Shown here piece by piece: positions 1 to 64,000 of a DNA stretch of 64,000 nt. The translations under genes were made by a program, and so were the position numbers. Source of the stretch: Pseudomonadales bacterium (GTDB taxonomy: Bacteria > Pseudomonadota > Gammaproteobacteria > Pseudomonadales > UBA3067); NCBI GenBank assembly GCA_040235475.1, contig JBECKY010000031.1, positions 3,293-67,292 of the forward strand, written 5' to 3'. The notes under the pieces are model-generated. The model was given only the letters and a program-made list of their open reading frames with translations, was not told the DNA's origin and did not search any database. Each line of letters opens with the position of its first letter. The stretch's first letter is position 1.

Positions 1-600
1 CATGGCAACACCTGCTACCAGAATCAGCAAAGGCAGAGAAATACGATCACGAAAATCAGGCATACGTGTATGCAGCCATATGAAGGCTGTTGCCAAGGCT
101 GTTATTGCAAACGGTATTAAAAAATAAAATAACAGAATATGAGTGGGAGTAAAATCGGTATCACGAATAGTAACTTGATGCCAGGCCGCATCAGCCTCGG
201 TAAAAAGCGAAAAGAGAATGGCAAAAGATATTCCAAATGCAAGTAACATCGCCAACATCACCATGTAGACCCGCAACTCTTTTTGCGGCGACATTGCTTC
301 AACGGTATGCCTTGTAAACCAAAGATATGCGTTTGATGCAATACCTATAACCATGATAACAGGCACCTGAATATAAAATAAGGTCATCCAGTACTTCTGA
401 AACTCAGGCTCAAAATAATCAAGACCCACAGTAAAGGCGTATTTGTTGAGGTACAGCCGGTAAGCGCCAAAAATAAGCGCTACAGCCAAAACTATTCCAC
501 CCGTTACCCAAAGAGGAAGTTTATATGAAGTAGCTGAATCCGTCTTTGAGACGGATACTCCGCCAAGGGACGCTAAGTTTTTATTGAGTACGCTAGACAT
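1..600 (-). CDS. pmoC: Copper membrane monooxygenase subunit C (PmoC/AmoC family), N-terminal 200 codons; the gene continues beyond the left edge
   Basis: Truncated ORF, absent from the supplied track. My minus-strand translation from the ATG at 598-600 stays open for 200 codons to base 1: MSSVLNKNLASLGG..GLDYFEPEFQKYWMTLFY..AYLWFTRH..SPQKELRVY..LFTEADAAWHQVTIRDTDFTPTHILLFYF..WLHTRMPDFRDRISLPLLILVAGVAM. These blocks match the PmoC/AmoC signatures I know ([63 protein letters not shown]). GGAGG lies 5 nt upstream of the ATG. Confidence 0.85.
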   Translation of the reverse strand, partial: MSSVLNKNLASLGGVSVSKTDSATSYKLPLWVTGGIVLAVALIFGAYRLYLNKYAFTVGLDYFEPEFQKYWMTLFYIQVPVIMVIGIASNAYLWFTRHTVEAMSPQKELRVYMVMLAMLLAFGISFAILFSLFTEADAAWHQVTIRDTDFTPTHILLFYFLIPFAITALATAFIWLHTRMPDFRDRISLPLLILVAGVAM

Positions 601-914
601 TGGAACCTCCATATCACAGACTTAATAATAAACAGTATTATTAGCTTAAAACGGCTCACTCTATTCCTTAGTCAACATTAAGCAAGCACGACTTAGTAGA
701 ACAGTAGACTAAAAATGCAGCAAATAATACTGTCGAATCACGAAAATAGAGTTATTTTTTAGTTTAAGAAGAAATATAAAATACTGTTTTAACATCATTA
801 AGCTATTTTAATTCGCCAAAACCTTATTAGCTCTTAAGTCTTTGCAATTTCAATAAGTTGCAGTCTTCAGCAGATATTGGCTTCACCTTACTGAAAAACA
901 TCAAAAGTTAAAAT

Positions 915-1847
915 TTAAATCTCAGATGCACAGACTTCCTCAATACAAGCCGGCACCTGAAAAAAATCAGCGATGATTTCAGCCACTGCGGGGGCCTGCT
1001 CTTCAAGGTGCAGGTGGTGTCCGCCCTGCATGTGTTCTATTCTTAGATTGTTATGGCATTTAATCCTCTCATCGAGCAGTTCCTTGCTGTGCGGCACCCC
1101 CTTGTCAGCAAGGATCAGGCAGGTTGGCGCCGTTATCTGCTTAATAAATTCACAAAACTGCTCATGACTAATTATTGCTGGTGACATAAGTTTTAGCTTA
1201 GGATCCATGCGCCAAGTATAACCATCCCCTTCGCTGACACAGGAGCGCTCCGTTAAAATCCGGGCCCCCGCCTCACTGATTTTAAAAAAACCAGCAACTC
1301 TGGCCTTAACCATGGCATCCAGGCTGGGATAAACAGGCGGCTTCTTGCCACGAAGTCTGCGAATTCGCTGATACATCTTACGATTCATCTCAGGAATAAT
1401 CGCTGCTGAGAAATTACTTGGCGTGCCAAAACCTTCTATCAACATCAACTGTTCTACTTTTTCTGGCTCAGTCCCGGCAATAATCGTAGCGATATGTGCA
1501 CCCATGGAGTGCCCCATTAAACTGAAAGTGCCCCAGCCCAGCTGCTCGGCAATTTCGAGTATGTCGTAAACGTATTCAAAAAAATAATACTGGCCCCAGC
1601 CAGGGCGATGGTCACTGTAGCCATGACCGGCCAAATCCACTGAGCATATTCGCAGTGACGGTAATAAAGGCGCTATAACATCATAAGTATTGGCATTATC
1701 AAGCCAGCCATGAAGAGCAATTACAGGTTTACCATCCTTAGGACCCCAGACTTTGGCCCGGTAGGTCAGTCCATTTACACTGAACTCTTTTTCTTCCACG
1801 AATTCATCAACTGCAAGACGGCTTGCCATCGAAGTCATACTGCTCAC
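915..1847 (-). CDS. Alpha/beta-fold hydrolase, paralog 1 of a tandem pair
   Basis: 310-aa ORF with HGWLDNANTYD, the nucleophile elbow GHSMGAH and a C-terminal GGHHLHLE. Roughly half the residues are identical by eye to the neighbouring ORF at 2082-2999. The start may be the ATG at 1838 rather than the GTG at 1847. Confidence 0.8.
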   Translation of the reverse strand: MSSMTSMASRLAVDEFVEEKEFSVNGLTYRAKVWGPKDGKPVIALHGWLDNANTYDVIAPLLPSLRICSVDLAGHGYSDHRPGWGQYYFFEYVYDILEIAEQLGWGTFSLMGHSMGAHIATIIAGTEPEKVEQLMLIEGFGTPSNFSAAIIPEMNRKMYQRIRRLRGKKPPVYPSLDAMVKARVAGFFKISEAGARILTERSCVSEGDGYTWRMDPKLKLMSPAIISHEQFCEFIKQITAPTCLILADKGVPHSKELLDERIKCHNNLRIEHMQGGHHLHLEEQAPAVAEIIADFFQVPACIEEVCASEI

Positions 1848-2081
1848 CTTTACTAATTCAATACTGCTTGCAGGTAGCCTTTAGGTAAAAAAGCTATTTC
1901 AAACAGTTGTTTTAAAGTAGCTGGGCACTGTAACGGAAAAAATTGATAAGCACCAGTTTTTGTTAAAAAAGCATAGGTATTTAATGAGAAATAATCATCT
2001 ATTTTCTTAAAATTAATAGGGTTACTGCTTATACCTAATGTAAAATATTATTTAAAACAGTCTTTAGCCCTGGCGCCCGCA

Positions 2082-2999
2082 TCAAGCAGAAGCAGTTAAA
2101 AAAAATTGCATGATATCGGCAATGGTTTGCGCCTCTCCCTCAAGGTGCAAATGGTGTCGGCCAGAAATTTTCTCTACTGTCAGTGCTCGATGAACCTTTA
2201 CTCGCTCATCCAGATCCATCACTTGCAGAGGGATACCATTTTCTGCAATGACCAAGCAGGTAGGAGCGCTAATATTGGCAATAAAAGCTTTGGTTTCAGT
2301 ATCAGATAAACGGATCGGGGAAGGATGGCGTAATCTTGGGTCTGAGCGCCACGTCCAACCGCCATCAACTTGTTTAACGCCGCGCTGACAAAGAATTCTG
2401 GCCGCCGCTTCGTTCACCACCGTCCCACCCTTCATACGCTTTTGGACAATGGTGTCAAAGTCCTCGTAAAAGACGACGCGATCGGGATTGTAAGCCTGAT
2501 TTTTTTGAATCGCTTGCCTTAACTGCTCAATGCCTTGATGGGCAGAACGTGATGGCGGGCCAAAACCTTCTATTAACACCGCACGCTCTATTCTCTCGGG
2601 GAAAGTACCGGCAAGCAAAGTTGACACATTAGCACCAAGGGAATGACCAAGAATAGAAAATGTATCCCAACCTAGCGCATTAGTCGCAGCAATTGCATCA
2701 GCAACATAATCGGTAACATAATAATGACTTCCCAGTGGCCGGTGTTCACTCAGGCCGTGGCCAGCCATATCAAGGGCGCAGATGTGGTAATCGCTTAATA
2801 GCGGCGCCAGTAAATCAAACGTATTGGCATTATCCAACCAGCCGTGCAAGGCTAAAATTCGCTGGCCGTCTTCAGGCCCCCAGAGCTTGGCTGCCAGTTC
2901 CAGGCCATTAGCATCAAGGATAATTTCATCGTACCGCATGTCGATAGCGTCTCTTTTATTTTTTGATCTTTTATGCAACTTAAGCAAATCAGCCAACAC
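2082..2999 (-). CDS. Alpha/beta-fold hydrolase, paralog 2 of a tandem pair
   Basis: 305-aa ORF with HGWLDNANTFD, GHSLGAN and GRHHLHLE, colinear with 915-1847. The GTG at 2999 gives the longest ORF. The ATG at 2939 (MRYDEIILD..) aligns better with the paralog's N-terminus. Confidence 0.8.
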   Translation of the reverse strand: MLADLLKLHKRSKNKRDAIDMRYDEIILDANGLELAAKLWGPEDGQRILALHGWLDNANTFDLLAPLLSDYHICALDMAGHGLSEHRPLGSHYYVTDYVADAIAATNALGWDTFSILGHSLGANVSTLLAGTFPERIERAVLIEGFGPPSRSAHQGIEQLRQAIQKNQAYNPDRVVFYEDFDTIVQKRMKGGTVVNEAAARILCQRGVKQVDGGWTWRSDPRLRHPSPIRLSDTETKAFIANISAPTCLVIAENGIPLQVMDLDERVKVHRALTVEKISGRHHLHLEGEAQTIADIMQFFLTASA

Positions 3000-3014
3000 C
3001 TATTTGATTGATTG

Positions 3015-3944
3015 TTAATAAACAGGCTTCAGCGTGTAACCTTGCTCTGTTAACAAGTTGATCAAGCCTTGTTTTCCTGTTAAGTGCAAAGCACCAACAG
3101 CAATCAGGGCGCTCCCTTCTAACAAGCGCGGCTGCATGCGTTTTAACATTCTTAAATTTCTGTCATCAACCAATGTTTTCATCATCTTGCGCGCCATATC
3201 ATGATCCATTTCTTTTATATGCGCGTTGCTGATCTCAGCCAGCTGCTTCAGATCCCCTTGCAGGTAAACCGACAGCATTTGCTCCATCATCGAATCTCTT
3301 TTCGCCAGGTCATCCACGGTTTGTTTCAATAGCACTAATTGATCTTGATGGGACATGGAATCAAAAATCGACAATTGCTCATCCAACGTCTCCAGGCCAT
3401 ACACATTTTTACCATGCTCAAGGCCATAGTTATAAATCAGCGCATCCATAAATTTGGTCGGATCACCGTTGGGTGGCACACTCAAGGTTAACATCACTGC
3501 CCAAGGCTTTAGTTGCCTGACAATGTCCGGGGCCATATTGTACTTCTGCATTTCGGCTGTAATCTTACTAAAATACGCACTCCCCACGTCAGCCTCGAGG
3601 TTTGATCCCAGGGCCAGCATTCTCATCGCCACCGCCATTTGTGCTTCAGGGTCAAGCTTGGCTTCAATGCTAATACTGGATACCTGGGACATAACTTTCT
3701 TCAGTTCAGGTTTGAAATTAACAATACGTGGATCACTGACATGTACCGTACCCAACAAATAACTAGGCTTATGATCTGCTTTCTCTATTTTCCACAATAC
3801 CCCTTGCAGTGAAGCTTCAGCTTCAGCTTCAACTTCAGCATTGAGGCTGCTGACCAATAAAGTGCATAACAAAAATATTAACCACAGGTGAAAAGGTTTT
3901 TTTGTGTTTATAAAACCTGGAAACAGGCGTTTTGAAAATCTCAT
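3015..3944 (-). CDS. TraB/GumN family protein (secreted or periplasmic)
   Basis: Motifs GTVHVSD and ALIAVGALHLTGKQGLINLL are typical of the TraB/GumN family. I place the start at the ATG at 3944 (MRFSKRLFPGF.. then a hydrophobic signal segment) because GAGG sits 5 nt upstream. The longer track ORF (to 4010) would overlap sixA. Confidence 0.7.
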   Translation of the reverse strand: MRFSKRLFPGFINTKKPFHLWLIFLLCTLLVSSLNAEVEAEAEASLQGVLWKIEKADHKPSYLLGTVHVSDPRIVNFKPELKKVMSQVSSISIEAKLDPEAQMAVAMRMLALGSNLEADVGSAYFSKITAEMQKYNMAPDIVRQLKPWAVMLTLSVPPNGDPTKFMDALIYNYGLEHGKNVYGLETLDEQLSIFDSMSHQDQLVLLKQTVDDLAKRDSMMEQMLSVYLQGDLKQLAEISNAHIKEMDHDMARKMMKTLVDDRNLRMLKRMQPRLLEGSALIAVGALHLTGKQGLINLLTEQGYTLKPVY

Positions 3945-3955
3945 TTTTTCCTCGG

Positions 3956-4435
3956 CTAAATTGTTACTGGGTCGCGAAGCGATTTGATTTCGAGGCAAGC
4001 TTCTCCCCAAGTTTCACCAGTGAGCCAGACGCAAGCAGCTGTAGTCATCGGAATATCATTGGCTTCGACACCCCCACCTACCAAACTGGCAAGCAAGTGG
4101 CTCACCAATGGCAAATGACTCACCACAAGGGTATTAGGTTTCAGCAGTGGATCGAGACTGCGGATAGCAATGTGCGGGGGGGTGTTCGGTGTAATATCTG
4201 GACAGGTAATTATTTCGGTATCTATATTAAAAACCTGGGCAACAATTTGGGCAGTTTCAAAGGCACGAGTATAAGTGCTGGAAATAAGGCGTTCAATGTC
4301 AATGCTTTCGGCACGGATACTCTGGGCAACATTAAATACATCCCGCTTGCCCTTGTCAGTAAGGGTTCTTGCTGCATCGCTTGCAGCAGCTCTTACCGCG
4401 TCGCCATGACGCATTATCAAAATATTCATTATCAT
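3956..4435 (-). CDS. sixA: Phosphohistidine phosphatase SixA
   Basis: 159 aa with N-terminal ILIMRHGDA (the RHG motif of the histidine phosphatase superfamily) and a later VVSHLP. Size and motifs fit SixA. The antisense 185-aa ORF has no recognisable motifs. Confidence 0.75.
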   Translation of the reverse strand: MIMNILIMRHGDAVRAAASDAARTLTDKGKRDVFNVAQSIRAESIDIERLISSTYTRAFETAQIVAQVFNIDTEIITCPDITPNTPPHIAIRSLDPLLKPNTLVVSHLPLVSHLLASLVGGGVEANDIPMTTAACVWLTGETWGEACLEIKSLRDPVTI

Positions 4436-4450
4436 GTCACCAGGAAAGGC

Positions 4451-5473
4451 CTAAATAACAAACTCAACATCTTTATTATGTTCGCCTAACATCAATGAAT
4501 TAATTAATTGCTCTATATCCCGGCCTTCAAACAAAATTGCATTCAAGCCACTTACCAATGGCATATAAATATCAAGCTCTTTTGCTTTAGCGGCCACCAC
4601 CTTCACGGTATTTACCCCTTCAACAGTTTGATCCAATTCTTTCTCTGCCTCTTGAGGCGATAAACCCTGGCCAATTTTATAACCAAATTGATAATTTCGA
4701 CTCAGTGGCGATGAACAGGTGACAATTAAATCGCCCACGCCTGCCAAACCAAGAAAAGTCAGTGGATTACCGCCGAGTTTTTCCGCCATTCTGCTCATTT
4801 CAGCTAGGCTGCGGGTAATGAGCATGCTTTTGGTATTATCACCCATGCCTTTGGCGGCAGCTATACCAGCAGCAATCGCATAAATATTTTTTAATGCCCC
4901 CGCAAGCTCCACTCCGTAACGATCTTTGTTGCTATAAACACGAAAATAAGGCAGTTTGAGTATTTGCTGGACCACCGGTATAACTTGCTCATTATCACTG
5001 GCAACCACTGAGGCGGTAATTTTTTTGGCAATTATTTCTTTTGCTAGATTAGGCCCGCTTAAAACAGCAATATTATTGCTTCCAGTTTCAGCTTTAATGA
5101 TCTCGCTCATCAACATAAAAGTATCGGCATCGATACCTTTTGCCGTGCTAACCAGCACTTGCTCAGCTTTTATTTCAGTTTTAAGCTGCTTTAAAACACT
5201 GCGGTAGGATTTACTTGGCAATGCAAAAAAAATAACGCTGGCATCGCGACAGGCTGTAGTAATATCACTTTGATAACGAATCGCAGGATTAAGCGCCACA
5301 CCCGGAAGGTATTGCGAATTTTCACCGGATCGGGACATTGCCTCGGCTTTTTCCGGATTTCTAACCCAAAGACAGACATTCTGGTCATTATCTGCAAGCA
5401 TGTTCGCAAGCGCAGTGCCAAAACTGCCTGCACCTAAAACACAAACTGAATACTTTTTAGAACCTTGTTTCAA
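4451..5473 (-). CDS. gpsA: NAD(P)H-dependent glycerol-3-phosphate dehydrogenase
   Basis: 340 aa with an N-terminal Rossmann motif VLGAGSFGTALA, then NxxYLPG, GPNLAKE and GLAGVGDLIVTC, all typical of GpsA. Confidence 0.9.
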   Translation of the reverse strand: MKQGSKKYSVCVLGAGSFGTALANMLADNDQNVCLWVRNPEKAEAMSRSGENSQYLPGVALNPAIRYQSDITTACRDASVIFFALPSKSYRSVLKQLKTEIKAEQVLVSTAKGIDADTFMLMSEIIKAETGSNNIAVLSGPNLAKEIIAKKITASVVASDNEQVIPVVQQILKLPYFRVYSNKDRYGVELAGALKNIYAIAAGIAAAKGMGDNTKSMLITRSLAEMSRMAEKLGGNPLTFLGLAGVGDLIVTCSSPLSRNYQFGYKIGQGLSPQEAEKELDQTVEGVNTVKVVAAKAKELDIYMPLVSGLNAILFEGRDIEQLINSLMLGEHNKDVEFVI

Positions 5474-5736
5474 TGCTTAACCTTATTTATGGATGTTTAT
5501 TTCATCGTTATATTGATAGTTTGTAACATAAGACTCGCCATTATGTTGTTTAATATACGAGTTGCAGATGAATATATACAATAGACAGAGGAATTTTATA
5601 AATCATGTTAGTTTATTATTTAGGAGGGACACTGCTCCGATTCACTTTGAATAAGTAAATTAGATGGTATTTTTGTTATTATTTTTTCAATTCAAGTCAT
5701 ACAGTTCAGGCGAACTTACTTAAAGCCTGTTTAAAA

Positions 5737-5979
5737 CTAGTGGATAGTTCGAGTTTCCTGTTCGGAACCACTGTCCTCTTGATCATAGAGGTTACCCACT
5801 GTTTGTACACCCGCACTAATCATCGCCCGGCCGACTTCACTTTTCATCTCACCGAGATATTCAAGGGCTTCTTCTGAGAAATTTATTTTAATCAAAGGCG
5901 CACTTTCATCATCCGCTCTTTTTAGAACAATTTCTCCACTTGAGGTTTCTATTATTTCAAATAATGAAGACATAACCAT
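5737..5979 (-). CDS. Small acidic hypothetical protein
   Basis: 80-aa ORF in a clean intergenic slot, on the same strand as its neighbours. No motif recognised. The start could be the third codon (MSSLFEII..). Confidence 0.45.
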   Translation of the reverse strand: MVMSSLFEIIETSSGEIVLKRADDESAPLIKINFSEEALEYLGEMKSEVGRAMISAGVQTVGNLYDQEDSGSEQETRTIH

Positions 5980-6080
5980 TAGCCTTGTTCAGTTAGTATA
6001 ATTAGTGCCCATTCAGAAATAGGCGCTAATTAGAACTCTATCACGATATTCAGCGTTTTGGTATATCAGTGTGAATACAC

Positions 6081-6650
6081 TTAATATTCTTGCAGGGTAT
6101 CACGTAATTCATCAACCAAGTCTTTTAGCTCGTTATACAGCAGTTGCAGCTCACTGGAAAAATCATCTACGCTGTCTTTTTTACCTTTTATTTCAATCAG
6201 TTGTATTTTTTTTTGTTTGCTGACAGCAAAATCTGTAGCCAAGTGTTCACCATTACCCATGGATTCACAGCTTAAACCGCCATTCACCGACTGCGCAAAG
6301 CGCATAAACAAGACGCTCAGAAAACTGTCCTTGTCACTTGCTAACTGCTTTAAATATATCAACTCAGGCGAGGAAAAATTCTTTATAGCAAGAGCATTTT
6401 CAAGCTTTGCAAGAAACACATTTGAGGTATCCAAATCAACCAGAGGCAGTGATAATTCAAGTCCGTAGTAATCAGCAATTTCCAGCACCAGCGCCCGATA
6501 GGCAAAAAATAATTGCATAACACAGCTTTCAACGCAGGCCTGTCGCTCCAGATAATTACTGTTATTTGCTGCAAGCAACTTTAATTTCGCCAGTTGCACA
6601 TGGGCAAAATAAAGTTTTTGATTGGTCAGGTTTCGTGCGTCAACGGCCAT
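6081..6650 (-). CDS. Hypothetical helical protein located next to topA
   Basis: 189-aa ORF ending 37 nt before... rather, starting 37 nt downstream of the topA stop on the same strand. Amphipathic, helix-like sequence with no catalytic motif recognised. Confidence 0.55.
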   Translation of the reverse strand: MAVDARNLTNQKLYFAHVQLAKLKLLAANNSNYLERQACVESCVMQLFFAYRALVLEIADYYGLELSLPLVDLDTSNVFLAKLENALAIKNFSSPELIYLKQLASDKDSFLSVLFMRFAQSVNGGLSCESMGNGEHLATDFAVSKQKKIQLIEIKGKKDSVDDFSSELQLLYNELKDLVDELRDTLQEY

Positions 6651-6687
6651 GCTTGTTTCCGCTTGCTTTTAGAAAAGCCTAAAGACT

Positions 6688-9435
6688 TTAATCAGCTTTA
6701 GTTTTTTTCTTGGTTTTACTCACTGCCTTTTTGGCTGGTGCCTTTTTGGCTGTAGGCGTTTTTTTAACAGCGGGTGCTTTTTTAACAGCGGTGACTTTCT
6801 CAGCCGCCGGTGCTTCATGCTCCACCCATTTGTTATTTTGATAAAACGCTTTCCAGCCGCTTGCTTTATTATCCACTTCAGTCATCACATACTGTTCTTT
6901 GGTTTTACGACTAAAACGCACCACCGCTTTATTACCATCAGGGTCCTGGGTAGGTGCATCGGCCAAGTAACGGTATTTCTTATCCAACTGGTCTTTTACC
7001 TCAATCAATTCCTCCACAGTGGGGGCGCGGGTTTCCCGGTGTTTTGGAAATTGACTGGCAGCAAGAAAAATACCCGCAGCACCATCACGCAAAACAAAAT
7101 GATCCGGGGTTTTTTCACACTGCAGATGAGGCATATCAATAGGGTCAACCTTGGGCGGCGCTGGTTCGCCACTTCGTAACAGTTTACGGGTATTTTTGCA
7201 TTCTTTATTGCTGCAGCCAAAGTATTTTCCGAAACGGCCGGTTTTAAGTTGCATATCGGCACCGCAGCGATCACATTCCAAAACCGGACCTTCATAGCCC
7301 TTGATTTTAAACTGGCCTTGTTCTAACTCAAAGCCGTCGCAATCCGGATTATTGCCACAAACATGCAGTTTACGGTTTTCATCAATGAGATAACTGTCCA
7401 TAGCGGTGTCGCATTTTTTACAACGCTTTCTGTTGAGCAATAAACGCGACTCGGCTTCATCATCATCTTCACTAACGGCCTCATCGCCTGGAATCAGGTT
7501 AATGGTAGATTTACACCTTTCCTTCGGTGGCAAACCATAGCCTGAGCAACCCAGAAACACCCCGGTACTGGCGGTTCGAATTTGCATATGTCGTCCGCAT
7601 TTAGGGCATTTAATATCTGTATCGGTGGGGTTATTGCTGCGCATCCCCCCTTCTGCCCGTTGCGCTATGGCAAGTTTTTTAGTGAAGGTGCTATAAAAAT
7701 CATTCAGAACTTTTTTCCATTCCAGTTCGGAGTTAGCCACTTTGTCCAGTGTCCGTTCCATTTCAGCAGTAAAACCATAGTCCATCAGGTCATCAAAGTT
7801 TTCTATTAAGCGCTCCGTAACAACGTCTCCCATCTTTTCGGCATAAAAACGTTTATTTTCCAGTTTTACGTAACCTCGATCCTGAATCGTGGAAATGATC
7901 GAGGCGTATGTAGACGGCCTGCCAATACCCTGCTTTTCCAATTCTTTAACCAGCGCCGCTTCACTATAGCGCGCAGTAGGTTTGGTAAAATGCTGACTCG
8001 GGTCGAGTTTATCCAGCTTGAGTACTTCGCCGACTTTCACATCGGGCAGCACCACGTTTTCTTTATGGCTTTTACCTGCGGGAGGCTGGGCTTTTGTATA
8101 ACCATCAAAAACCAAGATTCTACCGCGGGTACGCAGTTCAAAATCATCAGCGGTGACGACAATACTGGAACTTAGATATTCCGCTGGCGGCATTTGGCAA
8201 GCAACAAATTGACGCCAGATCAATTCGTAAAGTCTTTCGGCATCACGGTCAACATTGCTTAGCTGCGTGGATGAAATATTAACGTCAGAAGGCCGAATCG
8301 CTTCATGAGCTTCCTGAGCCCCGGACTTGCTGCTGTAGTGCTGTGCTTGCTCAGGCAGATATTTTTTACCGTATTTTTTTTCAATAAATTCCCGACAATT
8401 GGCGATCGCATCATTACTCAAATTAGTGGAATCGGTTCGCATATAAGTAATGTAACCGGCTTCATAGAGCCGTTGGGCCATCGTCATGGTTTTTTTTACA
8501 CTAAAGCCCAGGCGAGTACTCGCCGCCTGTTGCAGTGTCGAGGTGATATAGGGTGCAGAGGGTCGAGTTTTAGTCGGCTTGTCTTCCCGGGTAGTGACCT
8601 TAAACTCAGCGCTTTTCAATAACAGCAAGGCAGCATCGGTGGTTTCCTTGCTGGTCGGGCGAAAGTTTTTCCCAGCCTGCTTCGTCACCTGCAGCAATAA
8701 AGGATCTGCCCCAGCGGTAAAGGTGTGGGCTTGTACTTCCCAAAACTCCTCGGGGATAAAGGCTCGAATTTCTTTTTCCCGTTCAACAATTAAACGTACA
8801 GCTACCGACTGCACCCGTCCAGCCGACAAGCCGCGAGCGACTTTGGCCCATAACAGTGGTGAAACCATAAAACCCACAACCCGATCGAGAAAACGCCGTG
8901 CCTGCTGGGCATTAACTCGGCTCATGTTCAGACTGCCGGGCTTTTTGAAAGCTTCCTGAATGGCAACTTTGGTAATTTCATTAAAAATCACGCGCTTAAA
9001 GCGTTTGCTGTCTCCACCAATCACTTCTCGCAAATGCCAGGCAATGGCTTCTCCTTCGCGATCAAGGTCAGTCGCCAGATAGATGGTATCGGCCTCCTTG
9101 GCTAGCTTCTGTAGCTCTGTAACGACTTTTTCTTTACCAGGAAGGATCTCGTAGCTGGCTTTCCAGCCCTTATCCGGGTCAATACCCATTCTGGCAATCA
9201 AGGCCCTTTGGGCATTTTTCTTTTTGTGCGCCTCGCGCTTGGCTGGAGGCATTTTTCGAGTGATGGCAGCCTGTCGAGCCCGCTCTTTAGGATCTATCGG
9301 GTTTTTATTATTACCACTGACGGGTAAATCCCTGACATGGCCAACGCTCGACTTCACGATAAAATCTTTACCAAGATATTTATTGATTGTTTTGGCTTTT
9401 GCGGGTGATTCGACAATGACCAGAGATCTTCCCAT
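6688..9435 (-). CDS. topA: DNA topoisomerase I with a Lys/Ala-rich C-terminal tail
   Basis: 915 aa. Toprim N-terminus [18 protein letters not shown], catalytic tyrosine block [10 protein letters not shown], several Cys4 zinc-ribbon repeats (CPKCG..C, CKKCD..C, CDRCG..C), and a tail [31 protein letters not shown]. Confidence 0.95.
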
Positions 9436-9668
9436 GTATTATTTCCAGATAAAACCGATAGTTACAGAATATTAAATTGCTTAAAAACGACATATATAAG
9501 TGCATTCACCCTGCTGGGTCAAGAACTAGTGCAATTTATTGCTGAAGCAGTTAGCGAAAATCGCCGAAATTAATCAAGAGCTCATCCAAAGAGAGTGTAA
9601 TTATTAAACACTTCTGGAAAAGTAAAGCTTGTTTTACTTTTAGGCTGAAAACTAAAAAGAATTATGCT

Positions 9669-10178
9669 TTATGAAATAAACCGAGAAAGCATGTTTAAAA
9701 AATCACCGACTTTAAACTTATCTATGTTTTCGTCCCAGTAGCAAAAAAAACCAGATTGATCATATTTTATACCATAAATATGCTCACCAAATTGTTGGAA
9801 AAGGCTATCCACAAGATCAAGGTGCTGAGAATGAAGTTCAATCGTGGCAACCTGCCCGGTTTTTTGCTCAATGGCAATGTACTTTTTGCCCAACACCCCC
9901 GGTTTATTAGCATCTCCTTGATTACAATATCCCCATTCAGGATGAAACTGCTCCCCAATAGCCGGTGCAAAGTTTTTAGAATAACAAACCACCGGTTGTG
10001 AAAGCGGATAAGGATAGAACCAATCAATATTTTCTCCAGCTATAAGGCGCACTTTCCAGCCTTGAGTCAGAGCCTGGTTGCGAATAAAGGCAAGCAAACG
10101 TTCATGGGGAGAGGGTCTTATAGCAACAATAGACGCAATAACAGCCGCTACAAATAAAGCAATTAAAAGATATTCCAT
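9669..10178 (-). CDS. Hypothetical single-pass membrane protein
   Basis: ORF 9669-10220. The likely start is the ATG at 10178 (MEYLLIALFVAAVIASIVAI, an N-terminal transmembrane helix). No family recognised. Confidence 0.5.
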   Translation of the reverse strand: MEYLLIALFVAAVIASIVAIRPSPHERLLAFIRNQALTQGWKVRLIAGENIDWFYPYPLSQPVVCYSKNFAPAIGEQFHPEWGYCNQGDANKPGVLGKKYIAIEQKTGQVATIELHSQHLDLVDSLFQQFGEHIYGIKYDQSGFFCYWDENIDKFKVGDFLNMLSRFIS

Positions 10179-10423
10179 AGTATTTACCTTAAGACCTGCT
10201 GCGAACCCAGCGGCGTACACAATTTAACAGAAATCTGATACTCTGAGGCACCTATAATATGCTATTAATAGGTTTGTCTTATGGCAGGAAATAAGGGAAC
10301 AGTCCATTGCTGAATGAATAACACACGGCTTCGATGAGATACTGTTAACAGTTGCATACTTTTATTTTCTTAAGCCAGGATTCTGAGAATCAAGATACAT
10401 ATTTCCCGTTACACTCTCTCTAC

Positions 10424-10447
10424 TATCAAAGTATCAAAGTATCAAAG
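10424..10447. repeat. 8-bp tandem repeat (TATCAAAG) x3 upstream of slt
   Basis: Read directly: tatcaaag tatcaaag tatcaaag, about 65 nt upstream of the slt GTG start. Confidence 0.9.
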
Positions 10448-10512
10448 TCTTAAGCAAACATTAAATCACTGCGACTCTCTCGTAAACTAACTCGGCAAAT
10501 ACAGGTTCAACG

Positions 10513-12882
10513 GTGCAACAAACAAACAGATACCAACGTTCAACGTTGACATGCGTGTTATTTCTTTTTTGCAGCTATGCTGCAACCATTTCGGCGGCTA
10601 TTAATACCACTAACGCAGCGCTTAAGCCCGATACAGCTGTCAGCAGCCAGTCCAGCCGCCCTTCTGCCAGCCTGGAAACTATTCTGCAGCATAATTTGGC
10701 TACAACAAGCAGTCAGGTGGGTAATGACGATTATATTTCACTGGTTCCCGATTTTTCAACACAGAAAGAACAAGCTCCCGAGTGGGATGACTCATTGCCT
10801 TCAGAAGACGATGGTGATGAGCAAAATCTGTCGCTGGCAAATTCCATTTTGCCAGACGATTTGGATGACCAGCTAAGCGATGAGGAAAAACAGCAGCTCC
10901 AGCAAAAACGCGAAATATTCCAAAACGCTGTTAAGGCTTTGAACCAAGGAAAACACCAGACGTTCAAAAAACTGAGCGCCAACCTTGAGGGCTACCCACT
11001 AAAGCCTTATTTAGACTATTACGAACTCAGGCGCTATCTCGCTAAAGCCAGTCAAAAGGACGTAAATGAGTTTATACAAAACAATACAGATCTGCCCGTT
11101 ATCCCACACTTACAAAAAGCCTGGCTAAAAACATTGGCTAAAAAAGGCGAATGGTCAAACTATTTAAGTTTCTACGAAGCCGTAACCACCGGTGACCCCC
11201 CCCTGGGTATCAGTGATGCTTCACTCAATTGTTATTACCATTGGGCAGAGTTTAAAAATGCCAAGGTCGACAACGCTTTTGCTGGCGCTGAATCGTTATG
11301 GCTTATAGGCAAGACACAGGATAAAGCCTGCGACCCTCTGTTTGCAAAATGGCAAAGCTCTAACGTTTTTAATGATGATTTAATTTGGCAACGTATTACA
11401 CTGGCCATCGCCAATCGTGAATTTTCTCTAGCTCAGTTTCTGGCTAAATCATTAGATTCCAAACAGCAAAAAAGGGTGTCTGACTGGATACACCTGTACC
11501 GATTCCCAGAAAATCTAATATCTAAAGCCCCTTATCTGGAAGACACGATTGAACGCAATAACATGGTATTCAGTGTGCTGATGCGCTTAATTGATAAAGA
11601 CCCCGTCAATGCCATTGAAGGCTGGGAACTTTTCGAAGCAAAAATTAATTTTTCCGCCGATCAAAGTCAGCATTTTAAAACCACTCTAGCCACTATTCTG
11701 GAATTACGCGGCTTACCTGAAGCAGAAGAATGGTTGCTCGAAGCCAACCCTGATGGCAATAATGAATTGTTAAACCAACTGGCGATTCGCCGTGCTCTAA
11801 CACAAAGTGACTGGCAAAAGGTTGCTGAACTGATAGATAAACTACCTGAACAACAAAAGTACTCCAGTCAATCGCGCTATTGGTACGCAAGGGCATTGGA
11901 AGCTATCGCAACACAAAATTCAAAAACTGATGCGAATAAAATGGATGGAGCAAGCCAAACTGCCAACACCGCTGCAAATAACGACACATTACAAGCCGAA
12001 ATCCTCTATCAGCAACTCGCCAGTGAAAGAGGCTATTATGGCTTTTTAGCCAGTCAGAGGAGCAAGCTGCCGATGAGCCTGGTGCCCATGCCGGTGTCTA
12101 TTCATAAATCGGAAATCAGTGTGCTTAAAGCCAGGCCAGCCCTGCAAAGGGCCCATGAGTTTTATCACCTGGGCCAGTTTGCGAATGGTCGCAGAGAATG
12201 GAATGCCGCCCTTTCGCAGATGAATGATAAGGAAAAGCTGGTAGCTGCAAAGCTGGCATCGCAGTGGAACTGGCACAGCGAAGCTATTCGTTCAGCGTCA
12301 AAATCATCTTACCGTGATCGAATCAGTCTGCGCTTTCCTTTGGCCCACGGAGAAATTGTTGCCCAGCAAGCTAAAAACAATGGACTGGCGGTTGACTGGA
12401 TCTACGCCATTATTCGCCAGGAAAGCATGTTTATGTCTGATGCCCGTTCACCCGTTGGGGCCATGGGCATGATGCAACTCTTACCGAGCACCGCAAGACT
12501 TGTTGCTAAAAAGGCGCAGCTTAACTATCGAGGCAGCAAAGATTTATTAAACCCTGAAACCAATATCGCGCTGGGCACACTTTTTATGAGCCAGCTAATG
12601 GAACGCTTTAACAATAACATTGTACTGGCCACTGCGGCTTACAATGCCGGCCCTCACAGGGTAGACCAATGGCTTGCCAATGAACATTACCCGGAAAACA
12701 TTCCTGGCGACATTTGGATTGAAATGATTCCGTTCAAGGAGACTCGTCACTATGTTAAACAGGTGTTGTCTTACCAGGTTATTTATCAGCACCTGCTCGG
12801 CGAGGAGCCTGACTTGCTTTCGTCCATTCAAGTTATTTCTTCCAATATTGACAGCAACAATATCACCACTGCTACTGACTAG
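10513..12882 (+). CDS. slt: Soluble lytic murein transglycosylase (Slt70-like) with a long acidic N-terminal extension
   Basis: 789 aa with a signal peptide. The C-terminal SLT domain has AIIRQESMF (catalytic Glu), GAMGMMQLLPSTA and AAYNAGP. A superhelical repeat region lies upstream, and an acidic, Ser-rich segment of about 100 aa follows the signal peptide. Confidence 0.88.
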   Translation: MQQTNRYQRSTLTCVLFLFCSYAATISAAINTTNAALKPDTAVSSQSSRPSASLETILQHNLATTSSQVGNDDYISLVPDFSTQKEQAPEWDDSLPSEDDGDEQNLSLANSILPDDLDDQLSDEEKQQLQQKREIFQNAVKALNQGKHQTFKKLSANLEGYPLKPYLDYYELRRYLAKASQKDVNEFIQNNTDLPVIPHLQKAWLKTLAKKGEWSNYLSFYEAVTTGDPPLGISDASLNCYYHWAEFKNAKVDNAFAGAESLWLIGKTQDKACDPLFAKWQSSNVFNDDLIWQRITLAIANREFSLAQFLAKSLDSKQQKRVSDWIHLYRFPENLISKAPYLEDTIERNNMVFSVLMRLIDKDPVNAIEGWELFEAKINFSADQSQHFKTTLATILELRGLPEAEEWLLEANPDGNNELLNQLAIRRALTQSDWQKVAELIDKLPEQQKYSSQSRYWYARALEAIATQNSKTDANKMDGASQTANTAANNDTLQAEILYQQLASERGYYGFLASQRSKLPMSLVPMPVSIHKSEISVLKARPALQRAHEFYHLGQFANGRREWNAALSQMNDKEKLVAAKLASQWNWHSEAIRSASKSSYRDRISLRFPLAHGEIVAQQAKNNGLAVDWIYAIIRQESMFMSDARSPVGAMGMMQLLPSTARLVAKKAQLNYRGSKDLLNPETNIALGTLFMSQLMERFNNNIVLATAAYNAGPHRVDQWLANEHYPENIPGDIWIEMIPFKETRHYVKQVLSYQVIYQHLLGEEPDLLSSIQVISSNIDSNNITTATD

Positions 12883-13727
12883 TAAGGTGTTATTTCCACC
12901 GGATCACCTACCTTGATAATGCCGGAGTCAGGACCCAGCAAATTCTGGCCAAAATAAATTTTACCCTGCTGTTTCCTGTAACTGCCCAGCACCTGCAATA
13001 CCTCCGACCCATATTCCCCGGTATCGGGGTTAATACCGGGGATGGCACAGCGTGAACAGGGCTTCGCAACCTGAAATTCAATGTCTGTATTTTCAGCCTG
13101 CACTTTTATCCTCGACCAGGTGTCTTCAGCAAAGGCGGCGGCACCGGCAATTACCATATTGGGTCTAAAACGCTGCATAGTCACCGCCTCACTCAAGCGC
13201 GCGTTTAAATCATCCAGCGAACCTTGTCCTATCACCATCAAGGGAAAACCATCAGCAAAATTAACACTCTGTTTGTCTTTAGCAAAATTTTGATTAACCA
13301 GACGATACATTGAATCAGGCATGTAAACCAAACTGGCATGGGTTTCTAAATACGCGGTAAACCAATCTGTTGCAGGCTGCCCACAATCAAGTGCTTGACA
13401 AACATCGCCCCAAATTTGCACCGTTCGCAGACTTGCCTCCTTATCGAAAGGCACCTCTACTGATAATTCAGCCATACCGGGTGCCGAAAACTTCAGCGCA
13501 TGGGCCTCACTACTAACAACAGTACTCGCACACCCCAGGACATGGCAAAGTATTAATGCCATCTTTCGGTGCTGACGCTGGGTTAAGAATAAACCATTTT
13601 CATTGACCAGCATCCACCGCCTGTCGTTAACAACGCCCATACGGTTCAGCGAAATTTCCGGCACCGATAAACCCCGCCCAGACTTCAAGGGATGTATAAA
13701 CAATTCACTTACGTATAAACTAGCCAC
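12879..13727 (-). CDS. MOSC domain protein (YcbX-like)
   Basis: 282 aa. The N-terminal beta-barrel region starts LFIHPLKSGRG, and the C-terminal MOSC region has the conserved cysteine block KPCSRCAIPGINPDTG. Confidence 0.8.
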   Translation of the reverse strand: MASLYVSELFIHPLKSGRGLSVPEISLNRMGVVNDRRWMLVNENGLFLTQRQHRKMALILCHVLGCASTVVSSEAHALKFSAPGMAELSVEVPFDKEASLRTVQIWGDVCQALDCGQPATDWFTAYLETHASLVYMPDSMYRLVNQNFAKDKQSVNFADGFPLMVIGQGSLDDLNARLSEAVTMQRFRPNMVIAGAAAFAEDTWSRIKVQAENTDIEFQVAKPCSRCAIPGINPDTGEYGSEVLQVLGSYRKQQGKIYFGQNLLGPDSGIIKVGDPVEITPY

Positions 13728-13812
13728 AATATTTCCTTAAAAATTGTTGTATCGTTAAGCCATAGCCACATTATAATTACACAAAAGCCTCTTAAATCTA
13801 AGAATAAATGAT

Positions 13813-15513
13813 ATGTCTGAAAAACCATCCATTACTGAAATTAATCAACTTCTTTGTCAGCCCGGCACGCCTTTTGAGATTATCGAAAGAGAAATAAGGG
13901 GAATAAACACAAAAACCTGGAAAAACGCTCCGCCATCATTGCGGGCCGTCGTCGAAATGACCAAAGCCCACGGTAGCAATGATTATATAGTTTACGGTGA
14001 TGAACGCTTAACTTATGCAGAACATTATAAAAAAGTAGCGGCCTTAAGCCAGGTGCTGATTAATGAATTTGGCGTTAAAAAAGGCGACCGTGTAGCCCTG
14101 GCAATGCGCAATTTTCCCGAATGGCCGGTGGTTTTCTGGTCGGTTGTATCCATAGGCGCAATCATTGTGCCACTTAATGCCTGGTGGACAGGAGAAGAAC
14201 TGCAATACGGTCTGACAGATTCTGGGGCCTCGGTGTTGTTCGCCGATCAAGAACGCATAGAGCGGCTTTCCCCTTACCTTGAGCAGTTAGCGCTAAAACA
14301 AACCGTGCTTATCCGGGCTTCAAATCAAGCAACAATTCCAAACTCAGTGACCCCCTGGGAAGCCCTTCCATGGAAAAGAGATGACAATTCCAGCATTCCC
14401 GATATTGCCATTGAAGCCGATGACAGTGCCACATTGTTCTACACCTCGGGCACCACAGGCAAACCAAAAGGCGCTTTGGGTACACACCATAATATCTGCG
14501 CTAATTTACTCAGCAGCGCCTTTGTTAGAGCTCGTGCCGATGTCCGCAATGGCCGTACCCCACAGAAAGCCAGCGCAGCTACGGGCTTTTTATTATCGGT
14601 GCCTTTTTTTCATGCCACCGGTTGTCATGCCATGCTATGTGGCAACACCCTTGCAGGCAATAAAATCGTCCTAATGGACAAATGGAATCCGCACAAGGCG
14701 ATTCAATTAATTGAACAAGAAAAGCTATCAACCTTTGGTGGCGTACCTGCCATGGTGTGGCAGGTGCTGGAATCACCGGAATTTCCAAACCATGACTTAT
14801 CCAGTGTTACTAATATCGGTTACGGTGGCGCTCCGGCAGCACCGGAACTGGTTAAACGTATCAGTGAATTATTCCCACAGGTTCAGCCCAGCAATGGCTA
14901 CGGCTTAACCGAAACTTCTGCCTTAACCACCTCAAATTCTGCTGAAGATTATCAAGCCAAACCCGACAGCGCCGGCGCGCCTGCCCCGGTTTGTGAACTG
15001 AAAATTGTCAATCAGCAAGGCGAGAGTTTACCCATTGGAGAAATCGGTGAGCTTTGCATTAAAGGGCCACAAGTTGTTGCTGGTTACTGGAACAAACCCG
15101 ATGCAAGTGCAGAGACTTTTCGACAGGGCTGGCTGCATACCGGAGATTTGGCCCGCATGGATTCAGAGGGTTTTGTTTACATCTGCGACCGAGCCAAAGA
15201 CATGCTGATTCGTGGTGGCGAAAACGTTTACTGTGTGGAAGTTGAAGATGCCCTGTATAGCCATCCGGACATCATGGATGCCGCCGTAATCGGTTTACCA
15301 CACCGCGTACTGGGCGAGGAAGTGGGCGCTATGGTTCAAATCAAGCCCAACGCAAGTGTTAATGAAAACATCTTAAAAGATCATGTTGCCAGCAAACTGG
15401 CCGCCTTTAAGGTGCCGATCCGGATTGATTTTTCTGACGAACCTTTACCTAGAAACGCTAATGGAAAAATTTTGAAAAACGTGGTTAAAGAGCAAATGCT
15501 TGGTAAAGAATAA
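13813..15513 (+). CDS. AMP-dependent acyl-CoA synthetase/ligase (adenylate-forming family)
   Basis: 566 aa with the AMP-binding motif LFYTSGTTGKPKGA, plus GYGLTE, TGDLARMD and a terminal NGKILK lysine motif. Confidence 0.88.
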   Translation: MSEKPSITEINQLLCQPGTPFEIIEREIRGINTKTWKNAPPSLRAVVEMTKAHGSNDYIVYGDERLTYAEHYKKVAALSQVLINEFGVKKGDRVALAMRNFPEWPVVFWSVVSIGAIIVPLNAWWTGEELQYGLTDSGASVLFADQERIERLSPYLEQLALKQTVLIRASNQATIPNSVTPWEALPWKRDDNSSIPDIAIEADDSATLFYTSGTTGKPKGALGTHHNICANLLSSAFVRARADVRNGRTPQKASAATGFLLSVPFFHATGCHAMLCGNTLAGNKIVLMDKWNPHKAIQLIEQEKLSTFGGVPAMVWQVLESPEFPNHDLSSVTNIGYGGAPAAPELVKRISELFPQVQPSNGYGLTETSALTTSNSAEDYQAKPDSAGAPAPVCELKIVNQQGESLPIGEIGELCIKGPQVVAGYWNKPDASAETFRQGWLHTGDLARMDSEGFVYICDRAKDMLIRGGENVYCVEVEDALYSHPDIMDAAVIGLPHRVLGEEVGAMVQIKPNASVNENILKDHVASKLAAFKVPIRIDFSDEPLPRNANGKILKNVVKEQMLGKE

Positions 15514-15552
15514 AAGCAGGGTGACACATCCACGCATCAGATTTTGTCAAAA

Positions 15553-15924
15553 CTATTCAAGAAAAACCTGGCAAATATCACCTTTACGCTGTGAAGATAA
15601 GTGATACAATTTGCCTGCCCCTGCATCGACCTCAAGTTTATGACGGGTAAAAAACCTTTGCCCGTCTATTTCCAAATAACAAACCACATCCAATTGGTGC
15701 TGACCCGGTCTCACCCTGACCTTGCTGGCGAAACGCTTAACCTTATTACCATCCACAGATTTAATCACAATACCAATGGGCGAAATCGCAAACCAGGGCG
15801 AAACCCCCTTTATAGTCGCAGCATTTAAAGTGTTTTTGGGTTCGCCAGAATAAGCAACAAAGTTTGTACAGCCACTTAAGGCACAAAAAGTGGTGGCAAT
15901 AATCAAAAAAATTCGGATTTTCAT
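15553..15924 (-). CDS. Small lipoprotein, function unknown
   Basis: 123 aa with a signal peptide ending in the lipobox LSGC (MKIRIFLIIATTFCALSGC). Confidence 0.6.
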   Translation of the reverse strand: MKIRIFLIIATTFCALSGCTNFVAYSGEPKNTLNAATIKGVSPWFAISPIGIVIKSVDGNKVKRFASKVRVRPGQHQLDVVCYLEIDGQRFFTRHKLEVDAGAGKLYHLSSQRKGDICQVFLE

Positions 15925-16002
15925 TTTATCCTGTAAGGCATCTCTAATATATTAAGGGTGAATGTGTGGACGAATAAATCAGAGCTTTCAGGAGGAAGTC
16001 TA

Positions 16003-16761
16003 TTAAAGCTTCTTAAGCACACTATAAATTTTTTGCATACCGCCTTTCAGTATCTGCTCAATCGCGTCCATAGTAATATTCCCCTCCCCTCTACCGGCCG
16101 CTTTATTCACCACCAAACAAATCGAGGCATAGTCAATGCCTAACTCCCTGGCGAGTACGGCTTCAGGCATGCCGGTCATACCAACAATATCACAGCCATC
16201 TTTTTCAAAACGGTTTATTTCTGCCGCTGTTTCCAACCTTGGACCCTCCACACAGGCATAGCAGGCAGTTGGAAGAATGTTCAGATTTAATGCCTCGCCA
16301 GCAGCAATGATTTTGTTACGTAATGATGCTGTAAAAGGTTCAGTAAAATCGACATGGGTGGGCATAAGCAGTTGACTGTTTTCGCCATCAAAAAAAGTTG
16401 TTTCCCGGCGATAAGTGTAATCAATAATTTGTTCGGGCAGACACAAACTGCCAGCATCCAGGCTGTCATGAATGCCACCAACGGCATTCACCGCCACTAT
16501 GCTCTTAACCCCTAAGTGGTTTAAAGCCCAGATATTGGCGCGGTAGTTTATTTTATGGGGAGGCAGACTGTGGGGATGACCGTGACGAGCAAGGAAAAAA
16601 AACTCTTTGCCTTGCTGCTTAAAATTATCAATAAAAACACCTTCAACAATAGCCGCTGAAGGTTTGCCATAAGGGGTTTCAATGTCATGTTTTTCAATAA
16701 CTTCAAAATCGTTTAATGCTGTAAGCCCTGTGCCACCAATAACACCTAAATTTTTTATCAT
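16003..16761 (-). CDS. mtnP: S-methyl-5'-thioadenosine/thioinosine phosphorylase (MTAP family)
   Basis: 252 aa with GVIGGTGL, ETPYGKPS, FLARHG..H and NYRANIWALNHLGV, typical of the MTAP/PNP-I family. Sits in a nagZ-hpt-mtnP arrangement like that of pseudomonads. Confidence 0.85.
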   Translation of the reverse strand: MIKNLGVIGGTGLTALNDFEVIEKHDIETPYGKPSAAIVEGVFIDNFKQQGKEFFFLARHGHPHSLPPHKINYRANIWALNHLGVKSIVAVNAVGGIHDSLDAGSLCLPEQIIDYTYRRETTFFDGENSQLLMPTHVDFTEPFTASLRNKIIAAGEALNLNILPTACYACVEGPRLETAAEINRFEKDGCDIVGMTGMPEAVLARELGIDYASICLVVNKAAGRGEGNITMDAIEQILKGGMQKIYSVLKKL

Positions 16762-16768
16762 TTAATAC

Positions 16769-17338
16769 TCACTTTTTGTCAAGTGCATAAATGCCAGGCG
16801 CATTGCGCAAATAGCCTTGATAATCCATACCATAACCAAATATATAGTGATCATCAACATGCAGGGCAACATAGTCAGCCATAAAGGCAGGCTCTACTTT
16901 TCGATTGTGTTTTTTGTTAATCAGCACAGCAGACTTTACGCTCGCAGCGCCCTTGTCGATACAGGCATTAAGCAGGGACTGCAAGGTATGACCTTCATCC
17001 AGTATATCGTCAACCAGTAAAACATGGCGATTTTCCAAGGTAATATGGGGTACCGAAATCCATTCCAAAACACCGGATTCAGCACCGGCTCGATATCGAC
17101 TTGTGTGAGCATAATCAACCATTAAGGGAAAGGATAAATTCAATAACAGTTCACCACAAAAAACCAGGCCACCGGTCATAATGCACATAACAATCGGATT
17201 AAGCTCGCTATAATCATCGCCAATTTCAGCGGCCATTTTTTTAATCGCGCTATTAACCTCCTCCTGGGTAAATAAGCAGTGGGCACCAGCCAAAAGCCTA
17301 TTTATTGTTTCAATATTCAGATCTTCATTCTCATTCAT
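16769..17338 (-). CDS. hpt: Hypoxanthine-guanine phosphoribosyltransferase
   Basis: 189 aa with the PRPP-binding loop VLLVDDILDEGHTL. Size and layout fit a type I purine PRTase. Confidence 0.85.
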   Translation of the reverse strand: MNENEDLNIETINRLLAGAHCLFTQEEVNSAIKKMAAEIGDDYSELNPIVMCIMTGGLVFCGELLLNLSFPLMVDYAHTSRYRAGAESGVLEWISVPHITLENRHVLLVDDILDEGHTLQSLLNACIDKGAASVKSAVLINKKHNRKVEPAFMADYVALHVDDHYIFGYGMDYQGYLRNAPGIYALDKK

Positions 17339-17347
17339 GTTTCAACT

Positions 17348-18382
17348 CTAATTTAAGCATAAATTAATAATTTCTTTTTCCACTTCCAGCCAACGTCGGT
17401 TGGTTTTTAACTGTGGATAGCTTAACTGTGGTTTGCCTGCTAATTTTTTTAAGCGCTGTTGATCTGGTGTAAAGTTTATCTTTTCAAGGGCGGCAATCAC
17501 TGCTTTAGCCCCTTCTCTGTTATTGCACACCAGCACCATATCACATCCGGCATCAATGGCTGCCTTCGCCCGGCTTTCATAAGAGCCGGCCACTGTGGCG
17601 CCTTCCATGCTTAAATCATCACTAAAAACCACGCCATCAAAACCGAACTTTTCACGCAACTGTTTTTGCACCCAAAACTTGGAAAACCCCGCAGGCTTTT
17701 CGCAACAGCTATTATAAATCACATGGGCAGGCATGATACCACTTAGCCCCTCGGCAATTAAGGCTTTAAAAGGGATCAAATCACAGTTTTCTATCTCAGA
17801 GTATGTTCGTGAGTCAATGGGAATATCGGTATGCGAATCCCCCGCCACATAACCATGTCCAGGGAAATGTTTACCCGTAGCAGCCATGCCCGCAGCGTTC
17901 ATGCCTTTAATAAAAGCACCCGCTAACTGGATAACTTTTTCTGGATCACGGTTAAACGCTCTATCACCTATAACTTCACTAACACCAAAATCCAGGTCCA
18001 ACACCGGCGCAAAACTGATATCAATATTAAAACTTAATATTTCAGTCGCCATTAACCAGCCACAATTCCTGGTCAGTGTTAAGGCTTTTTCCGGTTCACT
18101 TTCATACATCGCGCCGAAAATACCCATGGGCGGCAAACGGCTAAAGCCTTGCTTAAAACGTTGTACGCGCCCACCTTCCTGATCAACGGCAATAATAATA
18201 TCAGGCCTGACCCCGCGCACCTGAGCAATCAACTGCTGCAACTGATCGGGATCGTGATAGTTACGACTAAACAGAATCAAACCGCCAACATGACGATGAG
18301 CAATCAGTTCACGCTCGTGATCCGTCAGCGCCAGCCCTGCCAAATCCAACATTAACGGGCCTAACGATGAAGACATACTCAA
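17348..18382 (-). CDS. nagZ: Beta-N-acetylhexosaminidase NagZ (GH3)
   Basis: 344 aa with VDQEGGRVQR, GKHFPGHG and VFSDDLSM, typical of the GH3 enzyme NagZ. Confidence 0.9.
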   Translation of the reverse strand: MSMSSSLGPLMLDLAGLALTDHERELIAHRHVGGLILFSRNYHDPDQLQQLIAQVRGVRPDIIIAVDQEGGRVQRFKQGFSRLPPMGIFGAMYESEPEKALTLTRNCGWLMATEILSFNIDISFAPVLDLDFGVSEVIGDRAFNRDPEKVIQLAGAFIKGMNAAGMAATGKHFPGHGYVAGDSHTDIPIDSRTYSEIENCDLIPFKALIAEGLSGIMPAHVIYNSCCEKPAGFSKFWVQKQLREKFGFDGVVFSDDLSMEGATVAGSYESRAKAAIDAGCDMVLVCNNREGAKAVIAALEKINFTPDQQRLKKLAGKPQLSYPQLKTNRRWLEVEKEIINLCLN

Positions 18383-18469
18383 CTCCTGGTTATTAAATAG
18401 TTGGCAAGGAATACTCTAGAAAGGTCTTTGACAGCATCACGGTTTCCGGCTTAAAAAACCTTTACCAAG

Positions 18470-19690
18470 CTAAATAACCGACAAACCACGCAACAAATCG
18501 GCTTTGATATCTTCCAGTGACTCCAGCCCTACCGAAATACGGATTAAGTTTTGTTTAATGCCAACTTCAAGCTGCTGCTCCGCAGACAAACGACCATGGG
18601 TGGTGCTTGCCGGGTGGGTAATGGTGGATTTAACATCACCCAGGTTTGCGGTTATTGACAACAATTTGGTTGCGTCAATAAATCGCCATGCCGCTTCTTT
18701 TTCCTTACCGGCATCAGCTTTTATCTCCATCGACAGTACTCCGCCGAAACCAGACTGCTGTTGTTTAGCCAACTCGTATTGAGGATGATCGGGCAGGCCG
18801 GCATAATAAACTTTATCAATTCCGGATTGCTCTTTCAGCCACAGCGCCAGCTCCAGCGCCTGCTTGCTGTGAGCATCCATTCTTAGCTTTAAAGTTTCCA
18901 GGCCCTTTAGAAACACCCAGGCATTAAAGGCACTCATGGTAGGGCCCGCGGTTCGAAGAAAACCAAACACCTCCCCTACATATTCACTTTTACCCACCAC
19001 GGCACCACCAATACAGCGACCTTGACCATCAATATATTTTGTTGCTGAGTGAATAACAATATCTGCGCCTAGTGACAAAGGTTTTTGCAATGCCGGCGTA
19101 CAGTAGCAGTTATCAACCACCAGAATTGCATTGTGGCGATGCGCCAGTTGTGCAATAGCAGTGATATCGGCGATTTCACATAAAGGATTTGAAGGTGATT
19201 CCAAAAACAACATGCGTGTTTCTGGGCGAATTTCCTGCTCCCAGGCGCTAAGGTCGGTAGGGTCCACTAATGTTGTTTCGACACCGAATTTTTTAAGGTA
19301 CTTGTCATAAAGAACATTGGTGGTACCAAAAATGCTGCGCGAAGATAGCAGATGATCGCCGCTTTGAAGCAATGCCATGCAGGTGCTTAAAATGGCTGAC
19401 ATCCCGGAAGCAGTAGCCACAGCCTGTTCGCCGCCTTCCATAGCCGCCAAACGCTGTTCGAATGTTCTAACTGTAGGGTTTGAAAAACGTGAATAGATAT
19501 TGCCAGGCTCATCACCGGCAAATCTTGCCGCTGCCTGAGCAGCGCTTGCAAAAACAAAACTTGAGGTGGGGAATATGGGTTCAGCATTTTCCCCTTCGTT
19601 TGTTCGCACTTGCCCCGCCCTGATGGCAAGGGTTTCAAATTGCGCATTTTCCAAAGCGGAAGCTAAAGGATTAGTAGGCTCCTTTGCCAT
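18470..19690 (-). CDS. metZ: O-succinylhomoserine sulfhydrylase (PLP-dependent, Cys/Met metabolism family)
   Basis: 406 aa with the PLP-lysine block HSATKYIDGQG. Lies immediately downstream of purF, as metZ does in pseudomonads. Confidence 0.82.
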   Translation of the reverse strand: MAKEPTNPLASALENAQFETLAIRAGQVRTNEGENAEPIFPTSSFVFASAAQAAARFAGDEPGNIYSRFSNPTVRTFEQRLAAMEGGEQAVATASGMSAILSTCMALLQSGDHLLSSRSIFGTTNVLYDKYLKKFGVETTLVDPTDLSAWEQEIRPETRMLFLESPSNPLCEIADITAIAQLAHRHNAILVVDNCYCTPALQKPLSLGADIVIHSATKYIDGQGRCIGGAVVGKSEYVGEVFGFLRTAGPTMSAFNAWVFLKGLETLKLRMDAHSKQALELALWLKEQSGIDKVYYAGLPDHPQYELAKQQQSGFGGVLSMEIKADAGKEKEAAWRFIDATKLLSITANLGDVKSTITHPASTTHGRLSAEQQLEVGIKQNLIRISVGLESLEDIKADLLRGLSVI

Positions 19691-19707
19691 TAATTTTTTC
19701 CTCTGTG

Positions 19708-21231
19708 TTAAGGGGTATTGCGAAGATCTATAATATCATCATCTTCTGTCATATGGCTTTCAGTGCCAGTGCTTTTGCTGTAGTCGTTACGCAGGTTTTC
19801 AATTTTCTTTAAATAATTGCCATCGATGTCGCCGGTGACATAATTGCCATCAAAAACCGAACAATCAAAGTTTTTAATGTGTGGATTGCCAACCTTGGCA
19901 GACGCAATAAGATCAGCAAGATCCTGATAGATAAGTTTATCAGCGCCAATTAGTTTTTCTATTTCAGCAACGCTTTTATCATGGGCTATTAATTCATTGG
20001 CAGCAGGCATGTCGATACCGTAAACATTTGGGTATTTAACTTCAGGCGCGGCTGAAGCAAAATAAACTTTTTTTGCGCCGGATTCCCGTGCCATTTGTAT
20101 AATCTGCTTACAAGTTGTTCCTCGTACAATGGAATCATCAACCAGTAAAACATTTTTATCGCGAAACTCCAGGTCAATGGCATTGAGTTTTTGGCGCACG
20201 GATTTTTTACGCTGCCCTTGGCCCGGCATAATAAAGGTGCGGGCTATGTAGCGGTTTTTTATTAAACCTTCACGGTAATCCACTTTTAGACTTTTCGCCA
20301 ATTCAAGGGCCGAGGTTCTACTGGTATCAGGAATGGGGATAACCACATCTATGTCGTGATCGGGCCATTTTCTCTTAATTTTCTCAGCCAGCTTTTCACC
20401 CATACGCATACGGGCTTTATATACTGAAATATCATCCATAATCGAGTCGGGTCTGGCCAGATAAACATATTCAAAAATACAGGGTGTGAGTTTGGGCTTA
20501 TCTGCGCATTGCCGTGTGTGCAGACAACCTGCAGTATCAATAAAAACGGCTTCCCCAGGGGCTATGTCACGGATCAGGGTAAAGCCCAAGGAAGACAAAG
20601 CAACACTCTCCGAGGCAATCATATACTCAGTGCCTGATGGTGTTTCTTTTTTGCCAAACACCACCGGACGAATACCATAGGGATCACGAAAGCCAACCAG
20701 ACCGTAACCCGTGATCATTGCAACAACGGCATAAGCGCCTTTACAGCGGCGATGAACCGCCGCTACTGCTGAAAAAATATCATCAGGCTCCGGTGATAGT
20801 TTATTTAGGCACTGTAATTCATGGGCAAACACATTCAGCAGCACTTCGGAATCAGAGTCGGTATTGATATGCCGCAGGTCTGCCCGAAACAAATCCAGAC
20901 TAAGCTCAGTGGTGTTGGTTAAATTACCGTTGTGAGCCAGGGTAATACCGTAAGGAGAGTTAACATAAAAAGGCTGCGCTTCGGAGGAACTGGACGAGCC
21001 TGCAGTGGGGTAGCGAACATGGCCTATACCCATGCTGCCGATCAGGCGCTGCATATGCCTGGAGCGAAAAGCATCACGCACGGTGCCATTGTCTTTTCTC
21101 AAGAAAAGACGGCCGTTATCACAGGTGACGATACCCGCTGCATCCTGCCCTCTGTGTTGCAACACGGTCAAGGCGTCGTACAGACTCTGATTAACGTTAC
21201 TTTTACCCGCTATACCTACAATACCGCACAT
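19708..21231 (-). CDS. purF: Amidophosphoribosyltransferase
   Basis: 507 aa with the Ntn nucleophile start MCGIVGI and the PRTase motif [13 protein letters not shown]. Confidence 0.95.
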
Positions 21232-21351
21232 CTACAACTAATCCTCATTACGTTACTTTTAAAAATTCTGTTTAGTTAATTCTGAATTAAGTTGCTCCAT
21301 TACTTTTTCAGGTATAACTCTAAAAATGCTTTTCAGGTTATTTTTATAAGC

Positions 21352-21840
21352 TTAATTTAAAGCCCCGACCTGCCGTCTTATTTTTTTGAGAGTGTGTTGC
21401 TCTATGACCAAAATATAAGGCACAATTCTAGAGTCATACCACCATTTCTGGCCTTGTTGCAGGTCAAACCATCGAACACCTGCTGCCAGGATCATAACAA
21501 CCAATACGCCCCTGGCCATACCAAATAAAACACCCATATTACGGTCGGTGCTGCCCAAACCGGATTTTTTAATGAATTTGCTTACTAGATTATTAATTAA
21601 GGCTCCCACCACTAAGGTAAAAGCAAATAGCAGCACCCTGGCAAGGCCCATAACCATGGTGGTTGAAGCATTAATGTAATTGGACAGGAAAATGCCAAAA
21701 TTAAGACCAAACATGTAGGTAATAATCAATGCACTAAACCAGGTGCACAAAGAGATGGCTTCACGAGTAAAGCCGCGGTACCAGCTTAATGACGCAGACA
21801 CTAATATTACCATGATGATAACAATATCGGTTATATTCAT
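21352..21840 (-). CDS. cvpA: CvpA family membrane protein (colicin V production protein)
   Basis: 162 aa with four predicted transmembrane helices, in the conserved position between the SPOR protein gene and purF. Confidence 0.8.
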   Translation of the reverse strand: MNITDIVIIMVILVSASLSWYRGFTREAISLCTWFSALIITYMFGLNFGIFLSNYINASTTMVMGLARVLLFAFTLVVGALINNLVSKFIKKSGLGSTDRNMGVLFGMARGVLVVMILAAGVRWFDLQQGQKWWYDSRIVPYILVIEQHTLKKIRRQVGALN

Positions 21841-21899
21841 TTTAAATCAGTCTAAACAAAATATTTTTACTTTCTAACCAGGAGAACTCTTTGAACCAG

Positions 21900-22463
21900 C
21901 TATGAATCCACTCTATATTTTACAACCAGGCCAGACAAACCGAATTTTTTTTGCAGTTGTTGCGCCACTGCATAAGCATCAGCTTGCCTGATTTCAGGGC
22001 CAACAAAAACCCTATACCTAATGCCGTTATTGGTGTTGATTTTTTTCATATAGGCCTTGAATTTATTTTTTTGAAGCCTGGCTTCAAGGTCTTTAGCATT
22101 GCCAATTTGGGTGAAGCTCCCCAACTGCACCGTCCAAACCGGATTTAATGGCGATTTGGAAACGGTTGTTTTTGCTATCTCTTGCGTTGTTGCAGGGGTG
22201 TTCTCAGCTTTATTGGTAATATCAGCTTCTGCGGGTATTTCCTGAGCCTGATCTCCTGCTATCTGCGCATCGACTTCGGTAACTAATTGCTCATAACGCG
22301 CCGGATCGACTTTATAGGGTGTAAGTTCCGGTCGCGGAGGAACATCAAGTACCAGTTGCTGCGAGTCAATTACTGGACCTTCGAGAATACTGGGAATAAA
22401 AACAATTCCACCGCCAATAATAATCAGGGCTCCAACAATGCGTTGTTTTAAAGCTATATCCAC
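21900..22463 (-). CDS. SPOR domain cell-division protein (DedD-like)
   Basis: 187 aa with an N-terminal transmembrane helix, a Pro/Gln/Glu-rich linker and a C-terminal SPOR-like block WTVQLGSF..A..L...L. Confidence 0.75.
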   Translation of the reverse strand: MDIALKQRIVGALIIIGGGIVFIPSILEGPVIDSQQLVLDVPPRPELTPYKVDPARYEQLVTEVDAQIAGDQAQEIPAEADITNKAENTPATTQEIAKTTVSKSPLNPVWTVQLGSFTQIGNAKDLEARLQKNKFKAYMKKINTNNGIRYRVFVGPEIRQADAYAVAQQLQKKFGLSGLVVKYRVDS

Positions 22464-22527
22464 GGCTACTAACCTTTAAAACCAATTCATTTTTAATGTT
22501 TAAACCGGGGGTCTCGACCTGCTCTAA

Positions 22528-23949
22528 TTACGTAAACAAGCCCTTAACCGCCGCCACTGTATAGAAGGATCCATAAACCAGAATACAATCACCCGTGCTG
22601 GCGTTGGCTTTTGCCTGATTATACGCTATTTTCGGATGCAAATATTTACCTGAAACCTTAGCCCCGGACTCAATCAGATAGTTATACAGGGTGTCGGCTG
22701 CTCGCGATCTGGCCGAGGGCACATTACAAGGGTACCAGGTATGGGCGATACCGATAAAGGGCGACAGCACAGCTGAATAGTCCTTATCATTCAGCAGCCC
22801 TACTACAATGTGTAAACGGCCCTTTTGTTGGTTTATCGGCAGTTTGGCTGCGACTGTATTGGCAGGTTTAATTAACTGAAGATATTTTTCAGCACAGAGC
22901 CTGGCCGCAGCCGGATTATGGGCAACATCAAGTATAGTGGTAGTTTCACCTTGAATTATCTCAAAGCGCCCTGCTATTTGCACATTTTCAATCCCTTTTA
23001 GGATATTGTGTTCTGACAGGTTTAAGGGCAGTTGAAAAAGGGCTTGCAGAGCCGTCGCAATATTATCCAGGGCAAGCGACTGGACTGCTGAAAAACTATT
23101 TGTGGCCGGGGATAGGGCCAGGCTTAAAGTTACTTTTTCGCTGCTTACATCGTCTAAAACCGGTTTTATACCGCCTTTAGGCTGCTCAAACCGAGCTTTA
23201 GCACCCTGCCAGTAAAGCGTGTTGACAGACTGCTGGCTGTTAGGTGTTGCCTGGCTTCCTATAATCCGGGTCAGCGAATAATCCTTGCCATTGCAAAGCA
23301 GGCTTACATTGTCAGTGCCTGCTTTGTGTTTAACCGAATTCGGTATATTGCGTTCACCAATAATGGCAACACCGTTGCTGCGGAAAATCCCAGCCTTTTC
23401 ATAGCCGATCTCTTCAAGGCTTTCACCCAGCCACTGAGTATGATCGTAATCAATGGAAGTGATAATTGCCAGATCATTGTCTACAATATTAACTGCATCC
23501 AAACGCCCACCTAAACCGACTTCCAAAACTAATAAATCCAGTTCTTGCTCTGCATCTGCCTGCTTGAACAGCACCAAAGCAGCAAGCGTAGAGAATTCAA
23601 AATAGCTTAATGACACGGAGCCCCGGGCATTTTCTACGCTATCAAAGGCTTGCATCAGTGCTTGATCGTCAACTGGATGACCGTCAAAACGAATACGTTC
23701 ATTAAAGCTGATCAGGTGAGGTGAGCTATAACAGCCGACTCTGAACTTATGGGCTAAGGCTATGGATTCTAGCAAGGCAAGGCATGAGCCTTTGCCATTG
23801 GTACCCGAAATAACCACAACCGGGCAGTCAAAGTTTTTAACAGCGAGGCTTTGTGCAACCTTGTCGATCCGATCAAGCCCAAGCTCAATTTCCAGTGGGT
23901 GCAGGGTTTCGAGCCAACAAAGCCAGTCAGGGACGGTGGTAAATTTCAT
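22528..23949 (-). CDS. folC: Bifunctional folylpolyglutamate synthase / dihydrofolate synthase
   Basis: 473 aa with the Mur-ligase P-loop ISGTNGKGS, plus LEVGLGGRLDA and DVAHNP. Longer than the roughly 420-430 aa I expect, owing to an internal Ser/Gln-rich segment. Confidence 0.9.
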   Translation of the reverse strand: MKFTTVPDWLCWLETLHPLEIELGLDRIDKVAQSLAVKNFDCPVVVISGTNGKGSCLALLESIALAHKFRVGCYSSPHLISFNERIRFDGHPVDDQALMQAFDSVENARGSVSLSYFEFSTLAALVLFKQADAEQELDLLVLEVGLGGRLDAVNIVDNDLAIITSIDYDHTQWLGESLEEIGYEKAGIFRSNGVAIIGERNIPNSVKHKAGTDNVSLLCNGKDYSLTRIIGSQATPNSQQSVNTLYWQGAKARFEQPKGGIKPVLDDVSSEKVTLSLALSPATNSFSAVQSLALDNIATALQALFQLPLNLSEHNILKGIENVQIAGRFEIIQGETTTILDVAHNPAAARLCAEKYLQLIKPANTVAAKLPINQQKGRLHIVVGLLNDKDYSAVLSPFIGIAHTWYPCNVPSARSRAADTLYNYLIESGAKVSGKYLHPKIAYNQAKANASTGDCILVYGSFYTVAAVKGLFT

Positions 23950-23987
23950 TAACGGGTCTATTGTCTCGGTTGATCACAGAACTCTTA

Positions 23988-24806
23988 TCAAAAGCGCTTA
24001 GCTAACTCATTAATTGCCTGACGCATTGCCTGCAGCAGCGCAGGCGGCTGATCAGCCTGAAAGAGGTTTTTTTTAACAAGCTCGGCATAATAACTAACCA
24101 AAACACTGCCTACCACAACGCCATCAGCCACTTCAGCCACAGCTTTTGCCGATGCCGCATCTTTTATACCAAAGCCAACGGCAATGGGCAGTTGGGTTTT
24201 TTTTCGTATTTTAGCCACGTTGTCGGCAACATCAACAATATCAAGGCTGTTCGCCCCGGTAACGCCTTTAAGTGAAACATAATACAAATAGCCGGTGGCA
24301 CCATTACAAATGCTTTCAAGGCGATCTTCTCGGGTTGTAGGGGCAATTAAAAAAATAGTATCGACGCCCTCAGCCGCAAGAGCGGCATTTAATTCTTCGG
24401 CTTCTTCCGGTGGCACGTCGACGGTTAACAGGCCATCAACACCCGCCTTGCGGGCTTTTTTAGCGAATGCCGCGTAACCCATAACTTCCACCGGGTTAGC
24501 GTAGCCCATTAGCACCACAGGGGTTTGCGCATCGTTTTGACGAAATTCAGCGACCAGCTCAAGCACATCCACCAGGCGGGTTTTATTGTCCAGTGCCCGC
24601 TCATGAGCAAGCTGTATAACCGGCCCTTCGGCCATAGGGTCAGAGAAAGGCACGCCCAATTCGATAATATCAGCTCCGGCCTTTACCAAGGCGTGCATCT
24701 GCTGAACGGTTTTTTCAAGGCTGGGGTCGCCCGCAACAATGTAAGGAATCAGAGCTTTTTTCCCCGATCCCTTAAGATGCTCAAAACAAGCCTGGATACG
24801 GCCCAT
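23988..24806 (-). CDS. trpA: Tryptophan synthase alpha chain
   Basis: 272 aa with [28 protein letters not shown] and GFGI, typical of TrpA. Confidence 0.93.
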
Positions 24807-24856
24807 GAATATCTCCTGCTAGAATTTAAAACTTTTCGTTGTTATTAACCGGGCCA

Positions 24857-26071
24857 CTAAAAAGATACGCCATCAATGCCAGCCACAGTGAGAATGTCTT
24901 TATCTCCACGCCCAGATAAGTTGACGATAATAACCTGGTCTTTATTCATCCTTGCCGCAAGCTTTTGCGCATAGGCCACAGCATGACTGCTTTCAAGCGC
25001 CGGCAAAATACCCTCGATCAGTGTCAGATTTCTAAAAGCCGCCAAGGCTTCTTCGTCGGTAATGCCAACATATTCTGCACGTTTAATGTCTTTTAACCAG
25101 GCATGCTCTGGCCCTACCCCGGGGTAATCCAGGCCCGCCGAAACAGAATGGGTAGGAATAATTTGTCCATTTTCGTCTTCCATTAAATAGGTTCGATTGC
25201 CATGCAATACGCCTGGCTTACCTTCAGCTAAAGGCGCAGCATGTTGCCCGGTATCGAGGCCTAAGCCAGCCGCTTCTACTCCGTACATTTTAACGCTGGT
25301 GTCTGCTATAAAGGGATGAAACAAGCCAATGGCATTTGATCCACCCCCCACACAGGCCACCAAGGCATCGGGTAACTTGCCAGTCATCTCAAGGCATTGC
25401 GCTTTGGCTTCACGCCCGATCACTGACTGAAAGTCTCTGACTAGCATTGGATAAGGGTGTGGGCCGGCAACGGTGCCAATAATGTAGTAGGTGTTATCAA
25501 CATTGCTAACCCAGTCGCGCATGGCTTCGTTCATGGCATCCTTCAGGGTTTTTGAGCCAGATTCAACCGAAATCACATCTGCACCGAGCAATTTCATGCG
25601 GTAGACATTGAGCTTTTGTCGCTGAATATCCTCAGCACCCATAAAGACCTGGCATTCCAAACCTAGACGGGCAGCCACGGTTGCAGTAGCAACCCCGTGC
25701 TGACCGGCACCGGTTTCAGCAATGACCCGTGGCTTACCCATATGTTTTGCCAGCAGAGCCTGACCAATGGTGTTATTTACTTTATGCGCGCCGGTATGAT
25801 TCAGGTCTTCACGTTTGAGGAAAATTTGTGCTCCACCGGCTTGCTTTGTTAAACGTTCTGCAAAATACAGCGGTGAAGGCCTGCCCACATAGTGGGCCAG
25901 GTCTCTATCGAAGTCCTGTTGAAAGGCGGGATCCCGAGAAAGTTTTTTGTACAGGGCCTCCAGGTCGAGTAATGCACTCATCAAAGTTTCTGAGACAAAG
26001 CGACCCCCATAAGGACCAAAATGGCCACGCTCATCAGGAAGATTGGTAAGTTTTCCCGCTTCAATTGACAT
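24857..26071 (-). CDS. trpB: Tryptophan synthase beta chain
   Basis: PLP-lysine motif [11 protein letters not shown], plus [11 protein letters not shown] and GGGSNAIG. The track ORF starts at 26083. I prefer the ATG at 26071 (MSIEAGK..) because GAGG lies upstream. Either start overlaps the trpF stop at 26061-26063. Confidence 0.93.
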
Positions 26072-26750
26072 TGCATACCTCATTTATAAGACGTTGGATT
26101 AAAGTTTTGTCTTTAATACCTTGTTCACTTTCCACACCGCCGCTGACGTCAACTGCATAGGGCCGAACCGTTATTATGGCTTCGCTAACGTTCGATGGGT
26201 TTAAACCACCAGCAAGGATAATAGGTTGGGCAATTGTCTGCCCGATGTTCTTCGGAATACTTTGCCAGTTGAATACCTGGCCTGTTCCCCCGGGGACATC
26301 TTTTTTATAACTATCAAGAAGAAAACCACTGGCTGAAGGATAGTTGTTCATTTCAGTCAGGAGGTCTAAACCAGGAGCCATACGTATGGCTTTGATATAA
26401 GGTTTATGGAATTTAATACAATCCTGCTCGGGCTCATCACCATGGAATTGCAATACATCCAGGTTTACTTTTTCAAGGGTAGCTAAAATTTGTTTTTCAT
26501 TGGCATTAACAAACAAACCAACCCGGGTAACAAAGGGAGATACTTTCTGAGCAAGTTTTTTTGCCTGCTCAAGGGCAACGGCCCTGGGACTTTTTTCATA
26601 GAAAACAAAGCCAATAGCGTCAGCACCGGATTCACAAACCGCTTCGACATCGCACTCACGGGTGATTCCACAGATTTTAACCCGGGTTCTTGTCCGTGAT
26701 GACGTCTTATTAGCAGAAAAAGATGATTTAACGATGTTTAACGCACTCAT
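26061..26750 (-). CDS. trpF: Phosphoribosylanthranilate isomerase
   Basis: 229 aa with VKICGIT, DAIGFVF and LAGGLNP. It carries a leader of about 22 aa before the conserved VKICG. Confidence 0.88.
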
Positions 26751-26888
26751 TACAACTAAATAACTATAAGGAAGCTCTGCCCGGAAATAAGCTGAAAGTC
26801 CTGGTTACGATATGGGTTTATACGGTTCAACGCAGGCTAATATTAACAAAATCCATACAAAATTTCCCGCCTTATGCGAAATTAGCCA

Positions 26889-27689
26889 TTACTGCCCTGC
26901 CTGAATACTGGGAATTAAATGCTTGCTGAGTACCGGTTGCGGAAGGTTAAAGCTTTCGGGGTAGTAGGCACCGACAAAGTACAAGCCATAAGGTGATGCC
27001 GTTACCCCTGCCTTGGTACGGTCGCGATATTCAAGGACTTCTTTGGCCCATACAGGCTCGCGCTCCCCGGCGCCAATTTTCATCAGTACCCCGGCTATAT
27101 TACGTACCATGTGTTGCAAAAAGGCATTGGCCTTAATATCGATAAAGACGGCATCGCCGCTGCGGCTGACCTCCAGCTCTTGAATGTCTCTCACCGCACT
27201 TTTTGCCTGACAACCCGCGGCACGATAAGAGCTAAAATCATGTTTACCGAGCAAATAAGTGGCCGCCGCTGCCATTTTATCGACATCAAGGGGGCGATAA
27301 TTCCAGCAAACATGCTTTCTTAACAGCGCGGGTCTAATGGCAGAATTGCAGATAATATATCGGTAGCGTCGGCTTTGCGCCGAGAAACGTGCATCAAAGT
27401 CTTCGCTGACGGGCTTGGCCCAAACAACCGAGACATCGCCATCCATGAAGGTATTACTGCCAAAAATCAATGCCTTTTCATCCCGGATAGACGACGTATC
27501 AAAATGCACGACTTGTGCAATGCCATGAACGCCGGTATCAGTTCTGCCCGCACATTTTAGCCGTATTTTTTCATCCACCACTTTACTCACGGCTTGCTCT
27601 AAAACTTGCTGAACGGTACGTACATTATCCTGAATTTGCCAGCCACAAAATGCTGAGCCGTCGTATTCGACGCCAAGCGCAAAACGCAT
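26889..27689 (-). CDS. truA: tRNA pseudouridine(38-40) synthase
   Basis: Catalytic Asp block GRTDTGVHG. The start is set at the ATG at 27689 (MRFALGVEYDGSAFCGWQ), which matches the usual TruA N-terminus. The track ORF extends to 27755. Confidence 0.9.
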   Translation of the reverse strand: MRFALGVEYDGSAFCGWQIQDNVRTVQQVLEQAVSKVVDEKIRLKCAGRTDTGVHGIAQVVHFDTSSIRDEKALIFGSNTFMDGDVSVVWAKPVSEDFDARFSAQSRRYRYIICNSAIRPALLRKHVCWNYRPLDVDKMAAAATYLLGKHDFSSYRAAGCQAKSAVRDIQELEVSRSGDAVFIDIKANAFLQHMVRNIAGVLMKIGAGEREPVWAKEVLEYRDRTKAGVTASPYGLYFVGAYYPESFNLPQPVLSKHLIPSIQAGQ

Positions 27690-27963
27690 ATCGCTTACCT
27701 GTAGGAATTCAACCTGGGGAACCTCTGAATAAGTCATGCAATTTAATAGCCTCATGCTGAGGTATCGAGGTGCCGCCTAGAAATTTAAGCTGATGCAGCA
27801 TCGAGGTTTTCTGCCACTTTTGATCAGATAAAGGTTATTAAAAATATGAGTACGGAGGATCGGTTTTTAAACAAATCAACTGTCATTCAAGGTAGTTCGA
27901 ATACCAAAAAGAGCAAAATGGATGCTTGTTAGCTGCTTTAAACAGTTTAAATTGTGCCATAAT

Positions 27964-30957
27964 TTAAGCTATTCGTTGCAGTAACTCATTGGCATCCTTT
28001 TTCTGGGCTTCATCACCTTCAGAAAGAACTTCTTGCAGTATGTCTCGCGCACCGTCCTTATCCCCCATATCAATATAGGCGCGGGCAAGATCAAGTTTAG
28101 TGGCGGCTTCGTCGGTATCGTTCAGAAAATCAAAATCATCATCGTCGTCGGCAGTTGCAAGCCCCTCTTCAGAGAACATTTCGATTTCTGCACTCTGATT
28201 GGAAATATCATCGGCCAGATCTATATTCTCACTTTCAGAGTTACGACTAATGCTTGATACATTATCCGGGATTGCGTCAGTCTCTTCAGCTTCCTCAACA
28301 ACAGAATCTAATTCCATATCGAGCGCATCATCGCTTGAATCCAGGGAAGCTTCCATTGCCTTTGAGTCAAAGGTAATATCTTCCAACTCAGAGCTTTCAT
28401 CCAAATTAAAACTCAACGAAAGGTCATCATCACTTTGCTTATCATCAAGAGAAAATTCCAGCTCTTGCGCAGTGTCATCAGCAGACGTTACATTGTCTTC
28501 CAAGCCCAGGCCCTCAAGTTCTCCACTTAAGTCTTCTGCAAAAGCGTCATCGTCCAAATCCAGGCCATTTTCCTCTGTCATTAAAAACTCAGAAGCATCA
28601 GCATCATCACCGCCCTCATTAGAGTCAAAGTCTAAGGACGCATCCAGTTCATTTTCTACGGCGTCAATATTTGACTGCATATCTTCAACGCTGCTTTCAT
28701 CCTCACCGTCAAAATCCATACTAAAATCAAACTCATTGGAATCATCTGTGGCTTCTGCAAATGCCTGTACCGGTTCTTTTTCTAAGGACATCACTTCGTC
28801 CGCTTTATCCAGGCCGCCCATTTTAGCCTCCAGGGCAGCGTAGGCAGCGGTATCACCCATCTCTCCATACACTTCAAGCAACTTTTTCATTAGCTCAGGT
28901 TTGCCAGGCTCCTTAGCGAGCGCCTGCTTCAACAGATCCATCGCGTGATTGTAACGGCCGTAGGCTATGTAGATATCCGCCTCACCGATGGCGTCGGCAG
29001 CAGTTCCTTGAAATTCTTCAACCGTTTCTGCTGCTTCCATCGTGCGATCTGCTAAAACCTCATCACTTTGGTTGAAGCTTTCTTGCGCCCCTTCTTCATT
29101 ATCAAATGCTTCCAGGTCATCAAGTCCAGCAGCATCTTCGTCCTCATCAAAAGCATGACCTAACTCGTCATCAAAATCTTCAGCATCGAAATCTTCCTCG
29201 TCAGTTTTGGATTTCCTCAGATAAAGGAACAGGCCTGACGCAAGCAATACTAATCCGCCACCACCTGCAAGGAGGTACATGGGGTTGGCAACAAGGTTTT
29301 TCAAATTTTCAATCAGCCCTTTGCCCTTGGCGAGTATAGCCTCTACAAATTCAACATTTGCATCAGCAGGTTCTTCCGAAGCAGCGCCTGTAGCAGACTC
29401 TTCCGGAGCAGCACCTTTAGCAAGCTCTTCCGGAGCAGCACCTTCGTCAGTACCCTGGGTTGGGCTAACTTCAATATCAGTGTCAACGCCAGTGGCATCG
29501 CTGGCATTGGCAGCTATCGAGTCATCGACGGTTATATCCGCGCCCGCCCCCTCCAGCTCACGCAGCTTAGCCTGTAGTGCCGCAATCTGACTATCTTTTA
29601 GTTGTAAAATTTCATTGGAGGTTTTTATCTGTTCCTCCACATCAGAAAGCCGGGAAGACAGCTCCTGATTTTCAAGCCGGCTTCTATCCAGGTCTTCCTG
29701 TGCGACTAAAAGCGCTTCTTCCATTCTGGCCAGGCTGCTGCTGCCCGCCTCACCTTCTCTAGCCCCAAGAGAGCCGCCTTCTGCATCTGCATCTGCATCT
29801 GCATTTGCAGCCACAAGTTTTAGGCGTGCATCGCCATCGCTTTCAGCTACAGTTTGAAGCTGATCATAAGCGCCGGTATCCAGGGGGATAGCACTTAAAT
29901 CGCCACCTTTTTCTTCAAACCATTGTCGATTCTGCTCAGCAACCATGCTCACTGCCAAGCGGGCATCGATTTCCTCTATTTCGCTCAAAGCAGGTAAACG
30001 TAAAATAGAACCTTCCTTGAGATTATTAATATTGTCATTAATGAAGGCTTCACTGTTTAACTTTTTAATTGCCAACATGGTTTGCTGAACAGTGACATTA
30101 GCGGGTTTTACCTTCTTGGATATTTGCCAGAGATTATCATAGCGAGAAACCCGGCCATAGGTGTCAGTGGGCGGGTTTGAAGGACTTAACTGAGTTTTTT
30201 GCGGCACGCTAGCAGTTGCCTCGAACTGCTCTTCTTCAGCTTCGTCATATTCTTCAGTCAAATCAGTCTGTTCATTTTCAGTGAGTTCAGGCTCAGCAGC
30301 TTCAGGAGACTCTTTAAAATCTTGCTCAGCTGTATCTGACAGATTCGCTTCATCAACCGACTCGTAAGCCAGATCATCCAAATCTGAGTGGGTATCAACA
30401 TCTTCAGCTTGCGTTTCTGAAAAAACCTCTTCGAGGTTTCCCTCTTGCTCCACTGGGGAACTTGCTAAACTGGACTCTGCTTTTGGCGCAACAACTTCTT
30501 CCGTTGCCACTACCGTACTTACCGGTGGGCTTGCAATTATACCTGCTGCCTGCTGATTAAAAATTGGGGGGTCCATCAATACGGTGTATTCACGGAGCAA
30601 ACGCCCCTGCGGCCACTGCATTTCAATAATAAAGTTAAGGAAGGGTTCTTTGACGGGCTTTTTACTGGTTACATGGATAACTCCAGAGCCATCTGGTTTG
30701 ATATCAACGTCAAATTTTAAACCCGTAAGAAAAAAAACGCGCTCCACGCCGGCTCTTTCAAATTCGTCATAACCAGCAAGTCTGATGCGAATTTCATCTT
30801 CCTGAAGGTCGCCTACCTTGGATAACTTAATCTCTGCATCCATGGGTTGATTAAGTGCAGAATTTAACTCTATCCCACCCAGACCTAAAGCACCCGCAAA
30901 ACCAGGGAGTAACATCCCCGCCCCAATTAAAGCAGATGTAAACTTACGAACCATCAT
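27964..30957 (-). CDS. fimV: FimV-like peptidoglycan-binding motility/polarity protein
   Basis: 997 aa with a signal peptide and the conserved N-terminal block LGGIELNSALNQPMDAEI. A LysM-like segment (YGRVSRYDNLWQISKKV) and one central transmembrane helix follow. The rest is extremely acidic and ends with the conserved FimV C-terminus KLDLARAYIDMGDKDGARDILQEVL. Sits in the asd-fimV-truA position. Confidence 0.85.
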   Translation of the reverse strand: MMVRKFTSALIGAGMLLPGFAGALGLGGIELNSALNQPMDAEIKLSKVGDLQEDEIRIRLAGYDEFERAGVERVFFLTGLKFDVDIKPDGSGVIHVTSKKPVKEPFLNFIIEMQWPQGRLLREYTVLMDPPIFNQQAAGIIASPPVSTVVATEEVVAPKAESSLASSPVEQEGNLEEVFSETQAEDVDTHSDLDDLAYESVDEANLSDTAEQDFKESPEAAEPELTENEQTDLTEEYDEAEEEQFEATASVPQKTQLSPSNPPTDTYGRVSRYDNLWQISKKVKPANVTVQQTMLAIKKLNSEAFINDNINNLKEGSILRLPALSEIEEIDARLAVSMVAEQNRQWFEEKGGDLSAIPLDTGAYDQLQTVAESDGDARLKLVAANADADADAEGGSLGAREGEAGSSSLARMEEALLVAQEDLDRSRLENQELSSRLSDVEEQIKTSNEILQLKDSQIAALQAKLRELEGAGADITVDDSIAANASDATGVDTDIEVSPTQGTDEGAAPEELAKGAAPEESATGAASEEPADANVEFVEAILAKGKGLIENLKNLVANPMYLLAGGGGLVLLASGLFLYLRKSKTDEEDFDAEDFDDELGHAFDEDEDAAGLDDLEAFDNEEGAQESFNQSDEVLADRTMEAAETVEEFQGTAADAIGEADIYIAYGRYNHAMDLLKQALAKEPGKPELMKKLLEVYGEMGDTAAYAALEAKMGGLDKADEVMSLEKEPVQAFAEATDDSNEFDFSMDFDGEDESSVEDMQSNIDAVENELDASLDFDSNEGGDDADASEFLMTEENGLDLDDDAFAEDLSGELEGLGLEDNVTSADDTAQELEFSLDDKQSDDDLSLSFNLDESSELEDITFDSKAMEASLDSSDDALDMELDSVVEEAEETDAIPDNVSSISRNSESENIDLADDISNQSAEIEMFSEEGLATADDDDDFDFLNDTDEAATKLDLARAYIDMGDKDGARDILQEVLSEGDEAQKKDANELLQRIA
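29371..29444. repeat. In-frame 27-nt (9-aa) tandem repeat, about 3 copies, inside fimV
   Basis: CTCTTCCGGAGCAGCACCTT occurs at 29398-29417 and 29425-29444, with a degenerate copy at about 29371-29389. Encodes GAAPEE-type nonapeptides (EGAAPEELAKGAAPEESATGAASEE). Confidence 0.85.
29781..29804. repeat. In-frame hexanucleotide repeat (CTGCAT) x4 inside fimV
   Basis: ctgcat x4 on the plus strand, encoding the (Asp-Ala)n run ..NADADADAE.. of FimV. Confidence 0.9.
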
Positions 30958-31223
30958 AAAACCCTTTTCTGTATTGATTCTGGATTGTACAGTTTCAGCT
31001 TTTACTTCTTAACATTAATATTATTGTTGCCTATCACGGTCACCAGCCTTCCCTAATCGGATAAGTCTTCAGATCATTTAACAAGCCTAAGTCACAGAGC
31101 ATTGTTGCATAATCGCTGGCACGTCCACTATCAGCTCAGGCCACAGCCAGAATCATCGCTCTAATTCTTAGTTTGCAAAGTAAAAGCTAGAATAAATATT
31201 ACTATGATTCACTAAAGTATCAA

Positions 31224-32246
31224 TTACAAATACTTTTTTATCAACGCCTCGGCTATCTGAATACTGTTTAAAGCGGCACCTTTTCGCACATTATCAGACA
31301 CAATCCACATATTTAGACCCCTTGGGTGGGAAATATCATCCCGAATTCGACCGACAAAAACCGGATCTTTTCCGGCAGAATCTGGTATTGCGGTGGGGTA
31401 AGCGCCATCTTTTCTGCCATCCATCAATACCACACCGGGGGCTTCCGATAATAACTTCCTGGCCTGCTCTGTGGTGATTTTTTTCTCAGTTTCTATATGA
31501 ACAGCTTCAGAGTGGCTGTAAAAAACCGGCACTCGCACGCATGTAGGATTGACTTCAATCGTGTCATCGGCAAAAATTTTCTGGGTTTCCCAGACCATTT
31601 TCATCTCTTCCTTGGTGTATCCATTGTCCTGAAAAGCATCAATATGCGGCAAAACGTTAAAAGCAATTTGTTTTGGATACACATTACATTCAACGGGCTT
31701 ACCACTCATAAGCAGAACAGACTGCTTAGCCAGTTCTTCCACAGCTTCTTTACCTGTACCTGACACTGCCTGGTAAGTAGCCACATTAATGCGCTTGATA
31801 CGCGCCACATCGTGGATGGGCTTGAGTGCTACCAGCATTTGTATGGTTGAACAATTAGGGTTAGCAATAATATTACGCTTAACATATTGTGCAATGGCAG
31901 CCTCGTTCACCTCCGGCACCACCAAAGGTATGTCGTCGTCATAGCGAAAGTGTGAAGTGTTGTCGATGACTACGCAACCAGCATCAGCAGCCTTAGGCGC
32001 AAATTCGGCAGAAATACTACCACCAGCAGAAAACAAACCAATGTCAGCCTGGGAAAAATCAAAATCAGCCAGGTCCTGAATTTTGATTGACTGACCTTTA
32101 AACATAATGGTTTTTCCAGCTGATCGACTACTCGCTAAAGGGTATAGTTTACCTACTGGAAATTCTCTTTCTTCCAATATAGATATCAGGGTCTCGCCAA
32201 CCACACCGGTTGCACCAACTACAGCTACATCATAGGTTTTACTCAT
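31224..32246 (-). CDS. asd: Aspartate-semialdehyde dehydrogenase
   Basis: 340 aa with VAVVGATGVVG and the active-site cysteine block IANPNCSTIQ. Confidence 0.92.
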   Translation of the reverse strand: MSKTYDVAVVGATGVVGETLISILEEREFPVGKLYPLASSRSAGKTIMFKGQSIKIQDLADFDFSQADIGLFSAGGSISAEFAPKAADAGCVVIDNTSHFRYDDDIPLVVPEVNEAAIAQYVKRNIIANPNCSTIQMLVALKPIHDVARIKRINVATYQAVSGTGKEAVEELAKQSVLLMSGKPVECNVYPKQIAFNVLPHIDAFQDNGYTKEEMKMVWETQKIFADDTIEVNPTCVRVPVFYSHSEAVHIETEKKITTEQARKLLSEAPGVVLMDGRKDGAYPTAIPDSAGKDPVFVGRIRDDISHPRGLNMWIVSDNVRKGAALNSIQIAEALIKKYL

Positions 32247-32308
32247 TGCTTTTCCTGTTTACTTCTGTGTTGTTTATCAGTTGAATTTATTAAATTGTAT
32301 TAAACTCT

Positions 32309-33397
32309 TCATCCCAAGCTACGCTGCAAGGCGTCAACAACGGCCTGCCCCATGTCCCTGGTTGATACTTTTTCACAGCCTTCGGTAAAAATATCTGTAG
32401 TACGATAGCCTTGATCAAGCACTTGACTAACGGCATTCTCTATTTGATCTGCCACTTCTGCATTGGCAAATGTATAGCGTAGCATCATCGCAACAGATAG
32501 AATAGTTGCCAGTGGGTTGGCCGTACCCTGGCCGGCAATATCCGGAGCCGAACCATGGCAGGGTTCGTACATACCTTTACCCTGCACATCCAGTGAAGCT
32601 GAAGGCAGCATGCCAATTGAACCGGTTAGCATCGCCGCAGCATCTGATAAAATATCACCGAACATATTACCGGTTACAATCACATCAAATTGTTTTGGCG
32701 CTCTCACCAGTTGCATCGCAGCATTATCCACATACATATGACTGAGTTCGACATCAGGGTAATCCTTGGCAACATCATCCATAATTTCACGCCAAAGTTC
32801 GGTTACTTCCAGCACATTGGCTTTGTCCACAGAACAAAGTTTATGATTGCGCTTTTCAGCTAAATCAAATGCAAGCTTGCCAATGCGGCGTATTTCAGAT
32901 TCGGAATATACATAGGTATTATAACCTTCACGCTCGCCATTTTCTAAAGTGCGAATCCCCCGAGGTTTGCCAAAATAAATACCACCGGTAAGTTCTCGCA
33001 CAATAAGAATATCAAGCCCGGACACCACTTCAGGTTTTAAACTCGACGCGGCTACTAGCTGTGGGTAAAGAATCGCTGGGCGCAAGTTAGCAAACAATCC
33101 CAGTGATGAACGAATCCCGAGTAAACCTTTCTCGGGTCGTATTGCCATCTCCAAAGCTTCCCATTTAGGTCCACCAACAGCGCCTAATAAAATCGCATCC
33201 GCAGCTTTGGCTTTAACAAGGGTTTCTTCAGGTAAAGGGGTACCGCTTGCATCAATGGCGGCACCGCCAATCAGCGCTTCTTCAAGCTGAAGATTTAAGC
33301 CATTCTGTTGCTTGACGGTTTCAAGAACCTTGACGGCTTCAGAAACAATTTCCGGGCCAATACCATCACCGGGTAAAATTAAGATTTTTTTTGCCAT
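32309..33397 (-). CDS. leuB: 3-isopropylmalate dehydrogenase
   Basis: [21 protein letters not shown] and [10 protein letters not shown]. The track ORF begins at the TTG at 33409. The ATG at 33397 ([12 protein letters not shown]) fits the usual N-terminus. Confidence 0.93.
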
Positions 33398-33432
33398 ATT
33401 TGTCTTCAACTTTTCACCTACAAAAACTAAAC

Positions 33433-34080
33433 TTATTTTAAACTATCAAACAACCAGGGCTGTTGTTTTTTTCTGCGCGCTTCAAAGACTTGAATGGCTT
33501 CCTCATCCTGCAAAGTAATGCCAATATCATCAAGGCCGGCAAGCAAACAGTGCTTCCTGAAGGCATCAACAGCAAAGTTTATAAGCTCTCCTGAAGGCGT
33601 TGTTACGGTTTGCTGCTGCAAATCAATCTTTAAACGATAACCTTCCTGAACTTCAACTTCAGTAAATAATTGCTCAATTTTTTCTTCGTCTATAAGAATC
33701 GGCAGAATACCATTTTTAAAACAATTATTGAAAAAAATGTCCGCATAGCTTGAAGCAATAATACACCTAAAGCCGTAATCCAACAAAGCCCAGGGGGCAT
33801 GCTCACGACTGGAGCCACAGCCAAAGTTTTGTCGTGTCAGTAAAATTTCAGCACCTTGGTAACGTGGCTGGTTGAGTACAAAATCACTATTCAAGGGGCG
33901 CTGACTGCAATCCTGTCCGGGCTGCCCTTCATCAAGATATCGCCACTCATCAAATAAATTAGGGCCAAAACCAGTGCGTTTAATAGATTTCAAAAATTGT
34001 TTTGGAATAATTTGGTCGGTATCCACGTTGGCTCGATCCAAGGGGGCTACCAGGCCATTTACTGAGGTAAATTTTTCCAC
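33433..34080 (-). CDS. leuD: 3-isopropylmalate dehydratase small subunit
   Basis: 215 aa with [16 protein letters not shown]. Confidence 0.93.
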
Positions 34081-34132
34081 GAACGCTGCCTCTCTTTTAA
34101 TTTAGCAAATCTAAGGATAATTTAATGAATAG

Positions 34133-35548
34133 TTACAATTGGTTGCTGACATCTACAAAGTGGCCGGCTATGGCCGCCGCAGCAGCCATAGCCGGGCTTA
34201 CCAGGTGCGTACGTCCACCGTGCCCTTGCCTGCCTTCAAAGTTACGATTGGAAGTGGATGCACAATGCTCACCGGCACCCAAACGATCAGCATTCATAGC
34301 CAGACACATGGAACAACCCGGCTCACGCCATTCAAGCCCGGCTGCGGTGAAAATTTTATCCAGCCCTTCCGCTTCGGCCTGCTGTTTAATCAGGCCCGAA
34401 CCAGGTACAACCAGAGCCTGTTTAATAGTACTCGCCACTTTACGGCCTTGCACCACTTTCGCGGCTATGCGTAAATCTTCAATGCGCGAATTAGTACAGG
34501 AACCAATAAATACCCGATCTAGTTTGATATCCGTAATTTTCATCCCTGGCTGGTAGCCCATGTATTCGTAGGCACGCTCCATACCCTGTTTTTTAACGGC
34601 ATCGGTTTCAAATTCTGGATTTGGAATAAATTCATCCACCGCCACAACCATTTCCGGTGACGTTCCCCAGCTGACCTGGGGTTTTATGCTCGCGGCATCA
34701 ATTTCAACAATGCTGTCAAACACCGCATCTTTATCACTGCGCCAATACTGCCAGCTGGCAACTGCATCGTCCCACTGCTGCCCTTTCGGGGCATAAGGCC
34801 GACCTTTGACAAATTCGACCGTCGTTTCATCAACGGCAATCATACCTGCTCTGGCACCGGCTTCAATGGCCATATTGCATACGGTCATTCGGCCTTCCAT
34901 GCTCAAGCCACGGATAGCTGACCCGGCGAACTCAATGGCATGACCATTACCGCCGGCCGTACCAATTTTTGCAATAACCGCCAAAATAAGATCTTTTGCT
35001 GACACAGCCTTGTTTAACTCACCCTCGATATTAACCAGCATGTTTTTCATTTTACGTTGTATCAGACATTGTGTAGCCAATACATGCTCCACTTCAGAGG
35101 TGCCAATGCCATGGGCCAGAGCGCCAAAAGCACCGTGGGTTGCCGTATGGGAGTCACCACAAACAATGGTCATACCTGGAAGCGTCGCCCCTTGTTCCGG
35201 GCCAATGACATGCACAATGCCCTGACGCACATCGTTCATGGGAAATTCCAAAATGCCAAAATCAGCGCAATTGTCATTCAGGGTTTGTACCTGAATACGA
35301 GATACCGGATCTTCAATGCCTTCAATGCCAGCCGCCTGGCCTGTTGTCGGCACATTGTGGTCGGGGGTCGCAAGGTTTGCGTCAATTCTCCAGGGTTTGC
35401 GGTTCGCCAGGCGTAAACCCTCAAAGGCCTGCGGCGAGGTGACCTCATGAAGTAAATGACGATCTATATAGATAAGCGCAGTGCCGTCTTCACGCTCTTT
35501 AACCAAATGATCTTCCCAGAGCTTGTCATATAAGGTTTTACCGGCCAT
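34133..35548 (-). CDS. leuC: 3-isopropylmalate dehydratase large subunit
   Basis: 471 aa with the aconitase-family Fe-S ligand blocks [26 protein letters not shown] and [13 protein letters not shown] lies upstream of the ATG. Confidence 0.95.
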
Positions 35549-35624
35549 TTTTTGTCTCCATCTAAAATTATCGAGATTTCACCTACTGGGTAGGTATATT
35601 AAGCTTGCATATTGAATAACACAA

Positions 35625-35665
35625 ATCTATAATTTTTATAGATTCTATTCTTATTAGGAATAGAA
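35625..35665. promoter_or_regulatory. Two adjacent perfect 8-bp inverted repeats in the leuC / LysR divergent promoter region (candidate LysR operator)
   Basis: ATCTATAA-ttt-TTATAGAT at 35625-35643, immediately followed by TTCTATTC-ttattag-GAATAGAA at 35643-35665. Both arm pairs are exact reverse complements. Confidence 0.5.
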
Positions 35666-35757
35666 GATAAGTGTCCCTAAAAGTATAAACTTAGACCACT
35701 TTCTATCGACTGGAAACAACTTTTCCAATTCTTAACAAAACAGTGCGCTAAAAACTC

Positions 35758-36627
35758 ATGGATCAACATTCATTATTGGCGTTTATAGCCGTAGCAGAAC
35801 AGGCATCGTTTTCTTTAGCCGCAGAGCAACTCCACCTGACACAACCTGCGGTGAGCAAGCGCATTTCAACCTTGGAAGAGCAGCTGGGTAGCAAGTTATT
35901 TGACCGTATTGGTCGCCACACAACGCTTACCGAACCCGGTGAAGCCCTGCTACCCAGAGCCAGAAATATTTTACTGGAAATGGAAGATGCCCGCAGGGCG
36001 ATGTCGAATTTAAACACGGAAGTAAGCGGCATTTTAAATACCGGCACCAGCCACCATATTGGCTTGCACCGCTTGCCGCCCTATTTAAAAAAATATACCA
36101 GCGCCTACCCACAGGTTAAGCTTAATCTTAAATTTATCGATTCTGAACAGGCTTACGACAAGGTTTTGCAGGGCGAACTTGAACTGGGTATTGTCACTCT
36201 CCCACCCAAGGCTGAAGGAGAACTGCAAAGTTTTACCATTTGGCCAGACCCACTGGATTTTGTTATTGCCCCGAATCATCCCTTAACAAAGAAAAAGAAC
36301 TTATCGCTGGCAGAGCTGGTGAAATACCCTGCGGTATTACCCAGCGCCAATACTTTTACCCGACAAATTGCTGAAGAATTGTTTAAAGCACGGCAACTGG
36401 AAATTGATACAGTGGTATCAACCAATTATCTGGAAACCTTAAAAATGATGGTTGAGGTGGGCTTGGGCTGGAGTATCTTGCCAAGAACCATGGTAGATAA
36501 ATCAATTAAAACTTTAAAACTTCGCAATCTAGCCCTGGAAAGAAACCTGGGCTGTGTTTACCACCCTAAAAGGTCTTTATCCAATGCGGCAAAATGTCTG
36601 ATTAATTGTTTGCAGCAAAAACTATAG
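35758..36627 (+). CDS. LysR-family transcriptional regulator, divergent from leuCDB
   Basis: 289 aa with an N-terminal winged helix-turn-helix SFSLAAEQLHLTQPAVSKRISTLEEQLG and a C-terminal substrate-binding fold. Confidence 0.88.
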   Translation: MDQHSLLAFIAVAEQASFSLAAEQLHLTQPAVSKRISTLEEQLGSKLFDRIGRHTTLTEPGEALLPRARNILLEMEDARRAMSNLNTEVSGILNTGTSHHIGLHRLPPYLKKYTSAYPQVKLNLKFIDSEQAYDKVLQGELELGIVTLPPKAEGELQSFTIWPDPLDFVIAPNHPLTKKKNLSLAELVKYPAVLPSANTFTRQIAEELFKARQLEIDTVVSTNYLETLKMMVEVGLGWSILPRTMVDKSIKTLKLRNLALERNLGCVYHPKRSLSNAAKCLINCLQQKL

Positions 36628-36819
36628 CGGCCCACCATAAAGCTACAATGCAAGCTCAGTGTTAAGGTAAAGCACCGGTAATAGCTCCGGTGTCATCAAC
36701 ATCAAAGGTGATATTGATACCGTGATTGAAATCATCAAGCCGTATTGTTGATGTGCCTGCGGCAGAAAATGTTAATACTGATTGACTCGCAAGCAAATCA
36801 AAACCTTGAACAGTAGAAA

Positions 36820-37557
36820 CTATTTGATAGCATAAACAAGCGTTACCGCTGTTTCAGTGTCGGTACGTTCAAAACCTAGCGGCACTACATCCACATACTT
36901 CACTTTATAGGAAACTTTCATCGCCAATTGGCCAGCAATTTGTGTGCTTAATGACGATTCGGAGCGCGAAATGCTGTTATCGTCGCCTTCTTCATGACTG
37001 ACCAGCTGATTAAACTTGGCACTATCGGAAATTTTCCATTCATAGTGTGTAGCAAGTTTTACCACCGCTTCTTCCTGCTTGTCGCCATTTTCAAGTTTAC
37101 TGGCGCGGTAACCAGGACCAATTTCAATATCCCAATTGTGAATATCATTATGAATTAATTTACGGCCATAACCGATGCTCGTACCGGTTTGGTTTTCAAA
37201 ACCGCTGAAGCGATCTTTTTCGTAATCCACATCCCAGAAGGTATAATCGTTTTGATTAAAGTTATATTGCAGCTTGTTATAGGTGCTGTATTTTTCAGAG
37301 CTTCTAATACCATCCTGCTTTGAATTTAAAGCATCAATTTTGTAATTATCAGCCCAGGCACTCCAGCTTTTCTTAATATCCAGTTTTGCGTTTACAGTTT
37401 TGGTTTTGGAATTACCTGCTGTAGATACAAACCCCAGCTCAGCACCACCTTCCCAACTGTTTTCACCCTCAGCTGCAAAGTTAAAGCCTGATAGAGCAGC
37501 ACTTATAGTAACACCAGCTATTGTGCAAACTGCTTTTCTTGGTGACAGGCCGAACAT
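36820..37557 (-). CDS. DUF481-type outer-membrane beta-barrel protein (YdiY-like)
   Basis: A signal peptide, then WEGGAELGFVSTAGNSKTKT and an alternating beta-strand pattern. The start is set at the ATG at 37557, preceded by GGAGA 5 nt upstream. The track ORF starts at the TTG at 37590. Confidence 0.72.
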   Translation of the reverse strand: MFGLSPRKAVCTIAGVTISAALSGFNFAAEGENSWEGGAELGFVSTAGNSKTKTVNAKLDIKKSWSAWADNYKIDALNSKQDGIRSSEKYSTYNKLQYNFNQNDYTFWDVDYEKDRFSGFENQTGTSIGYGRKLIHNDIHNWDIEIGPGYRASKLENGDKQEEAVVKLATHYEWKISDSAKFNQLVSHEEGDDNSISRSESSLSTQIAGQLAMKVSYKVKYVDVVPLGFERTDTETAVTLVYAIK

Positions 37558-37629
37558 AGTTATCTCCTGAAATAATATACTGAAGTTCAAGTGCGCCTAT
37601 AATTAACGACTCTGCCCATTAGTACTGCT

Positions 37630-38388
37630 CTAAAATGCTAATCGGGCCAGCACATCATAAAGGCCATTGGGCAATGCCCTAAGTAATTTCACTCCCCAGT
37701 GCATCGGCCAGGGAAAGCCATAAACTTTCTTTTCTTTTTCGATAGCCTTGATAATCATCGCTGCCGCAACATCAGCTTCCAGCACCATTGGCATCGCCAT
37801 TTTTACGCCCTCGGTCATCGGTGTTTTAATGTAACCCGGACAGATCGTGGTGACCCTGATATTTTTGTTGGCGTATTCTACCCGCAGCGACTCAAGAAAA
37901 CTACTTAAGGCAGCTTTGGTTGCAGAGTATACTGAGCTTTGTGGCAAGCCCCGATACGATGCCAGACTGGAGACACCCACCAATTGTCCGCCACCCTGCT
38001 CAAGCATAATCTCCAGCCCTGCCAGTAAAGCGTACATAGCGCCTTTTAAATTCACATCGACCATTTTATCAACATGATGAAGCGCAATTTTGTGGGCCGG
38101 CTTCAAAATGCCAACACCGGCATTGGCAATAAGGACATCCAAACCACCCATATCACGAGAAGCCTTCTGCACAGCTTGTTTTACTGCTGCTGAATCCTGA
38201 ATATCAACAGGTAGCACGATAGCCTGCCCGCCGTCATTTTGAATTTCCTTGGCCAAGGTTCTTAACTTATCTTCACTGCGGGCCAAAAGTGCTACATAAC
38301 AGCCTTTTTCACCCAGCGCTCTGGCAATTGCGTAACCCATGCCGGTGGACGCACCGGTAATCAAAATTCTTTTCCCTTCCAGCTGCAT
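37630..38388 (-). CDS. Short-chain dehydrogenase/reductase (SDR)
   Basis: Cofactor motif ITGASTGMG, NAG, and catalytic YSATKAAL. The ATG at 38388 is preferred over the TTG at 38400. Confidence 0.88.
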   Translation of the reverse strand: MQLEGKRILITGASTGMGYAIARALGEKGCYVALLARSEDKLRTLAKEIQNDGGQAIVLPVDIQDSAAVKQAVQKASRDMGGLDVLIANAGVGILKPAHKIALHHVDKMVDVNLKGAMYALLAGLEIMLEQGGGQLVGVSSLASYRGLPQSSVYSATKAALSSFLESLRVEYANKNIRVTTICPGYIKTPMTEGVKMAMPMVLEADVAAAMIIKAIEKEKKVYGFPWPMHWGVKLLRALPNGLYDVLARLAF

Positions 38389-38445
38389 AAAAGCTCTCAA
38401 ATTATATTTCGAAATGTGCTTGGTTTTTTTAACGTCGTTAATGCC

Positions 38446-39423
38446 TTAAGCCGATACGCCAGCTTGGTGATTTTTTTGCTCAATAGCCTGCAAAAAATCT
38501 GTAATGATAAGATTTACTTTTCCAGGATTTTCAAGATGAGCAAAGTGGCCAAGGTTTTCCAGCACCATCAGCTGAGTATCAGGATGGGGGTAGCAGGCTT
38601 CACTACCTGCAAACATCTCGGCTCCAATACATTCATCGCTTGCACCAACCAGTAATAAGCAGGGGCATGATCTCTTTTTAAGTAGTAATTGGTGCTGCCG
38701 AATAATTGAACTGCCACGCAACATATAAAATGGATTAAGCAAATGCCGGTAATAAGCCATGCCGTTTTCAAGGCAGCGCCCCTCTGCTAAGGTTTGCAGG
38801 CTTCGTTTTAATTGAATTTGTTGTTCTAACTCTTCGGCAGTCCAGGGCGACCAGCGTTGCCACAAGGTTTTAATGTAAGCAAGCTTGGCCTTTCTGATCG
38901 TCTTTGCAACCCCCAAACCCTGAAAATACATCATGTATCGGGATCGAAACATTTGCTTAAGACTAAGATTGCGATAAAAGGAACCCATGGGTGGCACGGC
39001 ATAAAGCACTGCTTGATCAATTTGATAGACTGCCTGCGGGCTCTCATCGTTCAGGGCAATAAGCATTTGAGCAAGCAAAGAGCCCCAGTCATGGCCAATA
39101 AGCTTTATAGCTTCCCCCGGCACAAGGCTGGTCAAAAATTCATCGATCATTTTACCTATGCCAAGCATAGAAGCATCAGTGACTTTAAACGGGCCATCGG
39201 CTTTGCGGGGTAAACAAGATTCGCCATAACCTGGCATAAAAGGAACAATACAACGGTAACCCGCCGCATTCAGTACCGGCACAAGATGAGAGAAGGTCAG
39301 CGGTGTATCAGGAAAGCCGTGAAACAGCACAACCGCTGGCCCCTCACCGATATCAAAATAGGCCAGCGTACCTAAGGATGTTTGAAATTTTTTTATTATT
39401 GTGTTTTCCATGCTTGCTCGCAT
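38446..39423 (-). CDS. Alpha/beta hydrolase, epoxide-hydrolase-like
   Basis: 325 aa with HGFPDTP and the nucleophile elbow GHDWGS (an Asp nucleophile, as in the epoxide hydrolase / haloalkane dehalogenase class), and a C-terminal GHF..LE. Confidence 0.75.
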   Translation of the reverse strand: MRASMENTIIKKFQTSLGTLAYFDIGEGPAVVLFHGFPDTPLTFSHLVPVLNAAGYRCIVPFMPGYGESCLPRKADGPFKVTDASMLGIGKMIDEFLTSLVPGEAIKLIGHDWGSLLAQMLIALNDESPQAVYQIDQAVLYAVPPMGSFYRNLSLKQMFRSRYMMYFQGLGVAKTIRKAKLAYIKTLWQRWSPWTAEELEQQIQLKRSLQTLAEGRCLENGMAYYRHLLNPFYMLRGSSIIRQHQLLLKKRSCPCLLLVGASDECIGAEMFAGSEACYPHPDTQLMVLENLGHFAHLENPGKVNLIITDFLQAIEQKNHQAGVSA

Positions 39424-39812
39424 TTTAAACGGCCATGAGCTTAACTAATAAGTATATTAAGCGTTTAATTTTATGCCCTGAGAGCTTAACCCAGGCTTAT
39501 AAGAGATTCAATCAAACTGGAAAACTGGGCATTTGTACCCATCAACAGTGGAAAAAATGTTTAACAGTTCCTATATTGAACATAATAGTAGTCTTACAAC
39601 TGGACAACAGGCCCATCACTTAGATATAAACTTAATATAGAACAACAGGATACTGCCCTAAGTAGTTAAATTTAAGGCGCAATAATAAAATTCAAACTGC
39701 TATTTTAAACGACTAAGGAAACGCCAGGTAGAAAAGGTTTAGAAAAGGCCAGATTCAATAAACCAGATTATAGCGCACTTAGATAAAATTCAGATACAAC
39801 ATCAGGAGTACC

Positions 39813-40343
39813 ATGAAAAAATTAATCGCCAAAGCAGGCTTGTTTAGCCTTTTACTAACACTGATGACTGGGGCACATGGAGTTGAAGAACCCTTCTGGG
39901 GCATTGGGCAAAGCATGTACACTCTGGAAGCAGACAATTCTTCTGGTAACAATCTTGAATTTGACATGGACGGCTTTCGCTTTACCCTTGGCAGCAAACT
40001 CAGCAATTATTTTGGCCTTGAGACCCGTATTGTTTTTCCCGGTCATGGAGACGGCGATGGGGGCGTAAGTTTAAATCCTAAATTTATCGGAAGCATTCTT
40101 GCTAATCTGCATCTGCCAGTCGGGCCGGTCTCAGTTTATCTCAACGGTGGTTATTCAGTTGCGGAGTTTGAGCTTCAATTTAGTGACATGACTTTTGATG
40201 AAGAAGGTCTTTCATATGGCGCTGGTGCCACGATTGATTTACTGGATAACCTGGCCATTTATGCCGATGTCACGACCTATCTAGACAAAGATGAGTTCAG
40301 CCTAAACAGCGTCAGTGCTGGCATCAGGTTTTTGATTAATTAA
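39813..40343 (+). CDS. Small outer-membrane beta-barrel protein
   Basis: 176 aa with a signal peptide (MKKLIAKAGLFSLLLTLMTGAHG), Gly/aromatic-rich alternating strands and an aromatic-containing C-terminal strand SAGIRFLIN. Confidence 0.6.
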   Translation: MKKLIAKAGLFSLLLTLMTGAHGVEEPFWGIGQSMYTLEADNSSGNNLEFDMDGFRFTLGSKLSNYFGLETRIVFPGHGDGDGGVSLNPKFIGSILANLHLPVGPVSVYLNGGYSVAEFELQFSDMTFDEEGLSYGAGATIDLLDNLAIYADVTTYLDKDEFSLNSVSAGIRFLIN

Positions 40344-40453
40344 TTTCAATTTTCTTTTTAAAGCAGCAGTCATAGTTTATTAAAAATAACCCATGTTCGC
40401 TGTTTTTTTAGTTAATGTTCAAACTCCCTATTTACATACTGTTAAGCCAAGAA

Positions 40454-41014
40454 CTATTTTTCAAACACAACCTTCACATTCACGTAACCACTTTTAGACT
40501 GCCCACCTCTACCTTGTTCAGCATCCACAGTAGCACTACTGATATTTAAGCCTTTATCAATAACCAGTGTGTTCATCCAGATAATCGCCACGTCAAAAGG
40601 TACATCTTCCAACCAAACCCTGAGTTTATTATCACCATCAGGCTCGTAACGCTTCAAGGCCAGAGCAGAACGCCTGGCCTCATCGTTTACCAGCGTGAGC
40701 AGTGAAACGTTAGCACTGACCAGGGGCTTATTACCGCTTTCCCTTGCAGCAAGGACATTACTTTCCTGGGCCTTCATCCAGGCCAATAAAGATTGTTCAG
40801 CCTGGTATTGTTTTTTAGCTTTTTCAACACTGGCATTTAATGGCGCCCATAACAATGAATAAAGCATAAACGCGCTTAAAAAAACCACCAGAATAACTGC
40901 TGCGGCTTGATCCCTCTTACTTAGCCTGGCAAAGGTTTCGCTGATTTTATCTATGTAAGGCTGTAAGGCAGATTCAAGCGGTGCAAAAGCAGCAGATAAA
41001 AAATTCAATTTCAT
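40454..41014 (-). CDS. gspM: Type II secretion system protein M
   Basis: 186 aa with one transmembrane helix after a short cytoplasmic N-terminus. Last gene of the gspE-M array, overlapping gspL by 1 nt. Confidence 0.75.
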   Translation of the reverse strand: MKLNFLSAAFAPLESALQPYIDKISETFARLSKRDQAAAVILVVFLSAFMLYSLLWAPLNASVEKAKKQYQAEQSLLAWMKAQESNVLAARESGNKPLVSANVSLLTLVNDEARRSALALKRYEPDGDNKLRVWLEDVPFDVAIIWMNTLVIDKGLNISSATVDAEQGRGGQSKSGYVNVKVVFEK

Positions 41015-42513
41015 TATTCTTGCCCTCTATTTTCAGAGCTGGAAATAACTTTTATTCGCGCCTGTACACCCTGCTCTCCGGCAACCGCAGAGCTGATATC
41101 CACAGTCAGGCCAGCATCTATCAAAGCTTGTTTATATTTTTCAAGCTCAAAAAAATCTTTTGCAAGCAAGTCAACGCGCAGATCACCGAGTTTATTATCA
41201 AAACTCATTCGCGCCAGGCTAATTGTGGCACTGTTTTTCTCTTGTATTTGCCTTAAGCCTTCACCAATATCGTATACCAGACGCATAAAATCATTATTGC
41301 CTGAACCTGCGGACATTTTCTGTAAATTGGTTTTGGTTTGCACTTTGACATTAACAATTCGTTTACTTTCTGGGAAATAATCACGATACAATTGGATAGA
41401 TGCCTGTTTGAAAGCATCAGCTTTGGATTGGTAATATATTTTTTGATAAACAGCACCACTTATCTGGATTACCAATAGCAGAGCCAGCAAGACAGCCGGG
41501 GGTTTCCAATTAAAATTAAACGACAGCCCTGAAGAATGCCGCCGGTACTGACCTTGACAAAAATTAATCAGCGGCTGGCCTGAGTTAGCAAGGTAATTGA
41601 GACAAAATGTTTCAAACACCGAATATTCTACGCATTGATATGTTGTCGAAAGACTGTTTTCTTGCAGTTGTGCTTGCCAGCTGTCAAAATCAAAGGCCTT
41701 GTAATTACCAGTTTGATAAGCCTGCTCGCTACTCTCAGCGCTAAAATTTTCGTTCAGCTGACTTTCATTGCTTTGATTTGTATTATTTTGAGTCTCAATA
41801 ATTTTGAGTTCCATATGCTGGGACTCTTTGCCTGCCGCCTGCATTGTGGTCTCAAGAAGGGCTCCCAACGCTGCCTGATTTATCACTATACCCTTATTAA
41901 ACGCTGTACGTATCCAGGCAGAAGGTTGACCCAGTAAAAGCGTCCACGTTGATTCCTCATAAGGCACAAGCAACAGATCGGTGGTAATAATATCCACAGC
42001 AATGCCGTGTTTATTCAGTTGCATCAGCCAATAATCCATCAAGCACTTTTCAATAACCGCTACGGGCACCTTATTCTCACCATCAGCGTTAGCGATACTA
42101 GCTTTCCCTATGGCATAAAAATTCTCTTCGATGTCGTTGGCAAGAACATCTTCCAGCATATAAGGAATAGCTTTAGCGATATGTTTTGACTGCTTGCTTG
42201 GCATGGGTACTTCTTTTAACAACACCTGGGAACCGGGAATCAGTGCGATAATGTTGGTTACGGTGCTTTCAGGGTATGTTCCAGTAATCTGGGGCAAGAG
42301 ATCCGTCAACTCGGCATGGCCCGTTACCCGAATTCTTTTTTGCCCCATATCCAGCAAAGCCCATTCCACCAGATGCCGTGAAGCAAGCGAGGCATTATCT
42401 CTTGGCTGATCATCATTTAGAGCATCAATAGCAGCTTCTATATTCTCGCCAGCATTTAAATGTGCCTGATCGGGATGAAGTTCGGGTAAATATATAATTA
42501 AGGTATCAGTCAC
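41014..42513 (-). CDS. gspL: Type II secretion system protein L (unusually long)
   Basis: 499 aa between gspK and gspM. Cytoplasmic actin-like N-domain, a single transmembrane helix (PPAVLLALLLVIQISGAVY) and a periplasmic C-domain. An Asn/Gln/Ser-rich insert lies before the transmembrane helix. Confidence 0.75.
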   Translation of the reverse strand: MTDTLIIYLPELHPDQAHLNAGENIEAAIDALNDDQPRDNASLASRHLVEWALLDMGQKRIRVTGHAELTDLLPQITGTYPESTVTNIIALIPGSQVLLKEVPMPSKQSKHIAKAIPYMLEDVLANDIEENFYAIGKASIANADGENKVPVAVIEKCLMDYWLMQLNKHGIAVDIITTDLLLVPYEESTWTLLLGQPSAWIRTAFNKGIVINQAALGALLETTMQAAGKESQHMELKIIETQNNTNQSNESQLNENFSAESSEQAYQTGNYKAFDFDSWQAQLQENSLSTTYQCVEYSVFETFCLNYLANSGQPLINFCQGQYRRHSSGLSFNFNWKPPAVLLALLLVIQISGAVYQKIYYQSKADAFKQASIQLYRDYFPESKRIVNVKVQTKTNLQKMSAGSGNNDFMRLVYDIGEGLRQIQEKNSATISLARMSFDNKLGDLRVDLLAKDFFELEKYKQALIDAGLTVDISSAVAGEQGVQARIKVISSSENRGQE

Positions 42514-42555
42514 GGGGTAAACTATCCGGCAAATTATCTGGTTTAGCTTTTGTAC

Positions 42556-43614
42556 TCATTGACTCGTCGTATCGGTATCGATACTGGTATTAGCGTTGGC
42601 AATATAACGATAGCTTTGGTTTCGGCTCAACACCCTTGGTTTCAAGTTATTATTCACAGCATTCCCCTCCTGGTTGCTTGCTGCAGCAATGGGCAAAAAT
42701 AAAATACTCTGCAGGTAACTCCGCCGCTCATTGATAATAGCCTGGGTGGTGATTCTAAAATACTGGCTGCGAAAGACTACTTGATTGCCACCCACGCCTT
42801 TGTCTGCTAATACCTCAGGCAAAACATCCAAAGGTGAATCTTCCCTTAAGCTCACTACCTCTTGGGCATCATCAACACTTATATTTGCTGCCAGTGTTCT
42901 GATTACTGCCACGGGGGCAGTATTCAAATTAATTTTGGCATCAACAGGCAAAACACTGACAAAAGGCTCAAGAGCGGAATAAGTATTATTATCAATACCT
43001 TTTATTAAACGCAGCTCAGTGATGTCCTGCAGCAGCGTATTACCCGTTCGGTATGGTATTTCTCTGAGTAAATAAAAGTCATCCTCCACGCCACCTACGC
43101 CCGTTGGCATCAGGTCTTTATCGAGCCAGTCTAACACAGACTCCGCTATAACTTTGATATCAGCATCACTGCCTAGATCAAGGGCATTGAGCAACAATTC
43201 AAATGAACTTGCTAAATTCCCGGGCGCAGCATTTCCCGAGCCAGCACCCTGGCTAAGGGCATTAATATTATAGTTGGCTTGTAAATCTTCTATGGTGATA
43301 GACAGCACCCCACCAGGAATAACAAAATCCGGCAAGGTCTGTTTTGGCAGGGTTAGCCAATCATCACTGTCGGCAAAGGCTTTTTCTAATACAGCCGCAA
43401 CAAAAGGTTCGGCACCGGTAGCGTAGGCAATACCTTGATCTAAAGACAGCATATTTCCAGTTCGGCGCACATCCAGCTGGGCGCGGGACACCATGTCCAA
43501 TGCAATCACACCGGCCATAACCACAATCAACAAAACCATGATTAAAGCCAGCCCGGATTGATGATCCTGCCCGTTTCTCAGCAACAAGTGCACTTTAAGC
43601 TTACTCATTGGCAC
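42556..43614 (-). CDS. gspK: Type II secretion minor pseudopilin K
   Basis: 352 aa with the hydrophobic N-terminus SGLALIMVLLIVVMAG (no Glu at +5, as expected for GspK). Position fits the operon order. Confidence 0.8.
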   Translation of the reverse strand: MPMSKLKVHLLLRNGQDHQSGLALIMVLLIVVMAGVIALDMVSRAQLDVRRTGNMLSLDQGIAYATGAEPFVAAVLEKAFADSDDWLTLPKQTLPDFVIPGGVLSITIEDLQANYNINALSQGAGSGNAAPGNLASSFELLLNALDLGSDADIKVIAESVLDWLDKDLMPTGVGGVEDDFYLLREIPYRTGNTLLQDITELRLIKGIDNNTYSALEPFVSVLPVDAKINLNTAPVAVIRTLAANISVDDAQEVVSLREDSPLDVLPEVLADKGVGGNQVVFRSQYFRITTQAIINERRSYLQSILFLPIAAASNQEGNAVNNNLKPRVLSRNQSYRYIANANTSIDTDTTSQ

Positions 43615-44257
43615 CGACCAAAGCCATTAAACGCTTTATTTCACCAAAGGGCTTGCTATTTATAGTAACCTCAATCACCGCGGGCAAATCCTGCTGCCGG
43701 TCTGGATCCAGGGGCGGCCATTCATTGGTCCACTGTTTGTCGAGGGGGTCGAAATAACGCAGAACAAAATCGTCTATATCAGCGAGCATGGTTGTATCAA
43801 CGGGTTCGGAATCCTGGGCGCGATCGAGCACATGCCAGTAACGTCGAATCAGCTTACCCTCTTCCATAAAGTAACTGACACGCTGCAATTCACTGCGAAT
43901 GTGTTTAGTTGGCAGCGGATTCCTCCATCCTGCACGGGTGAATTCTGCTCCTGCGGCATTACCCTTTAAAGCTGGTTGCCGGGTATCGAATTCATCCCTT
44001 ATGGAGCGCGGCACAAGCTGTTCAATATCACGCCGTAAAAATAACTGTGCCCGTTGCATGGCTGCTAAATGTGTCGATTTCAGACCCGTGACTTCACCCG
44101 TAGTGAGTACCGACGACAAAGTTACCGTGGTGAGAATAGCCAAGGCTGCAAAAATACCCAGGGCAAGCATTAACTCCAACAAGGTGAAACCCGCAACGCG
44201 ACGTATTATTTTACTTATAAAAATAGTTTCAATACTTTTGCCCACCTGATTACTCAC
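43601..44257 (-). CDS. gspJ: Type II secretion minor pseudopilin J
   Basis: 218 aa with the prepilin motif G/FTLLELMLALGIFA preceded by 23 aa (GTG start) or 19 aa (internal GTG). Confidence 0.8.
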   Translation of the reverse strand: MSNQVGKSIETIFISKIIRRVAGFTLLELMLALGIFAALAILTTVTLSSVLTTGEVTGLKSTHLAAMQRAQLFLRRDIEQLVPRSIRDEFDTRQPALKGNAAGAEFTRAGWRNPLPTKHIRSELQRVSYFMEEGKLIRRYWHVLDRAQDSEPVDTTMLADIDDFVLRYFDPLDKQWTNEWPPLDPDRQQDLPAVIEVTINSKPFGEIKRLMALVGANE

Positions 44258-44730
44258 TGCTTTAATAACGGCTCACCGATTAAACTGGTGATTCTTGCCA
44301 GGCTTGAAAAGTTTTCCAAGCTGTCAAACTTCTCAGGTTTTAATCCCACCGCAATTTCTACCTGCTTTACCTGGTCAAAATCAGTTTTTGTTATAGTGCT
44401 AACTATTTGCCAGTCGAGCCCGGCCATTTTAGCGTCGCTGTACTTCTCTCCTTGCGCGGGTATTGCTTCGAAATACTGAAACTCCACCAGCTTGTTCATG
44501 GCCACCCAATGAGCCAGGGTTTTATTTTCTAAATTGCGTAATTGATTCACTTGCGATGATTGGATATTGTACATGCCCGCCGTAACAATACCAGCAATGG
44601 CCAAAGCGATCATAACTTCCAGCAAAGTAAAGCCCCTGAGCTTAAATATTTGCTTAGTGTTTTTTTGGGAGGCAGGTTTAAGCCCAGACAGCCCACTAAC
44701 TTCAAGAGCAGAATCAAATTTAATCGTCAT
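44254..44730 (-). CDS. gspI: Type II secretion minor pseudopilin I
   Basis: 158 aa with the prepilin motif G/FTLLEVMIALAIAG preceded by 33 aa. No in-frame ATG, GTG or TTG lies closer to the motif. Confidence 0.8.
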   Translation of the reverse strand: MTIKFDSALEVSGLSGLKPASQKNTKQIFKLRGFTLLEVMIALAIAGIVTAGMYNIQSSQVNQLRNLENKTLAHWVAMNKLVEFQYFEAIPAQGEKYSDAKMAGLDWQIVSTITKTDFDQVKQVEIAVGLKPEKFDSLENFSSLARITSLIGEPLLKQ

Positions 44731-45352
44731 GGGGTGTTTTTAATTCCAGCTCACCGGTTTCGTAACCCAAGATAATATAAGGATCATCCTGGCTGCCTTG
44801 TTTATATATTTCAATTTTAAATTCAGTCAGCTCACCACTGGATAAAACCCAAATCGGCGGCGCTTTTATTTCACTATCACTTTCATCGACACTCGTACTT
44901 CCATCAAGCCCTGTTTGTGATGTGGCCTCAGCATTTTCGCTGCTATTGTCTGTTGTTTTTCGATTGGCTAAGGTTTGATCTATAGCCTGGCTTTCAAGCA
45001 CCATAAACAAGCCTTCTTTTAAGCGATAAGGTCGGTAAATACGCTGATCGTTAAGCACCGACCAGCTGGCGCTTTCATAATCAAATTTCAAAAAACGATA
45101 CCCATCGTCGAATACTTCAACACCGTATTCTGCACTTTGCATAACGGCCTCGTCTTCAAGCAGCCTTAACACCTGAAATAAGCGGTTTGCCTCGCGCTCC
45201 AGTTCGTGTTGCAAACTATCGGGTATTAAATACACGACTGCCGATGCAGCCGTAATCGCTATAATGGCTAAAACCAGTAACAACTCCACCAGGGTAAAAC
45301 CTTTTGCAGCCGATACAGCTTGGCGTTTTTGAACAGACAGCTTTAGCACCAT
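44720..45352 (-). CDS. gspH: Type II secretion minor pseudopilin H
   Basis: 210 aa with the prepilin motif G/FTLVELLLVLAIIA preceded by 18 aa. Confidence 0.8.
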   Translation of the reverse strand: MVLKLSVQKRQAVSAAKGFTLVELLLVLAIIAITAASAVVYLIPDSLQHELEREANRLFQVLRLLEDEAVMQSAEYGVEVFDDGYRFLKFDYESASWSVLNDQRIYRPYRLKEGLFMVLESQAIDQTLANRKTTDNSSENAEATSQTGLDGSTSVDESDSEIKAPPIWVLSSGELTEFKIEIYKQGSQDDPYIILGYETGELELKTPHDD

Positions 45353-45426
45353 AGCCCCGATAAAATTCCGTTAAAAATCTCGATAGAATATACTATCTGC
45401 AAGTAAACGTATTATACCGTCTCCAA

Positions 45427-45924
45427 TTAAAGATCTTCTGCAGAAATATCGGCGGCATAATCAGAGCCACCCTCAACCCCATCGGCGCCTAATGACAGCA
45501 AGTCATAGGGACCGTTAGCGCCGGGGCTTAAATACAGATAATCGTTTCCCCAGGGATCTTTGGGTATTTTTTGCAGATAACCCGCGCTATTCCAGTTTTT
45601 AGCCCCTTCAGGTTTATTAACCAGAGCTTCAAGTCCCTGATCTGTAGTTGGATACTGCTGATTATCCAGGCGGTAAGTTTCCAGAATATTTGCAATGTTG
45701 CGCAGGTTGGCTTGTGCCACGGTAACCCTGGCGGCCTCATCACGGCCTAAAAATCTTGGCGCAATAGCAGCAGCAAGCACGCCTAAAATAACTAAAACCA
45801 CCAGCAGCTCCAAAAGAGTAAAGCCAGTGTATTTATTAGCATTTTTATCAGCCCTGGCTTTTCTATTGGTAAAGGTTTTTTTAAATTCATGCTCAAAGGG
45901 CTGCAAAAAAAATTTTCCAAACAT
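45427..45924 (-). CDS. gspG: Type II secretion major pseudopilin G
   Basis: 165 aa with G/FTLLELLVVLVILGVLAA, YP.T.QGL.AL and PKDPWGNDY, typical of GspG. GAGGA lies upstream of the ATG. The leader before the cleavage Gly is 34 aa (28 aa if the TTG at codon 7 is used). Confidence 0.88.
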   Translation of the reverse strand: MFGKFFLQPFEHEFKKTFTNRKARADKNANKYTGFTLLELLVVLVILGVLAAAIAPRFLGRDEAARVTVAQANLRNIANILETYRLDNQQYPTTDQGLEALVNKPEGAKNWNSAGYLQKIPKDPWGNDYLYLSPGANGPYDLLSLGADGVEGGSDYAADISAEDL

Positions 45925-45938
45925 TATGTTTCCTCTAT

Positions 45939-45974
45939 TAATTAAAATGTAAATGGTAATTAAAATGTAAATGG
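45939..45974. repeat. Perfect 18-bp tandem duplication in the gspF-gspG intergenic spacer
   Basis: TAATTAAAATGTAAATGG occurs twice back to back (45939-45956 and 45957-45974), immediately upstream (minus-strand sense) of the gspG ribosome-binding site. Confidence 0.9.
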
Positions 45975-45992
45975 AGCCTGTCTTTTCTTAGC

Positions 45993-47213
45993 TTAACTGA
46001 CTAAATCATTCATACTCACAATGGGCAGCATAATAGCCAACACCATAAGTAATACCATCACGCCCATAATAACCAGAATCAGTGGCTCAAACAGGCTTAC
46101 AATGGTACTCACCAGCGATTCAAGATCCCTTTCCTGGCTTAGCGCTACCCTATCGAGCATGGTTTCGAGTTCACCACTGGCTTCACCGCTGGCAATCATC
46201 TGAATCATCATTGGGGAGAAGTAACCGCAAGGTTCAAGCGCCCTGTTCAAGCTGCTACCTTCGCGCATTTTAGTGGTTACATCCCTAACTGCTTCTTTTA
46301 TACATAAATTCGCCATCACCTGGGCTGCAATTTTCAAAGCTTCAACCAAAGGTACACCGCTGGATGCTAATATGCTAAGAGTACTGGCAAAGCGTGAGGT
46401 ATCTCCACCAATAACAATTTTATTATACAAAGGAACTTTCATTACAAAGCGATGAAACCTGAAACGGTTTTTTTCCAATTTCAGTGAATATCGAAAAGCA
46501 AACACGCTCAGTATCGCAAGGATAAAAATATAAACCCCCCAGGCTTTGGTAAACTCACTGGCGGCAATCAACCACTGGGTTAGTAAAGGCAAGGTTCCTC
46601 CGGAGTTTTCAAACGCCATAACCAGCTTCGGCACAATAAAACCCAGCATCCCAGCGACAATTAATATGGCAAAAATCAGCAAAATAACCGGATACAACAG
46701 GGCTTGCTGGACTTTTTGCTGAGTTGCGTGTCGACGTTCAGTAAAGTCTGCCAATTGCTCCAACACTTTATCCAAATGCCCCGATTCCTCTCCAGCAGCG
46801 ACCGTTGCCCGGTACAACTCAGGAAAAGACCGGGGGTATTCCGCCAGTGCAATGGCAAAGCTATGCCCTTCCAGTACGCGACTGCGTATCGCCAGAAGCA
46901 TACTTTTAACTTTTTGTTTTTCAGTTTGTCGAGCCACTGCCCCAACGGCTTCTTCAACAGCAAGTCCAGCCTGTATGAGTGTGGCCAATTGACGCGTGAT
47001 CAGGGAAAGGTCTTTGGCGCTGATTTTAGCGCCACCGGAAAAGATGCGTATTGAGGAGATCGATTTTTCTTTTTGCTTAGTAAGCTCTACGGTTAAAGGC
47101 ACCCAATTTTTTTCACGCAGTTTCTGGCGAATCTGACGTGGGCTATCGCCTTCCAAAACACCTTTTTTTTCACGGCCTTTTTCATTCAGCGCGCTGTATT
47201 CAAATGCCGGCAT
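45993..47213 (-). CDS. gspF: Type II secretion inner-membrane platform protein F
   Basis: 406 aa starting MPAFEYSALNEKGREKKG, with duplicated GspF-type cytoplasmic domains and three transmembrane helices. Confidence 0.92.
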   Translation of the reverse strand: MPAFEYSALNEKGREKKGVLEGDSPRQIRQKLREKNWVPLTVELTKQKEKSISSIRIFSGGAKISAKDLSLITRQLATLIQAGLAVEEAVGAVARQTEKQKVKSMLLAIRSRVLEGHSFAIALAEYPRSFPELYRATVAAGEESGHLDKVLEQLADFTERRHATQQKVQQALLYPVILLIFAILIVAGMLGFIVPKLVMAFENSGGTLPLLTQWLIAASEFTKAWGVYIFILAILSVFAFRYSLKLEKNRFRFHRFVMKVPLYNKIVIGGDTSRFASTLSILASSGVPLVEALKIAAQVMANLCIKEAVRDVTTKMREGSSLNRALEPCGYFSPMMIQMIASGEASGELETMLDRVALSQERDLESLVSTIVSLFEPLILVIMGVMVLLMVLAIMLPIVSMNDLVS

Positions 47214-47215
47214 AA

Positions 47216-48793
47216 TCAGCCCTCCCTGGTCACTCGCAGCACTTCTTCAACAGTGGTAATACCGTTGAGAATATTACGTGCGCCATCAGTTCGGATACCG
47301 GGACCACTTTCGCGGGCATGTTTTTCTAATTCATGCTCAGCTGCACCATTATGAATCAGCTGCCGCATGGTTTCATCCATAACAATAAGTTCATAAATGC
47401 CGGTTCGACCCTGATACCCCAAATGAATACAGGCTTGGCAACCTTTTGCGTGATACAGTGTCGGCGGCTTCTGTTTATCAAAACCAAATAATTCACATTC
47501 TTTTTCATCCGCCTGATAAGGTTCCCGGCAAGATTGACATAACACCCGAACCAGGCGTTGCGCTAACACACCCAATAAACTTGAAGACAACAAAAAAGGC
47601 TCAATGCCCATATCATGAAGCCGGGTAACAGAACCAACGGCGGTATTGGTGTGCAAAGTGGATAATACCAAGTGCCCCGTTAAACTCGCTTGCACCGCAA
47701 TGGCAGCGGTTTCCAAATCACGAATTTCGCCGACCATAACCACATCAGGGTCTTGTCGAAGTATGGCCCTTAAGCCGCGGGCAAAAGTCATTTCAGCCTT
47801 AGCATTCACTTGTGTTTGGCCGATACCGTCCAGCTTGTATTCAATGGGATCTTCTACGGTAAGAATATTACGGCTTTTATCATTCAGCTGGGTCAGGGCA
47901 GCGTAGAGGGTGGTGGTTTTTCCTGAACCCGTTGGTCCGGTGACCAGAATAATACCGTGGGGTTTATAAATAATATCTTTCAAGCATCGATAATCACGAT
48001 CAGACATGCCAAGATGGCGCAAATCCAGTCGGCCCGCTTGTTTATCCAATAGCCTTAGAACAACTCGTTCGCCGTTGCTCGAAGGCATGGTTGAAACCCG
48101 CACATCCACTTCATGACCGGCTAATTTTAGCGATATGCGTCCATCTTGCGGCACTCTCTTTTCGGCAATGTCCAGTTTCGACATGACTTTTATTCGCGAA
48201 ATCAGCAAAGGCGCCAATTCTCGGCGCGGCTCGACCACTTCCCTTAGCACACCATCAATACGCATCCGTACCACTAAACGGCGTTCAAAGGTTTCGATAT
48301 GAATATCTGAGGCATTTTTTTTAACCGCTTCGGTTAATAAAGCGTTAATCAGACGAATAATCGGCGCATCATCTTCCTGCTCCATTAAATCTTCTGTTTC
48401 AGGTAAGGCTTCAGCCAAGCTGGCCAAATCCAACTCATCACCCATACCTTCAACCATTTGCATGGCTTCACTGGAATGGCTTTGATAGATTTCGGTTAGC
48501 CTGCGCTCAAATTCGCTGTTCTCGACGCGAACAAAATCAACCGGCTGACCCAAAAATCGCCGCACTTCGGCCATGATTTCGAGACTCACACCAGGTTTAA
48601 GCAATACAGGCACACCACCAGAGTAGTCTCTTAATGCAGCATGGTCTTGGTTAACATTGCCTTGCTTAGGGTAGGCCCAATCAATCAGTACGCCATGGCG
48701 CCGGGCAAAAGAATAAGACAAGCTTTTATGATTGGCATATACGGCTTTCTGTTCATCGGGATTTAGCGGGGCACTGTGCAGTAATTCTTCCAC
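47216..48793 (-). CDS. gspE: Type II secretion ATPase E
   Basis: 525 aa with Walker [11 protein letters not shown], Asp and His boxes, Walker B, and the GspE-specific tetracysteine motif CQSC..(x)..CQAC. GTG start. Confidence 0.93.
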
Positions 48794-49113
48794 CTGACTT
48801 CTTCACCTTTTCTTAACAACTGGTTCATTACTTTACTTATTTTACGTATTCTATACCATGATCAAGGCACTGGCTTTAGTTGATGCAAGCTTAGTCGTAT
48901 TAGATTACATGCCTATTTGCCAAAACCTTGCGGACCGCTGCACATTAAGTACGCCTTTTCGGTGGGGCATTGCTTGTATTACTATACAATGTTCTCATTT
49001 AACCTATGCACGCAATTTGAACAAAGTCTCACTCTTAAAGGTATGACTGCATTCATTGCTTTCATAAGATAAAATGGCAACTTAAAAATTCAACTTGGAT
49101 AGCTTGAAAACCT

Positions 49114-49141
49114 CTGGTTAATTCGACAGACAATTAACCAG
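49114..49141. promoter_or_regulatory. Perfect 10-bp inverted repeat upstream of galE (operator or 5' UTR stem-loop)
   Basis: CTGGTTAATT-cgacagac-AATTAACCAG, ending 52 nt before the galE ATG at 49194. Confidence 0.4.
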
Positions 49142-49193
49142 AAGCCTCAAACAATCATTTTCTACTGACAACAACAACCTCAAGGAGCTGTTA

Positions 49194-50183
49194 ATGGCTG
49201 TAAATAGCATACTCGTCACTGGTGGAGCGGGATATATCGGTAGTCATGTTGTCAGACAGCTAGGCGAACGCGGTGAAAACCTAGTCATTCTCGATGATAT
49301 CTCAAGCGGTGTTCCAGAAGCCGTGCTCTACGGCGAGCTGATCGAAGGTAATACCGGCGATCAGGCCCTGGTAAGCGAGATTTTGAAAAAATACCAGGTT
49401 GAAAGCGTACTGCACTTTGCCGCCCACACCATTGTGCCAGAGTCAGTTGAGAATCCACTTAAATATTATCAAAACAATACCGCCAATACCCGCAACCTGC
49501 TCGAGTGTTGTCAAAACGCAGGAGTGAAGCACTTTATTTTTTCCTCCACCGCAGCTGTTTATGGGAATCTGGAAGGCGGTGTTGCCACTGAAGATACACC
49601 CACAAAACCTATCAACCCCTACGGAAGCTCAAAACTGATGTCTGAGTGGATGCTCAAAGACCTTTCCGCCGCCAGCAATTTACGCCATGTTACCCTGCGC
49701 TATTTTAATGTTGCTGGCTCTGAACCTGAAGGCAGAATTGGTCAAAATACACCCAATGCGACACTGCTCATAAAAGTTGCAGCAGAAGTGGCTGTTGGCA
49801 AACGCCCGGAAATTTTTGTTTATGGCACTGATTATGACACCCCTGACGGCACAGGGGTTCGTGATTATATTCACGTTGAAGACTTAGCCAGCGCTCACCT
49901 GAAAGCCTTGGACTATTTAAGACAAGGAGGCCAATCACGTACATTTAACTGCGGCTATGGTCATGGCTTTAGTGTGCGAGAAGTGCTTGACGCTGTTCAA
50001 CGCGTAAATGGCAAGCCAATAAATATTGTTGAAAAACCCAGGCGCGCCGGAGATCCACCATCTTTAGTTGCAAACTCCACCGCCATTCAAAATGAATTAC
50101 AGTGGCAGCCGCAATATGACAACCTGGATACCATTGTCAGCACGTCCATTAATTGGGAAAAAAAATTATTAGGAAAAAAATGA
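49194..50183 (+). CDS. galE: UDP-glucose 4-epimerase
   Basis: 329 aa with VTGGAGYIGSH and the catalytic PYGSSKLMSE (YxxxK), an extended-SDR layout typical of GalE. AAGGAG lies upstream of the ATG. Confidence 0.88.
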   Translation: MAVNSILVTGGAGYIGSHVVRQLGERGENLVILDDISSGVPEAVLYGELIEGNTGDQALVSEILKKYQVESVLHFAAHTIVPESVENPLKYYQNNTANTRNLLECCQNAGVKHFIFSSTAAVYGNLEGGVATEDTPTKPINPYGSSKLMSEWMLKDLSAASNLRHVTLRYFNVAGSEPEGRIGQNTPNATLLIKVAAEVAVGKRPEIFVYGTDYDTPDGTGVRDYIHVEDLASAHLKALDYLRQGGQSRTFNCGYGHGFSVREVLDAVQRVNGKPINIVEKPRRAGDPPSLVANSTAIQNELQWQPQYDNLDTIVSTSINWEKKLLGKK

Positions 50184-50307
50184 GCATACGTTTTAACTAA
50201 ATGAATCTGAATACTGTCATAAAAATGTCACAAAAATATCTAACAATCGACTTAATAAATACAAACCCGGTTCTATTTGCACACTTGATAAAAAAGTTGA
50301 GTAGTCA

Positions 50308-50949
50308 GTGATACAAAAATTACTGCCCGCTTCGGTTATTACTGTGGTTGCAACACCTGATATGTGGATCCAAGCTGCCTATCCTGATGAAATGTCCCTG
50401 GTTAAAAATGCCGTAACCCAGAGGCAACAAGAGTTTCAGGCGGGTCGAAACTGCGCAAAAGAAGCGCTTTCCATACTCGGAATCGAACACTTCCCCATTT
50501 TATCAGGCGTGAAAAGAGAACCCATCTGGCCTGAAGGCATTGTCGGCAGCATCACTCACTGCAAAGACTATTGCGCAGCAGCCCTGTGCAAAACCACGGT
50601 TGCAAAAAGCATTGGCATTGATGTTGAAAAAAAAACAACGCTTGATAAGAGCACTATAAATTTAATTTGCACTAAAACAGAGCGGGCATGGTTAAGCAAA
50701 CATGATCTAATGGATACCTTTTGGAGCAAAGTAATTTTTAGTGCCAAAGAATGTTTATACAAATGTTATTATCCCTTAACTCATCAATATTTAGATTTCC
50801 TGGAAGCAGAATTAAGCTTGGATCTTGATAAAAATATTTTTACCGCAAAACTACTAATAAATGCTCCGTCATCATTTAATATCAACGAACCGATTAAAGG
50901 CAGCTTTTTAATCGAAAAGGATTATATTTTTACCACTTTAATACTCTAA
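50308..50949 (+). CDS. 4'-phosphopantetheinyl transferase, EntD/Sfp type
   Basis: 213 aa with a GTG start. Motifs WPEGIVGSITHCKDYCAAAL, IGIDVE and FSAKECLYKCY match the EntD/Sfp-type PPTase signatures (GS.SH, G.D.E, FS.KE...K). Confidence 0.8.
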   Translation: MIQKLLPASVITVVATPDMWIQAAYPDEMSLVKNAVTQRQQEFQAGRNCAKEALSILGIEHFPILSGVKREPIWPEGIVGSITHCKDYCAAALCKTTVAKSIGIDVEKKTTLDKSTINLICTKTERAWLSKHDLMDTFWSKVIFSAKECLYKCYYPLTHQYLDFLEAELSLDLDKNIFTAKLLINAPSSFNINEPIKGSFLIEKDYIFTTLIL

Positions 50950-50973
50950 AAATAACAACGAGTGTAAAATCAA

Positions 50974-51936
50974 ATGACTAATTACGACGTATTTAATGGT
51001 GACGCCGATGGTATCTGTGCTCTGATTCAACTACGGCTTTCCAAACCTGTTGAATCCCAACTAATCACCGGAGTTAAAAGGGATATTCAACTGCTGGAAA
51101 AAATTTCGGCTGAAAAAAATGACCATATTACGGTTTTGGATATTTCGCTGGATAAAAACCGCAAGGCTTTATTAGATTGTTTAGATAAGGGCGCTCAGGT
51201 GAGCTGGTTCGATCATCATTTTGCGGGTGAAATCCCCACGGCAAGTAACCTGAAAACCTATATTGATACTGATGCCAATATTTGCACCAGCCTGCTGGTT
51301 GACCAATATTTAAAAGGTCAATACAAAGCCTGGGCGGTAACCGCTGCCTTTGGTGATAATTTAAAAGATAGTGCGATTCATGCCGCCAAAAATTTAAACC
51401 TTGCTAAAGACCAATTAGATTTATTGGAAAAGCTCGGTACCTATATTAACTACAATGGTTATGGTTCAGATATTAGTGAGCTGCATTTCTCGCCAACGCA
51501 GTTATATTCACTGCTTCTTCCTTATGCTAACCCATTGGATTTTATTATTAGCGACACTACGGTCTTTAAACAGCTTGAATCCGGCTATAAAGAAGACCTA
51601 AACCATGCGCATAATATTCAAGCTGAATTCAGCTCAGAAACAGCCGCGGCTTTTATTCTACCCAATGAACCTTGGGCGCGCCGTGTTAGCGGTGTCTTTA
51701 GCAACGACCTTTCTCAGAACAATCCAGATCGTGCCCACGCGGTATTAACCTTAAAAGCAAATAACAACTATTTAGTAAGTGTACGTGCCCCGTTAAGCAA
51801 TAAAACCGGTGCTGACGAATTGTGCAGACAATACCCGACAGGCGGTGGCCGAAAAGCTGCAGCAGGCATAAATGAACTTCCTGCTCATCAACTTGATGCA
51901 TTTATCAATTCATTTATGATTCACTTCTCCTGGTGA
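50974..51936 (+). CDS. DHH/DHHA1-family phosphoesterase (NrnA-like fold, substrate unknown)
   Basis: 320 aa. It has motif I FNGDADGICA, motif III WFDHHFAG and a C-terminal DHHA1-like GGGRKAAAG (Arg where the canonical GGGH has His). Starts 24 nt after the PPTase stop on the same strand. Confidence 0.65.
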   Translation: MTNYDVFNGDADGICALIQLRLSKPVESQLITGVKRDIQLLEKISAEKNDHITVLDISLDKNRKALLDCLDKGAQVSWFDHHFAGEIPTASNLKTYIDTDANICTSLLVDQYLKGQYKAWAVTAAFGDNLKDSAIHAAKNLNLAKDQLDLLEKLGTYINYNGYGSDISELHFSPTQLYSLLLPYANPLDFIISDTTVFKQLESGYKEDLNHAHNIQAEFSSETAAAFILPNEPWARRVSGVFSNDLSQNNPDRAHAVLTLKANNNYLVSVRAPLSNKTGADELCRQYPTGGGRKAAAGINELPAHQLDAFINSFMIHFSW

Positions 51937-52214
51937 TCAGCGTCACATATTTTTATATGCCTGTGATGCATGACAAGCGCAAAACTTGCTTGTGATCGAT
52001 TGCCCAGATCTCATTCTTTTCCCATGTAATTTATTCTGCCCGTGGTAAATTTGGGCGGCAGAACACACCCATTATCAACCAATCATCTAACCTATACTTC
52101 AAGGTAAATTTTAAATAACAAAGCACCACATGTTTAAACTTACCTTTCAGACTGGGAGTGCCAGCAAGGACTTTAATGCATGGATCAATCTGTTTAGCCA
52201 ATGGCGGAACTGCA

Positions 52215-54470
52215 ATGTTTGATTTCCATCACGATCTAATAAAGTGTAATATTTATTACTGGTGTTTAATAATCAGTCTGTCGCTATTAACAGCGTGCGG
52301 AGGCTCATCCAGTAGTAGCGATAACATTGATAATATCCTGTCTAAAGATTCAAGTCAGGACTCGTCAATATTGCTCTCAGGTCGTGTAGTTAAAGGTGTA
52401 ATTACCAATGCCAAGGTTTCAATATACTCAGTGAACGATGGCGTTATCAGCAATACCCAGATTGCCAGAACCATCACTAATGTAAACGGCACTTTTACTA
52501 TTGTTACTCCGCAAGAAGCGCTAACAAATATTTTATACCTTGAAGCCACGCCCTCTAATGACCCTCAGTTGCCAACCTTAATGACCTGCGATTCAATAAA
52601 TGGCTGCGGCACACGCAACAATGTTAAAATTGACTTTGGCGATACTTTTCGTGTTGATGATAACTTTAAACTTCGTAGTTTTGTTGAGTACAATAACACC
52701 CGTACAAAATTATCCACGCAGTTTACGCCACTGATGCACATGGCTGTGGCTTACGCAGAAGCACTTCCCGGCGGACTGACCAAAGCCAATATTATGGGCG
52801 CTCTAGAATATTTATCAGAAGTTTTTTTATTCACCCAAAGCATTAATCAGCTGGAAACTGTAGATTTAACGGTTTTATCTGAAATGAACGACGCCAATGA
52901 TGAAGAACTTGTAGCTGCAATTCTCGCCTCCACATTTATGAACATTGGACAAGCGCCAAACTACACTCCTGTTGAAACCATACTTAAAAACATTACCGCA
53001 CAACATGGTGTTTTGGCCAACAACGACACACAAAACCCTGACAGCCTTTCTCTGCTGCATATAGCGAACCTGGCTATAGCCAATATACCAAGCGATGTAG
53101 CCAACAGAACTAATATTAGCAATCAATTAAATCAAATAGCGTTAAACGCATCGGACACAGTTAGCAGTGTCGAACTTGACGTGGTCGCAGGGTCAAACGG
53201 AAAAGTTATTTCATCCTCCCACTCTTTTGAATGCCTGGCCTCGTGTCAATACAATATAACCAAAAGCGACACGGTTACATTAAATGCCATAGCCGACAGC
53301 GGTTTTGAATTCACTTCCTGGAATAATAGCTGTCCCGGATTACAAGACCAAAGCCATCCTATTTGCGAATTCACCTTGCTGGAATCAGCAACTGTACAAG
53401 CAACATTTTCACCCATCACAAACACTACACACAACCTTGTGCTTACCATTGTCGGCCAAGGCAGCGTTACACTGGATAATGAAAATCTTAGCTGCAACAA
53501 TAACTGCGCATTCATTCTGGATGACGCTGCATTAATTAAGCTCAGTGCTACAGCTGCATCAGGCAGCAGCTTACAGTCATGGACACTGGATCAACAGCCT
53601 GTGTGTGGAATTAATACAAGCTGCGACGTTATGATGTCTGGAGATCTCAATCTCAAAATCACTTTCGTTGAAAACACTACTCCATCTGTTGAGTATGTCA
53701 ACTTAACGATAAAGGCTGACGGAGAAGGTGTAGTAAAAGATTCAGCCCTTAACCTCGCATGTCAACAAACAAGCTGTTTATTTCAAATTAAAAAAGGCAC
53801 AACAATTAATTTTTCAGCAACGCCTTTAAATAGCAATACCCATAAGTTTTCAGGCTGGCAAGGCTTATGCTCTGGAGGCGGTAATTGTATACGCACAATG
53901 GACTCAGATGGCTTATTGACAGCTATTTTTAGCGCCCTTCCCCAGCAAACACTGACCGTAAACATTTCCGGCGGCGGAAGTGTAAACGATGCCGCATTAA
54001 ATTTCTCATGCAATCAGGCAAGCTGCAGCACTAATCTGGATTTTGCCACACAGGTGAATCTAAGCGCCACGGCAAATGCAGGCTACGCATTTGATCACTG
54101 GGAAAATGACTGTACTAATTTCACAAACGATTGCTCAGTAAATATGGATTCGAATCATACGGTCACAGCGGTTTTTAAGTCTACAACTGCGTCAACAACC
54201 GTTAGCTGGACAGCACCCACACAAAGAGAAAGCGGTAATCCATTACCTGTCTCAGAGATTAAAAAATACATTATCTATTATGGTACTAAAAGCGGCGTAT
54301 ACATAGACGCCATTGAAGTTGGCTTGCCTGATAACAGCAATACAATTCCAACAGAGCTAAGCATAGATGGATTAGATAAAGGCCTGGTTTATTATTTTGC
54401 AGGTATGACAGTAGATTCGAACAACTTATCAAGCAAGCTTTCTAATGAAGTGACCAGGCTTATTCAATAA
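52215..54470 (+). CDS. Large surface lipoprotein with four cysteine-paired repeats (InlB B-repeat-like) and a C-terminal FN3-like domain
   Basis: The start is set at the ATG at 52215 (MFDFHHDLIKCNIYYWCLIISLSLLTACGG, lipobox LTAC). The track ORF begins at 52158. Four repeats of about 85 aa each have the pattern G.G.V...(L.C)..C........L.A.A..G..F..W...C....C...M.....(T)A.F. The tail VSWTAPTQRESGNPL..I..Y.IYYG is FN3-like. Confidence 0.7.
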   Translation: MFDFHHDLIKCNIYYWCLIISLSLLTACGGSSSSSDNIDNILSKDSSQDSSILLSGRVVKGVITNAKVSIYSVNDGVISNTQIARTITNVNGTFTIVTPQEALTNILYLEATPSNDPQLPTLMTCDSINGCGTRNNVKIDFGDTFRVDDNFKLRSFVEYNNTRTKLSTQFTPLMHMAVAYAEALPGGLTKANIMGALEYLSEVFLFTQSINQLETVDLTVLSEMNDANDEELVAAILASTFMNIGQAPNYTPVETILKNITAQHGVLANNDTQNPDSLSLLHIANLAIANIPSDVANRTNISNQLNQIALNASDTVSSVELDVVAGSNGKVISSSHSFECLASCQYNITKSDTVTLNAIADSGFEFTSWNNSCPGLQDQSHPICEFTLLESATVQATFSPITNTTHNLVLTIVGQGSVTLDNENLSCNNNCAFILDDAALIKLSATAASGSSLQSWTLDQQPVCGINTSCDVMMSGDLNLKITFVENTTPSVEYVNLTIKADGEGVVKDSALNLACQQTSCLFQIKKGTTINFSATPLNSNTHKFSGWQGLCSGGGNCIRTMDSDGLLTAIFSALPQQTLTVNISGGGSVNDAALNFSCNQASCSTNLDFATQVNLSATANAGYAFDHWENDCTNFTNDCSVNMDSNHTVTAVFKSTTASTTVSWTAPTQRESGNPLPVSEIKKYIIYYGTKSGVYIDAIEVGLPDNSNTIPTELSIDGLDKGLVYYFAGMTVDSNNLSSKLSNEVTRLIQ

Positions 54471-54525
54471 ATTACCAAGATTATACAATCAGAAAAATAG
54501 TTCTTCCGCCATCGCTCAGCGTTAG

Positions 54526-55923
54526 TTAACGCGCACCTTTACCGAAAATCACAACTTCAACCGTTTGAATAATAATGATGAAATCCAGAAGCAAGTTACC
54601 GTTTTTCACATAGTACAAATCGTATTGAAATTTTTGCAAGGCATCATTGTCAGTAGCACCATAAGGGTAGCAAAGTTGTGCCCAGCCGGTAATACCTGGT
54701 TTAACCCGGTGGCGCTCATGATAATAGGGTATTTTCTCCGCCAACATTTCAACAAACTGTGGTCGCTCTGGCCTCGGACCAACAAAACTCATATCGCCTT
54801 TCAATACATTAAAAATTTGTGGCAATTCATCAATTCTAAATTTTCTAATTACCTGACCAACCTTAGTAACACGAGCATCATTTTTACCAGCCCATTGAGC
54901 AACGCCGTCCTTTTCAGCATTTTCAATCATGCTCCTGAATTTAAGCACTGTGAAAACAGCTCCATTGAGCCCCACGCGTTCCTGTTTATAAATGATCGCA
55001 GCCTTCGTCCCGTCTTCAATACGAATAGCTATGACTGTCAGCAACATAATAGGCCAAGTCAAAAGCAATAGAAACGTACCGGCAAAAAGATCAAAAAAAC
55101 GTCCCAAAAACTGCTTGGTAATATTTATTTCAAAACCAGGGCAAAAAATCAACCCGCTAGGGTGCACCAAATCAACTTCAATTTTTCCAACTTCCCGCTC
55201 AAAAAACTCAACCACATCGACGACATCAATGCCACTTAAACGGCAGTCCAGCAATTCGGCCATTGGAAAACTTTTCCTTCTATCATCAATGGCTACAACT
55301 ATTTCATCCACATCGTTCGCTTGAGCGAACTCAAGCAAAGGTAGGTCAAGCGTGACTAATTGTGTTTCGTCAACATGGCATTTTTCACCTTTCATACGGA
55401 TAAAACCAATGATTTTAAAGCCACGCTTATCAACTTTTCTGCGTAATTTTACTAAAATATTATTTGCCCGCTCAGCTGCACCTAAAACAAGCACTCTACG
55501 TTTTAGTAACTCTTCACCGACAACATGAACAAAAATATATCTAGACGCAATAACCAGGATCAAAGAAAAAATAGCCGCCAGAAACATAATGCCTCTACCG
55601 ACATAAAGAGAAGGAAAAACATAGGACACAATAACTGTCGCTATCCCACCAGCAGCTATTGCAAAAGCGGATCTAATAATAATATCGCTAAACACTTCTC
55701 TTGAACGGGAGTGATATAAACCCATAGCGCCCATAGCAGTTATTAACATAAACGAAAATAAAAACGGTCCTAAAGGGGAGTCGCCATGAATATATGTACC
55801 AGGCAATTTTGGCCGAGCTTGAAGCGCAGCATAAAAAGCCAGCACGAAAAAAATACCCTCGAGACCAGCTAAAAGCACATAAGGCTTGCGAAAATTCAGA
55901 CCGAAAATTCTGATTGTTGACAA
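54526..55923 (-). CDS. Polyprenyl-phosphate sugar-phosphate transferase (EPS priming enzyme, PEP-CTERM-locus type)
   Basis: C-terminal bacterial sugar transferase domain KFRSM, DELPQ, GDMSFVGPRP and PGITGWAQ, with N-terminal transmembrane helices. The start is set at the TTG at 55923 (MSTIRIFG..), preceded by GAGG 8 nt upstream. The track ORF starts at the TTG at 55950. Confidence 0.85.
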   Translation of the reverse strand: MSTIRIFGLNFRKPYVLLAGLEGIFFVLAFYAALQARPKLPGTYIHGDSPLGPFLFSFMLITAMGAMGLYHSRSREVFSDIIIRSAFAIAAGGIATVIVSYVFPSLYVGRGIMFLAAIFSLILVIASRYIFVHVVGEELLKRRVLVLGAAERANNILVKLRRKVDKRGFKIIGFIRMKGEKCHVDETQLVTLDLPLLEFAQANDVDEIVVAIDDRRKSFPMAELLDCRLSGIDVVDVVEFFEREVGKIEVDLVHPSGLIFCPGFEINITKQFLGRFFDLFAGTFLLLLTWPIMLLTVIAIRIEDGTKAAIIYKQERVGLNGAVFTVLKFRSMIENAEKDGVAQWAGKNDARVTKVGQVIRKFRIDELPQIFNVLKGDMSFVGPRPERPQFVEMLAEKIPYYHERHRVKPGITGWAQLCYPYGATDNDALQKFQYDLYYVKNGNLLLDFIIIIQTVEVVIFGKGAR

Positions 55924-55992
55924 CGTAAATACCTCTAAATTAAAAATCAAGTATTCTTAACATGCCGTAAAGCATGCCACGATAATCGACAA

Positions 55993-56889
55993 TTAAACCT
56001 CAGCAAAGGAGTAATAAGGAATATCTTGTTGATTACTCAATACTTTCCTAACAGTAGTAAATTTAAAAGAGCATAGCAGCTCTTCAAGCCTGCTTTCACA
56101 TTTACCTAAATTATTATAATGCCTGAATTTTGACAGCAAGCTGGCTTTAATTCTAGGTTGTTGCGTATCAATTTCCCAAGGATGCAAATAAAAAATAAAC
56201 GGCTTGTGCTCTTTTTTATTCACCCGGCTAAGATTAAAAAATGTAAACCAATAAGGGTACAGCCTAAAATAACCACCACCGGCCATGGGTAAAGTGACAG
56301 GCCCAATTTTTGCGGTAGTTAAGGGATACTCTATTAACTTTCTACCTGACTTTGTTTTAAAATAATAAATATTTTTAGGCGAACCGGGTAAACCGTAACG
56401 ATCATGTACAACCGGGAATATGCTCGAATCATATTCGAACCCCGCCTCAGCCAGAACTTCAAGTGCCCAAAGAGAATCCTGAGTTATAGAATAACTGGCA
56501 GCCCTATACCCTGTTACCGCCTTCCCGGAAATATCCTCAAGTAATGATTTTGCGCGAATTGTCTCTTCAGTGAATTCTTTTTTGCTCTGATTATAAATTA
56601 ATTTGTGACTGTATCCATGACAAGCAACTTCATGACCACAATCAGCAATCGCTGAAACCAAATTTGGAACCTTGTTAGCAACCCAGCCCAAAGTAAAAAA
56701 AGTAGCTTTAACGGAATGCTTATCAAATAATTCAAGAAGGCGATGGGTATTACGCTCAACTCTTAAGGGAAAGTTATCCCAATCACTACGGCTTACAGAG
56801 TTTTCAAATGCAGAAACCTGAAAGTAATCTTCAACATCAACTGTTAATGCATTTGCAATCGGGCTGCCGCCGTTATTGTCAATACTCAT
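55993..56889 (-). CDS. Polysaccharide deacetylase family protein (PEP-CTERM/EPS-locus subtype)
   Basis: 298 aa with N-terminal LTVDVEDYFQVSAFE and later CHGYSH, the pattern I associate with the deacetylase subfamily found in exosortase EPS loci. Confidence 0.78.
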   Translation of the reverse strand: MSIDNNGGSPIANALTVDVEDYFQVSAFENSVSRSDWDNFPLRVERNTHRLLELFDKHSVKATFFTLGWVANKVPNLVSAIADCGHEVACHGYSHKLIYNQSKKEFTEETIRAKSLLEDISGKAVTGYRAASYSITQDSLWALEVLAEAGFEYDSSIFPVVHDRYGLPGSPKNIYYFKTKSGRKLIEYPLTTAKIGPVTLPMAGGGYFRLYPYWFTFFNLSRVNKKEHKPFIFYLHPWEIDTQQPRIKASLLSKFRHYNNLGKCESRLEELLCSFKFTTVRKVLSNQQDIPYYSFAEV

Positions 56890-56898
56890 AAAGTTTAA

Positions 56899-58221
56899 TT
56901 ACAAAATATCCGTATATCTGAAAGAAAGTACTCCAGACAAGGCTTCAAACTCTGCGCTCGGAAAATCCGAGAACTGGTTTTCGTGAACTAAGTCTATATC
57001 AACTATTAAACGTTTACTTAAACGCCAGTGTAACTGCAGTGCAGTTAAGTAGTCTCTTGAAATTTCACCTTGCTCAAATAATTTTTCTATATAATGCTCT
57101 TTAAAAGTAAAGCGCATTCCAGGATTTAATTGCCTGGATATTGACAATCGCCCGGCAATTTCATCATTATTCGCCGAAGTTATTTGCCTAAAATGCTCTT
57201 GTTCGATTTTCGCAAACTGGATTTTTATATTATTAACGTGAACTTTTTGCTCATAATCAACGCTGGAGTTTTTAGTTTTACTGATCGCATTAATTGTGTC
57301 TAAAGCCAGAGCAGAGCCTATCGCCGTTTCCGAAGCCTGGAGATCCTGCACATTTGATGACAACAATTGATTTAATTGACTGATATTATCTTCATAACCG
57401 ACACTATATTTTGCCCGAATTCGGCTGCCTGCCCACGGCGTCCAGTTAATAGTAGCTTTAAGACTAAGGGTTTCGTTATCTGAATCAACACTATCAATGC
57501 TGATCCTTTCTTCGCCAATATTAAAATCAACATCTACCGAACGTAAGTTTTTGGCATAGCCTAAAAAAAACTCTTCGGTTCTATAACCCGGGGTAACAGT
57601 AGCGTCAGGTACTGTTTCATCATTCTCTATGTCTTCATAAACATGATTAACAGAGAGTTGGCCCGCTACCATTTTATGCTGCCAGGAAACCTTACCGGAT
57701 AAACGTTTGCTGTCACTCAGCTCTTCCTGCTCAATATATTTATAAGAAGCTGAAAGCAAAACGCTATCTACTGAGCTTAACTTTATCCTCCATTCAGGTT
57801 CAGTGTTGTAGCTGACTTGATCAGAAAGGTTGTCAGCATTGGCCGCTTGACGCGAATCCACCAACACTGTGTTTGCAGTAACATTGTTATTCCAGGCAAA
57901 GGTAGTAGGTAACACGCTGAAATTCATAAACAACACACCATTAGCAGATACTTCCTCAGAATTATCAAACAGTTCTTTTTCTCTACTAAAATAACTTAGC
58001 TTTGCATCTCCTCCAGCTTCTATTAACGAGCCCTTCTTTAGACCTGAAATCCCTGTATCAAGACTATACTCTTGACCTGATTCCGAATCAGCCCTTTTCA
58101 CAATATTATCACTCGTGGTTAACGAAGTACCCACAAAGTAATGCAATGCCTCAGCATAAACCGAGTTCATAGGAAATATTACCAGCAATAAAAAAAAAAG
58201 CTGACGTTTAAAAAAATTCAT
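56899..58221 (-). CDS. Outer-membrane beta-barrel protein of the EPS locus
   Basis: 440 aa with a signal peptide (LLLVIFPMNSVYA), then long alternating-polarity strands ending ..GVLSFRYTDIL. Positioned between the kinase-like gene and the deacetylase, as in PEP-CTERM EPS clusters. Confidence 0.6.
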   Translation of the reverse strand: MNFFKRQLFFLLLVIFPMNSVYAEALHYFVGTSLTTSDNIVKRADSESGQEYSLDTGISGLKKGSLIEAGGDAKLSYFSREKELFDNSEEVSANGVLFMNFSVLPTTFAWNNNVTANTVLVDSRQAANADNLSDQVSYNTEPEWRIKLSSVDSVLLSASYKYIEQEELSDSKRLSGKVSWQHKMVAGQLSVNHVYEDIENDETVPDATVTPGYRTEEFFLGYAKNLRSVDVDFNIGEERISIDSVDSDNETLSLKATINWTPWAGSRIRAKYSVGYEDNISQLNQLLSSNVQDLQASETAIGSALALDTINAISKTKNSSVDYEQKVHVNNIKIQFAKIEQEHFRQITSANNDEIAGRLSISRQLNPGMRFTFKEHYIEKLFEQGEISRDYLTALQLHWRLSKRLIVDIDLVHENQFSDFPSAEFEALSGVLSFRYTDIL

Positions 58222-58257
58222 TGTAATTACAGGGTAGTTATAGGGAATTTAAGAATA

Positions 58258-59076
58258 TTAACGCTGGCGCAAAATAGTCTCATTATTAACAACCAAACCT
58301 GCCAGTTTTTCTTTAGGTATAGCTTTAAGGCTTTCAGCAACCTGAGAACCGGTTACTTTGCCATAAGGTACTACTACAACAGCCATATCACAAAGCTGAA
58401 CCAGCTGCCTCACATCAGCAGTCTCAGTAAGAGGCGGCGCATCAACAATAACAAACCTATCTGAATAGCGATCTCTGACCAACTTCAAAAATATTTTCAT
58501 TCGTTGCGAATTAAAATATTCCGAAGCATACTCAGTTCTATGCCCGGCAGGCACCACTCGTAAACGCTTAACCCCAGACGCATATATAATTTGCTCTATA
58601 TCCACCTGGTTATTTTCAAGGAAACCCGTTAAACCATGCTCAACTCCTTCGAGGCCAAAAATATCATCCAGGTCCGGTTTACCTAAATTCGCATCAATCA
58701 ATAAGGCAGTTTTACTTGAATCAATAGAAAAAGCCATTGCCAAATTGCTGGCAACATAAGTCGCGCCACCCTCACCACAGATAGATGTAACCATAACAAT
58801 AAAGTTTTTATCCGACGACTTTTCCAGCAATTGCGTACGTAACTCACGAAACCTGTTAACAACTCTAGACTGCTTCATTTCAGGATAAATTAGCTTACGC
58901 TCATCGAGATCTGAATAGGAGAATTCTACAACCTCCTCCATCCGCTGGATACGCGGATCATACAATGTATAGTCTCTCATTTGGTCTACCGAGCTATCAA
59001 GAGAAACAATTTTTTGCTGCTTAATACCATTCTGATCCACAGAGCTGGCATTGCCATCTGTTTTGCCAGTCGCCAT
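58258..59076 (-). CDS. BY-kinase-like P-loop protein (EpsG-like) with a degenerate Walker A
   Basis: 272 aa. Walker A position reads VTSICGEGGATYVASNLA (canonical is GEGKST), Walker A' LLIDANLGKP, Walker B FVIVDAPP. No tyrosine-rich C-terminal tail. Its ATG directly abuts the TAA of the upstream Wzz-like gene. Confidence 0.7.
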   Translation of the reverse strand: MATGKTDGNASSVDQNGIKQQKIVSLDSSVDQMRDYTLYDPRIQRMEEVVEFSYSDLDERKLIYPEMKQSRVVNRFRELRTQLLEKSSDKNFIVMVTSICGEGGATYVASNLAMAFSIDSSKTALLIDANLGKPDLDDIFGLEGVEHGLTGFLENNQVDIEQIIYASGVKRLRVVPAGHRTEYASEYFNSQRMKIFLKLVRDRYSDRFVIVDAPPLTETADVRQLVQLCDMAVVVVPYGKVTGSQVAESLKAIPKEKLAGLVVNNETILRQR

Positions 59077-60603
59077 TTAAATCACCTCCATGATTTTCAA
59101 AGCAGCAAAGCCAAAATAAACAATTAAAAACAAACAAAAAACACCAGCAATGACAGAAAAATCTTTTTTCATTGTTAACGCTTCCGCAGGATTTGTTACT
59201 TTTGGTATGCTGGTTAAGACCGGAGCATCAACAAACTCACTTAATGAATACCTATAACGAATACGTTGATCAAACATGATCATGGCATAAATCAAGCCTA
59301 AAGGAATTATCATTCCCGCCAACGGCGCGGCTAACCAAAAATGCATAACGCTTGCACCAGAGGGCTTTTGCGGAATAGTTGCGGGACTGATAATCTTGAA
59401 GTTTGCACCCTTTTGATCAATCTCAATATTCATCGACACGCGAGCATTCTCTCTTCTCATCAACAAATCCTGATAAATGTCTTTGTTAACGTTATAATCT
59501 CGAGTCAGCTCAGACAGTTCGGCTTCATTTTCATGTATTCGTTCTGAGCGAGACTTTTGCTCAGCCAATAAATCTTCCAGCCTTCGAATGCGAACTTTTT
59601 GTGCCTCGATACTGGATTCAACCTTGGAAATTTCACTTCTTATTTGCTGCAATAAAATATTGTCAGTGTTGCTGATATTGCTACGTCCAGAGGCTTGGGG
59701 AGACTCCACACCACTTTCCACAGCGGCCATCTGTTTTTCAAGTTCACCGATCTGAACCTTAATGCTGACAATATCAGGATAGGAATCATGATAACTTAAA
59801 CGTAGATTATCCAGAGTTTTCTCTAATTCTATAACCCTTTTCTTAAGGTTGTTTTTCAATTCCTGGACTCTACTTTCAGTGCTTTCACCATCCAATTGTT
59901 GTTTTAGCGATTTCCTTTTAAACTGATTTTCAGAGAGCTCTATCCGAGCAGCTTCCAACTGTTGCTCCAAATTAGAAATCCGGGATCCTACACCGCCAAT
60001 AGTACCTTCAAATTTTTCAGTTTTAAAAACCCTAAGCCTTTCTTCAGATGCTTTTAATTTCGAATGGTAATTATTAACCTGATCACTTATAAAATCAAAA
60101 GCCTCACGGCTTTTTTGCCGACTCTCTTCTTGGTGTAACAAAATAAATGCTTCAACCAGGTTTTGAGTGACCTCGAAAGCTCGACGAGGGTCTGTATCTT
60201 CATAGGAAAAAAGCAACGAATTTTTTCCGAGTCCAGATACCCTGGTATTATGCTTTACCTGCTTAATAAACTTTTCCACATTGCTTGAATCAATTACACC
60301 TTCAACGTTCCAGTCTGTTTTGTTAACAACATCAAGCAGCACTTCCCTGACTAAAATCTTTTCTTTAGCATCTCGAACCCAGTCTTTAGAACTCGCCAGT
60401 ACCGCACGTTCTTTCATTAACGGCGTCATTACCGAGTCTGTCTCTAAGAGTAAAGTAGCTGAAGAAATATATTTTTTGGGCTTTAATGCACCTGCAGTCA
60501 AAACGAGAACAACAGTTAAAAGAAACACAAAGGAAAGCTGCTTTTTATATCGCCATGCTTCTCTTACGGTGATAACAAACTGCTCATAAGGAGGTATATT
60601 CAA
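59077..60603 (-). CDS. Polysaccharide chain-length determinant (Wzz/PCP family, EpsF-like)
   Basis: 508 aa with an N-terminal transmembrane helix, a long coiled-coil periplasmic region, FKIISPATIPQKPSG, and a C-terminal transmembrane helix. Confidence 0.8.
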   Translation of the reverse strand: MNIPPYEQFVITVREAWRYKKQLSFVFLLTVVLVLTAGALKPKKYISSATLLLETDSVMTPLMKERAVLASSKDWVRDAKEKILVREVLLDVVNKTDWNVEGVIDSSNVEKFIKQVKHNTRVSGLGKNSLLFSYEDTDPRRAFEVTQNLVEAFILLHQEESRQKSREAFDFISDQVNNYHSKLKASEERLRVFKTEKFEGTIGGVGSRISNLEQQLEAARIELSENQFKRKSLKQQLDGESTESRVQELKNNLKKRVIELEKTLDNLRLSYHDSYPDIVSIKVQIGELEKQMAAVESGVESPQASGRSNISNTDNILLQQIRSEISKVESSIEAQKVRIRRLEDLLAEQKSRSERIHENEAELSELTRDYNVNKDIYQDLLMRRENARVSMNIEIDQKGANFKIISPATIPQKPSGASVMHFWLAAPLAGMIIPLGLIYAMIMFDQRIRYRYSLSEFVDAPVLTSIPKVTNPAEALTMKKDFSVIAGVFCLFLIVYFGFAALKIMEVI

Positions 60604-60669
60604 GTTAAGTTCTCAGTATTGCATTCCCGTTTCACTAACTATTGATTTAACAATATAAACATGTCGCTT

Positions 60670-61326
60670 TTATAACAGCCTTTCAGGGATTGTAATAATA
60701 TCGCCTGGCTGCAAACTAAAATTTGTATCGAGCTTGCCTTTATTTAAAATATCTTTTACTTTTAGTTTGTATATCTTTGTTTCCTGTCCTTGCCTACGAA
60801 ATAGTTTTGATTTGTTTGGTGAGGCAAATTCCGTTAAACCACCAGCCACAAGCACGACATCAAGAACCGTCATGCCCGGCCTGAAAGGCAAGGACATGGG
60901 ATTACGCACTGCCCCGGTAACTCTCACCCTGGATAGATATTCAGTACTATTTACCTTGGCAACAATAACTGTAACACGTGGATCCCTGATAAATTCAGCC
61001 AATTTTACCGTAATCCCTGCGGCAAGTGCTTCAGGTGTTAAGCCACCGGCACTGATATCATCAACCAGAGGGGAGGATATTTTACCGTCTGGACGCACCG
61101 GTACTGTTACGGATAAATCAGCGTTCTTCCAAACAGATATGTTAAGCACATCACCAGGTCCAATGATGTAATTTTTTTCACTGACAGCCTCTTTAATGTC
61201 ATTCACTTTGTTATCGGACAATACCCGTTGCCCATGACTACCTGCCAGGGCAAAACCAGAAGCCACTGAAAGCAGCATAGCCACAATAAAAATCAAAGAG
61301 TTATAAACTTTTTTAGACAAATTCAC
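60670..61326 (-). CDS. Polysaccharide export protein (Wza-like, EpsE-like)
   Basis: 218 aa with a signal peptide, the Poly_export motif YIIGPGDVLNISVW and an SLBB-like C-terminal half (LQPGDIITIP). Confidence 0.85.
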   Translation of the reverse strand: MNLSKKVYNSLIFIVAMLLSVASGFALAGSHGQRVLSDNKVNDIKEAVSEKNYIIGPGDVLNISVWKNADLSVTVPVRPDGKISSPLVDDISAGGLTPEALAAGITVKLAEFIRDPRVTVIVAKVNSTEYLSRVRVTGAVRNPMSLPFRPGMTVLDVVLVAGGLTEFASPNKSKLFRRQGQETKIYKLKVKDILNKGKLDTNFSLQPGDIITIPERLL

Positions 61327-61714
61327 TACCTATTATTCCAAAGATAAATAATAAAAAAATTATAGCCAATTATAAACGCTTACAGATCAAGAAGACATCT
61401 AAAATTCAAAGCCAATCCGTTTAATTTTTAACCATTGCGCCGCCTATAACAATGCTCAGGTGTTGTCAGCTTCAAGACAAGCGTACAGCGCCAGAGTATC
61501 ATGAAAATCTTTTTTAAATCAATTAATTATAGCGATTCTTTAGCGAAATTTTCCCTTTTATTGTTTTGCTCCCCATAAATATGTAAATTCTGAGCGCAGG
61601 TATATTGTCCCAGCAGGCCTTTCTCGATACTATCCTTGCACGTATTAATCTAGCACCCACTTAAATAAGGGGCTGAACTAATTAATCATTGTCAAATAAT
61701 CGGGTTTTAATGTA

Positions 61715-64000
61715 ATGCGCTTTTGCCTAACAGCCAACCACAACGGCTATGCTATTTGTCTTAAAAAATCTATCAAGAACATTAACTTACTGCTGCTTTT
61801 AACAGGTGCTCTACTTGGACTGGCGGCTTGTGAGAAAAAAATAGCCGTAGATCCTGACTATGAAAACCTTAAAAGAGCGGATTCTTTCATTACCCAGGGT
61901 AACCTCTCAGCGGCCCGTATAGAGCTGTTAAATGCTCTACAAATAAACGCCAAGAACCCGAAAGCCTTTCTGCTCCTTGCAGACATCTACCAAATGCTCG
62001 GCCTATATAGACAAGCGGCCGAGGAATTACGTAGAGCACAATCCCTGAATCAGGATAGCTCCACCGCCATGCAATTAAAAATTCATCGCATGCTTGTCAT
62101 GGCTGGGGATAGCTCTGCCAAGGAAGATTTAAGCAAACTGCAAATGACTAAAGAAGAACAAACTCTGGAAAAGCAGGTTTTGTTGGGGCGTATTTATTTT
62201 ATTGACAACGAACTTGAAAAGGCAACACACCTGTTTAAGCAGGTTATCAATACCGAAAACCCATTCAGGGCTGAGGCTTATTTTGGCTTGGCGAACATCG
62301 CGCAAAAGACAGGCTCTATAGGTCAAGCCATTGCCCTGATGGATAAATCTTTAACTATTGACCCCAACAATACTGAAGCCCTCCTTGCCAGGGGACAACT
62401 CTATTTGCATACCGGAGAAAATGCGAAGGCAGAAGACTTTTACACCAAAGCAATGATGGGACTAAAGCAGCTGGATGTAATGACAGTGCAAAAGTACATT
62501 GCCTTGAGCGGTCTGGTTGAAGCGCTGAACAGGCAAAGCAAAACTGAACAGGCCATCCAATATTCTGAAATCTTGGCAAAATCGCGTCCAGGGAAACTGA
62601 AATCAAACTATGAAAACGCTTTAACAGCTTTGGCGTCAAAGGATATTGAAAAAGCCAGGGCCAGCCTTGAAAACATCCTGGAAATTGTGCCTCACCACCC
62701 ACAATCAAACTATATAGCTGGGATGATGGAAATCAAGGAAGGCGATTTGGAAAATGCGGAAAAACATTTATCCCGGGCGCTGGCCGGCGAGCCAGTTTCT
62801 GATCAAATCAGAACAGCATTGATCATTACCCGTTTAAAGCTAAAGCAATATGCCAACGCAGAAAAACTTATTACTGAGGCGCTCCATACCAGTCCTGACA
62901 GTCCGGTTTATTTATCATTAAGAGGCGCTTATTTCGCTGCCACTGGCGAGTTCCAAAAAGCAGAGAACTCATTTTTAACCGCCTTACAAAATGACAGCAG
63001 GTTTCTACCCGCTATAAGTGAACTGGCAAACCTTTATGCAAGCAACAACAAGCTTGAAGAGGCCGAAGAATACATTGATCGAGGTATAAAAATAGCCCCC
63101 GAAAATATTGAGCTGTTAATGACAAAGGTCAAGTACGCCTCCAAAAATAATACACTTACGCAGGTGAAAACACAGTTACTGAATTTACATCAATCACAAG
63201 CAAATTTAATTGCTCCACCGCTGGTTTTAGCGGCGGTTTATTTAAATGAAAAAAATCTCGACTTGGCAACCCGATACCTAGACAAAGCAACTGCCATTAA
63301 TTCAAAGCATCCCCTGCTTGCTAATCTTAAAAGCAATATTTCGATTACTAAAGCGATGAACTTTATCGCCGACAACAAGCCTGAAGAAGCCCTCCTTAGC
63401 CTTGACCAGGCCTTGCTTGATCAGCCAAAAAACCTGCGTGCACAAATTTTAAAAGCAGACCTGTTAACTAAGCAGGGCGATAGCAAAGCGGCTCTCGATA
63501 TTGGTAGAAATCTGCAGTCAAACCCAAAAACAAAATTAATCGGCTATGAACTGACAGGAAATATTTTAGCCCAGCAGGCCCAGTTCGAACAGGCAGTTGA
63601 AGCCTATACTCATGTCTGGCAATCAGAAAAAAATCCCGGCCTGGCTTTAAAAATATACCGCATAAAAAAAGAATACACTGATCAAGCAAAAGCATCCGAG
63701 CACTTGGAAAACTGGCTGCAAGAAGACCCTAAGAATTTCTACGCCATCACCAGCCTGGCCACGACCAGCAGTGAAAGCAAAGACTTTCATAAGGCAGCCA
63801 TGCTTTATGAAAAAGCCTTGGAAATCAGCAAAGACAATCCCATTTTGTTGAATAACCTGGCTTATGCATACGATGAGTTACAAGATTCGAAAGCCCTGCC
63901 AACAGCTGAGCAAGCCTATCGCCTGGCCCCCGAAAACGCAGCCATAGCTGATACCTATGGCTGGATATTAGTGAGGAACGAACTATTTGAAAAAGCTTTG
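61715..64000 (+). CDS. TPR-repeat lipoprotein of the PEP-CTERM system (PrsT-like); 3' end beyond the right edge
   Basis: Absent from the track because it is truncated. My translation from the ATG at 61715 is open for 762 codons to base 64000: MRFCLTANHNGYAICLKKSIKNINLLLLLTGALLGLAACEKK.. (lipobox LAAC), followed by many TPR-like units (e.g. AYFGLANIAQKTGSIGQAIALMDKSLTIDPNN). Divergent from the EPS export operon. Confidence 0.75.
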   Translation, partial: MRFCLTANHNGYAICLKKSIKNINLLLLLTGALLGLAACEKKIAVDPDYENLKRADSFITQGNLSAARIELLNALQINAKNPKAFLLLADIYQMLGLYRQAAEELRRAQSLNQDSSTAMQLKIHRMLVMAGDSSAKEDLSKLQMTKEEQTLEKQVLLGRIYFIDNELEKATHLFKQVINTENPFRAEAYFGLANIAQKTGSIGQAIALMDKSLTIDPNNTEALLARGQLYLHTGENAKAEDFYTKAMMGLKQLDVMTVQKYIALSGLVEALNRQSKTEQAIQYSEILAKSRPGKLKSNYENALTALASKDIEKARASLENILEIVPHHPQSNYIAGMMEIKEGDLENAEKHLSRALAGEPVSDQIRTALIITRLKLKQYANAEKLITEALHTSPDSPVYLSLRGAYFAATGEFQKAENSFLTALQNDSRFLPAISELANLYASNNKLEEAEEYIDRGIKIAPENIELLMTKVKYASKNNTLTQVKTQLLNLHQSQANLIAPPLVLAAVYLNEKNLDLATRYLDKATAINSKHPLLANLKSNISITKAMNFIADNKPEEALLSLDQALLDQPKNLRAQILKADLLTKQGDSKAALDIGRNLQSNPKTKLIGYELTGNILAQQAQFEQAVEAYTHVWQSEKNPGLALKIYRIKKEYTDQAKASEHLENWLQEDPKNFYAITSLATTSSESKDFHKAAMLYEKALEISKDNPILLNNLAYAYDELQDSKALPTAEQAYRLAPENAAIADTYGWILVRNELFEKAL

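Follow-up and report, generated by a model that had tools for sequence, protein, structure and literature searches.

A lone pmoC-family gene of the hydrocarbon-type copper membrane monooxygenase radiation in a conserved neighborhood of an uncultured Pseudomonadales lineage

Subunit C is now thought to carry the catalytic copper sites of the methane and ammonia monooxygenases. Its gene, pmoC, usually stands at the head of xmoCAB operons, and stand-alone copies of pmoC and amoC were already recognized in the first methanotroph and nitrifier genomes. For pmoC, such copies are described from methanotrophs and from phages (PMC7674155, PMC11931723). The lone pmoC paralogs of Methylocaldum are divergent, lie in conserved contexts, and have conserved CuD residues (PMC11931723). 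In Nitrosomonas europaea, the divergent singleton amoC3, which is 67.5% identical to amoC1/2, is expressed as cells recover from starvation and under heat or oxidative stress, and has been proposed to encode a replacement subunit (PMC13058606). Copper membrane monooxygenases (CuMMOs) of unknown or hydrocarbon substrate are found in Solimonas and Porticoccaceae (PMC6215863; 10.1101/2022.11.07.515388). In the literature searched, pmoC paralogs are discussed only for methanotrophs, nitrifiers, and phages.

The gene described here, a member of the pmoC/amoC family (CuMMO subunit C), lies at the left edge of the window, that is, the whole stretch of 64,000 nucleotides that was analyzed. Codons 1–200 of 266 occupy positions 1–600 of the minus strand, and the assignment draws on the open frame, the Pfam AmoC family, the PmoC chains of the PDB, and an intact 266-residue ortholog, P0001. 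The frame runs uninterrupted from the ATG at 600–598 for exactly 200 codons to base 1, just as the original prediction had stated, and its translation contains the predicted peptide FTEADAAWHQVTIRDTDFTPTH, with D137, H141, and H154 encoded at 192–190, 180–178, and 141–139. A Shine-Dalgarno sequence, GGAGG, is read directly at 606–610 on the minus strand, 5 nt before the ATG. It lies within an intergenic spacer of 314 nt (601–914, minus strand) that has 30.3% GC, compared with 43.7% for the whole window, and is the presumed site of the gene's own promoter; the GGAGG and the AT-rich upstream region had both been predicted and are both present. The gene is missing from the ORF track because ORFs running off the source end go unlisted, and it is truncation by the window edge, not decay, that cuts it.

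A consensus scan of the spacer gave no minus-strand sigma-70 match, and no signal exceeded the shuffle expectation. In the contig L080, described below, consensus scans for promoters and terminators in the gap between pmoC and the DUF4892 gene that follows it likewise stayed at the level of shuffled sequence, and the terminator-like matches of these scans fell only within the coding region. Alignment of the upstream regions across the lone clade showed no common motif except the Shine-Dalgarno sequence. GGAG is the sole upstream element in common with the relatives at 72% and 63% identity, and the spacer sequence is conserved only within the species. Neither the clade alignment nor the consensus scan found a sigma-factor motif conserved upstream of the lone pmoC. 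When the window was scanned for tRNA genes and Rfam families, nothing useful for taxonomy or regulation emerged.

Membership of the subunit-C family is secure, and it follows from the profile match, the alignment to PDB chains, the metal sites, and the structural model of P0001. The profile search proposed in the original prediction is significant, the 200-aa fragment matching Pfam AmoC (PF04896) with a score of 138 bits (cutoff 26.7; E 4.5e-40). The same fragment matches all solved PmoC/AmoC chains in the PDB with E 2e-34 to 1e-24, and residues 31–254 of P0001 align to a solved PmoC with E 4e-57. The AlphaFold model of full-length P0001 has a pLDDT of 79.7 and a pTM of 0.76. In a Foldseek comparison of this model with the PDB, the top 20 matches are all PmoC/AmoC, with target-normalized TM-scores of 0.67–0.79 and E down to 5e-11, while the first match after the PmoC/AmoC chains has an E of 0.7.

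The Asp137-x3-His141-x12-His154 metal site (CuC-type) is encoded at 139–192 on the minus strand. Its D137, H141, and H154 correspond column for column to D129, H133, and H146 of the Methylocystis sp. M PmoC chain 3rfr_C, the residues that bind the variable metal site in that structure. The predicted intact triad thus agrees with the alignment to solved PmoC chains, and it is invariant in 105 of 105 relatives. A second site, N208-x3-H212-x13-H226, lies beyond the window edge within NEWGHTFFYAEELFAAPIH of P0001, which aligns with NEWGHTFWFMEELFVAPLH (NEWGH...APLH) of the solved PmoCs; this block contains the second (CuD) site of recent cryo-EM work. From the ortholog, we infer that the window strain would have the N208/H212/H226 site too. 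Across the 105 PmoCs, the only departures from invariance among the six metal ligands are a single N to D change and the gap of the truncated window copy.

The lone PmoC is only 41–45% identical to the solved PmoCs, and full-length P0001 scores below both NCBIfam equivalog cutoffs (216.6 vs. 280.6, and 246.5 vs. 319; models TIGR03078 and NF041641), which bears out the predicted divergence from methanotroph PmoC and nitrifier AmoC. The four operon-encoded paralogs of the species score 212–220 and 242–252 bits on the same models, matching the lone copy. Judged by these profiles, the whole radiation falls outside the pMMO/AMO equivalogs, and the lone PmoC does not belong to the canonical subunits of the methane or ammonia enzymes. 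The solved PmoCs have FFTEQDG(A/T)WH and HIIEFY where the window gene has FTEADAAWH and HILLFY. The unusual flanking motifs noted in the original prediction are therefore real differences from the canonical enzymes but are not peculiar to this copy, being common to the five paralogs of the species and to the 105 relatives. As alignment signatures, EADAAWH and HILLFY mark the hydrocarbon-type group and not the lone copy. The nearest sequences outside the clade (47–56% identity) belong to hydrocarbon-type CuMMO groups of Beta- and Gammaproteobacteria. The suggested link to the poorly characterized hydrocarbon-type CuMMOs is upheld. To our knowledge, no substrate has been demonstrated for the members of the radiation near the window gene.

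The sequence to the left of base 1 was read from the conspecific contig DATCSI010000258.1 (L080) of the metagenome-assembled genome (MAG) GCA_036568545.1. This contig has ~98% nucleotide identity to the window across the shared 1 kb, spacer included, and the two are therefore from the same species. P0001, which it encodes, is intact, 266 aa long, and 99% identical to the window fragment. Codon 266 is followed by TAA, a gap of 271 nt, a DUF4892/OmpA-like gene, folE on the opposite strand, aroC, and an MFS transporter gene. The gene order gpsA, His-phosphatase, TraB/GumN, two alpha/beta-hydrolases, pmoC, DUF4892, folE, and aroC is also found in relatives at 72% (L081) and 63% (L082, L083, and L085) protein identity, and pmoA and pmoB are absent after the lone pmoC in L080–L083 and L085. 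In a six-frame search of the 64-kb window, HMMs for PmoA, PmoB, the fourth operon gene, CopC, and DUF4892 gave zero matches. The window gene is a lone pmoC and not the head of an operon.

The DUF4892 protein that follows the lone pmoC (L080 11073–12074) has 333 aa and a weak C-terminal OmpA match. It was considered as a dedicated PmoC partner and rejected, as it adjoins aroC in Ketobacter-like genomes that have no pmoC there. In these genomes, DUF4892 (L087 7738–8598 and L088 7811–8659), a methyltransferase gene, aroC, and the MFS gene stand together without pmoC, and of the other 88 pmoC genes examined (92 copies in all), none has DUF4892 behind it. DUF4892 is therefore an ancestral neighbor of aroC and probably not a partner of PmoC, and pmoC was likely inserted at this junction long ago. 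On the other side of the gene, the nearest upstream neighbors are a tandem pair of alpha/beta-hydrolase genes (915–1847 and 2082–2999, minus strand, both Pfam Abhydrolase_1), given here as context. The pair is kept upstream of the lone pmoC in L080, L081, L082, and all relatives with this synteny. Separately, a carboxylesterase gene (L089 8907–10445) follows the pmoCAB operon of the species. CuMMO genes and ester hydrolysis may be linked, as in a sub-terminal oxidation route.

By its AroC sequence, the organism falls in a lineage of uncultured Pseudomonadales. Members of its own clade are 86–90% identical and all others at most 81%; the nearest named organisms, at ~78–80%, are Ketobacter, Ketobacteraceae, and strain HdN1. 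The remaining window is of a housekeeping kind and includes leuBCD, asd, fimV, truA, trpBA, folC, purF, a type II secretion operon, and polysaccharide genes. Three ORFs of 320–508 aa without a Pfam match (50974–51936, plus strand; 56899–58221 and 59077–60603, minus strand) lie in the polysaccharide-biosynthesis region, adjoined by sugar transferase, polysaccharide deacetylase, and epimerase genes. A 770-aa protein encoded at 52158–54470 (plus strand) contains divergent InlB B-repeat (Flg_new_2) domains, which are unusual in a gammaproteobacterial core region.

Several histories of the lone gene can be weighed against this context. The original prediction had allowed either the first gene of a C-A-B operon continuing leftwards or a lone pmoC. 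An operon start would accord with the 36 of 92 related pmoC copies that are operon-linked, and the window ends inside the gene, its left side not being directly readable. However, the search for pmoA and pmoB directly downstream, run on L080, met the DUF4892/OmpA-like gene instead, and the stop codon, the 271-nt spacer, and the identical order through DUF4892, folE, and aroC in the 72% and 63% relatives make an operon head very improbable; of the two options, it is the lone pmoC that stands. Slightly less credible still is a pseudogene left from a lost operon, the decaying orphan that the original prediction had named as its refutation. The gene is lone and no promoter consensus was found, but dN/dS in the lone clade is 0.07–0.12 with synonymous sites near saturation, the frame is intact at 264–266 aa in every fully sequenced clade member, the six ligands are kept, and the Shine-Dalgarno sequence is strong. 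The lone clade is under strong purifying selection, and a dN/dS of ~0.1 excludes decay. No more plausible than the pseudogene is a recently acquired mobile or phage-derived auxiliary pmoC. Phages do carry stand-alone pmoC (PMC7674155), and the gene sits at a synteny junction, with Ketobacter-like relatives having DUF4892 and aroC without pmoC. On the contrary, tblastn against 50,697 phage records gave no match, the neighbors are housekeeping genes, no integrase or transposase lies nearby, and the GC content of 42.3%, the GC3, and the synonymous codon usage are native and inside the host range. A raw codon-frequency correlation (0.48) hinted at a foreign origin, and this hint was rejected, the synonymous-only score being within the host range. 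The same position is kept in relatives down to 63% identity, and the acquisition is therefore old. A likely ancient insertion would fit with the alternative-subunit reading given below.

The age of the lone clade is also reflected in its phylogeny. Among 105 related PmoCs (47 lone, 40 operon-linked, and 18 other), a single clade with a bootstrap of 200/200 unites the window gene with its orthologs, in a tree made by neighbor-joining only and with the canonical reference sequences left out. The sequences nearest to it from outside are 52–55% identical, and an old separate clade of this kind is therefore not a recent spare duplicate. Its usual sister, in 150 of 200 replicates, is P0021 (L094 2836–3612), which is also a lone gene in a different context, between pterin-4a-carbinolamine dehydratase and fructosamine-kinase-like genes. 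The lone state may be older than the split between the window clade and P0021. The lone copy has 49–54% identity to the four operon paralogs of the species, which are 51–69% identical among themselves. Operon-linked PmoCs have 75 columns with a conservation of 95% or more, and the lone clade fully keeps 71 of them. It shows one consistent change, P198 to V/I, at a position nearly invariant in operon copies, and four invariant residues are peculiar to it: L51, F126, L156, and A199.

According to the original prediction, this one gene would define the physiology of the organism. That claim fails, as a lone C subunit is no enzyme; the physiology is instead defined by two complete CuMMO loci, which the conspecific MAG GCA_036568545.1 carries on other contigs. 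In L089, P0032 heads a pmoC-pmoA-pmoB operon beside nqr genes. In L093, downstream of clpB, a tandem of three pmoC genes that begins with P0117 is followed by pmoA, pmoB, and a gene of ~210 aa; this pmoC-C-C-A-B arrangement is repeated on the independent Logan contigs L091 and L092. The species therefore has at least five pmoC genes, one lone, one in pmoC-A-B, and three in pmoC-C-C-A-B. These operons are known from the conspecific MAG and not from a closed genome of the window strain, and the binning of MAGs can err. The contigs with the CuMMO loci have 43.8–44.1% GC, close to the 43.7% of the window. Tetranucleotide correlation of the operon contigs with the window is 0.955–0.975, compared with 0.975 between the window halves and at most 0.87 for other CuMMO loci. 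Their synonymous codon scores are 0.04–0.14, compared with 0.035–0.18 for the housekeeping genes of the window and -0.09 for foreign pmoC controls. Given this match in composition and codon usage, mis-binning of L089 and L093 is unlikely.

High numbers of pmoC are also seen in related MAGs, where the counts are lower bounds: seven in NORP74, six in UBA3067, and five each in NORP120, UBA5859, CTOTU26803, and the window species. The loci surveyed (L093 2758–9190, L091 8001–14433, L045 10001–13006, L057 9878–13361, and L001–L079 generally) include C-C-C-A-B operons and triplets without pmoA or pmoB. Within the literature searched, the presence of five to seven or more pmoC genes per MAG in these Gammaproteobacteria appears to be little described. 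At 21 loci, pmoB is followed by a gene of ~200–225 aa without a Pfam match (e.g., L038 13067–13681 and L093 8558–9190), and a CopC-domain gene sometimes comes after it (e.g., L016 13563–13964). The ~200–225-aa gene may encode an uncharacterized fourth CuMMO component of this radiation.

On balance, the lone PmoC is probably an independently transcribed alternative or replacement gamma subunit for the operon-encoded enzymes. The gene would have its own transcript, starting in the AT-rich spacer of 314 nt, and its product would insert in the membrane and take the gamma position of an alpha3-beta3-gamma3 CuMMO, whose PmoA and PmoB would come from the operons elsewhere in the genome. The outcome would be an enzyme variant or a replacement subunit for another condition or substrate, the latter presumably a short or cyclic hydrocarbon. 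The conserved core, the metal ligands, the low dN/dS, the partner PmoA and PmoB of the species, and the described precedents count in favor of this reading. Counted against it are the 49–54% identity to the operon copies, which is further than amoC3 stands from amoC1/2 (67.5%), the age and separateness of the lone clade, the change of P198 to V/I, and the scans of the flanking regions, in which no promoter, terminator, or regulatory motif was found.

The main competing account is more tentative and holds that the protein works without PmoA and PmoB. It could be a stand-alone PmoC-like copper membrane protein, such as a small copper-dependent oxidase or a protein of copper handling or sensing, and, with the same reservation, a PmoA/PmoB-independent version might have been retained as a separate family member at a fixed core-genome position. 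The deep, monophyletic lone clade, whose sister P0021 is lone too in another context, its low identity to the operon copies, and its clade-specific residues together with the change at P198 speak for such a role. Moreover, 42 of the 92 related pmoC genes surveyed are lone, in many contexts that include tandem triplets without A or B, and subunit C contains both of the metal sites believed to make up the active site. The Methylocaldum authors also propose non-methane functions for stand-alone paralogs (PMC11931723). On the other hand, no PmoC is known to work alone, 71 of 75 conserved positions of the enzyme-bound PmoCs are retained, the species encodes PmoA and PmoB, and none of the genomes encountered had only lone copies. 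A broader and rather unlikely extension is that the five PmoCs with two PmoA/PmoB pairs make up CuMMO isoenzymes of differing hydrocarbon range or, more radically, that the lone PmoCs act alone. In such a modular reading, C is an exchangeable catalytic module, of which related MAGs have up to seven or more paralogs.

To the extra stand-alone C genes, the window gene adds a well-defined case outside the methanotrophs and nitrifiers, from an old and strongly conserved lone lineage. With two operons and five C paralogs, the species is a candidate system for the swapping of C subunits, in relation to either substrate range or enzyme repair. The locus also carries a warning for annotation, since an isolated pmoC match shows neither a monooxygenase locus nor methane or ammonia oxidation.

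Compared with the known systems, the lone pmoC joins a known kind, the stand-alone pmoC/amoC genes, from a different CuMMO radiation and host group. Like amoC3 of N. europaea, it is a C gene apart from the complete operons of the same genome and keeps the metal ligands. The amoC3 gene has its own transcription, and for the window gene this is proposed. The two also differ in that the window copy is only 49–54% identical to its paralogs and in that the host is a heterotrophic-looking member of Pseudomonadales with hydrocarbon-type CuMMOs, not a nitrifier. The stand-alone pmoC genes of methanotrophs (pmoC3 of Methylococcus capsulatus Bath and types 2–5 of Methylocaldum) resemble it in being lone, in having a conserved, type-specific context, and in conserving CuD. 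In contrast to them, the window gene belongs to another radiation at 41–45% identity, has EADAAWHQ and HIxLFY instead of EQDG(A/T)WH and HIIEFY, and lies between the tandem hydrolase pair and DUF4892-folE-aroC. The phage auxiliary pmoC/amoC genes are similar in that pmoC is present without A or B (PMC7674155), but the window gene has no phage match, a native composition, and a core chromosomal context. The closest relatives outside the clade are the pHMO/xmoCAB systems of Solimonas, Aquabacterium, Ca. Macondimonas, and Porticoccaceae B045, and the operons of the species are of the same type; those systems, however, have C, A, and B together in complete operons, and the window gene is a C by itself.

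Follow-up and report, generated by a model that had tools for sequence, protein, structure and literature searches.

A predicted DHH-type pAp phosphatase beside a phosphopantetheinyl transferase gene at the edge of a marine gammaproteobacterial exopolysaccharide locus

The window, which is the whole 64,000-nt stretch of DNA analysed here, carries a string of three genes, galE, a 4'-phosphopantetheinyl transferase (PPTase) gene and a gene for a DHH-type phosphoesterase, next to an XrtA/PEP-CTERM exopolysaccharide (EPS) locus (Table 1). The last two ORFs have the coordinates and strand that an earlier, sequence-only reading of this DNA had given them, and the gap between them is exactly as long as that reading had it. 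It had also placed EPS genes beside the pair, and TIGR models bear this out, the genes in question encoding a priming glycosyltransferase, a deacetylase, an unannotated 440-aa ORF, a tyrosine autokinase-like protein, a chain-length determinant and an export protein. What at first seems an ORF-free stretch from 61.3 to 64 kb is explained by the PrsT frame, which runs past the window end. As that reading had found, no PP-binding, NRPS, PKS or PUFA-synthase domain occurs in the scanned window ORFs, a set that leaves aside a few small T2SS pseudopilin ORFs, and an Rfam scan of the whole window returned no matches. The spacer between the PPTase and phosphoesterase genes contains no terminator-like site and no promoter-like site on the plus strand; across 48.7-52.4 kb the counts of such sites do not exceed the shuffled expectation, and the scan is therefore uninformative on operon structure.

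Table 1. Genes and features of the galE-PPTase-DHH block and its surroundings, in window coordinates.
Feature	Position	Strand	Remarks
T2SS gspF + gspE	45993..48793	-	Divergent to galE; upstream edge of the conserved block; from the ORF list
galE (UDP-glucose 4-epimerase)	49194..50183	+	TIGR01179 GalE 4.2e-136, above cutoff; first gene of the galE-PPTase-DHH block
Sfp/EntD-type 4'-phosphopantetheinyl transferase (PPTase)	50308..50949	+	213 aa, GTG start; Pfam 4PPT_N and ACPS
Intergenic spacer, PPTase stop to DHH start	50950..50973	+	24 nt, read from the sequence
DHH-linker-DHHA1 phosphoesterase, predicted Mn2+-dependent pAp 3'-phosphatase	50974..51936	+	320 aa, ATG start; AF2 model, Foldseek, hhalign
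770-aa protein, divergent InlB B-repeat domains	52158..54470	+	Pfam Flg_new_2 4.7e-27
XrtA/PEP-CTERM exopolysaccharide core genes	54526..61326	-	TIGR03013, TIGR03006, TIGR03007 and TIGR03027 above cutoff; TIGR03018 below
PrsT, XrtA/PEP-CTERM TPR-repeat protein	61715..64000	+	Open to the window end; TIGR02917 366.8 bits vs cutoff 312.2

By its domains and motifs, the PPTase is a standard Sfp/EntD-type enzyme with a predicted catalytic role. It has the two-domain pseudo-dimer layout and the usual size of the Sfp/EntD/PptT group (about 210-240 aa) and both of its Pfam domains, 4PPT_N (8.6e-27, 93.5 bits against a cutoff of 27) and ACPS (8.5e-14, 52 bits against a cutoff of 25), and the three signature motifs noticed earlier are confirmed in the translation as GSITH, IGIDVE and FSAKECLYK. 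Residues S81, H84, D105, E107, K147, E148 and K152 are invariant in an alignment of 22 sequences (A3), where D105, E107, K147 and E148 form the catalytic columns. It scores far under the equivalog cutoffs of the closest NCBIfam models, PptT, Npt and EntD (146 against 365 for PptT), and none of the named PPTases is therefore its orthologue. Its predicted carrier-protein substrate would be encoded outside the window. An identical 213-aa protein is present in the database (P0271). It is plausible that the enzyme serves an EPS-associated carrier protein, and among relatives the association of galE-PPTase with EPS genes reaches further than the association with the DHH gene.

The 320-aa protein encoded downstream contains the motifs FNGDADG, FDHHF and TGGGRKAAAG, as the sequence-only reading had noted, and all four DHH motifs of a two-metal site (I-IV: DxD, D, DHH and D). 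Across an alignment of 82 sequences, D12, D80, H82, R271, G290 and G292 show no variation, while N8, D10, D56, H81, D128, G291 and R293 are kept in 90% or more, so the GGGR that stands here for the GGGH of DHHA1 domains is a variant motif. The protein remains under the Pfam gathering cutoffs for both DHH (PF01368, 23.7 against 28.1 bits) and DHHA1 (PF02272, 18.1 against 25.9 bits) and has no match in NCBIfam, and sequence databases alone thus do not certify it as a DHH/DHHA1 protein; the predicted fold does. The AF2 model (pLDDT 97.6, pTM 0.93) has the full DHH-linker-DHHA1 fold, and Foldseek gives 66 PDB matches with E <= 1e-3, with all 50 of the matches listed belonging to the DHH family. 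A single-sequence phmmer search of the PDB returned catalase matches only, which are spurious.

The top PDB match of the model is 8A8K, the MtPAPP of Methanothermococcus thermolithotrophicus (E 4.6e-15, TM 0.70/0.71), which is also the only match with a TM score of about 0.70 when normalised both ways. Two other archaeal DHH proteins, 5YH1 and 7YIK, reach 0.68 by query length (TMq) but fall to 0.52 by target length, and RecJ-Cdc45, archaeal RecJ, NrnA, CnpB, GdpP and PggH range from 0.36 to 0.63 (TMq). MtPAPP is specific for PAP, and its gene is grouped with ATPS and APSK genes (PMC10322725). In a second archaeal enzyme, the PyapApase of Pyrococcus yayanosii, the metal ligands are D10, D12, D59, D77, H78, H79 and D126, and the substrate is contacted by R259, G285, G286 and K287, where a K287A change cuts kcat about 100-fold (PMC8268124). 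The counterparts in the 320-aa protein are D10, D12, D56, D80, H81, H82 and D128 for the metals and R271, G290-G292 and R293 for the substrate. The set and order of metal ligands are identical between the archaeal enzymes and the bacterial family, and both have some 310-320 residues and the same DHH-linker-DHHA1 architecture. Profile-profile alignment of the DHH domains (residues 1-170) by hhalign gives a probability of 95.8% and an E-value of 6.9e-9; all metal ligands line up in it, those of MtPAPP included. The DHHA1 halves alone do not align significantly with those of the archaeal enzymes (E 0.14), and the equivalence of motifs VI and VII thus rests on fold and motif position. On that footing, both groups have a single motif-VI arginine (R259 in PyapApase, R271 here) and a basic residue in place of the GGGH histidine, lysine (K287) in the one and arginine (R293) in the other.

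There are also differences. The archaeal enzymes and the 320-aa protein share only 13% identity, N8 stands in the bacterial family where the archaeal enzymes have a histidine, the NYNGYG motif is the bacterial family's own, and the bacterial GGGR family is far larger than the archaeal one. A search with the MtPAPP sequence gave 169 matches, of which all the named ones are archaeal, with no reciprocal link to the bacterial family, and the profile of the latter (A2) did not match 8A8K in the PDB at E <= 10; by sequence, the two families are linked through the DHH-domain profile-profile alignment only. Judged mainly by fold and DHH-domain profile, the bacterial GGGR family nevertheless appears related to the archaeal pAp phosphatases. 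The His-to-Arg change, in which the earlier reading had seen a hint of an altered phosphate-binding pocket, parallels the His-to-Lys change of characterized pAp phosphatases, in which the lysine is catalytically important.

Sulfation, PAPS reduction and carrier-protein activation all yield pAp as a toxic by-product, and the removal of pAp in bacteria is assumed to proceed via CysQ or NrnA. NrnA/CnpB (Rv2837c) belongs to the same DHH/DHHA1 superfamily as the 320-aa protein, and both its pAp phosphatase activity and its complementation of cysQ are documented. Together with RecJ it is also the best sequence-level PDB match, reached in a profile-to-sequence search (E 1.3e-3) over the DHH motif and the GGGx-AAG motif, and Foldseek matches NrnA, GdpP, PggH, TM1595 and DhhP at E of about 1e-10. 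These matches, and the name 'single-stranded DNA-specific DHH superfamily exonuclease' that one database source gives to a relative, suit a different reading, in which the protein degrades nanoRNA or linear dinucleotides, as NrnA, CnpB and PggH do, or is some other nucleotide phosphoesterase unrelated to pAp, and its neighbours are incidental. We hold this to be unlikely. The fold closest to the model is that of a PAP-specific enzyme, while similarity to NrnA/CnpB over the full length is lower (TM 0.41-0.50), and the features of NrnA are missing: the GGGH histidine (His284) and the R-x-R-x-R motif (R262/R264/R266) are replaced by GGGR and by VSVRAP with its one arginine. Gammaproteobacteria, moreover, normally have Orn for nanoRNA. 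DHH/DHHA1 enzymes are promiscuous, acting on nanoRNA, pApA, pGpG, c-di-NMP and pAp, which speaks against a pAp-specific assignment.

Gene neighbourhoods bear on both this reading and the pAp assignment. For the survey, the best 80 of at least 589 loci of the DHH family were taken at species level (53-62% identity), and 6 kb to either side of the gene was scanned in six frames; related species among these 80 loci are not independent samples. APS kinase lies within this distance at 31 of the 80 loci, ATP sulfurylase at 12 and a sulfate-type permease at 15 (SLC13 at 8, SulP at 7), whereas each of the four was found at 0 of 80 background loci (378 kb). The order of the DHH and sulfate genes is rearranged across Methylococcales, Porticoccaceae, Hahella, Endozoicomonas, Thioalkalispiraceae and Arenicellales, and a nanoRNase offers no rationale for this strong, rearranged association. 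We know of no association of NrnA genes with APS kinase, while the grouping with ATP sulfurylase and APS kinase genes is common to the archaeal pAp phosphatases and the bacterial family. It is not seen in this window, however, where genes for APS kinase, ATP sulfurylase and sulfate permeases are all missing from the 64,000 nt. The earlier guess that the protein hydrolyses pAp is thus supported by the MtPAPP-like fold, the DHH-profile homology, the sulfate-activation neighbours and the GGGR motif, which together make it very probably a pAp-hydrolysing enzyme. CysQ occupies the same niche beside sulfate-activation genes and converts pAp to AMP and Pi, the reaction predicted for the 320-aa protein; it is a functional analogue only, belonging to the FIG/inositol-monophosphatase superfamily with an unrelated fold and a three-Mg2+ mechanism. 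Adjacency to APS kinase equally fits a PAPS or APS 3'-phosphatase. In one protein, P0171, a member of the GGGR DHH family is joined to an APH-like domain and an AAA_33 kinase; the kinase part is not an APS kinase, and the fusion was dropped as evidence on sulfate activation.

How the PPTase relates to this enzyme is a separate matter. A lone adjacency cannot be judged against chance, and its significance was therefore tested by conservation. When a PPTase profile was run on six-frame ORFs of the 80 surveyed loci (the best of at least 589), none had a PPTase within 6 kb of the DHH gene (control 80/80); tblastn of the window PPTase against the same 80 loci gave nothing even at E 10, with a working positive control, and phmmer --max agrees. 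From the other side, a DHH gene is present at 1 of 80 PPTase-anchored metagenomic loci. Every occurrence of the pair lies in one block, T2SS followed by galE-PPTase-DHH, in two related uncultured clades. Here, T2SSF and T2SSE genes also flank galE in L008, L010, L097 and L179, galE stands directly upstream of the PPTase gene in all relatives (in L008 and L179 the two overlap by 4 nt at the PPTase start), and the PPTase-DHH gap measures 24-119 nt. The gene for the 770-aa protein follows in the closest clade only (L008, L010-L013) and not in L179. In L098, whose PPTase is 46% identical, phosphoglucose isomerase takes the DHH position, and L096 (45% identical) has its PPTase beside EPS genes and lacks a DHH gene. 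On whether the pair arose once or several times, BLAST of the L100 DHH protein does not set the window clade apart: every relative is 55-59% identical.

The sequence-only reading had proposed a product-clearance pair, in which expression of the DHH enzyme together with the PPTase serves to remove inhibitory 3',5'-ADP and selection holds the two genes together. The two do share a strand, and the 24 nt that separate them contain no terminator; pAp is a by-product of PPTases, and a pAp moiety remains bound in the active site of PptT; the DHH protein is predicted on independent grounds to hydrolyse pAp; and the arrangement is kept in two subclades despite PPTases down to 40% identity and a differing downstream gene. 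A dedicated and recurrent pair is nonetheless not what the survey shows. All cases appear to share one ancestral block, with independent juxtaposition not seen, two relatives (L096, L098) do without the DHH gene, and the dominant partner of the DHH family is another pathway. A PPTase also turns over once per carrier-protein molecule, which would make it a very minor source of pAp beside the use of PAPS. A dedicated clearance function is therefore improbable. A literature search on product inhibition of PPTases by pAp found nothing usable. The usual partner of the bacterial DHH family is the PAPS pathway and not a PPTase, and the adjacency seen here is lineage-specific synteny, at most with opportunistic co-expression; the pair is not conserved outside one lineage, an outcome that the sequence-only reading had itself named as refuting its proposal.

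The account that we favour, with somewhat better than even confidence, is that the galE-PPTase-DHH string stands at the edge of the EPS locus by inherited synteny and that its DHH enzyme is a general pAp scavenger; we infer the substrate, the metal, co-transcription and the physiological role. The string would probably be one operon of an uncultured marine gammaproteobacterium, bordering its XrtA/PEP-CTERM EPS locus. With CoA as donor, the PPTase would load phosphopantetheine onto a carrier protein whose gene lies beyond the window, and release pAp (3',5'-ADP). The 320-aa protein, from a family that may correspond in bacteria to MtPAPP and PyapApase, the DHH-type pAp phosphatases of archaea, would hold two metal ions, presumably Mn2+, in its N-terminal domain through N8, D10, D12, D56, D80-H81-H82 and D128, and the nucleotide in its C-terminal domain through R271 of motif VI and G290-G292/R293 of motif VII. 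The 3'-phosphate of pAp would be taken off to leave AMP and Pi. Since the PAPS pathway is the usual partner across bacteria, the enzyme would act in the manner of CysQ, clearing PPTase-derived pAp as well, without being a dedicated partner of the PPTase.

The EPS surroundings allow another interpretation, in which the DHH enzyme clears pAp from sulfotransferases that sulfate the EPS with PAPS, and galE, PPTase and DHH are accessory functions of EPS synthesis. The block borders an XrtA/PEP-CTERM locus, the PPTase relative in L096 is likewise beside EPS genes, and in other lineages the DHH gene adjoins WbpM-like Polysacc_synt_2 (11 loci) and Glycos_transf_4 (7 loci). In Halieaceae-like genomes, however, this polysaccharide-gene adjacency may be backbone synteny (rpsA-ihfB-lapAB-pyrF-...-comEA-DHH), and neither a sulfotransferase nor an APS kinase was detected among the window ORFs, with the rest of the EPS locus lying beyond the window. 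We consider EPS sulfation quite improbable as the role of this enzyme. We give similarly little credence to a bolder hypothesis, that galE-PPTase-DHH is a selected module of the XrtA EPS system in this marine lineage. Here, the DHH enzyme would keep local pAp low and thereby protect from product inhibition both the PPTase, as activator of a carrier protein associated with the EPS, and whatever EPS sulfotransferases use PAPS. If true, it would be the first case in which an operon couples a PPTase with a pAp phosphatase. On a broader scale, the GGGR family would take the place of CysQ as the chief pAp phosphatase in Methylococcales, Cellvibrionales-like Pseudomonadales, Zetaproteobacteria and some Myxococcota.

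Under the scavenger account, the adjacency to the PPTase is of little weight in itself, being a lineage-specific arrangement and not a new system, and the data point instead to a third family of pAp phosphatases besides CysQ and NrnA, very widespread, with neither a name nor a curated model. Confirmation would correct the annotation of thousands of genes, close a gap in sulfur-metabolism reconstructions of methanotrophs and marine Gammaproteobacteria, and make a basic residue in place of the GGGH histidine a marker of pAp-specialised DHH enzymes. A testable annotation for this very large family is a useful by-product of the analysis: clustering at 90% identity divides the uncurated GGGR family into more than 8000 groups, and clustering at 50% into 1090, and its members are entered in databases as 'DHH family phosphoesterase', as 'hypothetical' and even as 'acetyltransferase'.

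Sequence and modelled structure lead us to lean towards reading the DHH protein as a two-metal 3′-phosphatase of pAp (3′,5′-ADP), acting as a CysQ-like general scavenger, whose gene in this lineage follows galE and a conventional phosphopantetheinyl transferase (PPTase) gene at the edge of an EPS locus. The two open reading frames, their coordinates and the 24-nt spacer given by the sequence-only reading are all confirmed in the window sequence, and the translations contain every motif quoted for either protein. The PPTase exceeds the Pfam cutoffs for 4PPT_N and ACPS by a wide margin and its nearest NCBIfam models (PptT, Npt, EntD) score far under theirs, so that by sequence it is classed as a generic Sfp/EntD-type enzyme, the orthologue of no named PPTase. 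With 24 nt between them and no terminator detected there in a scan of the region, the two genes may plausibly be co-transcribed.

The PPTase-DHH pair is a single inherited arrangement of one lineage, because every occurrence lies in the same block and surveys from either gene return almost none. Close relatives of the DHH protein (70-87% identical, all metagenomic) retain the order gspF-gspE, then galE-PPTase-DHH-B-repeat protein, then EPS genes, with PPTases 61-87% identical to that of the window. The sequence-only reading had proposed a neighbourhood survey, and this survey, now run on the best 80 loci per scan (related species being non-independent samples), did not find DHH genes repeatedly beside PPTases. 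A scan of one genome per species yielded at least 589 DHH relatives, and at the best 80 loci (53-62% identity; Porticoccaceae, Halieaceae, Methylococcales, Thiohalophilus, Endozoicomonas, Hahella, Zetaproteobacteria and Myxococcota) tblastn, phmmer --max and a profile of 22 PPTase sequences run against six-frame ORFs found a PPTase within ±6 kb of the DHH gene at 0/80, the positive control of the profile search scoring 80/80. In the reverse survey, which took the best 80 metagenomic loci anchored on a PPTase (33-43% identity), 38 loci reached at least 1 kb downstream and 49 at least 1 kb upstream, and a DHH gene was present at exactly one. The PPTase of that locus (L100) is 66% identical to P0283, a database protein whose contig repeats the block (gspL...gspE, then galE-PPTase-DHH), with galE and PPTase overlapping by 4 nt and a different gene from the window's downstream of DHH. 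The association of galE-PPTase with EPS genes extends further than that of PPTase with DHH: locus L098 (PPTase 46% identical) reads galE-PPTase-phosphoglucose isomerase, EPS genes adjoin the PPTase at L096 (45%), where the DHH gene is absent, and at L097 (47%) the contig stops after the PPTase. On the 2.19-Mb metagenomic contig of L096, some 4 kb separate the L096 PPTase from a reverse transcriptase of the group II intron type (RVT_1 and GIIM; 10718-12031, minus strand). Across L008-L015, L100 and L179, the DHH protein is 70% identical where the PPTase is 61-64%, and 55-56% where the PPTase is only 40%; the two neighbouring genes differ widely in evolutionary rate, the DHH protein being under far stronger constraint.

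What the DHH family does travel with is APS kinase, the dominant partner when the ±3 neighbours at the 80 DHH loci are clustered. In a six-frame, gene-call-independent scan within ±6 kb (80 DHH loci, 841 kb, versus 80 PPTase-anchored background loci, 378 kb), APS kinase was found at 31/80 DHH loci, ATP sulfurylase at 12/80, an SLC13 permease at 8/80, a SulP permease at 7/80 and at least one of these four at 43/80, against 0/80 in the background for every category. APS kinase lies immediately upstream of the DHH gene in Methylobacter marinus and Methyloprofundus and immediately downstream in Methylovulum and M. psychrophilus; an ATP sulfurylase gene separates the two in Porticoccaceae and Hahella, the genes are divergent in Thioalkalispiraceae, and in Endozoicomonas a 634-aa CysN/C-like fusion lies 1 nt upstream of DHH. 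Adjacency that outlasts rearrangement across orders is a usual sign of a functional link, and the family is thus read as linked to PAPS metabolism, of which pAp is a universal by-product. A tie between the DHH gene and EPS sulfation would suit its place at the EPS edge, and we rate it as quite improbable; no sulfotransferase was detected among the scanned window ORFs, and no APS kinase, ATP sulfurylase or sulfate permease in the window. Litorivivens lipolytica (L001/L002) and several Cellvibrionales-like loci share the backbone rpsA-ihfB-lapA-lapB-pyrF-comEA-like-DHH-SLC13 permease; the Litorivivens DHH protein is named 'Acetyltransferase' in UniRef and looks misannotated.

The DHH protein scores under the gathering thresholds of Pfam DHH (23.7 bits against 28.1) and DHHA1 (18.1 against 25.9), matches no NCBIfam model and has no PDB relative by single-sequence search. 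Its family is nonetheless very large (at least 8000 clusters at 90% identity by word-index search; 1090 at 50% by exhaustive search, 283 with E <= 1e-30), relatives from other orders being still about 60% identical. An alignment of 82 sequences, with identity down to 34%, has G9, D12, G13, D80, H82, W120, G127, Y160, G164, R271, G290, G292 and G298 invariant, and N8, D10, D56, H81, D128, G291 and R293 conserved in at least 90%. The AlphaFold2 model from this alignment is very confident (pLDDT 97.6, pTM 0.93), and its first Foldseek match in the PDB is 8A8K (E 4.6e-15, TM 0.70/0.71, 13% identity), the PAP phosphatase MtPAPP of Methanothermococcus thermolithotrophicus, a Mn2+-stimulated, PAP-specific DHH enzyme whose gene sits with those for ATP sulfurylase and APS kinase (PMC10322725). 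RecJ-Cdc45, archaeal RecJ, NrnA, CnpB, GdpP and PggH follow (TM 0.36-0.63 by query length, large rmsd), while the archaeal DHH proteins 5YH1 and 7YIK reach 0.68 by query length and only 0.52 by target length. Among family members, P0171 (862 aa) joins an APH-like phosphotransferase region and an AAA_33 P-loop kinase domain to a C-terminal DHH-family member (538-850), a kinase-phosphatase fusion that might hint at the substrate class.

Profile comparison by hhalign matched the bacterial family to MtPAPP alone (E 3.9e-5; sequence reconstructed from the supplement of PMC10322725, 100% match to database protein P0391) and to a 30-sequence archaeal pApase profile (95.8% probability, E 6.9e-9, residues 1-170) with all metal ligands in register; the DHHA1 halves gave no sequence-level alignment (E 0.14). 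Within the superfamily the bacterial family forms its own deep branch, outside the archaeal pApase family, and the literature searched contained no description of this subfamily or of a PPTase-pApase gene pair. A plain profile search of the PDB reached NrnA/CnpB (E 1.3e-3) and not 8A8K, as might suit a nanoRNase or dinucleotide phosphodiesterase, a reading that the motifs make doubtful. BsNrnA has three motif VI Arg (R262, R264, R266), with G282 and H284 in motif VII, and Pyrococcus yayanosii PyapApase has R259, G285, G286 and K287 (PMC8268124); by fold and motif position, the window equivalents are R271, G290-G292 and R293. Like the pAp-specialised archaeal enzymes, and unlike NrnA, the window protein has a single motif VI Arg and a basic residue in place of the motif VII His. 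In the PyapApase assay, pApase activity is lost with any one of R259A, G285D, G286D and K287A, the last lowering kcat about 100-fold (PMC8268124), and MtPAPP likewise has Lys (AGGK). The His-to-Arg change, which the sequence-only reading took as a hint of an altered phosphate pocket, would parallel the Lys of these archaeal enzymes.

The fold match, the hhalign result and the PAPS-gene neighbourhood together uphold pAp hydrolysis as a prediction, in which the 3′-phosphate would be removed from pAp at the two-metal DHH site. Since pAp arises from CoA in the PPTase reaction (PMC3316155), PPTase-derived pAp would be open to removal as well. On flux grounds, we infer that the PPTase is a trivial source next to PAPS use. 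That the two form a dedicated product-clearance pair, as first proposed, is accordingly unlikely: nothing indicates such a partnership, the pair is lineage-specific and the family's partner is APS kinase.

The window is a housekeeping chromosomal region of Pseudomonadales/Cellvibrionales-like gene order: topA, purF-cvpA-dedD-folC, trpFBA, truA-fimV-asd-leuBDC, the T2SS operon, galE-PPTase-DHH, the B-repeat protein, XrtA/PEP-CTERM EPS core genes and PrsT. The absence of a carrier protein, NRPS or PKS, noted earlier, holds among the scanned ORFs, and Rfam gave 0 matches.

Features of the window, with positions and strand
Feature	Position	Strand	Details
PPTase	50308-50949	+	GTG start, 213 aa
DHH protein	50974-51936	+	320 aa
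B-repeat protein	52158-54470	+	770 aa; several divergent InlB B-repeat (Flg_new_2) domains, lipoprotein-like N-terminus
440-aa ORF	56899-58221	-	amid XrtA/PEP-CTERM core genes; 0 Pfam, 0 NCBIfam matches
Tyrosine-autokinase-like gene	58258-59076	-	TIGR03018 196 bits, under cutoff (231)
PrsT	61715-64000	+	XrtA/PEP-CTERM TPR-repeat lipoprotein; TIGR02917 366.8 bits, cutoff 312.2
Two tandem alpha/beta-hydrolase genes	915-2999	-	start of window
Third, solitary alpha/beta-hydrolase gene	38446-39423	-	beside SDR and DUF481 outer-membrane protein genes
Fatty-acyl-CoA-ligase-like gene	13813-15510		stand-alone; all NCBIfam scores under cutoff

The B-repeat protein gene lies directly 3′ of DHH; the closest clade keeps it there (L008, L010 and L013; 754-841 aa), and the second clade (L179) lacks it. 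The PrsT gene is divergent from the EPS export gene and continues past the window end, which is why the final 2.7 kb lack a long complete ORF. The tyrosine-autokinase-like gene neighbours the 440-aa ORF.
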